Part shown: piece after piece, positions 1-58,070 of the stretch
Position numbering within the stretch: the stretch's first letter is position 1
Layout: every line of letters begins with the position of its first letter
Source of the DNA: a virus
Taxonomy: Duplodnaviria; Caudoviricetes
Direction: 5' to 3' (one strand)
Virus record (IMG/VR): IMGVR_UViG_3300048672_000503
Coordinates: 1 to 58,070 of that record
Length of the DNA stretch: 58,070 nucleotides
Made by a program: the position numbers and the translations under genes
Notes under the pieces: generated by a model
Database searches by the model: none
Seen by the model: the letters and a program-made list of their open reading frames with translations, nothing else
What the model was told of the DNA's origin: nothing

Positions 1-217
1 TATCAATAACCACCAGATGGATTGTGGGTGTGCTTTTTGCAATTGTGGCAATGACTGGTGCACCATCGTTTATTGATTGGGTTGGCAGGGCATTTGGCCT
101 TATAGTATTTAAGCATTAATAATGTGTCATTCTGGAATTATCTATTAGTTGTTGTGTTGCTTGTTTTTTTAACTAACATAGGTCAATGTGTTGGTTCAAA
201 TACAATAGGCAAAGAAA
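1..217. repeat. Terminal direct repeat, left copy (circular overlap)
   Basis: 1-217 is identical to 57854-58070 except C128 vs T57981. Confidence 0.95.
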
Positions 218-336
218 ACAGCACCAATATAATTCCAGAAGCCAATGCGAATGTAAAAGTAGTCAAGCCAGGCAAAATTGAAAAACAAAAGACAATAATA
301 AAAAAACGTGATGACTTTAATACTCAGGACTTTTAA
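124..336 (+). CDS. Small membrane-anchored protein, possible i-spanin (Rz-like)
   Basis: N-terminal hydrophobic helix; lies between a holin-like gene and an overlapping lipoprotein gene. Confidence 0.4.
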   Translation: MSFWNYLLVVVLLVFLTNIGQCVGSNTIGKENSTNIIPEANANVKVVKPGKIEKQKTIIKKRDDFNTQDF

Positions 337-598
337 TGCAATAGGAATTGCAATATGGTTATCGTCTTGTCAGCAATATCCAATTAGGGAGTATATAGTT
401 GTTGAAAAGACAATACATGATAATAAAATCATGAAACTCAATCCACGACCAAAGTTATTAAAAATAAAATCAGATGAATTACAATGTTTATCAGATGAGA
501 CATATCAAAAACTAAAGACAAGATTTGAATTAATTAAAGCCTATGCCATTAGTCTTGAATCTAAAATTATTGAGCACAATGCAGGACAAATAAAATAA
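308..598 (+). CDS. Lipoprotein, possible o-spanin (Rz1-like)
   Basis: Lipobox LSSC after a hydrophobic leader; overlaps the preceding membrane-protein ORF. Confidence 0.5.
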   Translation: MMTLILRTFNAIGIAIWLSSCQQYPIREYIVVEKTIHDNKIMKLNPRPKLLKIKSDELQCLSDETYQKLKTRFELIKAYAISLESKIIEHNAGQIK

Positions 599-716
599 CA
601 ACACAAACAAATTTAATATGACTTAATGCCAAAATATATTTACTTTTGACATGAAGTATAGTATATAATACTTTTGCAATAGCTAAACGAAGCCAAAATA
701 AACCCAGGGCAATAAT

Positions 717-1202
717 ATGAAAAAACACTTTTTAATTAAATTTTTTACACTTACTTTGGCAATGTTTTTGTCAGCATCCGCTGCATTTGAGGCATCTGCT
801 GATGTAAACTTTCCATATAGTAATCCAACGTATATCCCAACACTAACAAATCCATCAGCGGTGCTGCCAACAGGCGCACAAAATATTGTGATTAGCACAG
901 CTGGCGCTTCAACACTTGCTTTTAACTTTACCGGTACGTGCACATCACTTGCTGCAACTGTCAATGGTTCATTGGATAATGGGGTTACTTATACTCAGCT
1001 AAACTTTTACCCTTATCCAGCTCTTGGGACTGCTGCACCGACTATTGATGCTGATGGCACATTGGCAGCCAGTGCTGGTGTTGTTAAAGTTAATTCTGCC
1101 GGATTCAATAAGATCAAGATTGCAATATCTGCTTTGGCTGGCGCTACATGTACATTTACAGCAGCTGAAACACAGGGCAGTTTTAACGGCACAACATTTT
1201 AA
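717..1202 (+). CDS. Beta-rich hypothetical protein with Sec-type signal peptide
   Basis: MKK + hydrophobic stretch + ASA cleavage-like site; Thr/Ala/Gly-rich body. Confidence 0.6.
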   Translation: MKKHFLIKFFTLTLAMFLSASAAFEASADVNFPYSNPTYIPTLTNPSAVLPTGAQNIVISTAGASTLAFNFTGTCTSLAATVNGSLDNGVTYTQLNFYPYPALGTAAPTIDADGTLAASAGVVKVNSAGFNKIKIAISALAGATCTFTAAETQGSFNGTTF

Positions 1203-1208
1203 TTACAA

Positions 1209-1278
1209 ATTAAAACAGTCTAATCACTAGACTGTTTTAATCAAAATTTATTCAAGAAGTGAATTTTGATTAAAACAG
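1209..1278 (+). promoter_or_regulatory. Two mutually exclusive hairpins upstream of the DUF2213 gene
   Basis: 1209-1222 pairs with 1228-1241; alternatively 1232-1252 pairs with 1258-1278, overlapping the SD AGGA at 1277-1280. Confidence 0.55.
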
Positions 1279-1286
1279 GAAAATAA

Positions 1287-2756
1287 ATGAGCAGAGAGCA
1301 ATTTTATACAACATCAAAGATAAGCAAAAATCAAGAACTGACACATGATGGCTATTTGATTTGTCTCGGCACACCTATTGCCAGAACTGGATCAATGCTG
1401 TATGGCCCAGATGAAACGCCAGTAGAGATTGGTGCTAATGGTGTTGTTCACATTTATCGTGAAGATGAAGATGTTTTCAATGACCTAACAATTGCTTCTG
1501 CACTGGGCAAGCCAATAACATTATCACATCCTGATGATGATGTAACACCTGATACTTGGAAAGACAAAGCTCATGGCATAACACTCAATGTAAGACGTGG
1601 CACTGGCGCCATGGATGACCTATTGCTTGCTGATTTAATGATCACAACAAAAGAAGCAATTGAAGCAGTTCAAAATGGCCTTGTTGAAATTTCCATGGGA
1701 TATGATGCAGACTATGAACAAATTGAGCCAGGTAAGGGAAGGCAATCAAACATAATTTTTAATCATACAGCCTTAGTTGAGCAAGGCAGATGTGGTTCAA
1801 GATGTGCTATAAAAGATGAAAAGACAATTACCACAACAGAGGAAAAATCAATGGCTAATCGCTATGAAAAGAAAAAGGTTGTAAACAAAAAAGGATTGGC
1901 AAAGTTTGTTGATTTGCTTTTTCGTGCTAACAAAGCAAAAGATGCTGAAGAACTTAATGACATAATCAATGAGGCTGCTGAAGATGAACTCATGGCTGAA
2001 GAAAATGTCGGCAATCTGCCAGCAACCAATGATGAAGATATTGATGAGCAAAAAGACATCCATATTCACATTCATAATGGCGGTGGCCAAGAAGTTATGG
2101 GTGCTGAAACAACTTCTGATGAAGAAGAATCTGAAGACACCAAGGTTGAAGATGGTGATGATCAATGGGCTCAAAATAAAGCAGAGCATGATGAATTCAG
2201 ATCAAGGCTTGATGCCATTGAAGCCAAGCTTGGTTTGACACAGGATACAACTGAAGAAGAGCAATCTGAATCTTTTGATGATGGTGAAGAAATTGAAGAA
2301 TTTCTGGAAGAAGAAGCACCGGAAGGTGTGAAGGCTCTTGATGCCAGAAAAGCAAAAGATTCACGTTATCTTGAAGATAGTATGAAAAGCACAGTAGCTG
2401 CTGCTGAAATCTTGGCGCCTGGAATCAGAATGCCAACATTTGACCGTGCTTCTAAACCATCTCTAACTGCCAAGAAAATTTGCTCATTCCGCAAAAAGGC
2501 TTTGGACACAGCTTATGCAATTCCAAGCAACAAAGCAATTTTCACCAATATCATTGGCAACAGGACATTGGACACAAGCAGAATGACTTGTGATGCAATC
2601 CGTGTGTTGTTTAAATCTGCTTCAGCATTAAAAGCAAATGGAAACAACGCAAGTGGAACAAAAGATTCAATGGTCAATTTGCAAAATGCTGTTGTCAAAC
2701 CTATGACTCTTGAAGAAATCAATGCCAAAAACAAGGCATTCTATTCAAACAAATAA
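1287..2756 (+). CDS. DUF2213-family head maturation protease / scaffold protein
   Basis: GYLIC..TPIARTG, GKPITLSHP, EISMGYDADY, NHTALVEQGRCG motifs; acidic C-terminal scaffold-like half; upstream of capsid genes. Confidence 0.85.
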   Translation: MSREQFYTTSKISKNQELTHDGYLICLGTPIARTGSMLYGPDETPVEIGANGVVHIYREDEDVFNDLTIASALGKPITLSHPDDDVTPDTWKDKAHGITLNVRRGTGAMDDLLLADLMITTKEAIEAVQNGLVEISMGYDADYEQIEPGKGRQSNIIFNHTALVEQGRCGSRCAIKDEKTITTTEEKSMANRYEKKKVVNKKGLAKFVDLLFRANKAKDAEELNDIINEAAEDELMAEENVGNLPATNDEDIDEQKDIHIHIHNGGGQEVMGAETTSDEEESEDTKVEDGDDQWAQNKAEHDEFRSRLDAIEAKLGLTQDTTEEEQSESFDDGEEIEEFLEEEAPEGVKALDARKAKDSRYLEDSMKSTVAAAEILAPGIRMPTFDRASKPSLTAKKICSFRKKALDTAYAIPSNKAIFTNIIGNRTLDTSRMTCDAIRVLFKSASALKANGNNASGTKDSMVNLQNAVVKPMTLEEINAKNKAFYSNK

Positions 2757-2803
2757 GCTATAACAGCTTGAATTGATTGTCAAACTTTAAATCAGGAAAT
2801 AAA

Positions 2804-3358
2804 ATGAAAAAGATTAGAGCAAAAACAAAAGACGTTGCATTCAAATACCGCATGGGTGCTGGTTATCCAGGTGATGTAACAAGAACACATCCTGTTGATA
2901 TTTATCCAGAATTGGCAGATGCTACAACTCCACCTGATTTGGCTGGTCAAGCTGTTATGGTTGATGCCACATCGCATCGAATTCGTAAAGTGACCAATGC
3001 TGCTGAAGGTGTGACTGGTTCAATTTCACTGTATGGCATCACGGTTCGCACCTTTCCTTTCCAGCAAGCAACAACTTCAACCAACTTTGGTGCTGTTGCT
3101 ATTGGCGGTGGCCCATTACCAGTATCTGGCGAAGTTGACGTGCTGAGACGCGGTGGCATTCTTGTTTCAGTTCCTGCTGGTCAAACACCAGTCAAAGGTG
3201 GAACGGTTTACATCTGGAATGTTGCAACTTCTGGTGCACATATCCAAGGTGGGTTTGAAGCTGTTGATGGCACTACAAATACAATTGATGTTGCCAATGC
3301 TGTCTGGAATAGCGGTGTTGATGCAAATGGCGTTGCTGAATTGATTTTCAACAATTAA
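2804..3358 (+). CDS. Head decoration / minor capsid protein
   Basis: Between protease and major capsid; RMGAGYPGDVTR motif; ATG 2804 follows an AGGA RBS (ORF track starts at 2777). Confidence 0.75.
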   Translation: MKKIRAKTKDVAFKYRMGAGYPGDVTRTHPVDIYPELADATTPPDLAGQAVMVDATSHRIRKVTNAAEGVTGSISLYGITVRTFPFQQATTSTNFGAVAIGGGPLPVSGEVDVLRRGGILVSVPAGQTPVKGGTVYIWNVATSGAHIQGGFEAVDGTTNTIDVANAVWNSGVDANGVAELIFNN

Positions 3359-3396
3359 TTCTTGCTAACTGAATAATCTTAAAAACAGGAACGAAA

Positions 3397-4515
3397 ATGA
3401 AGAAAATTAGAGCAAAAACAAAAGATGCAATGACTTTTGACCAAGCCTATAACCAAGTTATAGATGGTCAAGGAACGCACCGTGGCAAGGCTTTTGATCA
3501 AGCATACACTACACGCGATGGCCGCACCGTGGATTCTACCGGCGCTTTTCTGGTCGGTGAATTGGAGCGTTTGGATTTAACTCTGCATCAACCTTTGGCA
3601 GCTGTCACTTGGGGTCGTGATATTGACCTGCGTGAAGATGTCACCATTGCTGATGATGTAAGTTCTTACACAGTGTCAAGCTTTGGCTCAGCAGGGGGTT
3701 TGGGTCAAGGCCAAGCAATTGGCAATGGCAAAAGCTGGATTGGTCGTAAAGCCAATCAAGTGCCAAACACCAGCGTTGACATTGCAAAAGTTGCTAATCC
3801 ATTAACACCTTGGGGCAATGAATTGGCTTACACCATCTTTGAATTGGAAGCTGCTGCAAAATTAGGCCGTCCCATCGACCAACAAAAATTTGAAGCACTT
3901 CAATTGAAATGGCAAATGGATATTGATGAGCAAGTTTACATCGGTGACACTGGTTTGGCTCTTGGTGGTTTGTGTAATCATCCTTTGGTGTCCAGCCAAG
4001 GCACTGTTGCTTCAGTATCAACTGGTGTTTCAGGCTTTACAACCTTCAACAAGAAAACACCTGATGAAATCCTGGCCGATGTTAATACATGGCTAACGAC
4101 TGTTTGGGCAGCTTCCGGTTATGCTGTTATTTCAACCAACATCCTGCTACCACCTGCTCAGTTTGGTTATTTGAGCACACAAAAGGTGTCTCAAGCTGGT
4201 AATGTTTCAATCTTGAAATACATCTTGGAAAACAACATCTATGCTCAATCAGAAGGCAAAGAAATCAGCATCAAACCTTTGAAATGGTTGGCTGGTTCTG
4301 CCGATGCTACTTTGGCAACCGCTCTTGGCAATGGTGGTGTGGATCGTGCTGTTGTTTATTGCAAAGACAAAGACAGAGTGCGTTTCCCAATGACGACTTT
4401 AAATCGCACTCCAGTGCAATTTGACTCCATTTTCCATAAATCAACTTACTATGCCAAATTGGGCGCAGTTGAAATGGTGTATCCTGAAGTATGTGGCTAC
4501 TTTGATGGCGTTTAA
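3397..4515 (+). CDS. Major capsid protein (DUF2184 type, HK97 fold)
   Basis: GAFLVGELERLD, WGRDIDLREDV, YIGD..GGLCNHP motifs; 372 aa; position in head module. Confidence 0.9.
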   Translation: MKKIRAKTKDAMTFDQAYNQVIDGQGTHRGKAFDQAYTTRDGRTVDSTGAFLVGELERLDLTLHQPLAAVTWGRDIDLREDVTIADDVSSYTVSSFGSAGGLGQGQAIGNGKSWIGRKANQVPNTSVDIAKVANPLTPWGNELAYTIFELEAAAKLGRPIDQQKFEALQLKWQMDIDEQVYIGDTGLALGGLCNHPLVSSQGTVASVSTGVSGFTTFNKKTPDEILADVNTWLTTVWAASGYAVISTNILLPPAQFGYLSTQKVSQAGNVSILKYILENNIYAQSEGKEISIKPLKWLAGSADATLATALGNGGVDRAVVYCKDKDRVRFPMTTLNRTPVQFDSIFHKSTYYAKLGAVEMVYPEVCGYFDGV

Positions 4516-4538
4516 GACAATTTAATAGGGTCAAGTTC

Positions 4539-4568
4539 ACACTGCTGCCATTTAAATAGCAGCAGTGT
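4539..4568 (+). terminator. Hairpin after major capsid gene
   Basis: ACACTGCTGC / GCAGCAGTGT 10-bp stem; weak U tail. Confidence 0.5.
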
Positions 4569-4594
4569 AATATTACAAACAAAAGGATAATGCA

Positions 4595-5026
4595 ATGGCA
4601 GTTAAAAAAGATGCTGTAAAAGAAGATGATGAAGTCAAGGTTGAAGAAGTTGAAGCACCAAAATCTGTTCAAGTTGACCCTGACTTAGTTGTTGCAGCTG
4701 TAAAAAAACGATATTCAATAACAGACATTGATGGTGTCTTAAAAACATTTCAGCCAGGTCACATAACAATGAGCCGTGCTGATGCTGAGCACTGGTATTC
4801 AGTTGCCAATGGCACTGCAATTATTGGCAAGCCTGATAATGGCGATTTAAATGGTGTTGGTGCTAAAGCAAGATTGAAAGAAATTGTTAGCAATTTAGAT
4901 TCACTTGCTGCAAACATAACATCTTTTGAAGTTCAGCATGCTGGCATGACAAAAGAACAAAGCGATTCATTCATAAAAGCATCGAAATTTGTTGAAGGTG
5001 CTTTTAAAATTTTAGGAGCAATTTAA
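4595..5026 (+). CDS. Hypothetical virion-associated protein
   Basis: 143 aa ORF with RBS, directly after the capsid gene. Confidence 0.65.
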   Translation: MAVKKDAVKEDDEVKVEEVEAPKSVQVDPDLVVAAVKKRYSITDIDGVLKTFQPGHITMSRADAEHWYSVANGTAIIGKPDNGDLNGVGAKARLKEIVSNLDSLAANITSFEVQHAGMTKEQSDSFIKASKFVEGAFKILGAI

Positions 5027-5220
5027 TGGCAAATCATATACACATACACGTTGGCAATGGCAAAACAAAAGATTCTGCAACAGTATCATCTGAAATTCAG
5101 CAACTTGAACAAGTTTTGAAAAGTTTGCGAAATAAATATGGTGATTTTGATAAACCATTGGATGACAAAGTTGACAGAGCTGTTGGATTGATAAAACAAG
5201 CTGTGCAAGCATTAAAATAA
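5026..5220 (+). CDS. Small protein with HIHIH..KTKD leader
   Basis: Coupled to upstream stop (TAATG); N-terminus MANHIHIHVGNGKTKDS. Confidence 0.7.
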   Translation: MANHIHIHVGNGKTKDSATVSSEIQQLEQVLKSLRNKYGDFDKPLDDKVDRAVGLIKQAVQALK

Positions 5221-5221
5221 A

Positions 5222-5692
5222 ATGAACATCACAACAGCCCAATTCAGAGCTGACTTTCCAGAATTTAGTAGCACTGAATTATTCCCTAATTCTGGAATTG
5301 ATTTTTGGCTTGCTTTTGGCTATAGGATGGTCAATGCAGATCGTTTTCAATCAAACCTTGACATTGGTGTTGAATTATTTGTTGCACATTTTATAACTCT
5401 GGAAGCACGCAACTCACTTGCAGCAGGCTCTGGTGGCATTCCTGGTCAAAGTTCTGGTATTATTAGCAGTAAATCTGTTGATAAAGTGTCAATTAGCTAT
5501 GATACTGGCACAGGAGTGTATGATGGTGCAGGGCACTGGAATTTAACAAATTATGGCACTCGATTTTATTGGATGATTCAGATGTTTGGAGCTGGGCCAA
5601 TTCAATTCGGACAAGGATTTGCACCGACAGGCGCTGGCTTTGGAACTGCTTGGCCTGGGCCTGATACAACCCCAGGATTTTCAAATTTTTAA
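5222..5692 (+). CDS. Head-tail adaptor (DUF4054 type)
   Basis: FRADFPEF, LFVAH, SKSVDKVSISYD, WNLTNYG motifs. Confidence 0.85.
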   Translation: MNITTAQFRADFPEFSSTELFPNSGIDFWLAFGYRMVNADRFQSNLDIGVELFVAHFITLEARNSLAAGSGGIPGQSSGIISSKSVDKVSISYDTGTGVYDGAGHWNLTNYGTRFYWMIQMFGAGPIQFGQGFAPTGAGFGTAWPGPDTTPGFSNF

Positions 5693-5717
5693 TATAGTTA
5701 AACATAAGTGACTTAAT

Positions 5718-5844
5718 GGCATCCTAGCCCATCCTGGCTACTACTAGATAAAAGATATAATATAATATTAAATAGAGATAGACAGTAATAGCAATATAAT
5801 AATAGTAATAATACCTAGTAGTGGCCAGGATGGGCTAGGATGCC
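5718..5844. repeat. Inverted-repeat element copy 1 (30-bp arms, 67-bp AT-rich core)
   Basis: GGCATCCTAGCCCATCCTGGCTACTACTAG (5718-5747) vs 5815-5844, one mismatch. Confidence 0.9.
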
Positions 5845-5880
5845 TATTTAACCTTTTATATCCAACCAAAGGAAATCAAA

Positions 5881-6147
5881 GTGAAAACAAAACTAATAAT
5901 TACATCACTAATTGCTTTTTCATCCACAACCATTGCTCCAATATTCCTGCTATCACATGCCAGCAGCACGTCATTGAAACCAGCAAAGCCAATAGTTTGT
6001 GCTGATAAAAAACAAGACACTCCAAAATTAGTTGACCACATCTATCGGTGCAATGAGCGCAGAGTTGAAGCATATCTGGCAACAGAATATGCAGACAAGG
6101 TTGCTAAAGAAGCAGCATACAATGCAACATGTGAACAAGATGGTTAA
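5881..6147 (+). CDS. Hypothetical protein with hydrophobic N-terminus
   Basis: AAGGA RBS before GTG; coupled to next gene. Confidence 0.6.
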   Translation: MKTKLIITSLIAFSSTTIAPIFLLSHASSTSLKPAKPIVCADKKQDTPKLVDHIYRCNERRVEAYLATEYADKVAKEAAYNATCEQDG

Positions 6148-6445
6148 ATTAATTACAACACTTTTGGCAATTCTTCTTTCAGCTTGCACTATTGGCACTT
6201 TTAAAGTCACAGAACCAAAGACAGGAATCATTGCTGAACTGTATATCAACTCGCTGTGGAGTGATGTTAAGCTTGATGGCTTAACATGCACAGTCAACAA
6301 AGATGGTTCAAGAACATTCATAGTTGATTCATTTGGTGATAAGACTTCAGCCGGGCAAGAAAGTTTTAATAAAATGCTTCCAGGCTTAGTTGGCATGGCA
6401 GTTGAAGGTGCGGTGAAAGGTGCTGGCAAGGTGATTGTCCCATGA
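6140..6445 (+). CDS. Lipoprotein next to endolysin
   Basis: MVKLITTLLAILLSAC lipobox from ATG 6140. Confidence 0.65.
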   Translation: MVKLITTLLAILLSACTIGTFKVTEPKTGIIAELYINSLWSDVKLDGLTCTVNKDGSRTFIVDSFGDKTSAGQESFNKMLPGLVGMAVEGAVKGAGKVIVP

Positions 6446-6867
6446 TAACACCAACTGATTGTTTAAAGAAATATGGCAACCCAGACAATGAACATAACAT
6501 GGTTTTGTGGGATGTTCCGACAGAATTGGAAGTTGGTGTTATTCCAAAAAGACTTTATTGTAACAAAGACATCATTCCACATCTAAGCCAAGCTTTTAAC
6601 AATATCATCAAACGCGGTTTAGTTGATGAGCTGAAAACATTTGATGGGTGCTTCAACAATCGAATGATGCGTGGCACGGCTGGCACAAGATCAATACACT
6701 CTTGGGGTGTCGCAATAGACATAAATGCAAGTTGGAATAAGCTTGGGAGCAAACCAACAATGAGCAAAGAACTTGTCAGTTGCTTTACAGATGCTGGTTT
6801 TGATTGGGGTGGCAAATGGGAGAGGCCTGATGGCATGCACTTTCAACTGTCAATGTTGCCAAAATGA
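6442..6867 (+). CDS. Endolysin, peptidase M15 family
   Basis: R..RG...SIHSWGVAID and WGGKW..PDGMHFQL zinc-peptidase motifs. Confidence 0.9.
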   Translation: MITPTDCLKKYGNPDNEHNMVLWDVPTELEVGVIPKRLYCNKDIIPHLSQAFNNIIKRGLVDELKTFDGCFNNRMMRGTAGTRSIHSWGVAIDINASWNKLGSKPTMSKELVSCFTDAGFDWGGKWERPDGMHFQLSMLPK

Positions 6868-7412
6868 ACAATGCAGCAAGAATGATAATCAATAATTTGC
6901 CAAATTTGCAATCCAATATTCAGCAATTGGTGACTAGAGAAGTTCTTGTTGGTGTCCCAGCGGATAAAGCAGGCAGAAGAGAATCAAATTCGCCAAACAA
7001 TGCAATGCTGGCTTATGTACATGACAATGGAAGCCCAGCTCAGAATATCCCTGCAAGGCCATTTATGACACCAGGGATAGAAAGAGTAAAAGAAGATATA
7101 AAAAGAGAGTTAAAAGAAGGCGCAAGAGCATGTCTAGATGGCTCAATAAGCTCTGGGGCAGTACATCTTAATAGGGTGGGGATTATTGCCCAATCTAGCA
7201 TAAGGAATCGGATAAATGAAGGCATAGCACCACCATTGTCTGATGCAACTTTACAAGCAAGAATAAAAAACAGAACATCAATTCAAGGTGCTAAAAAAGA
7301 ATTAAAAAGGCGTGAACAAGGATTAATGCCAAGCGCAACTGCTGAAGCAAAGCCATTAATCGCAACAGGCCAATTAAGAAATTCAATAAATTATGTTATA
7401 CGGGAAAAATAA
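6864..7412 (+). CDS. Neck / tail completion protein
   Basis: NIPARPFM, PPLS.ATL, KPLIATGQLRNSI motifs typical of myophage neck proteins. Confidence 0.75.
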   Translation: MNNAARMIINNLPNLQSNIQQLVTREVLVGVPADKAGRRESNSPNNAMLAYVHDNGSPAQNIPARPFMTPGIERVKEDIKRELKEGARACLDGSISSGAVHLNRVGIIAQSSIRNRINEGIAPPLSDATLQARIKNRTSIQGAKKELKRREQGLMPSATAEAKPLIATGQLRNSINYVIREK

Positions 7413-7642
7413 TGCAATTACTTGATGTGCTGAAAAAAGGACAGGAGATACAGAACCCAGCATTTTGGAAAAGAGTTCAAAACTATGTCAATTTGGTGTC
7501 TATAATTTCACCAACTATAATCCTTTTATTTCCTGACATGGCACCGTTTTTTTCAATAGAAAAATTGGCAATCATATCGACAACAGTTGCAGGAATAAAT
7601 GGTTATTTAACAGTAGCTACTACTGGCAAAATAGGATTATAA
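7412..7642 (+). CDS. Small two-TM protein, possible holin
   Basis: Two hydrophobic segments in 76 aa; near endolysin. Confidence 0.5.
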   Translation: MQLLDVLKKGQEIQNPAFWKRVQNYVNLVSIISPTIILLFPDMAPFFSIEKLAIISTTVAGINGYLTVATTGKIGL

Positions 7643-7644
7643 TA

Positions 7645-8094
7645 GTGGCATTAATCGATGTTAGTGAGATTTTGACTGATCCTGATTTGTCTAGTGACAG
7701 AATTAAGGTCAGAAGAAGACAGCAGATAATAGATTCTAACGGTAGAACTACAGAAAGCATCATTGAGTTCAACATACGTGCTGTTGTAACATCAGATTCA
7801 CCAAATGATTTAAGACGTGAAGATGCTGAATATGCTTTTAGCAACAATGCAATTAGTGTAATTTGCAAATTTCAACTTATTGGGCAAGCTGAAGGATACT
7901 TTCCAGATATTGTTGTTTTTGGTGGCAATAATTATCTGGTTTGTGACATAAATTCATATCCACAGTTTGGCAAAGGGTTTTATGAAACAACCTGCATAAG
8001 CATGGACAGAAACGAAAAAATACTTGACTTGGATGAGCCAAAAATGTCATTCAATTTTAAACAAAATAGTCAATACATAGGTTTGACAAAATGA
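7645..8094 (+). CDS. Head closure protein
   Basis: IDVSEILTDPD start; size and position between neck genes. Confidence 0.65.
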   Translation: MALIDVSEILTDPDLSSDRIKVRRRQQIIDSNGRTTESIIEFNIRAVVTSDSPNDLRREDAEYAFSNNAISVICKFQLIGQAEGYFPDIVVFGGNNYLVCDINSYPQFGKGFYETTCISMDRNEKILDLDEPKMSFNFKQNSQYIGLTK

Positions 8095-8420
8095 TACTAA
8101 CAGTATTAGATTCAGCAGCAGTCAGTCAAAAAATCATATCCAATGGACAAGAATCCATTGTTGATAAGAGCGGTTCACTAGCAGCAGGATCAGCCCAGGT
8201 GATAGCAAATGCAAATACACTTCGATCTGGGTTTTTCCTTCAAAATCTAGGTGTTGATCCAATGTGGCTGAATGATCTAACAACAGCAACTGCTGGCTCT
8301 GGATCAATCAGATTAGCAGCGGGTGAAAAAATATCAGCACCAAAGGACATACCATTGAATACTCATGCTTTGAGCTTAATTGGCACATCAGGATCAGCAT
8401 TCACTCTGAGGGAGTGGTAA
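8091..8420 (+). CDS. Hypothetical virion protein
   Basis: Coupled ORF, beta-rich (RSGFFLQNLG). Confidence 0.6.
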   Translation: MILTVLDSAAVSQKIISNGQESIVDKSGSLAAGSAQVIANANTLRSGFFLQNLGVDPMWLNDLTTATAGSGSIRLAAGEKISAPKDIPLNTHALSLIGTSGSAFTLREW

Positions 8421-8425
8421 ACTAA

Positions 8426-9019
8426 GTGCCAAACACTAGCGCAACTGGCGGTTATCTAAGTCCAGCCAACAATGCAAACCAACTTAATGATTCAGCAATT
8501 GCCGATTTATTACATGGTTGGATAGCAGGAATAACAGGCATAGACAACACGCTTGTTAGGCCAAGGTGGCAACAAGAGCAACCAAACATCCCAGATATAA
8601 ACGTCGATTGGTGCGCATTTGGAATAACTGAAAAAACCAACCCAGGAAATCCATTTGAAGTTCATTACCCAGCATCTGTTAATTATCCAGATGGCTACAA
8701 TGAATTAAGAAGGCACCAAGATTTTTCAGCATTGATAACATTGTATGGAATCAATGCTGAAAAGAATGCCATGGTTTTATCATCTGGAATATTCGTGGCA
8801 CAGAACAATGAAGTGCTTAATGGTTATGGAATATTTGTCACTGGACATGGACAATCAACAACAATTCCAGAGTTGATAAAAAATAAATGGGTTTTTAGAG
8901 TTGATTTGACAATTGATTTTAGAAGGCAAATTACATTGGATTATCCAGTGTTGAACATATTGTCATCCGAATCAGACATAAAGAATGAATACTACACTGA
9001 AATAATAACAGCAGGTTAA
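8426..9019 (+). CDS. Tail terminator / sheath completion protein
   Basis: NTSATGGYL and VRPRWQ motifs; immediately before sheath. Confidence 0.7.
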   Translation: MPNTSATGGYLSPANNANQLNDSAIADLLHGWIAGITGIDNTLVRPRWQQEQPNIPDINVDWCAFGITEKTNPGNPFEVHYPASVNYPDGYNELRRHQDFSALITLYGINAEKNAMVLSSGIFVAQNNEVLNGYGIFVTGHGQSTTIPELIKNKWVFRVDLTIDFRRQITLDYPVLNILSSESDIKNEYYTEIITAG

Positions 9020-9022
9020 AAA

Positions 9023-10522
9023 ATGACAAAATCAACCTTACCAATCACCCGTTTAGTCAATGTTAGTGTCAATTTGGCACCAAATGCTGCTCAAATTCAA
9101 AATATAAATACATTGATGATCTTAGGAACATCAACTGTCATAGATATTATCGAAAGATACCGTGTGTATAGTTCAATATCTCAGGTAGCATCTGACTTTG
9201 GAACATCAGCAGAAGAATATTTGACAGCGGTTTTGTGGTTTGAACAACAACCACAGCCAACAAGTTTGCTAATTGGCCGGTGGGCAAAAACTTCAACAGC
9301 TGGAAAATTAATCGGCGGCGCAGTATCGGCAGCCAATCAATTAATAACTGCTTGGACTGGAATAACCACAGGATCATTGAAAGTATCAACTGATGGTGTG
9401 TTGCGCACATTGACTGGCATGAGTTTTGCAGCACAAACCAACTTGAATGGCGTTGCTTCTGTCATCCAGACTGCATTGCGTGCGGCTTCTTCATTGACTG
9501 AAACAGTAGTTTGGAACTCAACTTTTCAAAGATTTGAAATTACATCAGCAACAACTGGCGCATCATCAACAATTTCATTCCTGACTGCGGCTGGCTCTGG
9601 CGTTGACATTTCAGGGATGCTGGCTGGCCTGTCAACTTCTTCTGGTGCTTATGTCGCCAATGGCATAGTTTCTGAAAGCGCACTTGAAGCCGCCACTTTG
9701 TTTGATAACAATTATGGCCAGACTTGGTACGGTTTGCAAATTCCGGCAGCATCGGATTCTGATCACCAAGCAGTCGGGTCATTTGTTGAAGCAGCAACTT
9801 CAAAACATACATATTGGGTAAGTACAACAGCATCAGGTGTAATATCATCAGCAAGCACAACAGATATTGCTTATCTAATGAAGCAACTGAGCTTGAATCG
9901 CTCAATGGTTCAATATTCAAGCACAAATGCGTATGCATCCGCTTCACTGGCTGCCAAGGCATTGACGATTGATTACAATGGAAACAACACTGTAATTGAT
10001 TTAATGTATAAGCAAGAGCCAGGAATAACAGCAGAAAATCTCAATACAACTCAGATAACTGCGCTTGAAGCAAAGAATGCTAATGTTTTCTTGGCTTACA
10101 ACAATGATACTGCGATAATCGAAAAAGGTAATGCAACAAGTGGTGTGCCAATTGACATAATCACTGGAACTGATTGGTTGTCTTTGGTTGTCCAAACAGA
10201 AGTTTATAATTTGTTGTATTTGAGTGCTACCAAAATACCACAGACGGATGCTGGGAACCACATGATTTTGACAACCATCGAATCGGTGCTATCTCAAGCT
10301 GTTGCTAATGGATTGCTTGCCCCTGGAGTTTGGACATCAGGTGGCTTTGGTGCTTTGTCTACTGGCGATTATATGCCAAAGGGTTTTTATGTTTATGCAC
10401 CACCCATAGTAACTCAATTATCGGCAGATCGTTCTGCAAGAAAATCAGTGACGTTCCAAATAGCTGCAAAATTAGCTGGCGCAATACGCACAGTCGATAT
10501 AATCATCAACGTAAACAGATAA
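9023..10522 (+). CDS. Tail sheath protein (DUF3383 type)
   Basis: 499 aa; V..DFG....EY..A..WF.Q.PQP..L.IGRW, KIPQTDAG, AGAI..V.I motifs. Confidence 0.9.
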   Translation: MTKSTLPITRLVNVSVNLAPNAAQIQNINTLMILGTSTVIDIIERYRVYSSISQVASDFGTSAEEYLTAVLWFEQQPQPTSLLIGRWAKTSTAGKLIGGAVSAANQLITAWTGITTGSLKVSTDGVLRTLTGMSFAAQTNLNGVASVIQTALRAASSLTETVVWNSTFQRFEITSATTGASSTISFLTAAGSGVDISGMLAGLSTSSGAYVANGIVSESALEAATLFDNNYGQTWYGLQIPAASDSDHQAVGSFVEAATSKHTYWVSTTASGVISSASTTDIAYLMKQLSLNRSMVQYSSTNAYASASLAAKALTIDYNGNNTVIDLMYKQEPGITAENLNTTQITALEAKNANVFLAYNNDTAIIEKGNATSGVPIDIITGTDWLSLVVQTEVYNLLYLSATKIPQTDAGNHMILTTIESVLSQAVANGLLAPGVWTSGGFGALSTGDYMPKGFYVYAPPIVTQLSADRSARKSVTFQIAAKLAGAIRTVDIIINVNR

Positions 10523-10531
10523 GAGATAACA

Positions 10532-10975
10532 ATGTCTACATATTCATTTTTAAACACTCACTGTGCCATAGTTGGCCCAGGCGGGGCAATCAATCTTGGT
10601 GCTGGCGCATCGGTATCCGATGAAGGCATTACACTTGAGCCAAATGACGATATTAACCAGATGACTATTGCAGCAGATGGAACTGTCATGCATTCACTTG
10701 GCACAAATAAGTCAAGAACAATCACTATAAGACTTTTAAAGACATCAGCAACAAACCAAAAGTTGTCTGCTATGTATGCATTCCAAACGGCCAGTGCTGC
10801 TAATCATGGTGTGAATACAATAAGCCTTTCAAATTCACAAACACAAGATGTCATTACATGTCAGCAAGTAGCATTCAAACGTGCTGTGCCATTAACATAT
10901 GGCAAAGACGGTGGCATGAATGAATGGACTTTTGATGCCGCAATTGTTGATGTTACTCTTGGTGGTAATGTATAA
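10532..10975 (+). CDS. Tail tube protein (DUF3277 type)
   Basis: TYSF start, ADG..MHS, TIRLLKTS..N..L; follows sheath. Confidence 0.85.
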   Translation: MSTYSFLNTHCAIVGPGGAINLGAGASVSDEGITLEPNDDINQMTIAADGTVMHSLGTNKSRTITIRLLKTSATNQKLSAMYAFQTASAANHGVNTISLSNSQTQDVITCQQVAFKRAVPLTYGKDGGMNEWTFDAAIVDVTLGGNV

Positions 10976-10978
10976 ATC

Positions 10979-11347
10979 ATGAACCCACAATATCAAGTAT
11001 CTGGAAAGTTGAATGTCTTTGATCAACTCAATATAGCACGCAAGTTGTCACCTGCATTGGCTCTTGTTGATGCAGTCGTACGACAAGAAAATGAAGGGAA
11101 AGAAAAAGGTGTGTTGATTGTCATGGCATTGGGTATGCTATCTGATGAAAGCAGCAAATTCATTGTTGAAAAGTGCATGTCGTTGATAACTCGCATTGGT
11201 GCTGATGGAACGGTTGCAAGAATATTTGTAAATGGAAATTTGATGTTTGATGATATGACACTGACTGATTTGACAGATTTGACTGCAAAGGTTATTGAGG
11301 ACAATCTGTCAAATTTTTTGAATACCGCACTACCCAATACAAACTAA
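10979..11347 (+). CDS. Tail assembly chaperone (G-like)
   Basis: KLNVFDQLNIARKL; between tube and tape measure. Confidence 0.75.
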   Translation: MNPQYQVSGKLNVFDQLNIARKLSPALALVDAVVRQENEGKEKGVLIVMALGMLSDESSKFIVEKCMSLITRIGADGTVARIFVNGNLMFDDMTLTDLTDLTAKVIEDNLSNFLNTALPNTN

Positions 11348-11544
11348 GCACAAACAATAGTAGTGCGGTGTCACTGGTTTCTATGTCCAGTGAAGAAGAT
11401 TATTTATTCAGACCGATTTTAAATGGCTTGTGTCATTATGAATCCCTAAAAAACGGCACTTTAGATTTGCTGGATATTGCAAAAATGAATGAAGCACTTG
11501 ATGTTCAATCAGAAAATCAAAACATAATACGGAATATGAAATGA
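11314..11544 (+). CDS. -1 frameshift extension of tail chaperone (T-like); internal ATG at 11383
   Basis: Slippery T TTT TTG at 11314-11320; the -1 frame is open to TGA 11542-11544 (..YLFRPILNGLCHYESLKNGTLDLLDIAKMNEALD..); absent from the ORF track. Confidence 0.7.
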   Translation, partial: FFEYRTTQYKLSTNNSSAVSLVSMSSEEDYLFRPILNGLCHYESLKNGTLDLLDIAKMNEALDVQSENQNIIRNMK

Positions 11545-11765
11545 CAAAGCACATACACATACATATTGGCACAAAAGACTCTGATCCAATTTCATCCAAG
11601 GGGAAAACACCTGATGAAATAAAGATTGAAAAACGTGATGACAAACGTGTTTTATCCCAAGTGTCTCAATCATTGAAGCAACTATCTTATTTTGCAATGC
11701 AGAATGGCGCAAAAGACATTGAACGTGCTATTGATAAATTATTTGACAAAATAGACGATAGATAA
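11541..11765 (+). CDS. Small protein with HIHIH..TKD leader
   Basis: MTKHIHIHIGTKDS; ATGA-coupled to upstream stop. Confidence 0.7.
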   Translation: MTKHIHIHIGTKDSDPISSKGKTPDEIKIEKRDDKRVLSQVSQSLKQLSYFAMQNGAKDIERAIDKLFDKIDDR

Positions 11766-11767
11766 TT

Positions 11768-13162
11768 ATGTCTAGTAACGTTCTTCAAGAATATTTAATT
11801 CGTTTAGGATATCAAGTTGATGCCATTGGTTTTAGACGCTTTGACCAAAACCTGACTGGTGCTTCAAAGAGAATATTCCAAGTTGGTGCTGGCATAACAG
11901 GAATTGTTGCTGCCACTGGTGCTGCATCTGCTGCTTTTGCTTACAACATGCGCAAGATGTATTTCACATCTGAGTTGGCAAACTCCACTGTCAAAAACCT
12001 AAAAGGCATGGAATATGCCGCTGAGCAGGTTGGCATATCGGGTGATTCGATGACTGGAAGCATCCAAGCAATGGCTCAACAACTTCGATTATTCCCTAAC
12101 TTGGCAACATATCTAAACAATATGGGGATTGAGACAGCAGGGAAAACAACAGATGAAATATTGCTTGGATTGGTGAATAGATTAAAAGAGTTACAAGCAA
12201 CACAAGGCATGACCCAAGCAACAGCAGCTGGAATTGCAAGTTTATTTGGAATATCAGAAGAAGATTATCATCAAATGGCACTACATGCTGATGTGATGAA
12301 AGGCAAAGTTGATGAATTGGATGCAACATGGAAGAAACTCAACATAAACATGGAAGAAAACAAAGACACCATAACTGATTATACAGCAAGATTGAGCAAA
12401 TTAGGGATGATTGCTGAGGCAGTTGGCACAAAGTTTTTGACCTATATTGCACCTTGGTTCAATGAAAAGATAAAAACATCAGAAGAATTTTTAGGTGGAA
12501 TATCACGTGGTGTTGATTCCGGTTTTAATGATAAATGGTGGCACTCAAACATTTTTACTGGTGAAGATAAGTCCAAGCAAGCACAAAATGTAAAAAACCA
12601 AACAAATGATTTTATCAAAAAAGGCACAGAAGGTGCTGCAAGTTATTTAAAGAAAGTAAGCAGTCAATATGGTTTGCCAGAAAACTTCATGTATAAGGTT
12701 TTTGGAATTGAATCAGCATATGGATCACAACTAAACAGCTCAGCTGGAGCACAAGGCCCATTCCAATTTATGCCAGGAACTGCAAAAGACATGGGGCTGA
12801 AAAATCCCTATGATTTTGAGGAATCTGCAAATGCATCGGCAAAAATGTATGCTAGGCTGTCTAAAAAATACAATGGTGATCTTGGATTAGCATCGGGTGC
12901 TTACAATTGGGGAGAGGGGAATATTGATTCATGGCTGAAAACTGGCAAAGGCATAAAAGGTCAGGCAATGCCAGAAGAGACAAGGCTCTATATGCAAAAA
13001 TTAGGGACTGATGGAAGTCAATCATCGAATCAAACCATAACAAACAACAATACGTTTAATATAACAGGCAATGATTCAAAACAAATAGCAGATTCAGTTG
13101 CGCAAAAGCAAGATCGAGTCAACGCAAATACGGCCAGACAAATGCAAGTGATACACAAATGA
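11768..13162 (+). CDS. Tape measure protein with C-terminal lytic transglycosylase domain
   Basis: EYLIRLGY start, helical body, SLT motifs IES, GPFQFMPGTA, AYNWGEG. Confidence 0.85.
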   Translation: MSSNVLQEYLIRLGYQVDAIGFRRFDQNLTGASKRIFQVGAGITGIVAATGAASAAFAYNMRKMYFTSELANSTVKNLKGMEYAAEQVGISGDSMTGSIQAMAQQLRLFPNLATYLNNMGIETAGKTTDEILLGLVNRLKELQATQGMTQATAAGIASLFGISEEDYHQMALHADVMKGKVDELDATWKKLNINMEENKDTITDYTARLSKLGMIAEAVGTKFLTYIAPWFNEKIKTSEEFLGGISRGVDSGFNDKWWHSNIFTGEDKSKQAQNVKNQTNDFIKKGTEGAASYLKKVSSQYGLPENFMYKVFGIESAYGSQLNSSAGAQGPFQFMPGTAKDMGLKNPYDFEESANASAKMYARLSKKYNGDLGLASGAYNWGEGNIDSWLKTGKGIKGQAMPEETRLYMQKLGTDGSQSSNQTITNNNTFNITGNDSKQIADSVAQKQDRVNANTARQMQVIHK

Positions 13163-13848
13163 GCATAGCACCTATACTACAAGCAGGGCAACTCGCAGCA
13201 CAACTCATAATGTTGAAGCCAAAACGCGGCTTGTATGATGTTAAAGTTTCCAAAGACAAGCAAGATGTTTCATTACCGGATATAATTGCACCAGCCACGA
13301 TCGAAGAAAAACATTTTGATAGATTGGAGTTGACTTGTCATCCAATAGAACAAGGTGCTGCAATAACAGATCATGCATTTGCAAACCCACCTGAAATATT
13401 TTTGCGGCTTGGGTGGTCGAATAGCAGCATTCCGTCACAGCAATTGGCAGCTGCTGATATAGCCGCTGCATGGGCTGCTGCTGTTGGTGGCAACGTTGGA
13501 AAGGCAGTTGGTGGTGTGGTTGGTGCTGCCCAGGCTGGCTATAATCTATTACAAGTATCAAGCACAAGCAAAGTCATTGAGGCATATAACGCAATATTAC
13601 AGATGTATTTTAGTCGTGCTGTTTTTACATTGTACACTGGCAAAAGAGTCTATGAAAATGTAATTTGCAAGATGGTTGCTACTGAAACAGATTACACAAT
13701 GGAAAATTCATTGATAATCGCAATGGAGTGCCAACAACTTTTACTTGTCAACACGACAACAAGAGATTTGCCAATCAACAAACAAAAACAGCCAGAATCA
13801 ACAACAGCTCCAATTAATCGTGGAACACAGCAAGCAAGGGAATTATAA
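13159..13848 (+). CDS. Tail tube initiator / Dit-like protein
   Basis: EEKH.D.L..T.HPIEQGA.ITDHA and TGKRVYEN motifs. Confidence 0.75.
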   Translation: MSIAPILQAGQLAAQLIMLKPKRGLYDVKVSKDKQDVSLPDIIAPATIEEKHFDRLELTCHPIEQGAAITDHAFANPPEIFLRLGWSNSSIPSQQLAAADIAAAWAAAVGGNVGKAVGGVVGAAQAGYNLLQVSSTSKVIEAYNAILQMYFSRAVFTLYTGKRVYENVICKMVATETDYTMENSLIIAMECQQLLLVNTTTRDLPINKQKQPESTTAPINRGTQQAREL

Positions 13849-14243
13849 TGCCTTTTATTTTTGTTGAATCACCGCCAATTCCAACGATCATTGTTGAGTC
13901 AGGATTTCCAACAACAGAAGCTGCTATTGTCAAAGAAAAATTGTATGAATTGCCATTGATAGCACAACAGCAATCTTTAAGAATAAGTTTGGGTGGTGTA
14001 TATTACAATATATCTGTTGAGTGGAATGAATCAAGTTCAAATTGGAATATAAATCTATCAGATGATAATGGCTTGTCAATATTAAATAGCATACCATTAT
14101 TGACATGTGCCAATATACTTGAGCAATTTGACTATTTGAGGCTTGGTGGGAATCTGAGAATAACTGTTGATTCTGATAACACATCAAACCCAACATATAA
14201 TGATCTTGGGCAGACAAGTCATGTCTACTTTGTAACATCATGA
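13848..14243 (+). CDS. Baseplate-associated small protein
   Basis: IPLLT.ANILEQF, PTYNDLG..SHVYF; position. Confidence 0.7.
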   Translation: MPFIFVESPPIPTIIVESGFPTTEAAIVKEKLYELPLIAQQQSLRISLGGVYYNISVEWNESSSNWNINLSDDNGLSILNSIPLLTCANILEQFDYLRLGGNLRITVDSDNTSNPTYNDLGQTSHVYFVTS

Positions 14244-15187
14244 TAAGCAATCAATGGTTGAGAAAAGTTGGATTGTTTGTGTTTTCTGATAAAAACGCAA
14301 TTGATCTTTCAGATTTCCATATTAGATTTGAAGTTTGTAATGGTGATTATGCATCACCCAATAATTGCGCAATAAGAATTTACAATTTATCAAAAGACAC
14401 AATAACAAAGCTCACAAAAAACAGCGAGTATAAATCAATAACTCTTAATGCTGGTTATGAATCTGGCAATTATGGTGTTATATTTTCAGGGACAATAAAG
14501 CAATTTAGAATCGGAAAAGAAAGCAATATTGATTCTTATTTGGATATATTATCGGCAGATGGTGACGCAGCATACAACCAGTCATTTATGAATCAGACAT
14601 TTGCCAAAGGCTATACACAAAAAGATGTAATAGATGCTGCAGCAAAATCAATGGGACTTCCAGTTGATTATGGTGGTTTGAAGCAAGATGCACAACACAG
14701 AGTTGTCCCAAACCCACGCGGCAAGGTATCATTTGGCATGAGCCGTGCATTCATGCGAAATGCAGCAACAGTTTTGGATAGTTCATGGTCTATTCAAAAT
14801 GGCAAAATCCAAGTGACAAGCAACAAAGGATATTTGGACAATGATGTTGTAAAGATAAATTCACAAACAGGGATGATAGGGATTCCAGAGCAGACTGATG
14901 AGGGAATACGTGTTAAGTGCTTGTTAAATAGTCGATTGAGAATTGGAAATTTAGTTGAAATAGACAATTCAGCAATAAATGTGCTTCAACAGGCGGACCC
15001 AAATTCACCAACAGTTCCATATGACAGCAACTATGGTCAAATTCAAAATTTAGCACCGCTGTCTGATGATGGGACATATAGAATATTTGTTGTTGAGCAC
15101 GAGGGTGATAACAGAGGACAGCAATGGTATAGCAATCTTGTTGGGCTAGCTATTGATAGAACAAGCAAAACGGTGTTGGCAAAATAA
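14240..15187 (+). CDS. Baseplate hub protein
   Basis: IRIYNLS, LNAGY, WSIQNG, GMIGIPEQT motifs. Confidence 0.8.
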   Translation: MISNQWLRKVGLFVFSDKNAIDLSDFHIRFEVCNGDYASPNNCAIRIYNLSKDTITKLTKNSEYKSITLNAGYESGNYGVIFSGTIKQFRIGKESNIDSYLDILSADGDAAYNQSFMNQTFAKGYTQKDVIDAAAKSMGLPVDYGGLKQDAQHRVVPNPRGKVSFGMSRAFMRNAATVLDSSWSIQNGKIQVTSNKGYLDNDVVKINSQTGMIGIPEQTDEGIRVKCLLNSRLRIGNLVEIDNSAINVLQQADPNSPTVPYDSNYGQIQNLAPLSDDGTYRIFVVEHEGDNRGQQWYSNLVGLAIDRTSKTVLAK

Positions 15188-15846
15188 TGGACAGAATAGA
15201 ACGAATTGAACATCCACAAGAATCTTTAATGAGAGCATTAACTGGCTGGCAAACTGAGCTTTGGACGGCACTACCAGGTATTGTGCAATCTTTTGACCCT
15301 GTTGAAATGACTGTTTCAGTACAACCTTCAATTCAAGCACAAATAGAAAACAAGGAGACTGGTGAAACATCATGGGTTAATTTGCCAATTTTGGTTGATG
15401 TCCCAGTAGTCATTCAAAGTGCTGGTGGAATGTCTATAACCATTCCAATCAAAAAAGATGATGAATGTTTGGTTGTTTTTTCAAGTAGGTGCATTGACTC
15501 ATGGTGGCAACAAGGTGGCGTGCAATCACAAAATGAATTTAGGCTGCATGATCTTTCTGATGGCTTTGCATTTATTGGTCCAAAATCAGTTCCAAATGCG
15601 ATCTCAAATTACAGCACCACATCATTGCAAATACGAAACAGTAGCGGTGCAGTTAAAATAGATATAAACCCAACATCGGAAAAGGTTATAATAACGACAT
15701 CAGAACTCACCATAAATGGCAATGTCAAGATAAATGGCAATGTTGAAACAGTTGGCACTTTGAAGAACAACTCTCATGATGTTGGGTCAACTCATATGCA
15801 TAGTGATGTTACAACAGGCTCAAGCAACACAGGATTGCCACTATGA
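15187..15846 (+). CDS. Baseplate central spike (Gp138 type)
   Basis: TALPGIVQSFD, ECLVVFSSRCIDSWW, HDLSDGF and C-terminal HxH (THMH). Confidence 0.85.
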   Translation: MDRIERIEHPQESLMRALTGWQTELWTALPGIVQSFDPVEMTVSVQPSIQAQIENKETGETSWVNLPILVDVPVVIQSAGGMSITIPIKKDDECLVVFSSRCIDSWWQQGGVQSQNEFRLHDLSDGFAFIGPKSVPNAISNYSTTSLQIRNSSGAVKIDINPTSEKVIITTSELTINGNVKINGNVETVGTLKNNSHDVGSTHMHSDVTTGSSNTGLPL

Positions 15847-16277
15847 AATATAGAAAATTAGATCAAAATGGTGATATGAGTTTCGGCAATGCCATCCTTG
15901 ATTTTTATGTTGACATTCCTGAAGCAGTTGCCCAGGCTGTCTTGACTAGATTGAAGTTGTGGCAAGGCGAATGGTTCATTGACACAGAAGCTGGTGTGCC
16001 ATACAACACAAGGGTTATTGGTTTTGGAAATACATTTATTTATGACTATGTTCTGAAATCAACCATATTACAAACCAAAGGCGTCAACTCAATAAAAGAA
16101 TATTCCAGTTTTATAGATCAAAACCGCAATGCGAAGGTGTCTGTTGTTATTGACACGATTTATGGATTATTTTCAATAAACAACTTCACAGAAAATAATG
16201 ATGCAAAATATTCTGGAGACAATTTGGAGCATTGGAACATTGGCTATTGGGATGCAATTAATAGGCGATGGAATTAA
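15843..16277 (+). CDS. Baseplate wedge initiator (gp25/W-like)
   Basis: YRKLD..GD..FG, TRLKLWQGEWF.D...G.PY, TIYG motifs. Confidence 0.8.
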   Translation: MKYRKLDQNGDMSFGNAILDFYVDIPEAVAQAVLTRLKLWQGEWFIDTEAGVPYNTRVIGFGNTFIYDYVLKSTILQTKGVNSIKEYSSFIDQNRNAKVSVVIDTIYGLFSINNFTENNDAKYSGDNLEHWNIGYWDAINRRWN

Positions 16278-16299
16278 GCAATAATAAAACAGGATTAAT

Positions 16300-18306
16300 A
16301 TGACAAGCACAATAAATGACACACTGCCAACTGATGGTTCTTTTCTTGATCCATCAGTTGTGCGTGCCAGATTCACAGAAGCAAAGAATGATATTAATGC
16401 ATTGAGCACAACTTTGTCATCTTTTGGAATATCAAAAGTTGCTCTTTTGAATGACATCAGATCATTAGATAAGACACAAATAAGCATGGCACAAACTGCA
16501 GGCTATTGGTCAAAAGGTGATGGTGGAGCAGGCCAGTATTGGTATGATTCAACTGACACTTCAAGCTCTGATAACGGTGGCTCTGTTATTGTTGCATCAG
16601 ATGGTGGACGATGGAAATTAATTAATGGTGGATCAGTCAGCATAAGGCAATTTGGTGCCAAATGCGATGGCACTACAGATGATACTGCTAAAATTCAGGC
16701 GGCATTAACTGCTTTTACTGGAAAAATTGTTAATTGGGACGGAAAGCCATACATAGCAACATCAATAACACTGCCAACTGGAACAACATTAAAAGGCCCA
16801 TTAACTAATGTTGGCGAGGTATCAAGTCATACTTATAACCTTAATGGCACTATATTTTTAAATTCAGCAGCAACCATTAACATTGGTGACTTTGCCAGCG
16901 TTGAAGGGGGATTTATACTCAATAGTGCGCTTAAATCATCATTGCCATTTGCTAATGACACAGTAGCATTAGCGGCATTGGCGGCTTATGCTGGTACGGC
17001 ATTGACTGGCACTGGTCAAGATGCTCAAGTGCGTGATGTTTGGGTCGGTGGTTTTGCACAGGGTTACTATTCAACCGGCAAAGAACGGACAAAGATTCAA
17101 AGACTAAATATTGACTGTACTAATGGAGTCTGGATCGATGCATCTTACGACATTGCAAGGGTTGAAGATGTCCATTGCTGGGCATTTATTACCACTCATC
17201 AAGGGGCTTTGACAAATGTAACATATAGACGACAAGGTTCAGCATTTAAAACTACCACACACTTTGATGGTGGGATGTTTATTAATTGCTTTAGTTATGG
17301 ATGGGACATCGGTTATGACATTCAGGCAAAAGAATCAACATCGTTAATAAGTTGTTATGCTGATGGGCCTGGTCTTGGTGCTGGTCAGGTTGGCTTTAAG
17401 TTTACTGTTGATGCTGACATGATACGTGTTGTAGGAGGTGGATCATCAGGACAGGATACTGGAGTTTATCTCAATACTAACATAACATCAACAACAGGTG
17501 TCGTTGCATTAACTGGCTTGTCAATGTGGGGAAATCATGCTCACATAGTTTCTGACCAACATCATATATTACAGGTCAGCGATTGCTTATTGCGCGATAC
17601 AAATGGTGGAACTAATCGTGCATTGACACTTTCTGGCACTGTGACTGGTGACACATTAGTATCTGGATGTGTGTTCTATAGCAATACTCCATACTCAATA
17701 GCGGCTGGGATCCCAGATAGAAGATTGTCTCTAAAAGACAATATCTTTGATGCATCAACGGATAGTGTTGGTGAACGCCATGTTGGAGACAATGGCAGCA
17801 ACAACTTAAACTATTCTGTGTACTCATCCGGTACAGGTGGAATTAATTATATTGTAAACAAAGCCAGGGGGACAGCAACAATTCCAACTGTTGCGCAAGA
17901 TAATGATATCACCTATTCATTCACTGGGAAAGTTTTTGATGGGACATCATTTAGTGACATATCAAACATTCGCAGTTCATCACGCGGAGCCCCTTCCGTT
18001 GGAAGTTCAGCTGGTGCCATTATTTTTGGCACCACTTCAACTGGATCGGCAACAATATCAGATAGACTTATTTTAAACGAAGATGGTCACTTATATCCAA
18101 CATCTGACAATGCTTATTTTTGCGGCGTCTCAGTTGGCAGATGGCAAAACATCAATAGTGTTAATTTAACACTGACTCCACCAGCAAGCGTAACGCCAGC
18201 AAATAATGGCGAGGTAACATTCCAACTTACTGATAACACGCATCTTGTCATTAAAGTAAAAGGCTCTGATGGCACTGTCCGCAGTAATACACTTACATTA
18301 GCATAG
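16300..18306 (+). CDS. Tailspike / depolymerase (parallel beta-helix)
   Basis: GYW..GDGGAG..DNGG..GRW head domain followed by FGAKCDGTTDDT.KIQAA pectate-lyase-3-like start. Confidence 0.8.
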   Translation: MTSTINDTLPTDGSFLDPSVVRARFTEAKNDINALSTTLSSFGISKVALLNDIRSLDKTQISMAQTAGYWSKGDGGAGQYWYDSTDTSSSDNGGSVIVASDGGRWKLINGGSVSIRQFGAKCDGTTDDTAKIQAALTAFTGKIVNWDGKPYIATSITLPTGTTLKGPLTNVGEVSSHTYNLNGTIFLNSAATINIGDFASVEGGFILNSALKSSLPFANDTVALAALAAYAGTALTGTGQDAQVRDVWVGGFAQGYYSTGKERTKIQRLNIDCTNGVWIDASYDIARVEDVHCWAFITTHQGALTNVTYRRQGSAFKTTTHFDGGMFINCFSYGWDIGYDIQAKESTSLISCYADGPGLGAGQVGFKFTVDADMIRVVGGGSSGQDTGVYLNTNITSTTGVVALTGLSMWGNHAHIVSDQHHILQVSDCLLRDTNGGTNRALTLSGTVTGDTLVSGCVFYSNTPYSIAAGIPDRRLSLKDNIFDASTDSVGERHVGDNGSNNLNYSVYSSGTGGINYIVNKARGTATIPTVAQDNDITYSFTGKVFDGTSFSDISNIRSSSRGAPSVGSSAGAIIFGTTSTGSATISDRLILNEDGHLYPTSDNAYFCGVSVGRWQNINSVNLTLTPPASVTPANNGEVTFQLTDNTHLVIKVKGSDGTVRSNTLTLA

Positions 18307-18313
18307 GCTTAGT

Positions 18314-19498
18314 ATGACTTATCCATTGCCAACCCTAGCACCAACTATTGATTCCTTTGGGATATCAATCCCAACATACTTTGATGTATTTTCAAGTCTG
18401 CAAGAGTCTTTTAAGCAAATTTATGGCTCAGACATCTATATTGAACCTGATTCACAAGATGGTCAGTGGATCGGGATAATGGCAAAAGCCATTCATGATA
18501 GCAATCAAGTTGCACAATATTTATTTCAGTCTTTTTCACCAACATTTTCACAAGGTGCTGAGTTATCATCACTGGTAAAAATCAATGGCATATCAAGAGC
18601 AAACAGTGGTTATTCCGAGGCAATTGGTGACATAATCGGGGTTGCTGGCACAATAATACATGAAGGTGTTGTGCAAGATCAAGATGGCAATTATTGGAAT
18701 CTTCCGTTGGCGACAACAATACCAATAGGTGGTTTGATAACTGTCCGTGTGAATGCTCAAAAACCAGGGGCAATTTCAGCACCTATTGGCACAATAAATA
18801 AGATTGCCAATCCACAATTGGGTTGGCAATCATTTTCTAATACATCAGCAGCAACAGTGGGTGCAGCTGTCGAAAGTGATCAACAATTAAAAGCAAGACA
18901 AAAAATCAGTGTTTCTTTACCATCACAAAGCACCTTGACAGGTATTTTAAGTGCTGTAGGTAATGTTCCTGGTGTTATTCGATTTTCTGCTGTTGAAAAT
19001 GACACCAACAGCACCGATTCTAATGGTCTTCCACCACATTCATTTGCTGTTATTGCTGAAGGTGGAACTGTATTTGATGTTGTTTCTGCAATCGCACTGA
19101 AGAAAATGCCTGGTGCTCAAACAGTTGGCAACACTGGGATGGTGGTTTATGATGCATTTGGAATGCCAATTGATATAAAATATTATTTATTAGCAAACAT
19201 AAATATTTATTTTGAGATAACAATCAAAGCATTAACTGGATATTCAACATCAATAACAACAATGATTAAAACTGCTTTGATGAATTTTATTGAGTCGCTT
19301 GATATCGGTGAAGATGTTTATTTATCACAAGCAATGGCAGCAGCATCGTTAAATGGCAAACCAGAAGGACAAACCTTTTATATTGACACTTTGCACCAAG
19401 GTTTTGCAGCTCATCCATCTGGATCAAGCAATTTGACAATCACATTTAATCAAGCTGCAAATTGTGACTTATCATTTATAAATATTACAGTAATATGA
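18314..19498 (+). CDS. Baseplate J-like wedge protein
   Basis: DSQDGQWI, ESD.QL.ARQ, ENDT..TDSNGLPPHS motifs. Confidence 0.9.
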   Translation: MTYPLPTLAPTIDSFGISIPTYFDVFSSLQESFKQIYGSDIYIEPDSQDGQWIGIMAKAIHDSNQVAQYLFQSFSPTFSQGAELSSLVKINGISRANSGYSEAIGDIIGVAGTIIHEGVVQDQDGNYWNLPLATTIPIGGLITVRVNAQKPGAISAPIGTINKIANPQLGWQSFSNTSAATVGAAVESDQQLKARQKISVSLPSQSTLTGILSAVGNVPGVIRFSAVENDTNSTDSNGLPPHSFAVIAEGGTVFDVVSAIALKKMPGAQTVGNTGMVVYDAFGMPIDIKYYLLANINIYFEITIKALTGYSTSITTMIKTALMNFIESLDIGEDVYLSQAMAAASLNGKPEGQTFYIDTLHQGFAAHPSGSSNLTITFNQAANCDLSFINITVI

Positions 19499-20175
19499 TA
19501 ACGCATATAGTTGACGATTATTCAAATTTAATAACTGTTGAGCATTCAGACAAGGCAAAGTTTGTTTCGACAGTTGAGTTGTCTTGTAAGCCATTTGTTG
19601 ATTTGCAAGCAGTAATATCTGAATTCAATTTAAAATATGATGTTGATACAGCAGTGGGACAACAACTTGATGTTGTTGGTGAATGGGTTGGCATAAGTAG
19701 ACTATTGCCTATTCCATTGACTGGTGTTTATTTTACGCTTGATTCTGGGCCTGGATTGGACAGTGGTGTTTTGCGAGGTGAATCAGATTCGCTGACTGAG
19801 TTATCATCATTGCCAGATGACATATACAGGGTTTTGATATATTCAAAAATACTAAACAATCATTGGGATGGCTCAAAAACTCAAGCATATGAAATATCAA
19901 ATAGATTGTTTGCATTGAATGGCTATTCACTTTTCATTGTTGATAACTGTAATATGACAATGAATGTGGGTGTTGTTGGTGCAACAACACCACCAGTGAT
20001 TGTTCAAGCGATGCTGCTGAATCATCTATTTGACATCAAACCTGCATCAGTCAAAATAGAAAATTATATTTGGCAAACAACATCAGGTAAAATGTTTCAA
20101 TTCGATGCACAGCCTGGCAATATAAATTTTGGCGGCCTTGATTCAGGCCATTTTGCAACAATAACACAAAATTAA
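19495..20175 (+). CDS. Baseplate wedge protein (DUF2612 type)
   Basis: DVDTAVGQQLDVVGEWVG.SR, L.DD.YR, N.WDG motifs. Confidence 0.85.
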   Translation: MITHIVDDYSNLITVEHSDKAKFVSTVELSCKPFVDLQAVISEFNLKYDVDTAVGQQLDVVGEWVGISRLLPIPLTGVYFTLDSGPGLDSGVLRGESDSLTELSSLPDDIYRVLIYSKILNNHWDGSKTQAYEISNRLFALNGYSLFIVDNCNMTMNVGVVGATTPPVIVQAMLLNHLFDIKPASVKIENYIWQTTSGKMFQFDAQPGNINFGGLDSGHFATITQN

Positions 20176-20187
20176 AAAGGAAAAACA

Positions 20188-20907
20188 ATGGCAACAACAG
20201 AAATAGTACAATTTGGCTCAGGTGGTTCTGGCACTCCAAACGTCCTTAATCAAGCAGATTACAATACATTTTTATCAGGACTATCAGGCAATTCATTTGC
20301 TGATGGTGCGATACCTTCTGCAAAACAGATCAATAAAATAATTAGACAACCTTCTTTTATAGCAGCTGGTTTGGCCAGCTGGATGGTGGCACAAGGTGTG
20401 ACTGTTGCTGATGATGGTAATTTGTCTGCATTGGTATCAGAAATAACCAGTGCGATTGATGCTCATATGGCGTCATATTTAAGCACCAATGGTCTTTTGA
20501 TTCCAACTGGTACGATAATAGCCAATGCTGGCAACTCAACCCCTACTGGCTTTCTGCTTTGCCCTGCTGTTGCCACTGCTATAAGCAGGACAACTTATGC
20601 CGCGTTGTTTGCAGCAATTGGCACATTGTGGGGTGCAGGGGATGGATCAACAACTTTTGGTATGCCATTTTTCCCAAATGATTATGCGATAATCAACTCA
20701 GGCTCTGGCACTGTTGGCACAAACTCAACAGGTTCAATCAAAGCACATACACATACTTTTGGGATACCAGATGGGACAACAGGTTCAGGCGATGCGGTTG
20801 CAACTATTTGGACTAATACAGGTGACCATGCCTACACAACAGATTCCACAGGTGGATCAGAAAACTTTGCAGCAGGCACAAGGTTGAAGTTTTTTGTAAA
20901 AATTTAA
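20188..20907 (+). CDS. Short tail fibre with collar domain
   Basis: S.QINK..RQ.S N-terminus; PTGFLLC..ISRTTYAALFAAIGT.WGAGDGSTTF collar; HTH. Confidence 0.85.
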   Translation: MATTEIVQFGSGGSGTPNVLNQADYNTFLSGLSGNSFADGAIPSAKQINKIIRQPSFIAAGLASWMVAQGVTVADDGNLSALVSEITSAIDAHMASYLSTNGLLIPTGTIIANAGNSTPTGFLLCPAVATAISRTTYAALFAAIGTLWGAGDGSTTFGMPFFPNDYAIINSGSGTVGTNSTGSIKAHTHTFGIPDGTTGSGDAVATIWTNTGDHAYTTDSTGGSENFAAGTRLKFFVKI

Positions 20908-20910
20908 TTC

Positions 20911-20945
20911 ATAAGCACGAATGTCACCATAACATTCGTGCTTAT
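20911..20945. terminator. Bidirectional hairpin between convergent modules
   Basis: ATAAGCACGAATGT / ACATTCGTGCTTAT 14-bp stem. Confidence 0.75.
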
Positions 20946-20950
20946 TTGTT

Positions 20951-21139
20951 CTATCCAAGCACCCTTGATGTCACAACCCTGCCACGATATTCAATCTTGA
21001 ATATCGTGAAAGTGTTTTTTAAAACATTTATTGCTTCAATATTAGTTGGATAGATTCCAACTAAAGTCCATGTGTCACCTTTGAAAGATGACCTACTTTC
21101 CAATTTATAAAGACTGTAATTGCCTTGATCCAAGCTCAT
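20951..21139 (-). CDS. Hypothetical protein (62 aa)
   Basis: ATG 21139 follows the cassette RBS AAAGGTGA. Confidence 0.6.
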   Translation of the reverse strand: MSLDQGNYSLYKLESRSSFKGDTWTLVGIYPTNIEAINVLKNTFTIFKIEYRGRVVTSRVLG

Positions 21140-21144
21140 TTTAT

Positions 21145-21243
21145 TCACCTTTGTATTAGTTTTGAGTTTTAATTTCATATCCGGTGAAAAGTTCTTACCG
21201 GATATGAAACAAATTATAATGCTTTTTTACAAAAAGTAAAGTT
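21145..21243 (-). promoter_or_regulatory. Promoter-hairpin-RBS cassette copy 1
   Basis: - strand TTTACT-N16-TATAAT, CCGGT..ACCGG hairpin, AAAACT tract, AAAGGTGA. Confidence 0.85.
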
Positions 21244-21673
21244 ATTCTTGTCTATATAATTCACCGATGTACTTTTCACCAGCACTTACTCTTAATACTG
21301 CTATTCCATGCGCAGGTATTTTATCATTAATCCCATCCCATGACACACTTAATGAACCAACACTTGTTGAATATTTAACAATGCATTGGGTCTTATTAAT
21401 TTGCAATCCCGAGAAGTCAAGCTGACTCTCATTTGTTGTGCTAAACTTGGTTGCTGAAGCACTTATTGAATTGCTTTGTGCTATCTTTAAGCTGCCAACT
21501 ATGGTTGGAAGTCCACCAACACGGTCAAGTTTCAAGCTGTAATTCCCTGTTGTTATCAAACCTTCACATGGAACGGCCACAGCTTGGACTGATGTTATTG
21601 TTATTGCGTCAGAAGCAATTGGCAGCACTAATAATAAAGCCAAAACACATACACTTTTATATATTTTTTTCAT
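21242..21673 (-). CDS. Hypothetical secreted protein
   Basis: Signal peptide MKKIYKSVCVLALLLVLPIASDA. Confidence 0.65.
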   Translation of the reverse strand: MKKIYKSVCVLALLLVLPIASDAITITSVQAVAVPCEGLITTGNYSLKLDRVGGLPTIVGSLKIAQSNSISASATKFSTTNESQLDFSGLQINKTQCIVKYSTSVGSLSVSWDGINDKIPAHGIAVLRVSAGEKYIGELYRQE

Positions 21674-21696
21674 AATATTCTCTTTGTTAATTAAAG

Positions 21697-21801
21697 TTAA
21701 ACGATTAATTTATATACTATCATCATAAGACCAAGCACCATTATCAAGCAGATGATAAACATCTTGATAAGGTTTAAAAACAATTTATTGTTAAATCTCA
21801 T
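21697..21801 (-). CDS. Tiny single-TM protein (34 aa)
   Basis: Manual translation MRFNNKLFLNLIKMFIICLIMVLGLMMIVYKLIV; fills the operon gap. Confidence 0.4.
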   Translation of the reverse strand: MRFNNKLFLNLIKMFIICLIMVLGLMMIVYKLIV

Positions 21802-21804
21802 ACT

Positions 21805-21966
21805 TCACACTTCACCCTTCCCATTGCAAATGGGACAAACAGAACCATCAAATTTGCCCTCACCGCTGCCATTGCAGCATGGGCAAATAACACCTTCTGG
21901 CTCTATATCATCAACAAAATCACCTTCATTATAATATCCATCAACCCAACCATCACTTGATATCAC
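21805..21966 (-). CDS. Small DnaJ-type zinc-finger protein (53 aa)
   Basis: Manual translation contains CPCCNGSG and CPICNGKG. Confidence 0.6.
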   Translation of the reverse strand: MISSDGWVDGYYNEGDFVDDIEPEGVICPCCNGSGEGKFDGSVCPICNGKGEV

Positions 21967-21968
21967 AA

Positions 21969-22562
21969 TCAAAATCCTGATAATTCAATTGCTTTAAAGA
22001 TAAAATCTTTCCATTTTTTCCACCATTCAAGTGCGCCATCATCCATTTTTCTAATTTCTTTATCTGAAAAGCTTTTCCACTCATTATGAGTAAAGTTTTT
22101 GCAGCCTATTTGCATAACATCTTTTGTGTATGTAATATGGTATTTTTCAACGATTATATTTTTTATTTCCCTCATATTTCCGATGACATCTCTTAAGTCA
22201 GCACGACTCAAGTTAGCATCTCTCAAGTCAGCATGACTCAAGTTAGCAACTCTCAAGTTAGCAACTCTCAAGTTAGCAACTCTCAAGTCAGCATGACTCA
22301 AGTTAGCATGACTCAAGTTAGCATCTCTCAAGTCAGCATGACTCAAGTCAGCATGACTCAAGTTAGCATTTCTCAAGTTAGCATCTCTCAAGTCAGCATC
22401 TCTCAAGTTTGAGCCGATCAAGTTTGCACCTCTCAAGTTTGAGCCGCTCAAGTTTGAGCCGCTCAAGTTTGAGCCGCTCAAGTTTGCGTCGCTCAAGAAA
22501 GCATTTGAAAGATCAGTAAAATCACCGATCAATACTTTTGTATATCTGTTGTAAATTTTCAT
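21969..22562 (-). CDS. Pentapeptide-repeat protein
   Basis: About 20 A(N/D)Lxx repeats encoded by 15-bp tandem repeats; C-terminal IGC..H..W domain. Confidence 0.9.
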   Translation of the reverse strand: MKIYNRYTKVLIGDFTDLSNAFLSDANLSGSNLSGSNLSGSNLRGANLIGSNLRDADLRDANLRNANLSHADLSHADLRDANLSHANLSHADLRVANLRVANLRVANLSHADLRDANLSRADLRDVIGNMREIKNIIVEKYHITYTKDVMQIGCKNFTHNEWKSFSDKEIRKMDDGALEWWKKWKDFIFKAIELSGF

Positions 22563-22566
22563 TTCA

Positions 22567-22655
22567 TTCACCTTTGTATTAGTTTTGAGTTTTATATTAG
22601 TCCATATTTCTCTGGGCTTGAAACATATTATAGTGTTTTTTTACAAAAAGTCTAC
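22567..22655 (-). promoter_or_regulatory. Promoter-hairpin-RBS cassette copy 2 (diverged)
   Basis: Same RBS and AAAACT tract; TATAAT retained; shorter hairpin. Confidence 0.7.
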
Positions 22656-22663
22656 ATTTATTC

Positions 22664-24457
22664 TTACAGTTCTGAAAATAATTTCAAGCCTTTGTTTATT
22701 ATGGTGTCTGCAACATCCTTTTTGTCCATTAAGCACTTAACGACTATTTCATCAATCGTGCCTTCAGCAACAATATTAATGTAGGTGACTGATTTGGTTT
22801 GCCCTATCCGGTGTGCCCTATCCTCACTTTGTAACCTATTGCTTAGGCTAAAGTTATTGCTGAAATATATCACATAGCTTGCAGCCACCAAAGTTATTCC
22901 GGTTCCACCTGCTTGCTGATTCCCTATGAAAACATCAGCATCACCATTTTCAAAAGCATCAATGGCTCCAATCCTATCAGTTTTTTTAATCTCACCATAA
23001 TACTCAACACAATTGAATCCAGCTGCTTTTAAACGACCCGATATGTCTTTTATCTCAGTGGTGTATCTTGCCCATATAATGGCCTTTTCACCGGCATTTA
23101 CAATCGACTCTACGCGGTTTTCAAGCAAGTCAAGCTTAGGATTATCACCAGGAATCTTCACAGGCTCTGCTGATAAAGGGTGAATATAATAACCTGATGT
23201 TATTTGGGCAAGTTTTGTGATTGCTGTTAGTTTGCTGAATGGGGTGTTTTCACCTTCAAACTCTAATCTACATTCTTCTTTTGCTTTTTTGTAAATTTCT
23301 TCTTGTTCTGCTGTTAGCTTAAAAAAAGCAGTTTTGTAAACTTTGTCAGGTAAGTCCAAGCACTCATCTTTTGTTACGCGGAAGCTATGTGGTGCTATCA
23401 ATCTGGAAAGCTTGTCAAGGTTTTTAAACTTCTTCTTGCCAGTTCTTTTATCAACATCAACAATTTGTGGCATTCGTTTGCTGCTTGATGTTCTGTGAAC
23501 TTCTGCTGTGTGATCAGTTGCAATTTTATCCAGTGCTGCAAGCATTTTAAGAACTTCTGTTTTGGCGCCATTTTGAACATTTGGATTGAATTGGTTTCTT
23601 AACTTTTCAGTCAATTCAGGCAATTCTTCATAATCCGACATTTGGATTGCCAATGATATGTTGTTTGCTGCTGTGATAAGACTTGTTGATCTCGATTTAT
23701 TAATCAATGTAATGATATCAGATGCTGTCAAATACATTTTCTCAATTTCAGCTCTTCTCCATGGCACTTTTGTTTTGGCTATCTTTTGAATAATTCTGCT
23801 ATTGTTATCAACCATCTCAGCATATTCTGCTTTAAAAGCATAGAAGCTGGTGGTTTGTAGGATGTTTTCATCAAGGAAAGAAAATTGATTAAAAGCATCA
23901 AATGGTGAATTATTGATGGGGGTGCCGCTCATAATCCTACGCCAAGTTGACAACTTTTTCAACTTGTTTAAATTCTTTGCCCTGGTCGTTGTTGGATTTT
24001 TTATAGCATCGCTCTCATCACAAACAATCATCAATTTGCTTGATGTTTGCGCAAACTTAATTGCTTCATCAATGCCTGACTTGTGCTGTAATGCCTCCCA
24101 GTTCATCGTTAAAACACGCAAAGCACTACCACTAGGAGCATACAATGCATCCAGCTCTGATCTGTATTTCTTGCTTTTATCTGGCTTCCAAGCAACTGCT
24201 TTATAACGTACCCAATCTGGCATATGCTTTGGCAATTCCAATCGTGTCCAGTTTGTATGAACGCCACTTGGTGCCAAGACAAGAACTGAATCACAATCAC
24301 CACTTGACCATAAATCAGCCACATTATTGATTATGATCCAGCTTTTGCCTGTGCCCATGTCAGCCAGCAGTGCAAAATATTTTCTGCGACCAAACTTGTT
24401 CAAGCACTCAAGTTGGTGCTTATAGGGTTTAGTCTTGAATTTGCTGTCTTCAACCAT
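22664..24457 (-). CDS. SNF2-family DNA helicase
   Basis: DMGTGKS, DES, SGTP..N, GGTGITL, QSEDRAHRIGQ. Confidence 0.92.
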   Translation of the reverse strand: MVEDSKFKTKPYKHQLECLNKFGRRKYFALLADMGTGKSWIIINNVADLWSSGDCDSVLVLAPSGVHTNWTRLELPKHMPDWVRYKAVAWKPDKSKKYRSELDALYAPSGSALRVLTMNWEALQHKSGIDEAIKFAQTSSKLMIVCDESDAIKNPTTTRAKNLNKLKKLSTWRRIMSGTPINNSPFDAFNQFSFLDENILQTTSFYAFKAEYAEMVDNNSRIIQKIAKTKVPWRRAEIEKMYLTASDIITLINKSRSTSLITAANNISLAIQMSDYEELPELTEKLRNQFNPNVQNGAKTEVLKMLAALDKIATDHTAEVHRTSSSKRMPQIVDVDKRTGKKKFKNLDKLSRLIAPHSFRVTKDECLDLPDKVYKTAFFKLTAEQEEIYKKAKEECRLEFEGENTPFSKLTAITKLAQITSGYYIHPLSAEPVKIPGDNPKLDLLENRVESIVNAGEKAIIWARYTTEIKDISGRLKAAGFNCVEYYGEIKKTDRIGAIDAFENGDADVFIGNQQAGGTGITLVAASYVIYFSNNFSLSNRLQSEDRAHRIGQTKSVTYINIVAEGTIDEIVVKCLMDKKDVADTIINKGLKLFSEL

Positions 24458-24725
24458 TCATTTCACCTTTGTGTTCTAAGTAATATTTTTTTGCAGCAAT
24501 TTTAGCATCTGAAAAATTGTTGAATAAAGTTTTGCTTACTCTAAATTTGTTTTCACCAAAAAGAATTTTGAATTTGTAGCCTTTAAACTCAGCACGCCAT
24601 GATCCACCTATTGGGAAAACTAGCATGACTTCTTCACCATTATCTTTTAAATAGTGGCTTCTTGGACCTGCACCTATTGCTGCTAAACCAATTTCTTTTC
24701 CAGACATAATCCATCTAATTGCCAT
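24450..24725 (-). CDS. Hypothetical protein
   Basis: ATG 24725 after cassette RBS. Confidence 0.65.
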   Translation of the reverse strand: MAIRWIMSGKEIGLAAIGAGPRSHYLKDNGEEVMLVFPIGGSWRAEFKGYKFKILFGENKFRVSKTLFNNFSDAKIAAKKYYLEHKGEMNG

Positions 24726-24729
24726 GATA

Positions 24730-24829
24730 TTCACCTTTATATTAGTTTTGAGTTTTAGTTTAGTCCGGCAAGAACTTTTTACCGGACTTTAAACAAATTA
24801 TAATGCTTTTTTACAAAAGGTAAAGTTTT
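24730..24829 (-). promoter_or_regulatory. Promoter-hairpin-RBS cassette copy 3
   Basis: Near-identical to copies at 30645 and 39286. Confidence 0.85.
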
Positions 24830-25267
24830 TTATTTTTGAATCAATATTTCCCTAAGTTTTGTCCATTTTGTTTTATCTTTATCACCACGAAGCATTTGCC
24901 AAGTGGAAACACGGATTAATTCAACAACAGTCATTCCATTCAATTCATCACCATATTTGCCATCAATTAATAGCCAGCGGACATCAGAAGCTATTAAAAT
25001 CCACCCTTTGCCACTTGAATTTCTTTGTCGTAAGAGCCAATTTTTTTGATCCTGGGATAGCCTATGGTTTGAGCCAAAAAGCGGTGTAGTGGCTCTTTTT
25101 GGCTCTTTTGGTGATTTTAATTCTATCCAGCACTCCACCCCTTCAGCACAAAAATTAATATCTGGATTGCCAACACCTACTATGTTTTCAATCCTGTCAA
25201 TCCTGTCCATTGGCTTGGTCATGTTACGCCTCAAAATTTGGTAATCTTTCTTTTCAGTGTTAGCCAC
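24830..25267 (-). CDS. VRR-NUC / PD-(D/E)XK nuclease (resolvase-like)
   Basis: RIEN...G.PD....G...WIELK..LS.DQ.NW; probable GTG start at 25267. Confidence 0.75.
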   Translation of the reverse strand: MANTEKKDYQILRRNMTKPMDRIDRIENIVGVGNPDINFCAEGVECWIELKSPKEPKRATTPLFGSNHRLSQDQKNWLLRQRNSSGKGWILIASDVRWLLIDGKYGDELNGMTVVELIRVSTWQMLRGDKDKTKWTKLREILIQK

Positions 25268-25577
25268 TGTTTTTAACCTTGGCAATTGCCAGCTGATGCT
25301 TTTTATTTTTAGCACCAATGATTGCCTTTGTTTCATCAGTGTGTTTTTTGCCAACCCTAGATGCTGCTATGGCCGCTTTTGCTTCATCAGTGTGCTTATA
25401 GCCAAGCCCAATTTTATTTTCAGATGCTCTTTTTGATAAATAAGCGCGATGTTCATCTGAAAAGTTTTTTGGCACGCCTTTGAAGATTGCACTTAATTTT
25501 GCTTTTGTTTCTTCAGATGGTTTGTGCCCAAACATGTTCTTTTTTTGTTCATCTGTCATTTTTACACCTTTTTTCAT
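25260..25577 (-). CDS. NUMOD3-repeat DNA-binding protein with no nuclease domain
   Basis: GHKPSEETKAKLS, GYKHTDEAK, GKKHTDETK repeats; ATG overlaps upstream TGA. Confidence 0.75.
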   Translation of the reverse strand: MKKGVKMTDEQKKNMFGHKPSEETKAKLSAIFKGVPKNFSDEHRAYLSKRASENKIGLGYKHTDEAKAAIAASRVGKKHTDETKAIIGAKNKKHQLAIAKVKNSG

Positions 25578-25846
25578 ATCAACTCCAATAGTTTTTCTTT
25601 GATGATGTGGTACATGCAAGTTACATAATTGATTTTCACTTGGTGCTGTTTATAATCATTTGGCCTGTCTTTTTTCTTAACATTGCACCCCGCTTTCTTG
25701 CCAGCGTGCTTTGCGTTCCAACTCCGCATTGATCTAACGCTTGAAAAATGATCTGATGGCCGTTCTTTCCAGATTAAATCACCATCACCATCAACATACA
25801 AACAATCTTGCAAATATTTTGTTTCAATTTCTTCTGTTGCTTTCAT
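25574..25846 (-). CDS. Protein resembling the N-terminal domain of phage HNH homing endonucleases
   Basis: LY..G.LIWKERP..HF.....WN.KHAGK.AG; ends before any HNH core. Confidence 0.65.
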   Translation of the reverse strand: MKATEEIETKYLQDCLYVDGDGDLIWKERPSDHFSSVRSMRSWNAKHAGKKAGCNVKKKDRPNDYKQHQVKINYVTCMYHIIKEKLLELI

Positions 25847-25854
25847 TCAACACC

Positions 25855-26250
25855 TTACTCATACTTGTCAGAAACACACTTGATGGATTCTGGGATTAAA
25901 AAATCAATTGACTTGCCATTTGGCAGCACAGCCTTTGTTAGCCAATCACTTCTTTGTTCAAACTTTAAAGCAAATTCATTGGCAAACAAAGTAAATAACT
26001 TGCTTAAATCCAATGTTGATTGCCTGCAAGAATAAACTATTATGTCACAATCCTTTCTTAATTCACCATCATATAGCAAAGCACCATATAAGCACCCACC
26101 TGTGAGAGCAACATGATGGTCTACAGTTCTTGCAATTGCCTCAAGTTTGCTCACAAACTCAATTGCTTCTTGCTGAGACCAATGCAATTGATTCTTGCTG
26201 ATACCAATATAATTGCATTGGGTTTTCCAAAAATCATCAAATAGATTCAT
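25855..26250 (-). CDS. Putative minimal nucleotidyltransferase (Pol-beta fold)
   Basis: ALTGG..., RKDCDII (DxD) and a third Asp in SIDFL. Confidence 0.55.
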   Translation of the reverse strand: MNLFDDFWKTQCNYIGISKNQLHWSQQEAIEFVSKLEAIARTVDHHVALTGGCLYGALLYDGELRKDCDIIVYSCRQSTLDLSKLFTLFANEFALKFEQRSDWLTKAVLPNGKSIDFLIPESIKCVSDKYE

Positions 26251-29006
26251 TTTAACACCTTATACTTAGTTATAAATAAATACCTTATTCCATTCCAAAA
26301 TCTGGCACGAACCATCAAATGAGAACCAACAGGCACATTTTCAACAATGTCTATGCCGATTCTGAAATAATCTTTGCGTCCTATTCTTCCACCTATTATT
26401 CCTGTGTCATCCCTTAGTCGGATGTCAAGATATTCCAACTGTCCTGTTTCAATTTTACCATCACGTTTCTTAATTTCATTTTCTTCATTTGCATTTCTTG
26501 GATTTTTATGCACCAATTCACCGATGACCACACGTTCTTCGCCGTGTGGTATGCCTTCTTTTATATCACCAATTTTCCAAACTTTACCAACAATGCCATT
26601 GGCTTCTGGATTATCATAAATGTGTTTGTATAAAGAATCGAATGGAAAGATATCACCATATATTCTTTCACATTTTTCTATTGTCTCTAATTGCTTTTTA
26701 GTCAGCCTGTTGGCATCCCTATCTGCCATCAATTTTTCTGCTTTCTTTTCACCAATCCCTTTCAGAGCTGTAAAACCACCAACAAGTTTGCCATCACTAA
26801 CACCCCAATTAATTTTTGATAATTTGATATCAAATGCTATGTGCTCAACACCTTCCTTATGGAGTTCACGAAGCAATAACAATGCGCTTTCTTCATCTTT
26901 GGCATTCCGCAAATTGGCTGCAGCAAACTCTAGCAAATGGTTTGCTTTCAAATAAGCACACCAATAACTGATTACAGCATAAGAATAGGTATGTGCTTTG
27001 TTCATGGCCCATGAGCCCATTCCATTTATCATCCTCCAGATGGCATCAGCTTCAACTTCTGCCATCCCTTGTGACGTTGCCCCTGCTATGAATTTCACTC
27101 TATGCTTCTCAAAATATTCATTGCCCATTGATTTAGACATTGCTTTTCTAATTGCGGTTGTTTCCTCCCAGTTAAACAAACCTATGTTTTTAACAATTGC
27201 CAATGTTTGCTCTTGATAAACAGGCAAACCATAGGTGTCTGCCATGTATTCCTCAACCAAAGGATGCATTGATGAAAATGTTTTGCCATTCTTTCTTTCG
27301 ATGTATTTTTGTGTTATGCCTCCACCAAATGGCCCAGGCCGTGCTAAAGCAGACACAGCATCAAATTCATTTAATGTTTCAAATTTGATGCTTTCAGCAA
27401 CAGATCGCACGGATTCACCTTCAAATTGGAAAATTCCACAATAACGGTGATTATTCATCAGTTGATAAGTTTTTTCATCATCAAATTTTAAATCATACCA
27501 ATTGATACCAACATCTGAATCCTCCAAAATTGCTAGGGTTCTGAGCCCAAGCACATCAATTTTCAGCAGACCAAGCCATTCAGCAGCTGTCTTTTCAATA
27601 TGAGCTATTCCCAGATCATCAACAACACAATAGTTTGTTATTTCTTCATTACAAATTAATAAGCCAGCAGCATGAACCCCAGTATGTGAAGCATGACCTT
27701 CAATGACTTGTGATAATTTTGCTGCTGGATAGTTTTTTATAAAGTCTTGTCCTGGCTTTGTTGTTGTGAATGTATCTTCAAGACAATTGGTTACACGCTC
27801 ATCAGCTGATGATCGCTCAATCATCGCCACTTTTACAGCAGCAGTGGAAGATGCCGGAATATTCAAGGCTTTGCAAACGGTTATTAAAGTGCTTTTTGGT
27901 TTGAATTTGCTTATTGTCCCAATGTGCGCAACATTATTTGATCCATACTTTTCAGCCATGTATTCAAAAATGATGTGCCGTTTGTTGTCTGGAAAATCTA
28001 AGTCAATATCAGGCAAGTCTGATCTGCTAACATCGATGAATCTTTCAAAATACAACTTTGGTGGAATTGGATCAATTTCTGTGATTCTTGTTAAATAGCA
28101 CACCAACGATCCAGCTGCTGAACCACGTGATGGCCCAACAAGCACATTATTGTTTTTAGCATAATGAACCATATCTGCAACAACAATAAAATATGAATCA
28201 AAATCCTTTGACCTGATTAGACCAATCTCATAATTCAAACGTTCTTCATATTCATCAGTCCAAATTCCATCCATCTTTCTGTATTTGATGCCATCACGAC
28301 ATAGTCTCTCAAGATCACCTTCAGCACGGATCATTGGCGCAATTGAAATTTCCAAGCCTTCACAATCTTGAGCAATATTTTCAGCAACATCTTGATTATC
28401 AAGCTCATCAAGAACATATTGTGGAGTCATCTTTTTGCCAGACTTGCTTATGAGTTGAAACACATCAGCATCTTCAGGTTTGCAAAATGCATTATCCGAA
28501 ACATCCACAACAGCAAGTTTGTATTTTGCAGCAATCTTTTTCTTTTGATTATTCAAAATTCTGCTTGCAGGTGAAAGATCAATGATGGCACCAACTTTTT
28601 GCAAAAACTCACCATCAGTTATGTCACCAGCAAACTTGAATATATTATCTGACATCCCAATGACTTGGTGCTTATAAATACGCGGTATTTTGCCTGTCCT
28701 TAATGATATTTTTTGGCCATAGGCTTTCGATATGGCTTTATACAGTTCATTTAATCCTGGCTTATTTTTGGCTAAAAACCACATCTTTTGAGGGATATCA
28801 TCATCAGACACTGTGATTTCAATTCCAAGCATGGGTTGAATGCCAGCTGCTTTGCACGCTTTGTAGAATGGAATGTGACCCCAAGTATCACCATCAACTA
28901 TGCCAGCATGAGTACAGCCAATTTCTTTAAGTCTTGCTATGACATTTTTAATTGGGGCATATGTCTGACCAAAGCTATACTCAGTTTTAATTTTTAATTG
29001 TATCAT
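26247..29006 (-). CDS. dnaE: DNA polymerase III alpha subunit (family C)
   Basis: GPSRGSAAGSL, FERFID..R.DLPDIDLDF, GVHAAG, KIDVLGL, GIFQFE, YQEQ, NKAH..SY. Confidence 0.95.
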   Translation of the reverse strand: MIQLKIKTEYSFGQTYAPIKNVIARLKEIGCTHAGIVDGDTWGHIPFYKACKAAGIQPMLGIEITVSDDDIPQKMWFLAKNKPGLNELYKAISKAYGQKISLRTGKIPRIYKHQVIGMSDNIFKFAGDITDGEFLQKVGAIIDLSPASRILNNQKKKIAAKYKLAVVDVSDNAFCKPEDADVFQLISKSGKKMTPQYVLDELDNQDVAENIAQDCEGLEISIAPMIRAEGDLERLCRDGIKYRKMDGIWTDEYEERLNYEIGLIRSKDFDSYFIVVADMVHYAKNNNVLVGPSRGSAAGSLVCYLTRITEIDPIPPKLYFERFIDVSRSDLPDIDLDFPDNKRHIIFEYMAEKYGSNNVAHIGTISKFKPKSTLITVCKALNIPASSTAAVKVAMIERSSADERVTNCLEDTFTTTKPGQDFIKNYPAAKLSQVIEGHASHTGVHAAGLLICNEEITNYCVVDDLGIAHIEKTAAEWLGLLKIDVLGLRTLAILEDSDVGINWYDLKFDDEKTYQLMNNHRYCGIFQFEGESVRSVAESIKFETLNEFDAVSALARPGPFGGGITQKYIERKNGKTFSSMHPLVEEYMADTYGLPVYQEQTLAIVKNIGLFNWEETTAIRKAMSKSMGNEYFEKHRVKFIAGATSQGMAEVEADAIWRMINGMGSWAMNKAHTYSYAVISYWCAYLKANHLLEFAAANLRNAKDEESALLLLRELHKEGVEHIAFDIKLSKINWGVSDGKLVGGFTALKGIGEKKAEKLMADRDANRLTKKQLETIEKCERIYGDIFPFDSLYKHIYDNPEANGIVGKVWKIGDIKEGIPHGEERVVIGELVHKNPRNANEENEIKKRDGKIETGQLEYLDIRLRDDTGIIGGRIGRKDYFRIGIDIVENVPVGSHLMVRARFWNGIRYLFITKYKVLK

Positions 29007-29187
29007 CTTTATTCCAAAATGGGTGAACTACTCTTTCATAAACTTTCTTTTCATTCGCCTTGGCTTTTGTTACTTCTACAACAGGCTTATTTTTACAATA
29101 GCACCTATAGTATCTGGAGTGCCAGCCAAGCTCACAAGGTCTGCATTTAATCCAATTATTCTCTGTCATGACGTTTGTCAACTCCAT
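28987..29187 (-). CDS. Small Cys-containing hypothetical protein
   Basis: CxxC and CxC; overlaps neighbours. Confidence 0.45.
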   Translation of the reverse strand: MELTNVMTENNWIKCRPCELGWHSRYYRCYCKNKPVVEVTKAKANEKKVYERVVHPFWNKDDTIKN

Positions 29188-29344
29188 GCCACTCTATGTG
29201 TCTTCCAGTTATTGTTTCAGTTTTCAATTGCATTATCTCACCACAAACCTTGCACCTGAGTTGTGTTCTTGACTTGAATTTCCATTTGTGTTTATCACAA
29301 GGCACTTTGGCATGGACAAAGTTTTTTAAAAAATTGAATAACAT
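29156..29344 (-). CDS. Small zinc-finger-like protein
   Basis: C.KH.W........CKVCG. Confidence 0.55.
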   Translation of the reverse strand: MLFNFLKNFVHAKVPCDKHKWKFKSRTQLRCKVCGEIMQLKTETITGRHIEWHGVDKRHDRE

Positions 29345-29346
29345 GG

Positions 29347-29484
29347 TTATTGCCCCAATATTGATTGTTCACTTGATATTGGTGCTCTGTTTGATTCTAT
29401 GACAGAGCACACAACAAATACAGCAAACAAAAAGATAGCAAAACAGAAAAATATTGCAATTGAATCTAATAATTCTTTTAACAT
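29347..29484 (-). CDS. Small single-TM protein (45 aa)
   Basis: Manual translation MLKELLDSIAIFFCFAIFLFAVFVVCSV.. Confidence 0.45.
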   Translation of the reverse strand: MLKELLDSIAIFFCFAIFLFAVFVVCSVIESNRAPISSEQSILGQ

Positions 29485-29496
29485 AAATAATTTCTA

Positions 29497-29760
29497 TTAT
29501 CGTCTATCAATTATTAATCCGGTTTTATTCAACCAGAATTCAAAAGCAGATTCAACTCTTGCCTTTGCTAATTCCTCAGTTTCAAAGCAGCCAAGAGCAC
29601 TTTTTAAACCTGGAAGTCTTGTTGTTGCTCTATATTTATTTGTTGAATCCTTGGACGCAAAACTATCCCATACAACAGAACCAATTATGGTTGTGCCATG
29701 ATAGCCATCACTGCCATTAGAGAATCTTGCTGTTTGTCTAGCCCAATTTTAAATGCTCAT
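29497..29760 (-). pseudogene. 87-codon gene with in-frame TAA at codon 4
   Basis: GGAGA RBS then ATG AGC ATT TAA AAT TGG.., open in the same frame to TAA 29497-29499. Confidence 0.6.
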
Positions 29761-29801
29761 TTTGTCTTCTCCAAAAAATAGACATCCATGTCCATTGATG
29801 A

Positions 29802-30485
29802 TTAATTTAATTTAATATTTTGATTGCCAGAGATCTGGTTGTTTAGGCTTATTCCATTGCCATAATTCACTCCTGCCATAAATTCATTGAGATTTTGTTT
29901 TGTATCCTTCCTTTTTGCAGCAACAAGAGAAACACCACATTGCTTTTTTACAAAATCCATTGCCTCTTCTATTTCAGTTTTATGAAGATTTATTACTGCT
30001 AATGCTTGGCTTGATGAAAATTCAGATTCATCAACTTTATTAATTATCTCATTAACTCTGTAAGCAATTCTTTGTGCTGCACCATTTGAGAAACTTCTGC
30101 CATAGTTACCTTTTATGCGTTCCTTTTGAATTGACTTTAAAACATAATTTGTAATTAAAACAGCAGTTGTTGCATTTGCTTCTTTTCCAATTATGCAAAA
30201 TGTTGCTTTTGTTTTTGTTTTTTGTGATTTTTGTGAATAGCAGAAGCAAAAAAATAATTTTGCAACATAATTTGAAACGATTGCGCACCATCTTTCATCA
30301 TAATAATCATTTTCAACCTTCACACAAGAAACATCATTATCTTTAACATCAACCATCGAAAGATTATGCTTGGCTAAAAGGCCATGAGCCATACGCATGG
30401 CATTATCTCGTTCACCTTCAGTTGCGCCTTCATTTGTACCAAGTGCAATGAGTTTTTTGACTTTGGTTATGATTGCTGTTTCCAC
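29802..30485 (-). CDS. DUF2786-domain protein
   Basis: KVKKLIALG....EGERDNAMRMAHGLLAKHNL N-terminus. Confidence 0.75.
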   Translation of the reverse strand: METAIITKVKKLIALGTNEGATEGERDNAMRMAHGLLAKHNLSMVDVKDNDVSCVKVENDYYDERWCAIVSNYVAKLFFCFCYSQKSQKTKTKATFCIIGKEANATTAVLITNYVLKSIQKERIKGNYGRSFSNGAAQRIAYRVNEIINKVDESEFSSSQALAVINLHKTEIEEAMDFVKKQCGVSLVAAKRKDTKQNLNEFMAGVNYGNGISLNNQISGNQNIKLN

Positions 30486-30640
30486 TATAGTTCTCCAATC
30501 AAAGCAACTACTCTTTTTAAAGCAACTTCTTTATTAGCAAAGACAGTCACCTTAAAAAATATTCCTTTATTTAACTTATCAGCTAGAGAATTATTCAATT
30601 TTGATAATTCAACAACGTTCATATTTTCTAAGTTTTTCAT
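30485..30640 (-). CDS. Small hypothetical protein (51 aa)
   Basis: Manual translation MKNLENMNVVELSKLNNSLADKL..; directly after cassette RBS. Confidence 0.65.
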   Translation of the reverse strand: MKNLENMNVVELSKLNNSLADKLNKGIFFKVTVFANKEVALKRVVALIGEL

Positions 30641-30644
30641 GATA

Positions 30645-30745
30645 TTCACCTTTATATTAGTTTTGAGTTTTAGTTTAGTCCGGTAAAAGTTCTTACCGGA
30701 CTTGAAACAAATTATAATGCTTTTTTACAAAAAGTAAAGTTTTTT
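30645..30745 (-). promoter_or_regulatory. Promoter-hairpin-RBS cassette copy 4
   Basis: -35 TTTACT 30738-30733, -10 TATAAT 30716-30711, GTCCGGTAA/TTACCGGAC stem. Confidence 0.9.
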
Positions 30746-31283
30746 ATTTCAATTTTTCAAAAAAACTATCAGCAATTAAAATTTCATACAATGCCATAGC
30801 ATCATCCATAGCACGATGTGTCTGTGCCAGTGGCTTTCCAATGATATGTTCATACAATGCTTTCATAGTTGGACGTTTGCCAAACAGTGGTGTGTATTCC
30901 TGAGCGGTGCATATTATTTCAGGTGGCCATGGAAAGTCTAAGCACTCACACCGCTCAAGATCAAACCGGATTAAGCTGGTGTCAAATGGAGCATTGTGTG
31001 CAATAAAAATATCAACATCTTCAAAAACTGCTTTTATTTCATCAAGCAATTCACAAAAGCTATGTTCATGCTCAAGCTGCTCTGTTTTAATTCCAGTGAT
31101 TTTTGTAATGACTGGATCAAGCGGTAAATTGCCTGGATTAATAAGCCAGTTGTGTTTATCAAGAACTTGCTTTCCATCAGTAATCACAACCCCAAGTTCA
31201 ATTATTCTAGGCTGTTTATCAATTCCCGCCAGTTCGGCCAGTGTCAATCCTGTTGTTTCTGTGTCAACTATTGCTATTTTCAT
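30744..31283 (-). CDS. DEDDh 3'-5' exonuclease (Pol III epsilon-like)
   Basis: DTETTGL, AHNAPFD, HRAMDD; GAGGAGG RBS before ATG 31283. Confidence 0.9.
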   Translation of the reverse strand: MKIAIVDTETTGLTLAELAGIDKQPRIIELGVVITDGKQVLDKHNWLINPGNLPLDPVITKITGIKTEQLEHEHSFCELLDEIKAVFEDVDIFIAHNAPFDTSLIRFDLERCECLDFPWPPEIICTAQEYTPLFGKRPTMKALYEHIIGKPLAQTHRAMDDAMALYEILIADSFFEKLK

Positions 31284-31419
31284 TGGCTTTAACCTCCTCA
31301 ATTAAAATCTTGGCTTGATTGATTAGATACCGATTGCCAGATGATTTTGGCTGTGGTTCATAAAGATTGATGATTGCTTTTAGCAACTCAATTGCTTTCT
31401 TCTGCTGTTTATCATTCAT
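31264..31419 (-). CDS. Small hypothetical protein (51 aa)
   Basis: Manual translation MNDKQQKKAIELLKAII..; coupled on both sides. Confidence 0.5.
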   Translation of the reverse strand: MNDKQQKKAIELLKAIINLYEPQPKSSGNRYLINQAKILIEEVKANENSNS

Positions 31420-32522
31420 AGTCTTTTCCAGCCTTTTGATTGTTTTAGTATAACTTGAAAATTTCTTTTCACACCGTCGTGCATATGGTATTTATTGTGA
31501 TCATACCATTCCTGAAGCTCATCATGGATTGTTTTCATGACTTCTTTCTTTTCTTTTTTGTATGATTGTGATTCAGACACTTGTGAATAAAAAACATCCT
31601 TTATGACAACAACACGTTCCATTCCGCGCTGCACAAAAGATTTTAGTTGCTCTTGTGAATTAGCAACAATTGAATGTGGGTATTTTTGCTTGAATATTTT
31701 GTAACATTCTTCTTTGATCAACTCAGTTGAATCATACCTAACATACTCAATGTCAGGCACTTCTTGGCTTATCATAGTTGCAATCTCAGAATATTTGCCT
31801 GTTGCCACCCACATCTGTTTAGTCAACCACTTTAAATCCCAATCACTGACGGTTTGCCTATCACGTTCCAATTTTATGTGCTTTGGCAATATGTTGTAGC
31901 CATATTTCAAACATGTTTTACAGATGAATAGGCTGCCGACATATAAAATTCCTGGTTTGTCAATCAATATATCACCATATGGCGTTTCAATTATTTCACC
32001 AATTTCTTTTTGCATTTGCAAACAAGATTCTTTTATTGATTCAACTTGCAAATTATCTAGTCCATGGATGAAAAACTTCAACCCTTTGTTTTTTACAGTC
32101 AAGTTGCTTTCTTCAACTATCAGAAGCTCATCATTGAACTTCTTGTTGAATTTGAATTTTGGCAGCCAAAGTTTATCGCCATTGTGTATTTCCATAGCAT
32201 GATTAAGCCTGGTGAGCACTAACATTGCTATTTTGTATCCTTCTCCAAAGCTGCCAATTGAATCATCAGAATCATACTTGCTTGTGCTTCCAAGCAAAAG
32301 AGTCTGTGGTGACAAAGTTGTGAACTCTGAGATTATTTTTAAAATAGTTGTAGCACCATCTTTTACAAAAACATACTTGAATGGTGATTCTGAATCAATG
32401 GCATTTTGAATTAATTCACGGACTGCTTCAACAGCACCCCAATGTCTTACATAATCTTTGTTCAAAGATAATTCATATATTTTATCAAACATCTTATTCT
32501 CCAGATGACAAAACAATGCCAT
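31416..32522 (-). CDS. GHKL (Hsp90/MORC-like) ATPase-domain protein
   Basis: EAVRELIQNAID, LLLGSTSK, IGSFGEGYK. Confidence 0.8.
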   Translation of the reverse strand: MALFCHLENKMFDKIYELSLNKDYVRHWGAVEAVRELIQNAIDSESPFKYVFVKDGATTILKIISEFTTLSPQTLLLGSTSKYDSDDSIGSFGEGYKIAMLVLTRLNHAMEIHNGDKLWLPKFKFNKKFNDELLIVEESNLTVKNKGLKFFIHGLDNLQVESIKESCLQMQKEIGEIIETPYGDILIDKPGILYVGSLFICKTCLKYGYNILPKHIKLERDRQTVSDWDLKWLTKQMWVATGKYSEIATMISQEVPDIEYVRYDSTELIKEECYKIFKQKYPHSIVANSQEQLKSFVQRGMERVVVIKDVFYSQVSESQSYKKEKKEVMKTIHDELQEWYDHNKYHMHDGVKRNFQVILKQSKGWKRL

Positions 32523-32937
32523 TTTCAGTTATTTCACCGCGATAAATTCTGTCCATAGGATGAATTTCATCAAATTCCTCATAGGTGCTGCACCAACGTT
32601 CATTCAATGCATTGCTAGTCAACAACCTAGCACTATATTCATTGGCCGCAATAGCAATAAAATAACCAGGATAGTGCGGTTGGCCTGACCCTAAAGTCAT
32701 GTAAAACTTCTTGTAGGCAAAATCCTTTATTTCATCAATCAGCTTGCATGCATCAATCCTTGTCAATTGGATAAAGCCAGGTTCATCAAAACCCATTTTA
32801 GCACCAAAGTCTTGTGTTAGTTGGATCATCAGACCTTTGGTTGATCCACCATTGAATTGTGAAATTTTTAGATCACAGTCTCTTTCCCTTCCTGTATTTT
32901 TGATTACAGTTAAATCAATATTCATTTCATGCTCCAA
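32494..32937 (-). CDS. Hypothetical protein
   Basis: 147 aa ORF with GGAG RBS. Confidence 0.6.
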   Translation of the reverse strand: MEHEMNIDLTVIKNTGRERDCDLKISQFNGGSTKGLMIQLTQDFGAKMGFDEPGFIQLTRIDACKLIDEIKDFAYKKFYMTLGSGQPHYPGYFIAIAANEYSARLLTSNALNERWCSTYEEFDEIHPMDRIYRGEITENGIVLSSGE

Positions 32938-32960
32938 ATTTTATTAGTTGTAAGTTTTAA

Positions 32961-32991
32961 ATTGCTAACACCTTTAACCGATGTTAGCAAT
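32961..32991 (-). terminator. Hairpin downstream of dUTPase
   Basis: ATTGCTAACA / TGTTAGCAAT stem, followed on the - strand by an AAAACT tract and RBS. Confidence 0.5.
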
Positions 32992-33024
32992 ATTTTAAGA
33001 CGTTTTAATTTTTAAAGCTATACT

Positions 33025-33471
33025 TTATTTGCCTGTATGGCCTAAGCCACCCATACCCCGCTCAGAATCGCTTAATTCATCAGATTCTATGAACTCTATT
33101 GCATCGAATTTGATGATCATAGCTTGGGCTATTCTATCACCTTTTTTCACTGTAAGTGGCTTCACACCAACACCAGCATCCCTGCGCAGCTTAATAAATA
33201 ACTCATTGCGATAGCCTGAATCAATTATTCCAACACAATTAGACAATCGCACCGCGTTGCTGAAGCCTTGCCCACTTCTACTAAAAACAAGCATAACATA
33301 TCCTTCTGGAACTTCAAATGCCAATCCAGTTCCCAGTCCATCAGTATGGCCTGGTGTTGACATATAATACTCTGTATTTCCATCATAGTGAATATCAAAG
33401 CAAGCATCACCTGGCTTGGCATAAGTCGGTATCAATGCCGTTTCAGTCAGTCGTTTTATTTTGACTTTCAC
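33025..33471 (-). CDS. dut: Trimeric dUTPase
   Basis: ACFDI, RSG, GIIDSGYR, GDRIAQ, RG.GG.GHTG motifs. Confidence 0.95.
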   Translation of the reverse strand: MKVKIKRLTETALIPTYAKPGDACFDIHYDGNTEYYMSTPGHTDGLGTGLAFEVPEGYVMLVFSRSGQGFSNAVRLSNCVGIIDSGYRNELFIKLRRDAGVGVKPLTVKKGDRIAQAMIIKFDAIEFIESDELSDSERGMGGLGHTGK

Positions 33472-34004
33472 TTCTCTATCCTCACGATGAACTTAACATC
33501 AACACCAAGGATGGACTTAGTGTCAAAAATCACATAGTTGAACTTGCGACCATTCTCAACCAAGAATGGGTTTGTATGACTTTGGGTGAACACTTCTTGT
33601 GCAACACCAATTCCACGTTCTTTGAAAAATTCACGCCACTCAATCAATTCTTCAGCCAATACATGAACACCAAGATGTGTAACTGAATTGTCGCGGTGAT
33701 CAAAATCATCCTCCAACCAGTTTGGCCCAGATGTGTAATTCAATATTTCAAACTCACGTCCTTTAAATGCATTGTAGTTAAAGGACAAGTTGGCCGTGCT
33801 TTGCCCAGGATAGCCAAACACATCACCTTTGGCAACCACTGTATCGTCAACCCAGCCATCAAAGCCCATTGCATTTAGCAGCTCTTTTGCTTTTGCTGGA
33901 TCACGAGGGTTGATAGCTATTTGTTCAATCTGGAATCTTAATGGTTTTTTCATTTGCTTGGTCTCTTGTTTGTTAAAGAATATTTTGAAAAATTTAAAGT
34001 CCAT
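33468..34004 (-). CDS. VOC / glyoxalase-fold protein (methylmalonyl-CoA epimerase-like)
   Basis: IEQIAI..., EFEIL, VTHLGVHV, YVIFDT...LGV..KFI pattern. Confidence 0.6.
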   Translation of the reverse strand: MDFKFFKIFFNKQETKQMKKPLRFQIEQIAINPRDPAKAKELLNAMGFDGWVDDTVVAKGDVFGYPGQSTANLSFNYNAFKGREFEILNYTSGPNWLEDDFDHRDNSVTHLGVHVLAEELIEWREFFKERGIGVAQEVFTQSHTNPFLVENGRKFNYVIFDTKSILGVDVKFIVRIEK

Positions 34005-34671
34005 AGGGAATTATGCACCCAGTCAGTGCTTTGTGGTGTGCCTTGTCTTGAAGCAAAAAGCTGATGAATTCAGCAACTGAATTCGGATCAGTTTCTTCAC
34101 CGGCCAATATGCCTGCAAGCTGATACCGTTGTGCTTCTTCCATTGACCAACCACGCGTATGAACAACTTGTTTATCAATTGAGAATGACATCTCAGTTCC
34201 GGCAAGTTTATTTGGGCTGATTCCAAATACAGTGATGCCGTGTTTTTTGGTCAATTCTCTGGCAAGTTGTCTTGTCATGATTTCAGCAGCACCTTTGCTT
34301 GCATTGTACGCCAAGCTGCAAGTCATTGGCATATGACTGGCATTGGAAACAATATTCAAGATGGTGCCTTTTGTCTTTATCAACTCAGGCAGCAGTTCTT
34401 TGGACATCATATAAATCCCTTTGGCATTGACGTCAATAACTTTGTCCCATTGCTCAACATCCACATCCTCCAGCCAATTTATGATGTTGACAGCCGCACA
34501 ATTGATAAGCACATCCACATTGCTTATGTCCAAGCCATCAAACCTTGGATTGCGAACATCATAGCCATCTTTGATGTCATAGCCTATGACTTCATGTCCT
34601 GCATTTATCAACGCATTTGCTATACACAAACCCAAACCTGATTTGCTTCCTGTTATTAATATTTTGCTCAT
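33994..34671 (-). CDS. Short-chain dehydrogenase/reductase
   Basis: ITGSKSGLG, DVLINCA, YNASK catalytic motif. Confidence 0.92.
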   Translation of the reverse strand: MSKILITGSKSGLGLCIANALINAGHEVIGYDIKDGYDVRNPRFDGLDISNVDVLINCAAVNIINWLEDVDVEQWDKVIDVNAKGIYMMSKELLPELIKTKGTILNIVSNASHMPMTCSLAYNASKGAAEIMTRQLARELTKKHGITVFGISPNKLAGTEMSFSIDKQVVHTRGWSMEEAQRYQLAGILAGEETDPNSVAEFISFLLQDKAHHKALTGCIIPYGL

Positions 34672-34687
34672 TGTTATTCCTTGTTTG

Positions 34688-35608
34688 TTAAAAAAATGAT
34701 TTTTCGTTTGCGATTGAATCACAAACATTATTTATCTCGCTCAAACGCTTAACACAGCACGTTTGGCAAATTTTTGGAAGGTCACAAAATTCTCTTTCTG
34801 AATATTTGGTGACTTTGTCCCATATTTGAAGCCATGTGTTTTCAAATATATTGCCAAGTCCAATGGTTTGTGGAGAACTTCTTGTGTCACCAGCTGTAAC
34901 ACAACAAGGATATACAGTGCCATCTGAATCAACATATAGTTGATAAAACACAGCACTGCAATGCTTGAATGGTAGGACGTCACGCTCTGTTTTGTCTTTG
35001 TGATTTGTATCCTGCATAGAATCAGGATACATGTATCTGCTGTCAACATTGGTGATGCCTTTGGCATTTGCCCATTTTATGATTTTAGGCAATTCATCTT
35101 TGTTGTAATCGCTAATGGTAATGCCAAGTTGTACATTAACACCTGCTTCAAGCATGTCATCAATGCAATGCAGCACTTTTGACAGTGGTGTTTTGCCGCG
35201 TATTTTTGCATAAACTTCTGGATTGATTGAATCAAGACTCACTCTTATCCATTCTGCCATCTTCAACAGCTTTATGTCTATTGATGTTGGCACATAACCA
35301 GTTATAGTGCACCCAAAGGCAACATCATTGTCAATGTGCCATTCCATCACCTTGTTGAAATCAGGATATGCCATTGGATCACCACCTGAATAGCATATTG
35401 ATTCTGGTTTATTTGGCAATGATTCTAAAAAACCAAGCCACTTTCCAACATCCATCTTTTTTTGATCACGATTTGGATGTCCACATCCAATGCACCGATT
35501 GAAGCATGAATCAGTCAACGCGGCTTGAATTGATATTGGTGTTAGTCTGATTCCACCAACTATTTTGTGATGGTATTTTGTGATTTTAATTGCTCTTTGA
35601 TTTTCCAT
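34688..35608 (-). CDS. Radical SAM protein with SPASM/twitch domain
   Basis: CFNRCIGC (CxxxCxxC), SGGDP, VSLDS, C....YVDSDG.VYPCC..GNI..C..C. Confidence 0.92.
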   Translation of the reverse strand: MENQRAIKITKYHHKIVGGIRLTPISIQAALTDSCFNRCIGCGHPNRDQKKMDVGKWLGFLESLPNKPESICYSGGDPMAYPDFNKVMEWHIDNDVAFGCTITGYVPTSIDIKLLKMAEWIRVSLDSINPEVYAKIRGKTPLSKVLHCIDDMLEAGVNVQLGITISDYNKDELPKIIKWANAKGITNVDSRYMYPDSMQDTNHKDKTERDVLPFKHCSAVFYQLYVDSDGTVYPCCVTAGDTRSSPQTIGLGNIFENTWLQIWDKVTKYSEREFCDLPKICQTCCVKRLSEINNVCDSIANEKSFF

Positions 35609-35614
35609 ATTGTT

Positions 35615-36403
35615 TCAATACCAAAATTTTGATTTCATCCAAACATATCCAGGTCTATGGATACGCACCCAATTCAATATTTGACTTTCACTCAAATTGC
35701 CATCATGTAAACCATGATCCTCATCACCATATTCTTTTCTACCAATTTTTTTAAGATCATGGTGATGAGTTGGATTATTAAATTGTTTTGCCATGTGATA
35801 ACCATGAAGATTGAACCACAACCCTGCTGCACTTTCTTCATATCCACCATGCAATTTTAAAACATCATCATGAAATAATTTACCATCAAAAGCATTTTTG
35901 AATATTAGTCCTCTTGATGTTGATGCAACAGAATGTGGAAGGCTTTCCCTTATTTCTTCTTTGTACGCATGGCCACCAAAGAAAGACACACAAGACACAA
36001 GACCACAATCGTCATTCCCATCTAAATGTCTTAATGCTTGCACATATCTCTGTCCTGATGTTTTTGGATATAATTTTGTGCCATTTCTAAATTCCATGTT
36101 GTCATCAACAAACATATAATATTTTGACTTTTTGCTCATATTTGCAGCAATTTGTCTTAAATGTGATATTCTGCATGGCGATTCTTGCTCCATCTCTTTG
36201 AAATTCAATCCAATATCAAATTTAAGCAAAATTTCTTTTGCTCTTTCTGATGCATTTAAATCAAATGATCCCTGTCCAACTATATTGAACTCAACATCAC
36301 AATGCTCTCTGACATCAATGAGATGCTGCAAAGAATCATTTTTCAATATGTGATTGAATGCAATCAATTTATTTGTTGGCAGTAATAATGTTAACATAAT
36401 CAA
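35615..36403 (-). CDS. Putative GT-A fold glycosyltransferase
   Basis: LLLPT start, YYMFVDDN acidic motif, GGYEE. Confidence 0.55.
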   Translation of the reverse strand: MIMLTLLLPTNKLIAFNHILKNDSLQHLIDVREHCDVEFNIVGQGSFDLNASERAKEILLKFDIGLNFKEMEQESPCRISHLRQIAANMSKKSKYYMFVDDNMEFRNGTKLYPKTSGQRYVQALRHLDGNDDCGLVSCVSFFGGHAYKEEIRESLPHSVASTSRGLIFKNAFDGKLFHDDVLKLHGGYEESAAGLWFNLHGYHMAKQFNNPTHHHDLKKIGRKEYGDEDHGLHDGNLSESQILNWVRIHRPGYVWMKSKFWY

Positions 36404-36762
36404 TCCTGTTTTATTTTTGAAATTAATATTGACTCCATTATTGCAGAATAAACCCCATTATCATGAATTGAATCTTGATGTGTCAAACCACTGCTTGCGA
36501 ACCTTGCAATTTTTACAAGAATCAATTCAAATATTCTCCATTCATATGATAGAATCAACTCCTGTGAAATACCATTTGGAAATAAAATTTTAATCATTTC
36601 AGTTATTTTTTTATATGCATCATCATGAATTGCATTTCTTGATGCAAATGTTTTTGCCATTGATTCAAGCACATCAGCAGCAGTTGTTTTTGTCTCTTTT
36701 TGTTCACACCCAACCAACAAACAAGCATCAGGTGTTTTGCATTTTTCACATATTTCTAACAT
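36400..36762 (-). CDS. All-helical nucleotide-modification-associated domain protein (DUF1599/DUF6378-like)
   Basis: A.TF..RN..., VKIARF, HQDSIHD.GVY motif. Confidence 0.55.
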   Translation of the reverse strand: MLEICEKCKTPDACLLVGCEQKETKTTAADVLESMAKTFASRNAIHDDAYKKITEMIKILFPNGISQELILSYEWRIFELILVKIARFASSGLTHQDSIHDNGVYSAIMESILISKIKQD

Positions 36763-36773
36763 TTACCCTCCAA

Positions 36774-37226
36774 TCAATATTTATTAATTCTTAAAACTTC
36801 AGCCTTTATTCCATTGTTGATGTACATATCAACAATATCTTGTCTGTCATCATAAGCAATGATATCATCAAGTTGAATTCCCTCCAATTGCCATTCTATC
36901 ATTTCATCCAATAGCATGTCAAGTTTTACATCAAGTGATGGTCTATGATCACCGGCCTTCCTCATGCACAATCTATCAACTTCAATGCCATTCCTTCTCA
37001 TCCATTTTTCAGTTATTATTCTAAACTTATCAGGCCGTGCAGTGAAAATTATCAAGGCACCAGCTCCATCGATGATGTGTCCATTTACAAATTCATCGAA
37101 GATGCTATTAAGATGATAGTTGAGAAACCGCTCATCCAAATTAGCAATATGGTGCTTTATCGTTGGTTTGCGCCAACCATCATTGCTTATGCAATTATCA
37201 AGATCAAGTATTGTTACTTTCATCAC
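36774..37226 (-). CDS. HAD phosphatase (PNKP 3'-phosphatase-like)
   Basis: ILDLDNCI, FTARP, L.MR..GDHRP...K, YDDR. Confidence 0.85.
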   Translation of the reverse strand: MMKVTILDLDNCISNDGWRKPTIKHHIANLDERFLNYHLNSIFDEFVNGHIIDGAGALIIFTARPDKFRIITEKWMRRNGIEVDRLCMRKAGDHRPSLDVKLDMLLDEMIEWQLEGIQLDDIIAYDDRQDIVDMYINNGIKAEVLRINKY

Positions 37227-37984
37227 ATTGCCTTGCCATTAATGGCGATAGGTGCTGCTTCATGACGGATTGACCAAAACAATTCTTTGGCTTTATCCTT
37301 AACGGCTGTGTTATCCATTTCAGGCAAGTACACTGGGCATTCTTTTTTGCCATAGCGAGGGAAAGCACAAGTTCCGTGTGCCACACAATACACTTGCAAC
37401 ATGTCTTCTGTCCAAGGGTGAAGTTTTATCACTTCTTCACGCATGGAGCGGAAGACATCCTGATATTCACCCTGGGTTCTGGTACAAAGCCTTAATTTGG
37501 CACTATCCATCAGCGTGCGCAAATTAAATTTGGCATAGATGTTTGTTGTGATATTTGTTGGCAGCTCACCACGGGCATCCTGAGCGGGACAACCAGCATC
37601 AATAAGATCACCATAAGATTTTAAAGCAGCTTCAATTCCTTTGTTCCAAATTTCCAGCCATTCGTCGTTTTCTTGAATGCTTGGTGGCACTTCAACGTGT
37701 TGATTTCTTGCATCAACCACTCGCATTGCTTGCTGCTGATATGAACCAGTTCTGGTGCGCACAAATTGGTGGGTGAATGCTCTTGTTACATCTTCAACCT
37801 TGAATATGTAATCTACAAATTCAAATGATGTTTTGATGGTGTCCATCATATAACTTAAATGCTCTGCTTTCTTTTCTTCAGACCAATCAGATGGCTCATC
37901 ACGGTCATTAGTCAATCTGACATTTTTAGTCTCCAAAAGCATGTTTAGTGCATCTGGTGTATGTCTTACTATTGAAACTTTCAC
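37223..37984 (-). CDS. ThyX-family flavin-dependent enzyme with non-canonical active-site motif
   Basis: FEFV.Y.F.V..VTRAFTHQFVRTR..SY.QQ.MR, QDARG.LP, NLR.L, RLC.R.Q.E; GTG 37984 follows GGAG. Confidence 0.85.
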   Translation of the reverse strand: MKVSIVRHTPDALNMLLETKNVRLTNDRDEPSDWSEEKKAEHLSYMMDTIKTSFEFVDYIFKVEDVTRAFTHQFVRTRTGSYQQQAMRVVDARNQHVEVPPSIQENDEWLEIWNKGIEAALKSYGDLIDAGCPAQDARGELPTNITTNIYAKFNLRTLMDSAKLRLCTRTQGEYQDVFRSMREEVIKLHPWTEDMLQVYCVAHGTCAFPRYGKKECPVYLPEMDNTAVKDKAKELFWSIRHEAAPIAINGKAM

Positions 37985-37985
37985 T

Positions 37986-38144
37986 TTATACTCCAATTTT
38001 AATTTGTTTTGTTTCCACAAACAACTCATGATGCTGAAAGCAGCGAGTCATCTTGATGCTATGTTTTTTGCTATGTTTTTTTATTCTTCTGTAATTTCTG
38101 TACTCAATCCTTGCAGAGTCACAATGGGTATTTTTTAAGCTCAT
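37986..38144 (-). CDS. Small basic protein (52 aa)
   Basis: AAAGGTGA RBS; manual translation MSLKNTHCDSARIEYRNYRRIKK.. Confidence 0.5.
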   Translation of the reverse strand: MSLKNTHCDSARIEYRNYRRIKKHSKKHSIKMTRCFQHHELFVETKQIKIGV

Positions 38145-38282
38145 TTTGTTCACCTTTAATTTTGATAATGAATTTTATTTCACCAGGATGTCACCACATT
38201 GGTTGGTTGACATCCCTGCTCTGTTAATTTGTTTGAGCATTGGTGCTGTATAATAAAGCCATCCTTGGCAATATCAATCCTA

Positions 38283-39281
38283 TTAAATTAAATCTAACAA
38301 TTTATTTGCTACATTGGTTTTGAAATTAGCGCGGTCACCAAACTGGGCGCGGTCAAACTGTTTACTGCGATCTACACCCTTGCTTGGTGATTCATGATCC
38401 ATATACTGGGTGACTGCATTTACAAGACCCCAGGCAGTGTTTTTCGCGCTTATTAGTTGTGATCCAAGACCTTGGCCATTGTATAAATCCATGATGGCTT
38501 TGAGCTCTTTTGAATTTTCAACCATTTGCATTGGAAGCATTGAGTTACCATCTGCATCAAGCCAATTATTTTTCATTTCAGAAGCAACAATTTGAATGGC
38601 CTCTTCACGATCAAGCTTGATTGTTGTTAAAGTTTGAGCAGATTCGATGAAAGAATCCCAAGCATCAGCTGCCAAACCAAGATCAACTTTAACAGCATCT
38701 GAATTAAATGCTGCCATATGAGGGATTTTGATTTGAGCTCTTTGGCCATTATTGCCAATTGCCATCCTTAAAGTATTGTTACAAACAACTCTAACTGATG
38801 TAAAGTGAGCAGAAGTTGCCATTGAACCATCCATTGAGGTGCCAAGCAACAAGTAAGGCTTAATTTCATCCACACCAGCTATCTTAACAGATTTGCCTGT
38901 TTTGGCTAATGCCCAAAGTTTTTTGCCGCCATATAGGCACCCCGCTGTTTCCATTTGAAAGCCAGCATCTGAAGTCAATGAAGTGAAGAACTCCAGGATT
39001 TCATCAGGCTGAACAATTTTGTATTTTGAAGAAACAATGGAAAGTGGAGCCAATGTATCATTGCGATACAGAACATTTTTTGAATTTTGACGGAATGTCT
39101 TACCACCTGCTTGGAAAATCACTGGGGTGACTTCTGCCATCCAATCCATTCCTGCTTCAACTTTCCATTCATCAATAGTTGATTCAGCAGTCAAAGCCTG
39201 TCCAAGACCATGCCAAGCTTTTTCACCGACATAAGCCATTGCTGCTTGACCGTTTGATTTTGTATCTAATTCATGAGCCAT
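38283..39281 (-). CDS. DUF932-family phage/plasmid protein
   Basis: MAHEL, AWHGLG, ETAG.L.GG, TSVRVVCNNTL, TAWGLVNAVTQY.DH. Confidence 0.9.
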   Translation of the reverse strand: MAHELDTKSNGQAAMAYVGEKAWHGLGQALTAESTIDEWKVEAGMDWMAEVTPVIFQAGGKTFRQNSKNVLYRNDTLAPLSIVSSKYKIVQPDEILEFFTSLTSDAGFQMETAGCLYGGKKLWALAKTGKSVKIAGVDEIKPYLLLGTSMDGSMATSAHFTSVRVVCNNTLRMAIGNNGQRAQIKIPHMAAFNSDAVKVDLGLAADAWDSFIESAQTLTTIKLDREEAIQIVASEMKNNWLDADGNSMLPMQMVENSKELKAIMDLYNGQGLGSQLISAKNTAWGLVNAVTQYMDHESPSKGVDRSKQFDRAQFGDRANFKTNVANKLLDLI

Positions 39282-39285
39282 GATA

Positions 39286-39385
39286 TTCACCTTTATATTA
39301 GTTTTGAGTTTTAGTTTAGTCCGGTAAAAGTTCTTACCTGACTTGAAACAAATTATAATGCTTTTTTACAAAAAGTAAAGTTTTT
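39286..39385 (-). promoter_or_regulatory. Promoter-hairpin-RBS cassette copy 5
   Basis: Differs from copy 4 by one base in the stem. Confidence 0.9.
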
Positions 39386-39395
39386 TTTACTTTAT

Positions 39396-40253
39396 TTATA
39401 CGTTTTCAATTTCACTTTCTATGTTGCCTATTTCTTCAACTTCTTGCTTTGCTGCCTTTTCTTTTCTTGCTTCTGCTTTTGCAGCCGCTTTTGCAGCTCT
39501 TTCATCTGCTTTTGCAGCCGCTTTTGCAGCCTTTTCTTCAACTGTTGCAGGCACTTTGGTTGACTTTTCAACTTCAAAAGTTTCAAAATGATAGACTTTT
39601 TCAGGTTGATCATCGGTTGCTGCAACAACATAGTCCAATGTTTTGGATTCACTTTTATTCAAGTTGCCACGAAAAGCAGGGAATTTTGACATTGGCAAAC
39701 CATAGTTTTCGAATGCTTTGCCAACTGATGAAAATTCAGCAGTTTCATCACCAATTCTTACTTTAGCACCCCATCTTTTTAAACGAGCTGCTCTTGTTTC
39801 TGGAGCAGACCATGTCATTGATAGATTCATTTTCTTTTCTTCATTTGACAATTCAGCTTTTGGAGCCTTTTCAGCTTTTGGAGCCTTTTCAGCTTTTGGA
39901 GCCTTTTCAGCTTTTGGAGCCTTTGGCCTGTCCATTGCAGAGCCGATTAAATCATCTTCAGCATCATCAGCTTTTTCTTTGTCTGTTAATTCTGGTTCTG
40001 GTTCATCACCTGATAATGGCAGATCAACTGATTGCTCAGCAGCATCTTCTTCACCCAGAACTTCATTCAATAAATCAAGTTGGTCTTGTTCTTCTTTGGT
40101 CATTTCATTTTCCTTGGTTTGTCTTGCTTTCAAAACTGATTTTTCACCAGCGGCTCTTGAAGCAAATTTGGTTGTTTGTTTTCTTGTCAGCAAATTGTAT
40201 TCTTCAAGAAGTTCTTTTGTTGACATGGTTGTTATTTCTTTTTGTGTTGACAT
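39396..40253 (-). CDS. Lys/Ala/Glu-rich protein with KAPKAE repeats (possible DNA-binding)
   Basis: Four 18-bp repeats near 39854-39925; histone-H1-like C-terminal KAAAKA. Confidence 0.7.
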   Translation of the reverse strand: MSTQKEITTMSTKELLEEYNLLTRKQTTKFASRAAGEKSVLKARQTKENEMTKEEQDQLDLLNEVLGEEDAAEQSVDLPLSGDEPEPELTDKEKADDAEDDLIGSAMDRPKAPKAEKAPKAEKAPKAEKAPKAELSNEEKKMNLSMTWSAPETRAARLKRWGAKVRIGDETAEFSSVGKAFENYGLPMSKFPAFRGNLNKSESKTLDYVVAATDDQPEKVYHFETFEVEKSTKVPATVEEKAAKAAAKADERAAKAAAKAEARKEKAAKQEVEEIGNIESEIENV

Positions 40254-40264
40254 CACGTTCACCA

Positions 40265-40352
40265 TTAGTTTTGAGTTTTAGTTTAGTCCGGTAAAAAGTT
40301 CTCACCGGATTTGAAACAAATTATAATGCTTTTTTACAAAAAGTAAAGTTTT
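40265..40352 (-). promoter_or_regulatory. Promoter-hairpin-RBS cassette copy 6
   Basis: Same -35/-10, hairpin and AAAACT tract. Confidence 0.85.
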
Positions 40353-40580
40353 TTATTTCATCAAAGTAACATTTTTATTACGATCAATTGAAATTATTTT
40401 ATTTGTGACCATTTTCCCAATTGATGTATCTATCTCAGCTGTAATATTAACAAGCAAAAGTCTACGAATATCACCTATGGTTGCATCACCTTCACGCTCC
40501 AAGATTGCCTTTATGTGGCCTTGCCACTTTAAATAATTGAAATAACTCAATCTGTGCTTATCAGCTGGATCACTTAACAT
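40353..40580 (-). CDS. Small hypothetical protein, possible winged helix
   Basis: 75 aa, helix pattern then terminal beta hairpin. Confidence 0.45.
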   Translation of the reverse strand: MLSDPADKHRLSYFNYLKWQGHIKAILEREGDATIGDIRRLLLVNITAEIDTSIGKMVTNKIISIDRNKNVTLMK

Positions 40581-41484
40581 TGTTCTTCACCATTGTCCTT
40601 TCATAGCTTGATGAATTGATCATCTTTTTGATGATGCTTATGTCTTTCAGCACGTCATCTAGCAGAACTTGGCGCCATGTTGCAAACCTACCAAGTGAGT
40701 AAACATTATGCTCATGTGTTGCTTTGAACATAAATTCTTTACGCCAATGGTCGTCGATTGGTGATATTTTGCCAAATTTCAATTCAGAATTACCCAATGG
40801 TGTTAAATTTGTGACATTGATGTCGAAAGCATCAAACATGTCTTCATCATCTTCATCAAATTTCACATATTCAGCTGTTAAAATGTCTCCAACTATGGAC
40901 GCCCTGTATAATCCATATAGTTCACTTGGGAAATAGATTGTTTGGTGAACATTGCAATCTTGTATTTTCCATCTTTTCACAAAGACTTTGCTTGATGCAA
41001 ATTCAGGAATGTCTGTTATACTCAGCATCCTTGCAAGAACTGGCATCGGTACTGTGCTTATTGTTGGTGAGTCTGACACAATACAATCATTTATATCAAA
41101 CTTTGTTTTCCAAGCTATCCTGCTTGAGCACCGCTCAATGAGTTGTTCATGAAAGTCGATTGGTGCTATCCAGCGTTTGCAAGTGTCTATGTTCCAGATG
41201 CTTCTGTCTTGAATTGCTCCAATGACTTTCTGGCTGTATTCATTACAAATTTTTGGATTTGGTGTGTGGAATCTGCCATCCTTATATATGGCTTTGTGAA
41301 CCATAACTTCTTTAAAATCAATTCCAACGGCATCACCAACACCAGGTGATCGAAAGCGCAGCAATGCTTCATGCTTATTAAATTGATCTTTGCTTTGTGC
41401 TTCTATGATAACACTATCTTGGAAGTGCGTGCTAGCTGCCAATAGACCTGCCATGCCAGCCCCAACTATCAATGTTTTTTTCAT
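40570..41484 (-). CDS. FAD-dependent oxidoreductase, UDP-galactopyranose mutase-like
   Basis: IVGAGMAGL Rossmann motif, ISTVP, C-terminal SLGRFATWR. Confidence 0.7.
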   Translation of the reverse strand: MKKTLIVGAGMAGLLAASTHFQDSVIIEAQSKDQFNKHEALLRFRSPGVGDAVGIDFKEVMVHKAIYKDGRFHTPNPKICNEYSQKVIGAIQDRSIWNIDTCKRWIAPIDFHEQLIERCSSRIAWKTKFDINDCIVSDSPTISTVPMPVLARMLSITDIPEFASSKVFVKRWKIQDCNVHQTIYFPSELYGLYRASIVGDILTAEYVKFDEDDEDMFDAFDINVTNLTPLGNSELKFGKISPIDDHWRKEFMFKATHEHNVYSLGRFATWRQVLLDDVLKDISIIKKMINSSSYERTMVKNNVK

Positions 41485-41659
41485 CTTTATGGCCTTTTTT
41501 TAGTTTTTAGTTATTGAGACCATATTATAATGTTTTTTACCCATCCTGGCTATTTTTTTTAAAATAAATAAGAAATAACTTCCTTTTCTGCTGAAAATAA
41601 TTATAATTGTCCCACGTCCTAAAGCCAGGATGGAAAACTAACAACTAAAAGAGATCAAT
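41485..41659. promoter_or_regulatory. Divergent promoter region
   Basis: TATAAT on each strand; CCATCCTGGCT 41541-41551 and its inverse 41623-41633. Confidence 0.7.
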
Positions 41660-41995
41660 ATGAAAAAAATATTTATTACACAAATACCGCATCGAACTGA
41701 TGCTAAAACAGGTGCATTTGTTCCATCAGTTAACATAAACACAGCATCTGAACACGGTGAGTTGATAGTCATAGCACCTCCACGTGGTGGATTTTATGAT
41801 GCCAATGCATTGAAGGATTTGATATCAGAATCATTAATGAATTTCAATAATGATTCTGATTGCCTGTTGCCACTGGGTGACCCGACACTATGTTCTGCTG
41901 CTGCTGCTTTTCTTGGACGTCGCTTTGATTATTTTGATGTGTTGCGTTGGGATAAGACTCTTGGCCGTTACACTAAAAACAGAGTGGTGATTTAA
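41660..41995 (+). CDS. Hypothetical protein (A..HGEL, LLPLGDP, LRWD motifs)
   Basis: First gene of rightward operon. Confidence 0.7.
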   Translation: MKKIFITQIPHRTDAKTGAFVPSVNINTASEHGELIVIAPPRGGFYDANALKDLISESLMNFNNDSDCLLPLGDPTLCSAAAAFLGRRFDYFDVLRWDKTLGRYTKNRVVI

Positions 41996-41997
41996 CT

Positions 41998-42714
41998 ATG
42001 AAAACAAAATTGATTAAATTTACAATTGGTGGTAGCCATAAATTGAGTTGTGCTTGCTCTGACCTCAGAGGTGATTGCTCTAATCTCATAGGTGATTGCT
42101 CTTATCTCAGAGGTGATTGCTCTGACCTCAGAGGTGATTGCTCTTATCTCAGAGGTAATTGCTCTGGTCTGAGAGGTGATTGCTCTGACCTCAGAGGTGA
42201 TTGCTCTGACCTCAGAGGTGATTGCTCTGGTATCATAGGTGATTGCTCTGACCTCAGAGGTGATTGCTCTGACCTCAGAGGCAATTGCTCTTATCTCAGA
42301 GGTGATTGCTCTGACCTCAGAGGTGATTGCTCTAATCTCAGAGGTGATTGCTCTTATCTCAGAGGTAATTGCTCTGGTCTGAGAGGTGATTGCTCTGACC
42401 TCAGAGGTGATTGCTCTTATCTCAGAGGTAATTGCTCTGGTCTGAGAGGTGATTGCTCTGACCTCAGAGGTGATTGCTCTGGTATCATAGGTGATTGCTC
42501 TGACCTCAGAGGTGATTGCTCTAATCTCATAGGTGATTGCTCTGGCCTCAGAGGTGATTGCTCTGGTCTGAGGGGTAATTGCTCTGGTCTGAGAGGTGAT
42601 TGCTCTGGTATCATAGGTGATTGCTCTGACCTCAGAGGTGATTTTGATTTGTGTGACATTTCAGATAGTGAAAGAGAAAATGGCATCAACATAATTGATT
42701 TGATAGAGATATAA
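41998..42714 (+). CDS. Heptapeptide-repeat protein (CSDLRGD)x28
   Basis: 21-bp tandem repeat in frame. Confidence 0.85.
   Translation: MKTKLIKFTIGGSHKLSCACSDLRGDCSNLIGDCSYLRGDCSDLRGDCSYLRGNCSGLRGDCSDLRGDCSDLRGDCSGIIGDCSDLRGDCSDLRGNCSYLRGDCSDLRGDCSNLRGDCSYLRGNCSGLRGDCSDLRGDCSYLRGNCSGLRGDCSDLRGDCSGIIGDCSDLRGDCSNLIGDCSGLRGDCSGLRGNCSGLRGDCSGIIGDCSDLRGDFDLCDISDSERENGINIIDLIEI
42055..42642 (+). repeat. 21-bp tandem repeat, 28 units
   Basis: Consensus TGCTCTGACCTCAGAGGTGAT; 588 bp. Confidence 0.95.
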
Positions 42715-42715
42715 T

Positions 42716-43222
42716 ATGTCATATTCTATAGAAGACATTACAAAGCTAGCCAATGCGATGGTTGATGCTGAGCAAGATGTAAAAGATGCTGAGCTTAGGC
42801 TTGAAAGAACCAAAGAAAGACTCAGAAAAATAAGAGAGGATACAATACCAGGTGTTATGCAAGAGCTTGGCTTGTCTGAATTAAGGCTTGCAACTGGTGA
42901 AAAATTGAGCATCAAACAAGATGTTTATTCACAACTTGCAAATGAAAATAAGGGTGCAGCCTATAATTGGTTGGAAGAAAATGGCTTTGGTGGTTTGATA
43001 AAGGTCAATGTTGTTGTTGATTTTGGCAAAGGTGAGTTGGAAAGAGCAAAAAAGTTGCAATCTTTACTTGCTGAAAAAGGCTTGTCAGTTACCATCGGTG
43101 AATCAGTACATTGGCAAACGATGAAGGCATTTTTAAATGAACAGATCAAGAAAGAAGCTGACATACCACTTGATTTGTTTGGTGCTACGCCTATCTTTGT
43201 GGCGAAAATAACAAAGAAATAA
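42716..43222 (+). CDS. Conserved-type phage replication-region protein (coiled-coil N-terminus)
   Basis: IP..MQELG, A.NWLEENG.G.LIK, VH.QT.KAF motifs. Confidence 0.7.
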   Translation: MSYSIEDITKLANAMVDAEQDVKDAELRLERTKERLRKIREDTIPGVMQELGLSELRLATGEKLSIKQDVYSQLANENKGAAYNWLEENGFGGLIKVNVVVDFGKGELERAKKLQSLLAEKGLSVTIGESVHWQTMKAFLNEQIKKEADIPLDLFGATPIFVAKITKK

Positions 43223-43258
43223 AACTTAAAACTTAAAACTTAAATAAAAGAGAATATC

Positions 43259-44101
43259 ATGTCTAAAAATACTGAAGAAAAAAACATTGCTGTTGTTGAA
43301 GAAAACTTGCCTGTTGCTCAAGCAATTGGTGCAATGGATTTTGAAGAAGATGCTGGCGCTGGTATTGAAGGTGCTGACAGTAAATCATTTGCCATCCCAT
43401 TCTTGTCATTGCTACAAGGCTTGTCTCCACAAATTGAAACCGTTGACGGTGCTAAGCCTGGTCTGTATATCAATACCATCACCAATGAGCTGTATGCAAA
43501 AGCGCGGGTCATCCCATGTGCCTTCCAACGACGTTTTTTACGCTGGGCACCCCGCTCCAAAGGTGGTGGCTTCAAAGGTGAATACAATCCTATTGATGTT
43601 GAAACAAACAATGTTCCTGGTATGGTCAATGTGGGTGGTCAATATTATGTGGATGTTCCTGAAGGCACGACAGTGTTCCTTGATTCTGACGGCCATCCGC
43701 TTTTTGACCGTTTGTCAGACACCCGAAATCACTATGTTCTGGTTGAATCAGCAGAAGGTTCTTGGCAACCTGCATTAATATCAATGGCAAGTACCCAAAT
43801 TGGCGCATCTAAAAAGTGGATTAGTCGTATACAAGGGATCGAAATGCGAAACAAAGCAGGAAAAGCATTCAACCCGCCATCATTCAGCCATATCTATTCA
43901 TTGACATCTGAAAAGAAAGAAAATGCCAAGGGGAAATGGAATGGTGTTGTTGTCGGTTTTGAAGGCCAAGTCACTGATGCTGAAGTTTATGCAAAAGCAA
44001 AGGCTTTCCATGCTGCTGTATCTGCTGGTGAAATTGAAGTTTCACAACCTGTTGATGATGTGCCTGCTGGTGACAGCAGCTCTGATGTCAATGCGTTCTA
44101 A
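43259..44101 (+). CDS. Putative single-stranded DNA-binding protein
   Basis: IPFL.LLQ.LSPQ, ALISM.STQ..SKKW, acidic tail ending in F. Confidence 0.6.
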   Translation: MSKNTEEKNIAVVEENLPVAQAIGAMDFEEDAGAGIEGADSKSFAIPFLSLLQGLSPQIETVDGAKPGLYINTITNELYAKARVIPCAFQRRFLRWAPRSKGGGFKGEYNPIDVETNNVPGMVNVGGQYYVDVPEGTTVFLDSDGHPLFDRLSDTRNHYVLVESAEGSWQPALISMASTQIGASKKWISRIQGIEMRNKAGKAFNPPSFSHIYSLTSEKKENAKGKWNGVVVGFEGQVTDAEVYAKAKAFHAAVSAGEIEVSQPVDDVPAGDSSSDVNAF

Positions 44102-44143
44102 AACATATTAAATTCAAAAATTAGCATAGCAAGACACAACGAT

Positions 44144-44182
44144 AATTGCCATGGTCTACTATCCGTATAGACCATGGCAATT
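44144..44182 (+). terminator. 15-bp hairpin after SSB-like gene
   Basis: AATTGCCATGGTCTA / TAGACCATGGCAATT. Confidence 0.65.
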
Positions 44183-44206
44183 CTAAGCTAAAACAAGGAT
44201 TTTAAT

Positions 44207-44479
44207 ATGCAGTCAATAATTTATACATACAAAAATAAAGTCGGTGGCAACAGCTCTGAAATTTTAAAATTCATTGGCAATCAACCACCCTGTCCTATTT
44301 GCAATGATTATGGTGAATATGAAGACAATGGCCCAAAAGGATGTTCGCTTTGCAATTCAAGATTAATTCAATTTGTAAATAAAAGTGGCAATCGAGTCAT
44401 GGCAGACTATGGCGATACAATAGTAAAATATGATGATGGAACATTAGATTTGATTCAAGGTGATGATTATGAACTATAA
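44207..44479 (+). CDS. Small zinc-binding hypothetical protein
   Basis: CPIC and CSLC. Confidence 0.6.
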   Translation: MQSIIYTYKNKVGGNSSEILKFIGNQPPCPICNDYGEYEDNGPKGCSLCNSRLIQFVNKSGNRVMADYGDTIVKYDDGTLDLIQGDDYEL

Positions 44480-44829
44480 AAAGATTCATAATAAAATCAT
44501 CTCAAAAGCAAAAAGCAGGGAAAAGAAAATTGGCTGTTTTGATTCATCAGTTTTCCAAGCACACCACATAAAGCCAAAGAGCATAACAGGCGATGCCAAG
44601 TGGAGTGGTGAAAAAGTCCATCTTACTCCAAAAGAACATTATGTTATCCATCAACTTCTTCTAAAAATTCATAAAAAAACACCCAAACTTGGTGTTTGCA
44701 TTGCACCGAATGGCTCATCACCCTGATGCGCACAAATACGGAATCAAATATCATTCCTGGATAAGACAGAAAGCCAGAAAGCAAATTCAATCAAATAATA
44801 AAATTCCAAGAAGGAAAACAAATGAATAA
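44469..44829 (+). pseudogene. HNH endonuclease-like gene frameshifted at an A7 run
   Basis: MNYKKIH..HHIKPKS..LTPKEH..H.LL.KIH; removing one A from 44673-44679 continues as HPNLVFALHRM..YHSWIR to TAA 44827-44829. Confidence 0.65.
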
Positions 44830-45151
44830 TCAGTTTAAAACTATCATGCTTTTAACAGCATTAGCATTAAGTTCATCATCACAAGCGGATGGTGTTGATG
44901 ACCCAAACTTTTACAAGGATTTTGAAAACAATCCATGTTCATATGACCTGGGCGCACCATGTTCAGATGATTATTTAAGAAAACACCAACAGCAGCTTCC
45001 AAAAAAGGCAACACTGGAAAATCCAGAGTATTTTGCTTGTCCTTGTAAACAAGAGCACAAAACAGCTAATGTACCAGAACCAAAACCATTTTTCACACTG
45101 GCAATTGGTTTGGCATTAATATTCATAGCCAGAACTAAGCTGAGAAGATGA
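44822..45151 (+). CDS. Secreted protein with PEP-CTERM sorting signal
   Basis: Signal peptide ending SQA; C-terminal VPEP + hydrophobic helix + RTKLRR. Confidence 0.85.
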   Translation: MNNQFKTIMLLTALALSSSSQADGVDDPNFYKDFENNPCSYDLGAPCSDDYLRKHQQQLPKKATLENPEYFACPCKQEHKTANVPEPKPFFTLAIGLALIFIARTKLRR

Positions 45152-45152
45152 T

Positions 45153-47369
45153 ATGAAAAACAGTGAAATGCTTGTTTGGGCAAAAGAATATGCTTCAAGA
45201 GGTTGGTGGGTGTTTCCATTGCACTCTATTGACTCAGATGGAAATTGCACTTGTGGAAAGTGCGGCAGCGAGGGTGATGCTGGTAAGCACCCCGCGATTG
45301 ATAGGGGTTTGAAAAGAGCAAGCCGCGATTTGTCTATTCTTGAATCATGGTGGAATGATAACTCACCATTGCGCAATATTGGTTTGGTCACAGGAGAAAT
45401 AAGTGGCATCACAGTAATTGACATTGATGTAGGTGTTGGAAAGCTTGGTGCTGAGACCTGGGCTGATTTGATACGTGAACACGGTGAGCCGGAAACACTG
45501 ATGGCTGAAACAGGATCAGGTGGAATGCATGTTGTCTTTAAGTATGGATCAAGCCTAAAAACGTCCTCAAATACATTGGGAAAAGGTGTTGATTGCAGAA
45601 ATGATAATGGATACATTGTTGCCACGCCTAGTTTGCACAGATCAGGCGGCTCATACTCTTGGTTGAACTGGGGTGATAGTGTTGAATTGGCTTATTTACC
45701 AGCTCATTTAAGCAAAAAAGTTGAAAATCGTGGCAGACCACGCGGTGATGGTAAAGGCTCAAGTGAAAAAAGAAAAAAATATTCACTTGAGCAAGTTGAA
45801 GCAATGCTTGAGGTTGTTGATAGTCGTGATCGTGATCTTTGGAGGCTTGTTGGTATCATACTTGGTCGTGAATTCAAACAGTCAGATGCTGCTTGGGATT
45901 TGTACAATCGGTGGGCTGATAAGGCAGGTGTAAAAAAAGGCAGGAATCATGATGAAATAATGAATGAAGCCTTTTATATCATCTCAGGACAAAATGCTGA
46001 AAGAGAACTTTCAATTGGCACAATAGTTAAATTGGCAGTTTCTAACGGATGGGCACCACAAAAGGGTGAGGTGCCCATTGAAAATTTTGTGTATTTTGGG
46101 CCTGGCAACAACTTCATTTATCGTCCAACAATATCCTATTGGATTGCCAGTGCGGTTGATGCCGCTGTATCGCCTATCAATACTGATGGCAAAATAACCA
46201 GCGCAAGCGAATGGCTCAAACAAAATCAACTGGCAACATCACTGACATCGGATCCATCACAAGACAGTGATTATTTGAAAGGCTATGATTGCCAGAAGGG
46301 TGAAATAATCGAATCAACAGGAGCTGCGATGTACAATACATATCGAAAGCCAAACATCCATCTAGGTGATCATAGACTTGCTCAGCCATTTGTGTCTCAT
46401 GTTGAAAAAGTATTCAGCAAACCAGGTGATGCAAAGCAATTCTTGGATTATATGGCTCATAGAGTTCAGAAACCATGGGAAAAGCCACGATTTGCTTTAA
46501 TGATAGCAGGTGGCCAAGGTGTAGGCAAAGATACAGCCATTGAGATGTGTGTCCCTGCTATTGGTTCATGGAATGTCGCCAACATTGATCCATCTGCTTT
46601 TGAATCTAGTTTCAATGAGTTTGCAGCAGCCACCTTGGTGCGTATAAGTGAAGCAGCAAATTTACATGAAATGAGTAAATGGGCCTTTAATGAACGCACC
46701 AAGGTTTTGATTGCTGGCACGCCTGACATTATGGATATCAATCCAAAATATGGGCAAAAGTTTGTTGTCAAAATGTACTGTGGCGTTATCATAACAACAA
46801 ACCACCTGGTTTCAGGCATTTACATTCCATCTGACGATAGACGTTATGATGTTATTGAGTCAGCCACTATCCAAGAAATGGGTTTGACTGATGAAGATGA
46901 AAAGGCAGCTTATTTTACTGATCTTTGGGAGTGGTTTTTCACTGGCGGGATGAATCATATCGCAGCCTATTTGCATGAACGTGATGTTTCTGGATTCAGC
47001 GCTAACAATGGTCAACGCAAGACTGATGCTCATAAGATGGTTGTTGCTGGATCCATGGCTAGTGATCAATGGTTGATGGATGCTATTGAACATTTTGGTG
47101 AAAATGATCTTATCAGAAGTGATTGGCTATTGACAAAAGTTTGTGAAGATGGCAGCAAGGTTGAAGCAATGAAGCCAAGATTGAATGCAGCTATTTCAAG
47201 ATTAGGCTATGTCATTTATCGCAATCCAGATCGCAAAGATGGCAGGTGGAGACTTGAAGCAAAGAATGTAACAATATTTGCCAAGTCTGGAACACCTATG
47301 GTTGATTGTTTGGATGGCAGCAATAGAAATGCAATGTTGCCTGATTATATCCGAATGGAGAAATTTTGA
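45153..47369 (+). CDS. Primase-polymerase / PriCT / P-loop helicase fusion
   Basis: GW.VFPL, GKHP, NIGLVTG, VIDID, TGSGG.H, GVD.R..GYIV.PS; Walker A GGQGVGKD; DRRY. Confidence 0.92.
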   Translation: MKNSEMLVWAKEYASRGWWVFPLHSIDSDGNCTCGKCGSEGDAGKHPAIDRGLKRASRDLSILESWWNDNSPLRNIGLVTGEISGITVIDIDVGVGKLGAETWADLIREHGEPETLMAETGSGGMHVVFKYGSSLKTSSNTLGKGVDCRNDNGYIVATPSLHRSGGSYSWLNWGDSVELAYLPAHLSKKVENRGRPRGDGKGSSEKRKKYSLEQVEAMLEVVDSRDRDLWRLVGIILGREFKQSDAAWDLYNRWADKAGVKKGRNHDEIMNEAFYIISGQNAERELSIGTIVKLAVSNGWAPQKGEVPIENFVYFGPGNNFIYRPTISYWIASAVDAAVSPINTDGKITSASEWLKQNQLATSLTSDPSQDSDYLKGYDCQKGEIIESTGAAMYNTYRKPNIHLGDHRLAQPFVSHVEKVFSKPGDAKQFLDYMAHRVQKPWEKPRFALMIAGGQGVGKDTAIEMCVPAIGSWNVANIDPSAFESSFNEFAAATLVRISEAANLHEMSKWAFNERTKVLIAGTPDIMDINPKYGQKFVVKMYCGVIITTNHLVSGIYIPSDDRRYDVIESATIQEMGLTDEDEKAAYFTDLWEWFFTGGMNHIAAYLHERDVSGFSANNGQRKTDAHKMVVAGSMASDQWLMDAIEHFGENDLIRSDWLLTKVCEDGSKVEAMKPRLNAAISRLGYVIYRNPDRKDGRWRLEAKNVTIFAKSGTPMVDCLDGSNRNAMLPDYIRMEKF

Positions 47370-47593
47370 TGATATGTTGGCATTGTGGAAGGAAATTGCT
47401 TGATTCATTTGCAACAGTTGTTGATCCAATAGGAAATATTCACAAAACACATAAGAGTTGTAAGAAATCGGCAGAAAATTCAATTCACATTACAGATTTG
47501 AAGACTGCATTTGAAATTGAAAATCCAGAAGTTTTCACTGTTGATGTTGAAAATCCAGATTATGCATTAAACAAAAATTGGGTGGATGTATGA
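47366..47593 (+). CDS. Small zinc-finger-like protein
   Basis: CWHC..H..C. Confidence 0.55.
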   Translation: MMICWHCGRKLLDSFATVVDPIGNIHKTHKSCKKSAENSIHITDLKTAFEIENPEVFTVDVENPDYALNKNWVDV

Positions 47594-47841
47594 AATTAAT
47601 TAAAAATTTGTTGTGCTTTGTGTGTGATTTGATGCCAATATATTTTGACACACATCACATATATTTTGATGAAGATGAAAAAATACTTCTTGGGCAAAGA
47701 TTTGTTGATGGTGATGAATATTTGTGTTTGCCTATTGAAACAATATGTTTGGTCAAATATCACACTCTTAGTAAAGTGATTGTTGCACTGAATCATGTGT
47801 TTGTTTATGATACAATTTCTACTGAGACTTGGAATGGATAA
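47590..47841 (+). CDS. Hypothetical protein
   Basis: ATGA-coupled ORF. Confidence 0.5.
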   Translation: MKLIKNLLCFVCDLMPIYFDTHHIYFDEDEKILLGQRFVDGDEYLCLPIETICLVKYHTLSKVIVALNHVFVYDTISTETWNG

Positions 47842-47903
47842 TGGGCTTTGCTTGGCTTTTATCATGGGCTGGTTTGATAGGCTTGAGCTTAGATTAAGCT
47901 ATA

Positions 47904-48188
47904 TTGATGCCTATGATAAAAGCAGAAATAAACAAATTTGGAGAGAGCATTATGAGCTTAGATATGAATGATCAATTATGGTGGAAAGGCAAGACAACAA
48001 CTTATTCAAAAAATAAAGATGGTGAGGTTGATAGCATGAAGCTGGTGAGCACCAAACGGTGCCCTGTTTGTAATGATGATCAGCTTGGATTGATTAGAAC
48101 TCAAAACATTAAAATTTGCTCTAATTGCTCACCCAAGTTTACTATTATTCCATGGCATTTGGATCCAGGACAAAAGGCAATTTTATGA
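47904..48188 (+). CDS. Small zinc-ribbon protein
   Basis: CPVC..CSNC. Confidence 0.55.
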   Translation: MMPMIKAEINKFGESIMSLDMNDQLWWKGKTTTYSKNKDGEVDSMKLVSTKRCPVCNDDQLGLIRTQNIKICSNCSPKFTIIPWHLDPGQKAIL

Positions 48189-48382
48189 GACCTGAAAGTG
48201 AAAGCAGCAAAGTTGATGAGTATTACAAGAATTGGCACATAACCTGGGCTGGCAATAGTTCTGGAATCAATATTTTCACAGCCACTAATGATGGTTGTGA
48301 AAAGATAGGAGCAACTGATGTTCCTGTGCTGAAGAAGATGATTGATTTTTTAGCGATAGAGGATGATAAAAAGTTTAGGTAG
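48185..48382 (+). CDS. Hypothetical protein
   Basis: ATGA-coupled start MRPESE. Confidence 0.5.
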   Translation: MRPESESSKVDEYYKNWHITWAGNSSGINIFTATNDGCEKIGATDVPVLKKMIDFLAIEDDKKFR

Positions 48383-48419
48383 GTAAGTAGTAAGGGCTTA
48401 TATTAAAACATCGTAGTGA

Positions 48420-48692
48420 TTGAATTTATGGGGTAGGATTATGTTTTTTAGATGGCTGCCACCTATTAATTTATTAAATGTGGAGACTTTATATATGAGA
48501 GAGAGGAAAAGAAATGTTGAGCTTGATAAAAGAGCTGATAGCCTTAAGTTGAAACCAACAAAAATGCAAACAAATAATTTTAACAATGTGCCAATAGCAC
48601 CGCGGAAAAGTGACATTGACATAATACGCGGTGAGCGAATGGCTTTATGTTCAATGCTGAAGTATAAAAACAGAGTAAGGCAAGGGGGATGA
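48420..48692 (+). CDS. Basic hypothetical protein
   Basis: ORF in operon; start uncertain. Confidence 0.45.
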   Translation: MNLWGRIMFFRWLPPINLLNVETLYMRERKRNVELDKRADSLKLKPTKMQTNNFNNVPIAPRKSDIDIIRGERMALCSMLKYKNRVRQGG

Positions 48693-48693
48693 T

Positions 48694-48933
48694 GTGACAA
48701 CTATTGATATTGTTTTATGTTATGTTATTTTTTGTGTGATTGTGCTGGGTGCTTTTTTATTAAAGCATATTTGGCAAGAAGGATTTGCCAAAACAGAAAA
48801 CGATATGAATATGTTGAGCTCAGAAACAAATTGGGTGATCAAAGTTTTAGAAGATCACATTGAAAAATGTCAAATTGAATCGTGGAACACAACTGCCAAA
48901 GCAATTTTGATGACAATTAGGAGAAGGAAATGA
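48694..48933 (+). CDS. Membrane-anchored hypothetical protein
   Basis: N-terminal TM; C-terminal CQIESWN motif. Confidence 0.6.
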   Translation: MTTIDIVLCYVIFCVIVLGAFLLKHIWQEGFAKTENDMNMLSSETNWVIKVLEDHIEKCQIESWNTTAKAILMTIRRRK

Positions 48934-49316
48934 TTTTGGATAAAATTAGATTGAAATGTTGGCTTGTTGAGTTTATGTTGCTTGCCATCATTGGCTCTGC
49001 TGCTGGCTTGTACTTGGAAAATGATTGGCTATTGAATGCTAATCTGCTGTTATTTGCCACTGGTGTTTTGTGGCTTGTTAAAGTGTGTATTTATGATTAC
49101 TGGGAAAGAAAAATGACACAAGACAATGCAATGTCAATTGATTGTGATGATGATAGTGACTTTTCAGCAGCTAGCTTCCGCAAAATAGGTGCTTATGAAG
49201 AGCGTGAAGACATAATAAACATGCTTGAAAATCTTATTGATTCATGTCAGATTGAACCATGGAACCAAACTGCCAAATTAGCTTTGGACAAGATCAAGAG
49301 AAGGGGGATGGGATGA
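48930..49316 (+). CDS. Two-TM hypothetical protein
   Basis: Two TM segments; C-terminal CQIEPWN motif. Confidence 0.6.
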   Translation: MILDKIRLKCWLVEFMLLAIIGSAAGLYLENDWLLNANLLLFATGVLWLVKVCIYDYWERKMTQDNAMSIDCDDDSDFSAASFRKIGAYEEREDIINMLENLIDSCQIEPWNQTAKLALDKIKRRGMG

Positions 49317-49519
49317 GGCTAATTAAAGAATATTGGCATTTAATCATTCAGTGTATTATTTGCTGGTGTCATGGCTTTAGGACTAAAACAGGTGCTGAGC
49401 CATGGCTGCTAAAGCAAGCATTGAAGGAGAATGCTAGGCACCCCCCAGGCAGTCAAATGAATCCTGCACGATTTGGTGCTACTCATGATCGAAAATGGCT
49501 GAAAAGACTCTTTTTGTAA
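49313..49519 (+). CDS. Hypothetical protein
   Basis: ATGA-coupled start MRLIKEY. Confidence 0.5.
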   Translation: MRLIKEYWHLIIQCIICWCHGFRTKTGAEPWLLKQALKENARHPPGSQMNPARFGATHDRKWLKRLFL

Positions 49520-49852
49520 AATGGTCGTTTTCGTGGATAGGTGTGGCGGTCGAAAATCGAGAAATCAAAAGTTTTTTAAAAAAGTTTTCCATCCTAGCAC
49601 ATCCTAGCTTTTTACAGAAAATTTGTAATTTCAAAATGCCTACTTGGTGTGAGTGTTAAAGTTCATTGATGAATTGCAATCAGACTTTTGATAATTTTCT
49701 ATAGTTTGTTTGTAATTGTGACGAGAACATAGTCAATTTACAAAAATTTTTGAATTAAGCCGGGATGGGCTAGGATGGGTATTTTTTGTGGTTTATTTGT
49801 TAACTTGTTGATTCATAAGCACTAACGATGCTGTGGATATAAAAGGTTAAAT

Positions 49853-49985
49853 AGGCATCCTAGCCCATCCCGGATCATACTAGGATAAAAGATATTTATA
49901 ATATTAAATAGAAAAACATATATAATTAATATAATATAATAAACAGTATTTTAGCTAGTGTGAACCGGGATGGGCTAGGATGCCT
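49853..49985. repeat. Inverted-repeat element copy 2 (31-bp arms, AT-rich core)
   Basis: 49853-49883 vs 49955-49985, two mismatches; homologous to 5718-5844. Confidence 0.9.
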
Positions 49986-50028
49986 TTTAAGTCTTCTAGT
50001 TCTAGCTATTTTGGTAAAATAAAAAAAC

Positions 50029-50057
50029 TTTACTTTCGGTGGTGCTTATAGTATAAG
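50029..50057 (+). promoter_or_regulatory. Putative sigma70-type promoter
   Basis: TTTACT-N17-TATAAG with upstream A tract; same -35 as the cassette promoter. Confidence 0.5.
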
Positions 50058-50193
50058 CAAGATTATTTATAAATTTCGTTATTTTTATCGAAAAGCGTAT
50101 AATATAAATTCTGTTTTGTCCTAGGCATAGGCGCAAGTGATTTGAACCCAAGTTTTAAATCGGCAAAACAGAATAACTTAATTTACTTGGGGA

Positions 50194-50553
50194 ATGATAG
50201 TGTCGTATGCAAGAGAGGATTTCAGAGAGACTTCAAAACAAAAACTGAAGGGAATCATCGAAAATGAATTTAAAAATAACATCATACTTGCCTGTGATGT
50301 TTATGAATACATAAGTGATTGTGTATCACGCGATATAATAGATGATAGAAGTGGAATAACGGCAATAGTCGATTCGATATTAAGACAGCTTGACTATGTT
50401 AAACTTAATAATCCATCAAGTAACAACAATGTTTGGGTTATAAATAAAAACGATCGTGCAATAAATTCATTTATCTATAAAAAGAAAGAACAAGATGGTG
50501 ATGTTACAAAAATAAAATATACAGGCTACACACGTTATCCTGATTGCATTTAA
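50194..50553 (+). CDS. Hypothetical protein resembling the primase C-terminal domain
   Basis: L.YV...NP......W pattern shared with the end of 45153-47369. Confidence 0.55.
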   Translation: MIVSYAREDFRETSKQKLKGIIENEFKNNIILACDVYEYISDCVSRDIIDDRSGITAIVDSILRQLDYVKLNNPSSNNNVWVINKNDRAINSFIYKKKEQDGDVTKIKYTGYTRYPDCI

Positions 50554-50572
50554 ACAAACACAAAATAACATT

Positions 50573-51037
50573 ATGACAGAAGAAAAGAAAAAGAATCCAA
50601 TTGGCAGACCAAGAAAGAGACTTGATGAACTTAATCCAAATTGGAAACAAATAATATTTGATGCTGCTCAAGATGGTGAAGGCCCAACTGCATGGAAGGT
50701 TTATTTGGGACTAGGGCATGAGACATTTCAAAATATGAAGGAGGATTATCCAGAGTTTAATACCGCTGTTCAAGAGGCCATGATATTAAATTTGCATTAT
50801 TGGGAGAATGAAGGTCGTGATTTAGTGCGTGGTCGCATCAAGGGAAATGGCAATGTTTATGCCTTAATTATGAATAATAAGTTTGGTTACAACTCAAGCA
50901 GAAATGAAACGAAACTTGTCGCAGAAGTCAAGGCAGATGTTGTAACAGCCACTCGTGATCTGACAAAAGATGAATTGCTTGCCCAACTCAAAAGTCGTGG
51001 CTTGCCAACTTCATTGTTGATTGAACAAAAGGATTAG
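50573..51037 (+). CDS. terS: Terminase small subunit
   Basis: GRP motif, YPEF..A, MNNKFG; upstream of TerL. Confidence 0.75.
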   Translation: MTEEKKKNPIGRPRKRLDELNPNWKQIIFDAAQDGEGPTAWKVYLGLGHETFQNMKEDYPEFNTAVQEAMILNLHYWENEGRDLVRGRIKGNGNVYALIMNNKFGYNSSRNETKLVAEVKADVVTATRDLTKDELLAQLKSRGLPTSLLIEQKD

Positions 51038-51039
51038 TC

Positions 51040-51363
51040 GTGCATCCAGAAGTCAAAGAAATCATCACAAAAGCAATGAATGTTGCAAAATATGCCAAGG
51101 CAGAATACAAAGTCAAAGCTGATGCTGCAAAAACAAACAATGAGTCCACTGGTGGCTGGGAGTTGGACAATGGATACTTGAATAATTCAGATTGCAAGCC
51201 TGCTGGAACAAACGCATCACGTTGTATTGACTTAACAGAAGTGTTGGCACGTATAAAATCAATAGCAGATTTAGCACCATCAGATAGACAAGATTCAATT
51301 GATGCCATAAAGATGCATTGGAGACAGTGCATGGATTCATTTTTGCCAAAACCAAATGTCTAA
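51040..51363 (+). CDS. Hypothetical protein between TerS and TerL
   Basis: 107 aa, coupled to TerL. Confidence 0.55.
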   Translation: MHPEVKEIITKAMNVAKYAKAEYKVKADAAKTNNESTGGWELDNGYLNNSDCKPAGTNASRCIDLTEVLARIKSIADLAPSDRQDSIDAIKMHWRQCMDSFLPKPNV

Positions 51364-52801
51364 AGTCTACACCATCCAAGATTTGGATTTGCTTGAACAA
51401 CTTGCTATTCTTGAAGCGCGTGAAGACTTTTATGCGTTCAGGAAGTTGATTCACCCAAAAATGAAAACTGGGTGGTTTACACGTTCAATCAGCCATCATC
51501 TTCAAGACTTCTATGTTGAGTGGATGGCTGGCAATCGACCCAAATTAGCAATCAGCACACCACCTCAACACGGCAAGTCATCAGCAGTTGTTGACTTCAT
51601 TGCTTGGTGCGCAGGTAAAAACCCAGAAAAGCGTGTGATCTTTTCATCTTTCAGTGAAAGATTGGGAGTGCGCTCCAATATGGCTCTGCAAAGAATATAT
51701 GGATCAAAACGCTATCAGGACATATTCCCAAATACAAAGCTAGGGGGCATCTGCAACCGCGAACTGCTGGAGTATGTAGGGTCGGAAGGCTACTTCAGAA
51801 ACACAACTGTACGAGGCTCTATCACTGGAGAATCGCTAGATTTGGGAATAATAGACGATGCCATCAAAGGTCGTGAAGCCGCAAACAGCGAAACAATCCG
51901 TGAAGCAGTATGGGAATGGCTCACAGATGACTTTTTTACTAGGTTCAGCGATGAAGCTGGACTGCTGGTTGTTGCAACTAGATGGCATGTTGACGATCCA
52001 ATTGCCAGGCTTGAAGCTGAGCTTGGCAGTGGATTGAAAGTAATCAACTATCCAGCTTTGGCTGAGCAAGATGAAAAATACAGGAATGAAGGTGAGCCAC
52101 TATTCCCTGAGTTGAAGTCAATAGATTTTTTGAATAGCGTCAAAAAGATAATGGCACCACTAAGTTGGTTATCATTATTCCAGGGAACACCAAAAGTCCA
52201 AGGCGGACAGCTTATCCACACAGAGCATTTCAACTATTATAATGTTTTGCCATTGCTTGAATATCGCTGTATTTATGCTGATACTGCGATGAAAACAAAA
52301 GAAAGGAATGACTTTTCAGTTTTACAATGCTGGGGGAAAGGCAAGGATGGTCGCATATACATGGTTGATATGATTCGAGGCAAATGGGAAGCACCTGAGC
52401 TTGAACGAAAGACAATTGCATTTTGGAATAAACATCATGCAATGACCAACCAAAATACTGGACAATTGAGAAGTCTCAAAGTTGAAGACAAAGCATCAGG
52501 CACTGGCTTGATACAAAAGATTAGGACAATTATTGATCCGCTGATACCTGTTGAAGCTGTTCAAAGAAACATTGACAAACTTCAAAGATGGAATGATGTT
52601 GCTGGCTATCAAGAGTCAGGTTATGTATTCTTACCTGAAAATGCAATTTGGCTATCTGACTTCTTGACAGAATGTGAATCATTCAGTTCTGATGACAGCC
52701 ATCTTCATGATGACCAGATTGATCCGATGATGGATGCCATTGTTGATATGGTGTCTGTTCAAAATGAAATGGGAATATGGGGTGCTTTGGGAAAAAGATG
52801 A
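51356..52801 (+). CDS. terL: Terminase large subunit
   Basis: PPQHGKS Walker A, IIDD Walker B, TRWH.DD, DTA, VEDKASG, HDDQID. Confidence 0.95.
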   Translation: MSKVYTIQDLDLLEQLAILEAREDFYAFRKLIHPKMKTGWFTRSISHHLQDFYVEWMAGNRPKLAISTPPQHGKSSAVVDFIAWCAGKNPEKRVIFSSFSERLGVRSNMALQRIYGSKRYQDIFPNTKLGGICNRELLEYVGSEGYFRNTTVRGSITGESLDLGIIDDAIKGREAANSETIREAVWEWLTDDFFTRFSDEAGLLVVATRWHVDDPIARLEAELGSGLKVINYPALAEQDEKYRNEGEPLFPELKSIDFLNSVKKIMAPLSWLSLFQGTPKVQGGQLIHTEHFNYYNVLPLLEYRCIYADTAMKTKERNDFSVLQCWGKGKDGRIYMVDMIRGKWEAPELERKTIAFWNKHHAMTNQNTGQLRSLKVEDKASGTGLIQKIRTIIDPLIPVEAVQRNIDKLQRWNDVAGYQESGYVFLPENAIWLSDFLTECESFSSDDSHLHDDQIDPMMDAIVDMVSVQNEMGIWGALGKR

Positions 52802-53214
52802 CAACAGAAATTAAAATAGATTGGTTTAACAGAACTCTTTTTTTAAAAGAATCACCAACAAAAAGCAAGCCACACTTGTTGATTGGTGTGTATTATAGTG
52901 GCGTAACATTCAAAGGTGTAGATATTATGTTTTTATTACCAGATGACAAAACAGCGACAGTTGTTGTATCAGCAGTTGATGCAAAGGGTTTTACAGCTCA
53001 AGTTGAAGGTGTTGAGTTCTCAAGCTCAGATGAAACTATTGTGACCGTTGATTCTGCTGGTGTCATGACTCCAGTTGGCATTGGCTCTGCTACAATCAAT
53101 GTTGTTGCTGATGCTTTAATCGGTGAAGGTGTTGAAGCATTGGTTGGTTTGCTTGAAGTGACTACTGTTGCTGGCAAAGCAGTGTCTTTAAATGTGACGG
53201 CAGTATTGTCATAA
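52798..53214 (+). CDS. Ig-like (Big_2) domain protein
   Basis: VEFSSSDETIVTVDSAG..T....GSATI; start uncertain (52798 or 52927). Confidence 0.7.
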   Translation: MTTEIKIDWFNRTLFLKESPTKSKPHLLIGVYYSGVTFKGVDIMFLLPDDKTATVVVSAVDAKGFTAQVEGVEFSSSDETIVTVDSAGVMTPVGIGSATINVVADALIGEGVEALVGLLEVTTVAGKAVSLNVTAVLS

Positions 53215-53234
53215 TTTAAAGCTAGTTTAATCCG

Positions 53235-53272
53235 TGGCTATCCCGTATAATTTATATGCGATAGCCATTTTT
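53235..53272 (+). terminator. Rho-independent terminator-like hairpin
   Basis: TGGCTATC..GATAGCCA followed by T5. Confidence 0.6.
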
Positions 53273-53285
53273 ATTAGATAATGAA

Positions 53286-55142
53286 ATGCCAAAACAAGAA
53301 ATAGACATCAATCAAGCAATTGAGCTTGCAAAGCTGGAAGAAGCCAAGCAATTGGAATCTAGCAAAACATCAGACAGCTTTCAGAATTTTGAGCACAATC
53401 TTGGTATTGGTGCTAACAATGCCATGTCTTCAAGCACTTATGGATTCAACCCAATCACCCGCAACAGGACATTGTTGGAATGGATTTATCGTGGCTCTTG
53501 GCTGGGTGGCGTTGCGGTTGATGTTAAAGCTGATGATATGACACGTGGTGGAGTTGACATAATCGGTGAAACAGAACCTGACAAAGTTCAAGAAATTGAA
53601 GAGGAAATTGTCAAGCTTGGAATATGGAATAGCATCAATGAAGCATTAAAGTGGTCATATTTGTACGGTGGTTCAATAGCCGTCATGCTTGTTGATGGGC
53701 AAGATATTGAAACACCATTAAGACTCTCAACAATAAAAAAAGACCAATTCAAGGGATTGCTTGTTATGGATCGTTGGATGGTTGAGCCCAGCCTTAATGA
53801 TCTTGTCACAGAATATGGCCCAAGTCTGGGTCTGCCAAAATTCTATCGTGCTACAGCAATGGCACCTGCGCTTGTTAATCAAAAAATACACTACAGCAGA
53901 ATCATACGATTTGAAGGCATAAAATTGCCTTATTGGCAGCGTGTGATGGAAAACTTGTGGGGCCTGTCAGCCCTTGAGAGACTGTATGACAGAATGATAG
54001 CTTTTGACTCTGCCACAACAGGCGCAGCCCAATTGGTTTACAAGTCATACATCCGCAACTATAAAATTAAAGGATTGAGACAAGTTGTTGCCATTGGTGG
54101 TGATGCTTTAGAAGGCCTATCAAGATATGTGGAGATGATGCGCAGATTTCAAGGGATTGAAGGCATGACATTGCTTGATTCTGAAGATGAATATGCAGCT
54201 GATGCTCACAGTGCATTTGGTGGATTGTCAGACATCATGAGCCGCTTCATGGAACAATGCAGTGGTGCTCTTCAAATACCATTAGTGCGTTTATTCGGCC
54301 AAAGTCCATCAGGATTCAGTACTGGTGACACTGACTTGCGCAATTACTATGACACTGTAAATCAAGCACAAGAAAAAGACTTGAAGGTTGGTGTCACAAA
54401 GATTTACAAAGCTGTAGCAGCATCGCTTGGACAAGAAACTCCAGATGGCTTTGGATTAATGTTCAGAAGTTTGTGGCAAATGTCAGATGTTGAAAAAGCA
54501 GATGTCGCAAGTAAAAATGTTGAAACAATTGCTCGTGCTGAAGAATCAGGATTGACAGATCGTGTAACATCTTTGAGAGAGCTAAAGCAGCAATCCAAAG
54601 TCACAGGAATGTTTACCAACATCACTGATGAAATCATTGATGAAGCTGAAAATGAACCACCACCCATCCCTGAAGATGTAGAAATTGCTCAAATAAGAGC
54701 AGATGCCACAGAAAACAATAACACTCCAACTCAAATACCAGCTCAAACACAAACAGCTCCAAAAACAAAAGACAACAAGACAGTGTTTGCTGCTGGTATT
54801 CTTTTTATCACCGATTCAGGCAAAGTTTTATTTTTGAAAAGAAGTGAAAAAGCAGTTCATGGCGGTGAATGGGGATTGCCAGGTGGAATGATTGAAGATG
54901 GCGAAACGCCAGAGCAAGCAGCAAGGCGCGAGTGCTTAGAAGAAACTGGATTTGATTACAAAGGATTGATGATGCTGGTTGATACAGGAGATGGCTTTGC
55001 AACTTATGTTGCTCCAATTATGACAGGCTACACTGCCAAGTTGAATGATGAATCACAAGTATCAATCTGGCAAGACCCAAACCACATGAATGGATTGCAC
55101 CCCAATTTGGCGCATGTTTTACATAAATTAAATTTGAGATAA
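53286..55142 (+). CDS. Portal protein (DUF1073 type) with C-terminal Nudix hydrolase
   Basis: YRGSWL..VD..ADDMTR, IHYSR, IPLVRLFGQSP.G portal motifs; Nudix box GGMIEDGETPEQAARRECLEETGF. Confidence 0.9.
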   Translation: MPKQEIDINQAIELAKLEEAKQLESSKTSDSFQNFEHNLGIGANNAMSSSTYGFNPITRNRTLLEWIYRGSWLGGVAVDVKADDMTRGGVDIIGETEPDKVQEIEEEIVKLGIWNSINEALKWSYLYGGSIAVMLVDGQDIETPLRLSTIKKDQFKGLLVMDRWMVEPSLNDLVTEYGPSLGLPKFYRATAMAPALVNQKIHYSRIIRFEGIKLPYWQRVMENLWGLSALERLYDRMIAFDSATTGAAQLVYKSYIRNYKIKGLRQVVAIGGDALEGLSRYVEMMRRFQGIEGMTLLDSEDEYAADAHSAFGGLSDIMSRFMEQCSGALQIPLVRLFGQSPSGFSTGDTDLRNYYDTVNQAQEKDLKVGVTKIYKAVAASLGQETPDGFGLMFRSLWQMSDVEKADVASKNVETIARAEESGLTDRVTSLRELKQQSKVTGMFTNITDEIIDEAENEPPPIPEDVEIAQIRADATENNNTPTQIPAQTQTAPKTKDNKTVFAAGILFITDSGKVLFLKRSEKAVHGGEWGLPGGMIEDGETPEQAARRECLEETGFDYKGLMMLVDTGDGFATYVAPIMTGYTAKLNDESQVSIWQDPNHMNGLHPNLAHVLHKLNLR

Positions 55143-55146
55143 TACG

Positions 55147-55419
55147 ATGAATACAGCAGGTTTGAAAGGCACCATATCAGCAGGCAACCCAAGTCCAGTT
55201 GTTGTACCAGTATTGGGAGCAGGTAGTCCACAGCCACCCTATTCTGTTGTATTCACAACAGCAGCTGGCGCAGCAACTTTCAGCTTTGATGGTGGTACAA
55301 TTTACCAAACTATCGCAGCAAGCATCAGTGCAGGTGGCCAGTTGGTTTATTACATTAATCAACCAATCACTCATGTGAAGTTTACTGGTGCCAATACAGA
55401 AACATACCAAATATTGTAA
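55147..55419 (+). CDS. Small beta-rich hypothetical virion protein
   Basis: 90 aa between portal and MuF. Confidence 0.6.
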   Translation: MNTAGLKGTISAGNPSPVVVPVLGAGSPQPPYSVVFTTAAGAATFSFDGGTIYQTIAASISAGGQLVYYINQPITHVKFTGANTETYQIL

Positions 55420-56193
55420 ATGTCCCAGGCAAGCTCAAAATACAAAGCAAGACAGCGATATAAGCTGGCCTCGCGCCTAGAAATGGAGTATTTAAAATCC
55501 CTACGCGCGATTGTAAAAAACATTGATCACATGACTAAGTCTATGATCAATGAAAATATGTCTGAAAGTGAATTGAAAGTTGCCCAAAGCTCATTATCCA
55601 AAATGCTTAATGACTATGGCAATACCATTGAACCATGGGCAAAAGCCAATGCTCAAAAAATGCTCAATAAGGTTGCCAAAGCGGATGAAGCAGATTGGGT
55701 ACAACTAGGCAGACAGATTGGAAGTGAATTGAAAAAGGAATTACAAACTGCACCAACAGGCGATTTGCTGAAGAAGTTTCTTGGTGAACAAGTGTCATTA
55801 ATCACCAGCTTGCCAATTGAAGCAAGCAATAGAGTTCATGAGATGACACTTAAAGGAATAACCACAGGAGAGCGGGCAAATTCAATCGCTGCAAAGATTT
55901 TAGAGACAGGTGATGTTACCCTATCTAGGGCAAAATGCATCGCCAGAACTGAAGTTGCAAGGACTGCATCTGGCTTGACAATGGCAAGAAGCAAGCACAT
56001 TGGTGTTACACATTATTATTGGAGAACTTCTGCTGATGGATCAGTTAGAGAGAGCCACAAACACATGAATGGAAAGATATGCGAATGGAATGCACCACCT
56101 GAAGTTGAGCCAGGAATGCATTATCATGCAGGGATGATTTACAATTGCAGATGCTATCCAGAACCGATATTAGATCACAATAAGGCAAATTAA
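55420..56193 (+). CDS. Head morphogenesis protein (MuF / SPP1 gp7)
   Basis: RAK.IARTE, W.T..D..VR.SH..M.G, G..YNCRC. Confidence 0.92.
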   Translation: MSQASSKYKARQRYKLASRLEMEYLKSLRAIVKNIDHMTKSMINENMSESELKVAQSSLSKMLNDYGNTIEPWAKANAQKMLNKVAKADEADWVQLGRQIGSELKKELQTAPTGDLLKKFLGEQVSLITSLPIEASNRVHEMTLKGITTGERANSIAAKILETGDVTLSRAKCIARTEVARTASGLTMARSKHIGVTHYYWRTSADGSVRESHKHMNGKICEWNAPPEVEPGMHYHAGMIYNCRCYPEPILDHNKAN

Positions 56194-56194
56194 A

Positions 56195-57736
56195 ATGACA
56201 AAAAGAACTACACAGCCAATAGACAATGCCAACATCTCATTGGCTTATGAGAATAACAAAGTGTCAGGAATAGTTGATGCAGTTGGCAATTATAAAAAAG
56301 TGTTATCAGTTCCAGGCAATAAAGCTGGTTACATGATTCCATTTGGCGATTCGTTTTTTGCAAGCATGTGGAGACCAACTGCTTTAACTGGGGGTGTGAT
56401 AACGGCTTCCAATGGTCTTGCAACATTAACCTTGACGGCAGCCAGTTCAGCATATACTGGTGCTTATTTCAGACTTGCATTGTCACCAACAGATGAATAC
56501 AACGATATTCATCAGGTATATGATTGCCCCACTTTAACAACAGTTCGATTTGTTTGCTCTGCAAATGCCCCAGCATCTGAAACATTGGTGAATCAGACTG
56601 CATGGTTCAACACTTCAAATTCCATAACTGCCAATTGCATCAATGTGATGAAAGCATTTTCAAAAAATCGCTTTTACATGCCGTATAATGGTGCCGTTGG
56701 TGGTGATGATTCATCAGAGGCATTGTTAAGATTTGAAAAGGATTTGTTATCACAAAAGCCCAATAGTGCATTGATTTTACTTGGAACAAACGATTCTGCT
56801 GGCTCAGACAATACAAATATAAATATATTTGTTGCTAATATGACGAAGATTTACACCAGATGTCTTGATGCTGGTATTATTGTTTATGCTTGCACAATAC
56901 CACCTATGGGGGCAACAAATGCAAGTGTAGCAGACACAACAAGGAATAGATTTATTCTACAGGCTAATAAATGGATTGTTGACTATGTGTCTAAAACCCC
57001 AGGAATGTTTTTGCATGATTTTTATTCATGGGCGACTGATCCAGCTCATGCACAGGGTGCCATGTCATCAACATATTGTACTGATGGAACACACTTCAAC
57101 ACCCAAGGCTGCTATCTTATTGGTAAAAAGATGGCGGCAAATTTTGACACTTGGTTATCCCCTGCTGTTGAAAGACTACCAATGTCCCAGGCAGATGGAT
57201 ATACATTTGACACTTCAAGTAAAAACCGATGGCTGAATCATTTATTTCAAGGTGCTGGCCCAGATGCTACAAGTTGGTCCACTGCTTTCCAAGGCACAGG
57301 CAACACAAAAACATCATCCGTAGTTGCAAGAACTCTCATAAAAGATGGTGATATCCTAGGAAACAATCAAAAAATAGCAATGAACTCAACAGCTTCTGGA
57401 TCAGCTGGCACTTCATTGGTGATACAAGATTGTAGCGCAAGGCTGACAGCTGGCAAAACATACATTGTTCGTGCCGCATGTTCATGGAAAAAGGGATCAT
57501 TCACGACTTTGAATCTTGAGATATCAATAACAAGTGTGGTCAGCTCAATATCAAAAGCAGCAAAAGCAGGCTTTGTTGATGTATTCGATGATACCGGCTA
57601 TGCACAATTTGAAACACCTCCCTTCATCTATCCAAGTGGAGTTTCAAGTGTTTCATTTTATTTACGTGGATTGACAACAGGTTCAGCGAGTGATGGTTTT
57701 GTTGAATGGGGTCGTGTCACATTTGAAGAACAATAA
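56195..57736 (+). CDS. SGNH/GDSL esterase-domain protein
   Basis: FGDS, AVGGD, LGTND, DGTH catalytic blocks; C-terminal beta-sandwich-like region. Confidence 0.85.
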   Translation: MTKRTTQPIDNANISLAYENNKVSGIVDAVGNYKKVLSVPGNKAGYMIPFGDSFFASMWRPTALTGGVITASNGLATLTLTAASSAYTGAYFRLALSPTDEYNDIHQVYDCPTLTTVRFVCSANAPASETLVNQTAWFNTSNSITANCINVMKAFSKNRFYMPYNGAVGGDDSSEALLRFEKDLLSQKPNSALILLGTNDSAGSDNTNINIFVANMTKIYTRCLDAGIIVYACTIPPMGATNASVADTTRNRFILQANKWIVDYVSKTPGMFLHDFYSWATDPAHAQGAMSSTYCTDGTHFNTQGCYLIGKKMAANFDTWLSPAVERLPMSQADGYTFDTSSKNRWLNHLFQGAGPDATSWSTAFQGTGNTKTSSVVARTLIKDGDILGNNQKIAMNSTASGSAGTSLVIQDCSARLTAGKTYIVRAACSWKKGSFTTLNLEISITSVVSSISKAAKAGFVDVFDDTGYAQFETPPFIYPSGVSSVSFYLRGLTTGSASDGFVEWGRVTFEEQ

Positions 57737-57972
57737 TGTATTTAAAACAGATGAATAGAGAAGAATGTGAAACCGACAGAATGCTTAATGTTGTTGACAC
57801 TAAAAATTGCTTAACAGAAGAAGAATTGCAAGAATTGAAAAAACTCGCGCATCTATCAATAACCACCAGATGGATTGTGGGTGTGCTTTTTGCAATTGTG
57901 GCAATGACTGGTGCACCATCGTTTATTGATTGGGTTGGCAGGGCATTTGGCCTTATAGTATTTAAGCATTAA
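57736..57972 (+). CDS. Small TM protein, possible holin
   Basis: C-terminal hydrophobic helix; precedes the spanin-like pair across the junction. Confidence 0.45.
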   Translation: MYLKQMNREECETDRMLNVVDTKNCLTEEELQELKKLAHLSITTRWIVGVLFAIVAMTGAPSFIDWVGRAFGLIVFKH

Positions 57973-58070
57973 TAATGTGTTATTCTGGAATTATCTATTA
58001 GTTGTTGTGTTGCTTGTTTTTTTAACTAACATAGGTCAATGTGTTGGTTCAAATACAATAGGCAAAGAAA
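57854..58070. repeat. Terminal direct repeat, right copy
   Basis: Matches 1-217. Confidence 0.95.

Follow-up and report, generated by a model that had tools for sequence, protein, structure and literature searches.

A lineage-variable gene module in a phage replication operon, with a possible role in nucleotide or DNA modification

Results

The window analysed here (58,070 bp) comprises an entire IMG/VR virus record from a freshwater phage (CheckV completeness 100%). Eight open reading frames lie in a row on its minus strand from 33025 to 37984, where an earlier note on this DNA had placed them (ORF list). The row is as tightly coupled as that note described: by their coordinates, adjoining genes overlap by 4–41 bp or are spaced 6–11 bp apart, and a scan of the minus strand inside the row for terminator-like sites found none whose stem exceeds 5 pairs. 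A consensus scan placed a promoter-like site, TTGATA-16-TATTAT, 5' of the row on the same strand (38250–38277, 10/12 matches; a pattern match only). The stretch 3' of the row (26247–31301, same strand) holds the phage's own DnaQ (30744–31301) and DnaE (26247–29006), both called from ORFs and both named in the earlier note. Orthologues of these two genes also flank the module in related loci. We confirmed the arrangement that had been noted: the row, the DnaQ/DnaE pair and a gene similar to UDP-galactopyranose mutase (UGM) about 2.6 kb upstream.

The first gene of the row (37223–37984, minus strand) encodes a homologue of the flavin-dependent thymidylate synthase ThyX (Pfam Thy1, 3.9e-36; TIGR02170, 102.7 bits against a cut-off of 87.9). 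Its reading frame is open to 38029, and the start is likely the GTG at 37984, which has a GGAG 7 nt 5' and coincides with the start position of homologues. The enzyme had been called a ThyX variant, and alignment with Thermotoga ThyX bears this out: RHR is changed to RTR, Ser88 to Ala and Tyr91 to Val. Of 11 aligned homologues, 9 have the RTR form, which marks a variant clade (ThyX-RTR); four cysteines of a C-terminal extension (C182, C215, C221 and C231) are invariant in the same alignment. Simple dTMP synthesis may nevertheless be what the window protein performs; it passes the NCBIfam ThyX equivalog cut-off.

The ThyX stop overlaps by 4 bp the gene of a HAD-superfamily phosphatase of the PNKP-phosphatase type (36774–37226, minus strand), which has a DLDNC motif at its N-terminus and matches HAD_PNKP (Pfam, 34.5 bits against a cut-off of 27.6) and phrog_415 (2.7e-18). 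A small helical DUF6378-like domain follows (36400–36762, minus strand; phrog_4889, 1.5e-17; Pfam DUF6378 at E 0.0067, below its cut-off). In many relatives, including Mansfield, Kyle, Pbunavirus and the metagenomic loci L010, L011 and L013, DUF6378 is fused to the HAD C-terminus. The UGM-like gene (40570–41484, minus strand) begins 2,586 bp upstream of the ThyX start and encodes a compact FAD flavoprotein of 304 aa, whose best scores are against UGMs. UGM-type motifs are kept at the positions of A. fumigatus UGM Y317/R327 and in the GRF..W segment. Most relatives carry this gene directly 5' of ThyX, overlapping or abutting it, and we count it as the fourth core member.

The next gene (35615–36403, minus strand) gave zero matches in Pfam, PHROG and NCBIfam. 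Its AlphaFold2 model (pLDDT 94) has the GT-A fold of a glycosyltransferase; Foldseek matches in the PDB at about 1e-7 are RmlT, SpsA, TarS, TarP and AvpGT, the Atlas gives TM 0.74 to GT2 clusters, and the best TM in BFVD is 0.82. The protein belongs to an unnamed, mostly viral family with 154 relatives among 1.84 billion representatives, and 0 of 40 members had a Pfam match. R83 and D100-D101 are conserved in at least 90% of the family, and the window protein reads DDN. Loci L004 and L005 show the gene order ThyX-HAD-DUF6378-GT-DnaQ. The family member of Streptococcus phage GXN1 is flanked by a UDG-fused family A polymerase and, on the other side, by two more glycosyltransferases and a YfbR-like 5'-deoxynucleotidase; that of locus L006 adjoins a Dam methylase, an aldo-keto reductase and another radical SAM enzyme. 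The family thus also lies among DNA genes elsewhere, which we counted in favour of a DNA or nucleotide reading. A search of Mansfield, Kyle, Pbunavirus phiDCL-PA6 and Ralstonia PY059YO380 turned up no glycosyltransferase of the window's family or of Pfam GT2, so supplying a phage glycosyltransferase of either type is not a general role of the UGM-like enzyme, a point against the modification reading.

Four genes complete the row on the minus strand. A radical SAM enzyme that carries a SPASM domain at its C-terminus (34688–35608) scores above both Pfam cut-offs (Radical_SAM, 53.4 bits; SPASM, 41.4 bits). The cysteines of its CxxxCxxC motif (C35, C39 and C42) are invariant in 69 homologues with 45–100% identity, and no NCBIfam subfamily model reached its cut-off. 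A classical short-chain dehydrogenase/reductase (SDR; 33994–34728, true start probably the Met near 34671) has the TGxxxGxG and YxxxK motifs (Pfam adh_short, 1.1e-32), 453 SDR matches in the PDB (top 1e-17) and 48% identity to the SDR of Mansfield and Kyle. The adjoining VOC (glyoxalase-fold) protein (33468–34004) belongs to a phage-specific family; a Pfam search gave no match, and the assignment comes from Atlas structures (TM 0.74 to Glyoxalase_4 clusters) and a profile match to PDB 3gm5 (E 0.0044). The last gene encodes a trimeric-type dUTPase (33025–33471; NCBIfam PRK00601, 109.2 bits against a cut-off of 103; phrog_135, 1.5e-47). It had been listed as part of a modification cluster, and it does stand in the row; tblastn, however, found it in 0 of 16 related loci, and it is probably an ordinary enzyme outside the recurring module.

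According to the earlier note, the idea of a pathway would fall if the genes did not co-occur in related phages. The genes do co-occur, and their place is invariably the stretch from ThyX to DnaQ/DnaE; all loci examined have the module with the primase/helicase side at one end and DnaQ-DnaE at the other. The proposal of a single new eight-gene unit fared less well: the genes do co-locate, but the set is layered. Its core, the UGM-like flavoprotein with ThyX-RTR and HAD-DUF6378, is common to a large phage supergroup (Pbunavirus, Wifcevirus, Kylevirus and XcP1-like phages). The UGM-like gene is present in 292 Pseudomonas records; a single Pbunavirus record was inspected for the rest of the core, and it has ThyX-RTR and HAD-DUF6378. 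SDR, VOC, radical SAM and glycosyltransferase are all missing from Pbunavirus. Among cultured relatives the nearest is Ralstonia phage PY059YO380, and it has the core only. SDR and VOC are represented in cultured phages (55 records), and Wifcevirus phages combine them with the core.

The radical SAM gene is confined to uncultured relatives and lies inside the same module in 13 of 13 IMG/VR loci, a count conditional on its presence since the loci were found with the radical SAM profile itself. All 13 have ThyX-RTR or ThyX and a form of HAD/DUF6378; 12 have the UGM-like gene, and the thirteenth contig begins just before ThyX. Five (L010, L011, L012, L013 and L017) join radical SAM and SDR with an FkbM O-methyltransferase, and VOC is present in four of these, the L013 contig ending before the VOC position. 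The window carries the same set as these five, with the GT-A enzyme replacing the O-methyltransferase. Further metagenome contigs with the same neighbours carry FkbM (L029 and L036) or SDR (L043, L044 and L048). None of the other loci compared has the window's exact gene combination, and a literature search found no characterised pathway with this set, in line with the earlier note, whose author had not recognised it.

Discussion

We tentatively read the row as a lineage-variable nucleotide or DNA modification module within the phage replication operon, built in three layers and predicted to yield a glycosylated thymidine-type base; we hold this to be somewhat short of an even chance. A shuffled module beside the polymerase fits pyrimidine nucleotide or DNA hypermodification, with a product hydroxyl that would be glycosylated here and methylated in relatives. 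The data establish what each enzyme is or how it folds, the close packing of the genes, their repeated co-location and the exchange of methyltransferase for glycosyltransferase. We infer a substrate (a pyrimidine nucleotide or DNA), an order of steps, a hydroxyl acceptor and a biological role as follows. The core, with DUF6378 as partner of the HAD phosphatase, would handle a uridine- or thymidine-type nucleotide, while the dUTPase would supply dUMP and keep dUTP low. SDR, VOC and radical SAM-SPASM would build or reshape a side group, and a capping enzyme would then act on a hydroxyl: the GT-A glycosyltransferase here, the FkbM-type O-methyltransferase in sister phages. At the end of the pathway we would expect a base that replaces or derives from thymidine and bears a glycosylated substituent; DnaE/DnaQ would incorporate or tolerate it, and it could protect against host nucleases. 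Against the reading stands the generic nature of the folds: GT-A, SDR, VOC and radical SAM-SPASM enzymes also modify sugars, lipids and peptides.

Published precedents exist for several parts of such a pathway. PMC8989533 describes combinatorial hypermodification clusters, including radical SAM acting on DNA, and bioRxiv 10.1101/2023.12.21.572611 describes GT-A DNA glycosyltransferases resembling TarP and JGT. For phages with glycosylated 5-hydroxycytosine, PMC13326640 reports a homologue of thymidylate synthase, together with a HAD phosphatase, UGM and glycosyltransferases.

It is less probable, though still a serious contender, that the row is a composite and the DNA unmodified. ThyX, dUTPase and HAD-DUF6378 would then provide dTMP supply and nucleotide-pool housekeeping for a fast lytic phage, and the UGM-like protein, SDR, VOC, radical SAM and glycosyltransferase would produce or modify a nucleotide sugar or glycan whose acceptor is host envelope polysaccharide, teichoic acid or LPS, or else a virion protein. 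The window ThyX does exceed curated ThyX cut-offs, the dUTPase is canonical, and Ralstonia phage PY059YO380 manages with the core alone. The structures nearest to the glycosyltransferase model are wall teichoic acid and polysaccharide enzymes (RmlT, TarS, TarP and SpsA), which would suit a glycan role; the flavoprotein most resembles UGM, a sugar-nucleotide enzyme; and phage arabinose pathways use HAD phosphatases at sugar-phosphate steps, as PMC13326640 reports. Palindrome avoidance, still present in the genome, also agrees with unmodified DNA. However, the minus-strand genes scanned include no nucleotidyltransferase, sugar kinase or 4,6-dehydratase to start a sugar-nucleotide pathway, the accessory genes always lie in the replication operon, from ThyX-HAD to DnaQ-DnaE, even in very distant phages including an actinophage, and the other contexts of the glycosyltransferase family are DNA-metabolism neighbourhoods too.

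Two further explanations leave the phage DNA unchanged or concern cofactors. It is improbable that the accessory enzymes serve counter-defence by acting on a free nucleotide-derived small molecule, whether to destroy or mimic an immune signal or antiviral nucleotide analogue or to make an inhibitor. The module varies as arms-race genes do, Wifcevirus insensitivity reaches the non-restriction defence systems tested (PMC11990801), and the radical SAM core has weak matches to models of two enzyme types that use nucleoside triphosphates, prokaryotic viperins (26 bits, E 1e-6) and MoaA (E 6e-10). These matches, though, fall far under the family cut-offs and reflect the generic radical SAM core only; PADLOC models matched none of the other seven row proteins or the UGM-like flavoprotein, and SDR, VOC and GT-A have no link to known immune signals. 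We give very little credence to a supply or recycling of folate, pterin or flavin for ThyX, with the SDR as an analogue of FolM or pteridine reductase. SDR-family dihydrofolate or pteridine reductases exist, and ThyX is a flavoprotein, as is the UGM-like protein. ThyX, however, does not oxidise tetrahydrofolate, the top SDR matches are of the FabG, DhbA, glucose dehydrogenase and acetoin reductase types, with pteridine reductase and FolM absent among those listed (best 60 of 453 in the PDB; best 25 in NCBIfam), and a glycosyltransferase or O-methyltransferase has no role in such a scheme.

For the modification reading, the genome itself offers one check, restriction-site and k-mer depletion, which the earlier note had proposed and which leans weakly against it. 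Palindromes of 4 and 6 bp are under-represented (4-mer mean z -3.44, against +0.22 for non-palindromes; TGCA 332 observed against 496 expected), which suggests ongoing exposure to restriction and speaks, if only weakly, against a modification that protects fully. The argument has little weight because the Wifcevirus segment avoids palindromes similarly. In L004, which has the core and the glycosyltransferase, GATC occurs 2 times against 55 expected, and this too was counted against modification. Literature searches found no report of DNA modification in Pseudomonas/Pbunavirus carriers of the core. Overall, the interpretation in the earlier note is partly supported. For the window phage and its relatives the material consists of assembled contigs. 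Wifcevirus phages show unexplained restriction resistance and are insensitive also to the non-restriction defence systems tested, according to PMC11990801. This resistance, together with their core, SDR and VOC genes, makes the modification idea testable in culture.

Organization of the gene row

The window is a complete record of an uncultured virus, 58,070 bp long, whose DNA is known solely from freshwater metagenome assemblies. Its replication module is a minus-strand gene run spanning roughly 21–41.5 kb. Within this run, all eight ORFs that an earlier note had placed between 33025 and 37984 (minus strand) were recovered where it put them, with neighbors either overlapping by 4–41 bp or separated by gaps of 6–11 bp. 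Profiles directly named five members of this row: ThyX (Pfam Thy1, 125.1 bits vs. a cut-off of 24.8; TIGR02170, 102.7 vs. 87.9), a HAD phosphatase of the PNKP type (HAD_PNKP, 34.5 bits vs. 27.6; motif I DLDNC at residues 8–12), a radical SAM-SPASM protein, a classical SDR (adh_short, 1.1e-32; TGSKSGLG for TGxxxGxG and YNASK for YxxxK in the translation) and a trimeric dUTPase (equivalog PRK00601, 109.2 bits vs. 103). Pteridine reductase/FolM was not among the best matches of the SDR, and a role as folate recycler was dropped. The helical protein is DUF6378-like, matching Pfam weakly and phrog_4889 strongly. The VOC protein had no match in Pfam and was recognized only by its predicted structure (TM 0.69–0.75 to the Glyoxalase_4, Glyoxalase and Glyoxalase_3 clusters of the Atlas; 0.74 to Glyoxalase_4) together with a weak match of a three-sequence profile to PDB 3gm5 (E 0.0044).

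A glycosyltransferase completes the row. Family searches gave no match at all for this protein, and none of 40 members of its family matched the Pfam glycosyltransferase models, GT2 (Glycos_transf_2) included, at E 0.01. An AlphaFold2 model built from 40 sequences (pLDDT 94) adopts a GT-A fold, which Foldseek matched to RmlT, SpsA, TarS and TarP with a probability of 1.00 and also to AvpGT, in agreement with the Atlas. Residues D100 and D101, a DxD-type acidic motif, are conserved in at least 90% of the 40 sequences. Relatives numbered 2 by word-indexed homologue search vs. 154 by exhaustive search. Contigs L004 and L005, which represent one closely related phage, have the order ThyX, HAD, DUF6378, glycosyltransferase, DnaQ, with no SDR, VOC or radical SAM gene; their identity to the window is 62% for DnaE and 65% for ThyX vs. 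just 33% for the glycosyltransferase. A dCTP deaminase-like gene lies nearby, between DnaQ and DnaE in L004. Elsewhere, a relative of the glycosyltransferase on contig L006 has a Dam methylase gene for a neighbor, along with genes for an aldo-keto reductase and a different radical SAM enzyme. The one in Streptococcus phage GXN1 is flanked on one side by a family A polymerase fused to UDG and on the other by two genes annotated as glycosyltransferases together with a YfbR-like 5'-deoxynucleotidase.

ThyX belongs to a widespread phage variant

Aligned to the Thermotoga enzyme (TmThyX), the window ThyX has RTR in place of RHR, and Ser88 and Tyr91 are replaced by Ala and Val, respectively, a departure from the ThyX signature RHRxxS...S.RY of the dUMP/FAD site. 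TmThyX residues Gln75, Arg78, Arg80, Arg90, Arg147 and Arg174 are retained, the arginines among them belonging to the dUMP site. The RTR motif occurs in 9/11 aligned homologues, including those of Wifcevirus, Kylevirus and Pbunavirus, with RHR kept in two distant metagenomic members (L020 and L022); the four cysteines of the C-terminal extension are invariant in 11/11. The description of this ThyX as a variant holds, but the variant is not private to the window and therefore marks a large phage clade rather than this cluster. A ThyX homologue with an altered product exists in polyoxin biosynthesis, where PolB is a UMP C5-methylase. The two cases would be alike in that a ThyX-fold enzyme is recruited to a nucleoside-tailoring pathway; they differ in that PolB belongs to a bacterial antibiotic cluster and the present enzyme to a phage replication module.

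The UGM-like flavoprotein and its neighbors

The UGM-like flavoprotein gene (40570–41484, minus strand) forms, with RTR-type ThyX and HAD-DUF6378, what we call the core of the module. Its YFP..YRA and GRF..W motifs align with residues 314–331 and 432–451 of Aspergillus fumigatus UGM at insignificant E-values (0.8). The protein does not match Pfam GLF and has 304 aa vs. about 360–510 aa for UGMs. Neither a glycosyltransferase of the window family nor a Pfam GT2 enzyme was found in four cultured relatives with the core (Escherichia phage Mansfield, Pantoea phage Kyle, Pbunavirus phiDCL-PA6 and Ralstonia phage PY059YO380), so the UGM-like enzyme cannot generally feed such a transferase.

The gene adjoins ThyX in most other loci. 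In the window and in L004, a DUF932 protein (38283–39290, minus strand; 2.5e-58) lies between the two. Between the DUF932 and UGM-like genes, the window also encodes a 289-aa protein that is acidic, rich in lysine and marked by consecutive PKAEKA repeats (39396–40265, minus strand), a weak relative of which occupies the equivalent position in Ralstonia phage PY059YO380.

Radical SAM loci and their accessory gene sets

The Radical_SAM and SPASM Pfam domains of the radical SAM protein both scored above their cut-offs. The cysteines of its CxxxCxxC motif (C35, C39, C42) and C217, C235, C281 and C285 are invariant in 18/18 aligned members. Among the best 25 of 33 NCBIfam matches, no named radical SAM-SPASM subfamily (ScmE, spiro-SPASM, MoaA, MftC, PqqE, anSME-like and others) reached its cut-off, all 25 falling far short and the best score being that of ScmE (60.3 bits vs. 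400), and nothing matched among PDB sequences at E 0.01. A PADLOC match of the radical SAM core to pVip was weak and was not taken as membership.

Metagenomes contain 69 homologues (45–100% identity), many on contigs of 40–60 kb, and tblastn found none in 50,697 records of cultured phages. Scans of IMG/VR with the single radical SAM or glycosyltransferase protein gave no match, and profiles were needed to detect loci. The radical SAM profile retrieved 13 loci, all of which carry ThyX (tblastn) and a form of HAD/DUF6378, a divergent HAD-helical protein in the case of L020–L022. The UGM-like gene is present in 12/13, the exception being L019, a contig that begins just upstream of ThyX. A metagenome scan yielded 28 loci, 8 of them duplicates of IMG/VR contigs, and added short contigs with the same neighbors. 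The radical SAM enzyme is part of the module, and the expectation that the genes of the row would recur together in related phages was borne out.

Two accessory sets accompany the radical SAM gene. The first, in five loci (L010, L011, L012, L013 and L017), pairs an SDR with a methyltransferase of the FkbM type (matching PF05050 of Pfam in each of the three loci tested); VOC is present in four of these, and the L013 contig ends before the VOC position. What marks the second is unkA, an orphan of about 250 aa whose gene lies immediately upstream of that for the radical SAM enzyme in L014, L015, L016, L018 and L039–L046 (e.g., L016:8039–8830), loci that have neither SDR, VOC nor FkbM. UnkA matched nothing in Pfam or, as a five-sequence profile, in the PDB at E 10, and none of its 19 relatives has a Pfam domain; a suspicion raised by eye that it is a divergent ThyA-like enzyme found no support in these searches and was dropped. 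The window carries the first set, but its GT-A glycosyltransferase occupies the place of FkbM. This exact combination was found in no other locus examined, and the dUTPase in 0/16 related loci (tblastn).

Simpler forms of the module in cultured phages

At the DNA level, the 5-kb row gave merely short matches of 60–80% identity to the 50,697 phage records, each covering 3–4% of the query. At the protein level, the UGM-like gene was detected in 362 of these records (292 from Pseudomonas phages), VOC in 55 and the glycosyltransferase in 2. Mansfield (a Wifcevirus) and Kyle share the order UGM-like gene, small gene, ThyX, HAD-DUF6378 fusion, SDR, small gene, VOC, DnaQ, DnaE. Pbunavirus phiDCL-PA6 and Ralstonia phage PY059YO380, the latter the closest cultured relative of the window (DnaE 63% identical), have UGM-like gene, ThyX, HAD-DUF6378, DnaQ and DnaE, with no SDR or VOC. 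In Pbunavirus, Wifcevirus, Kylevirus and XcP1-like myoviruses, the genes next to DnaQ/DnaE are genuinely homologous to those of the window and keep their order (identity to the window 39–46% for ThyX, 36–39% for the UGM-like protein, 48% for SDR and 46–49% for VOC); their ThyX likewise has RTR and the four cysteines. They differ from the window in having no radical SAM gene. The GT-A enzyme was not found in Mansfield, Kyle, the Pbunavirus record or PY059YO380, nor was a dUTPase within the genome stretch compared for each. Their genes are annotated as "UDP-galactopyranose mutase", "thymidylate synthase", "polynucleotide kinase/phosphatase", "SDR" and "glyoxalase", and our literature search on these myoviruses found no study of the function of the set. 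In Microbacterium phage Ajin, retrieved through its VOC, that gene lies close to DnaE and a GT2 enzyme, together with genes for a phosphatase, an SDR and a protein containing DUF6378.

Comparison with known hypermodification systems

The thymidine hypermodification clusters based on 5-hmdU in phages M6, ViI, PhiW-14 and SP10 resemble the module (PMC8989533) in that both are DNA-metabolism clusters in which an enzyme of the thymidylate synthase type is joined by tailoring enzymes, radical SAM and flavin-dependent ones among them, and in that both form combinatorial permutations across metagenomic phages. The known clusters rely on a ThyA-family dUMP hydroxymethylase, the 5-HMUDK kinase and aGPT-Pplase, and append amino acids; the radical SAM enzyme found in them is akin to spore photoproduct lyase and is no SPASM enzyme. 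The systems of RB69, DLP3, RL38J1 and T4, which glycosylate 5-hydroxycytosine or 5-hydroxymethylcytosine, likewise pair a thymidylate synthase homologue with a HAD phosphatase and glycosyltransferases; the furanose donor of RL38J1 comes from a UDP-galactopyranose mutase (PMC13326640). There, however, the synthase homologue is a flavin-binding ThyA-type enzyme acting on dCMP, the glycosyltransferases listed resemble GT-B, and the clusters have no SDR, VOC and radical SAM set (PMC13326640).

With the phage GT-A DNA glycosyltransferases and the trypanosome base J glucosyltransferase (JGT), the window glycosyltransferase has in common the GT-A fold, TarP among its structural neighbors and a location beside DNA-modification genes, candidate ones in the window (bioRxiv 10.1101/2023.12.21.572611). 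Table S4 of that study, of viral genomes with GT-A homologues, may bear on whether the window family is already catalogued. The partners of the published enzymes are 5mYOX/TET or ThyS and their motif is R...DDD...EDY/F (bioRxiv 10.1101/2023.12.21.572611); by comparison with these published motifs, the window enzyme has R83, which like D100-D101 is conserved in its family, D100-D101-N102 (Asn for the third Asp) and an E-E-S segment. In BFVD, models named "TET-associated glycosyltransferase" ranked 34th and 45th for the window protein (TM 0.46–0.56).

The window genome has no match at E 1 to the ThyA family (PF00303), aGPT-Pplase3 (PF18746) or Tet_JBP (PF12851). The set matches none of the known systems tested for, in line with the earlier note, which did not recognize the combination from a characterized pathway, and a search of the openly accessible literature found no paper on this gene set. 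If DNA is its target, the set would group with the phage base-hypermodification clusters.

Possible functions of the module

The constant place of the variable genes between ThyX-HAD and the polymerase, the HAD-DUF6378 fusion and the mix-and-match accessory enzymes lead us to favor a modification pathway. FkbM enzymes are typically O-methyltransferases, and their alternation with the glycosyltransferase suggests that the lineages have in common an intermediate with a hydroxyl group and cap it in different ways. On this comparative evidence, the row may well modify pyrimidine nucleotides or DNA, a reading that we hold tentatively and in which we infer substrate, step order and product throughout; the dUTPase would be an ordinary feeder of the pathway. 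The same arrangement is described for phage DNA hypermodification clusters in three sources (PMC8989533; PMC13326640; bioRxiv 10.1101/2023.12.21.572611).

Several observations weigh against modification. The window ThyX exceeds curated ThyX thresholds, the four cultured relatives lack a glycosyltransferase of the window family or of Pfam GT2 for the UGM-like enzyme to feed, and the core, judging from the Pseudomonas phage records, is present in hundreds of Pbunavirus genomes, with no report of modified Pbunavirus DNA found in our literature search. Palindromes of 4 and 6 bp are avoided in the window and likewise in its relatives; contig L004 (1–20792), which carries the core and the glycosyltransferase, contains 2 GATC sites vs. 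55 expected and 2 GGCC vs. 20. A 16-kb Wifcevirus segment shows similar avoidance, and the palindrome test therefore discriminates poorly for or against modification. The main rival, in which the row combines an ordinary dTMP supply with a sugar or glycan pathway that has a non-DNA target, appears rather unlikely to us. That the accessory enzymes make or alter a nucleotide-derived counter-defense molecule is decidedly improbable, and cofactor supply is the most improbable of these explanations.

To our knowledge, the characterized phage pyrimidine hypermodifications are entered through ThyA-type enzymes or TET/JBP dioxygenases. A DNA hypermodification system entered through ThyX would be the first of its kind, and the full proposal, set out next, is improbable when all its steps are taken jointly. 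ThyX and UGM are flavoenzymes that both act via covalent flavin-N5 adducts. Co-translated in these phages, they would jointly attach to C5 of dUMP a carbon or sugar-derived unit. Radical SAM-SPASM enzyme, SDR and VOC would remodel this unit into a side chain bearing a hydroxyl, which would then be capped by an enzyme that differs between lineages: the cap would be a sugar here but a methyl group in the sister phages. A ThyX-anchored, combinatorially varying module would constitute a new entry route, and new chemistry would be probable, given radical SAM-SPASM, VOC, SDR and the methyl or sugar cap.

Restriction resistance of Wifcevirus phages has been reported and left unexplained, with EcoP1_I as the exception, in PMC11990801, whose S2 Table of restriction-site counts may bear on this phenotype. 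The resistant phages carry the core with SDR and VOC. In the full proposal above, the same family of pathways, in this form, would turn out to be the "genome protection mechanism" that has been missing for them, and the module could account for the resistance. Simpler forms sit in cultured, therapeutically used groups (Pbunavirus, Wifcevirus, and Serratia and Xanthomonas myoviruses), so the question can be answered on phages already in collections. Should their DNA prove canonical, the conserved trio of ThyX, UGM-like enzyme and HAD-DUF6378 would have another job in hundreds of phage genomes.

Other features of the replication region

Pentapeptide-repeat proteins can mimic DNA, and the replication module carries one at its distal end (21969–22571, minus strand; Pfam Pentapeptide, 7.8e-34). 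Between dUTPase and DnaQ lies a gene for a 368-aa protein (31416–32522, minus strand) with no significant match in Pfam, whose ELIQNAIDS segment resembles the N-box of GHKL ATPases; its PADLOC match to TmtA was weak (E 1.2e-4) and was not taken as membership. On the plus strand, a 238-aa ORF (41998–42714) is translated almost wholly into tandem seven-residue units CS(D/Y/N/G)LRG(D/N). It is followed by two proteins (42716–44101, plus strand) matching the Pfam families named for gp33 and gp34 of cyanophage Pam3 (4.3e-29 and 1.4e-63), with conserved counterparts in L004, L018, the Ralstonia phage and Wifcevirus. Three minus-strand copies of a promoter-like pattern, TTTACT-16-TATAAT, precede genes of the replication module (40320–40347, 39352–39379 and 30711–30738), and the pattern may be a phage promoter consensus.
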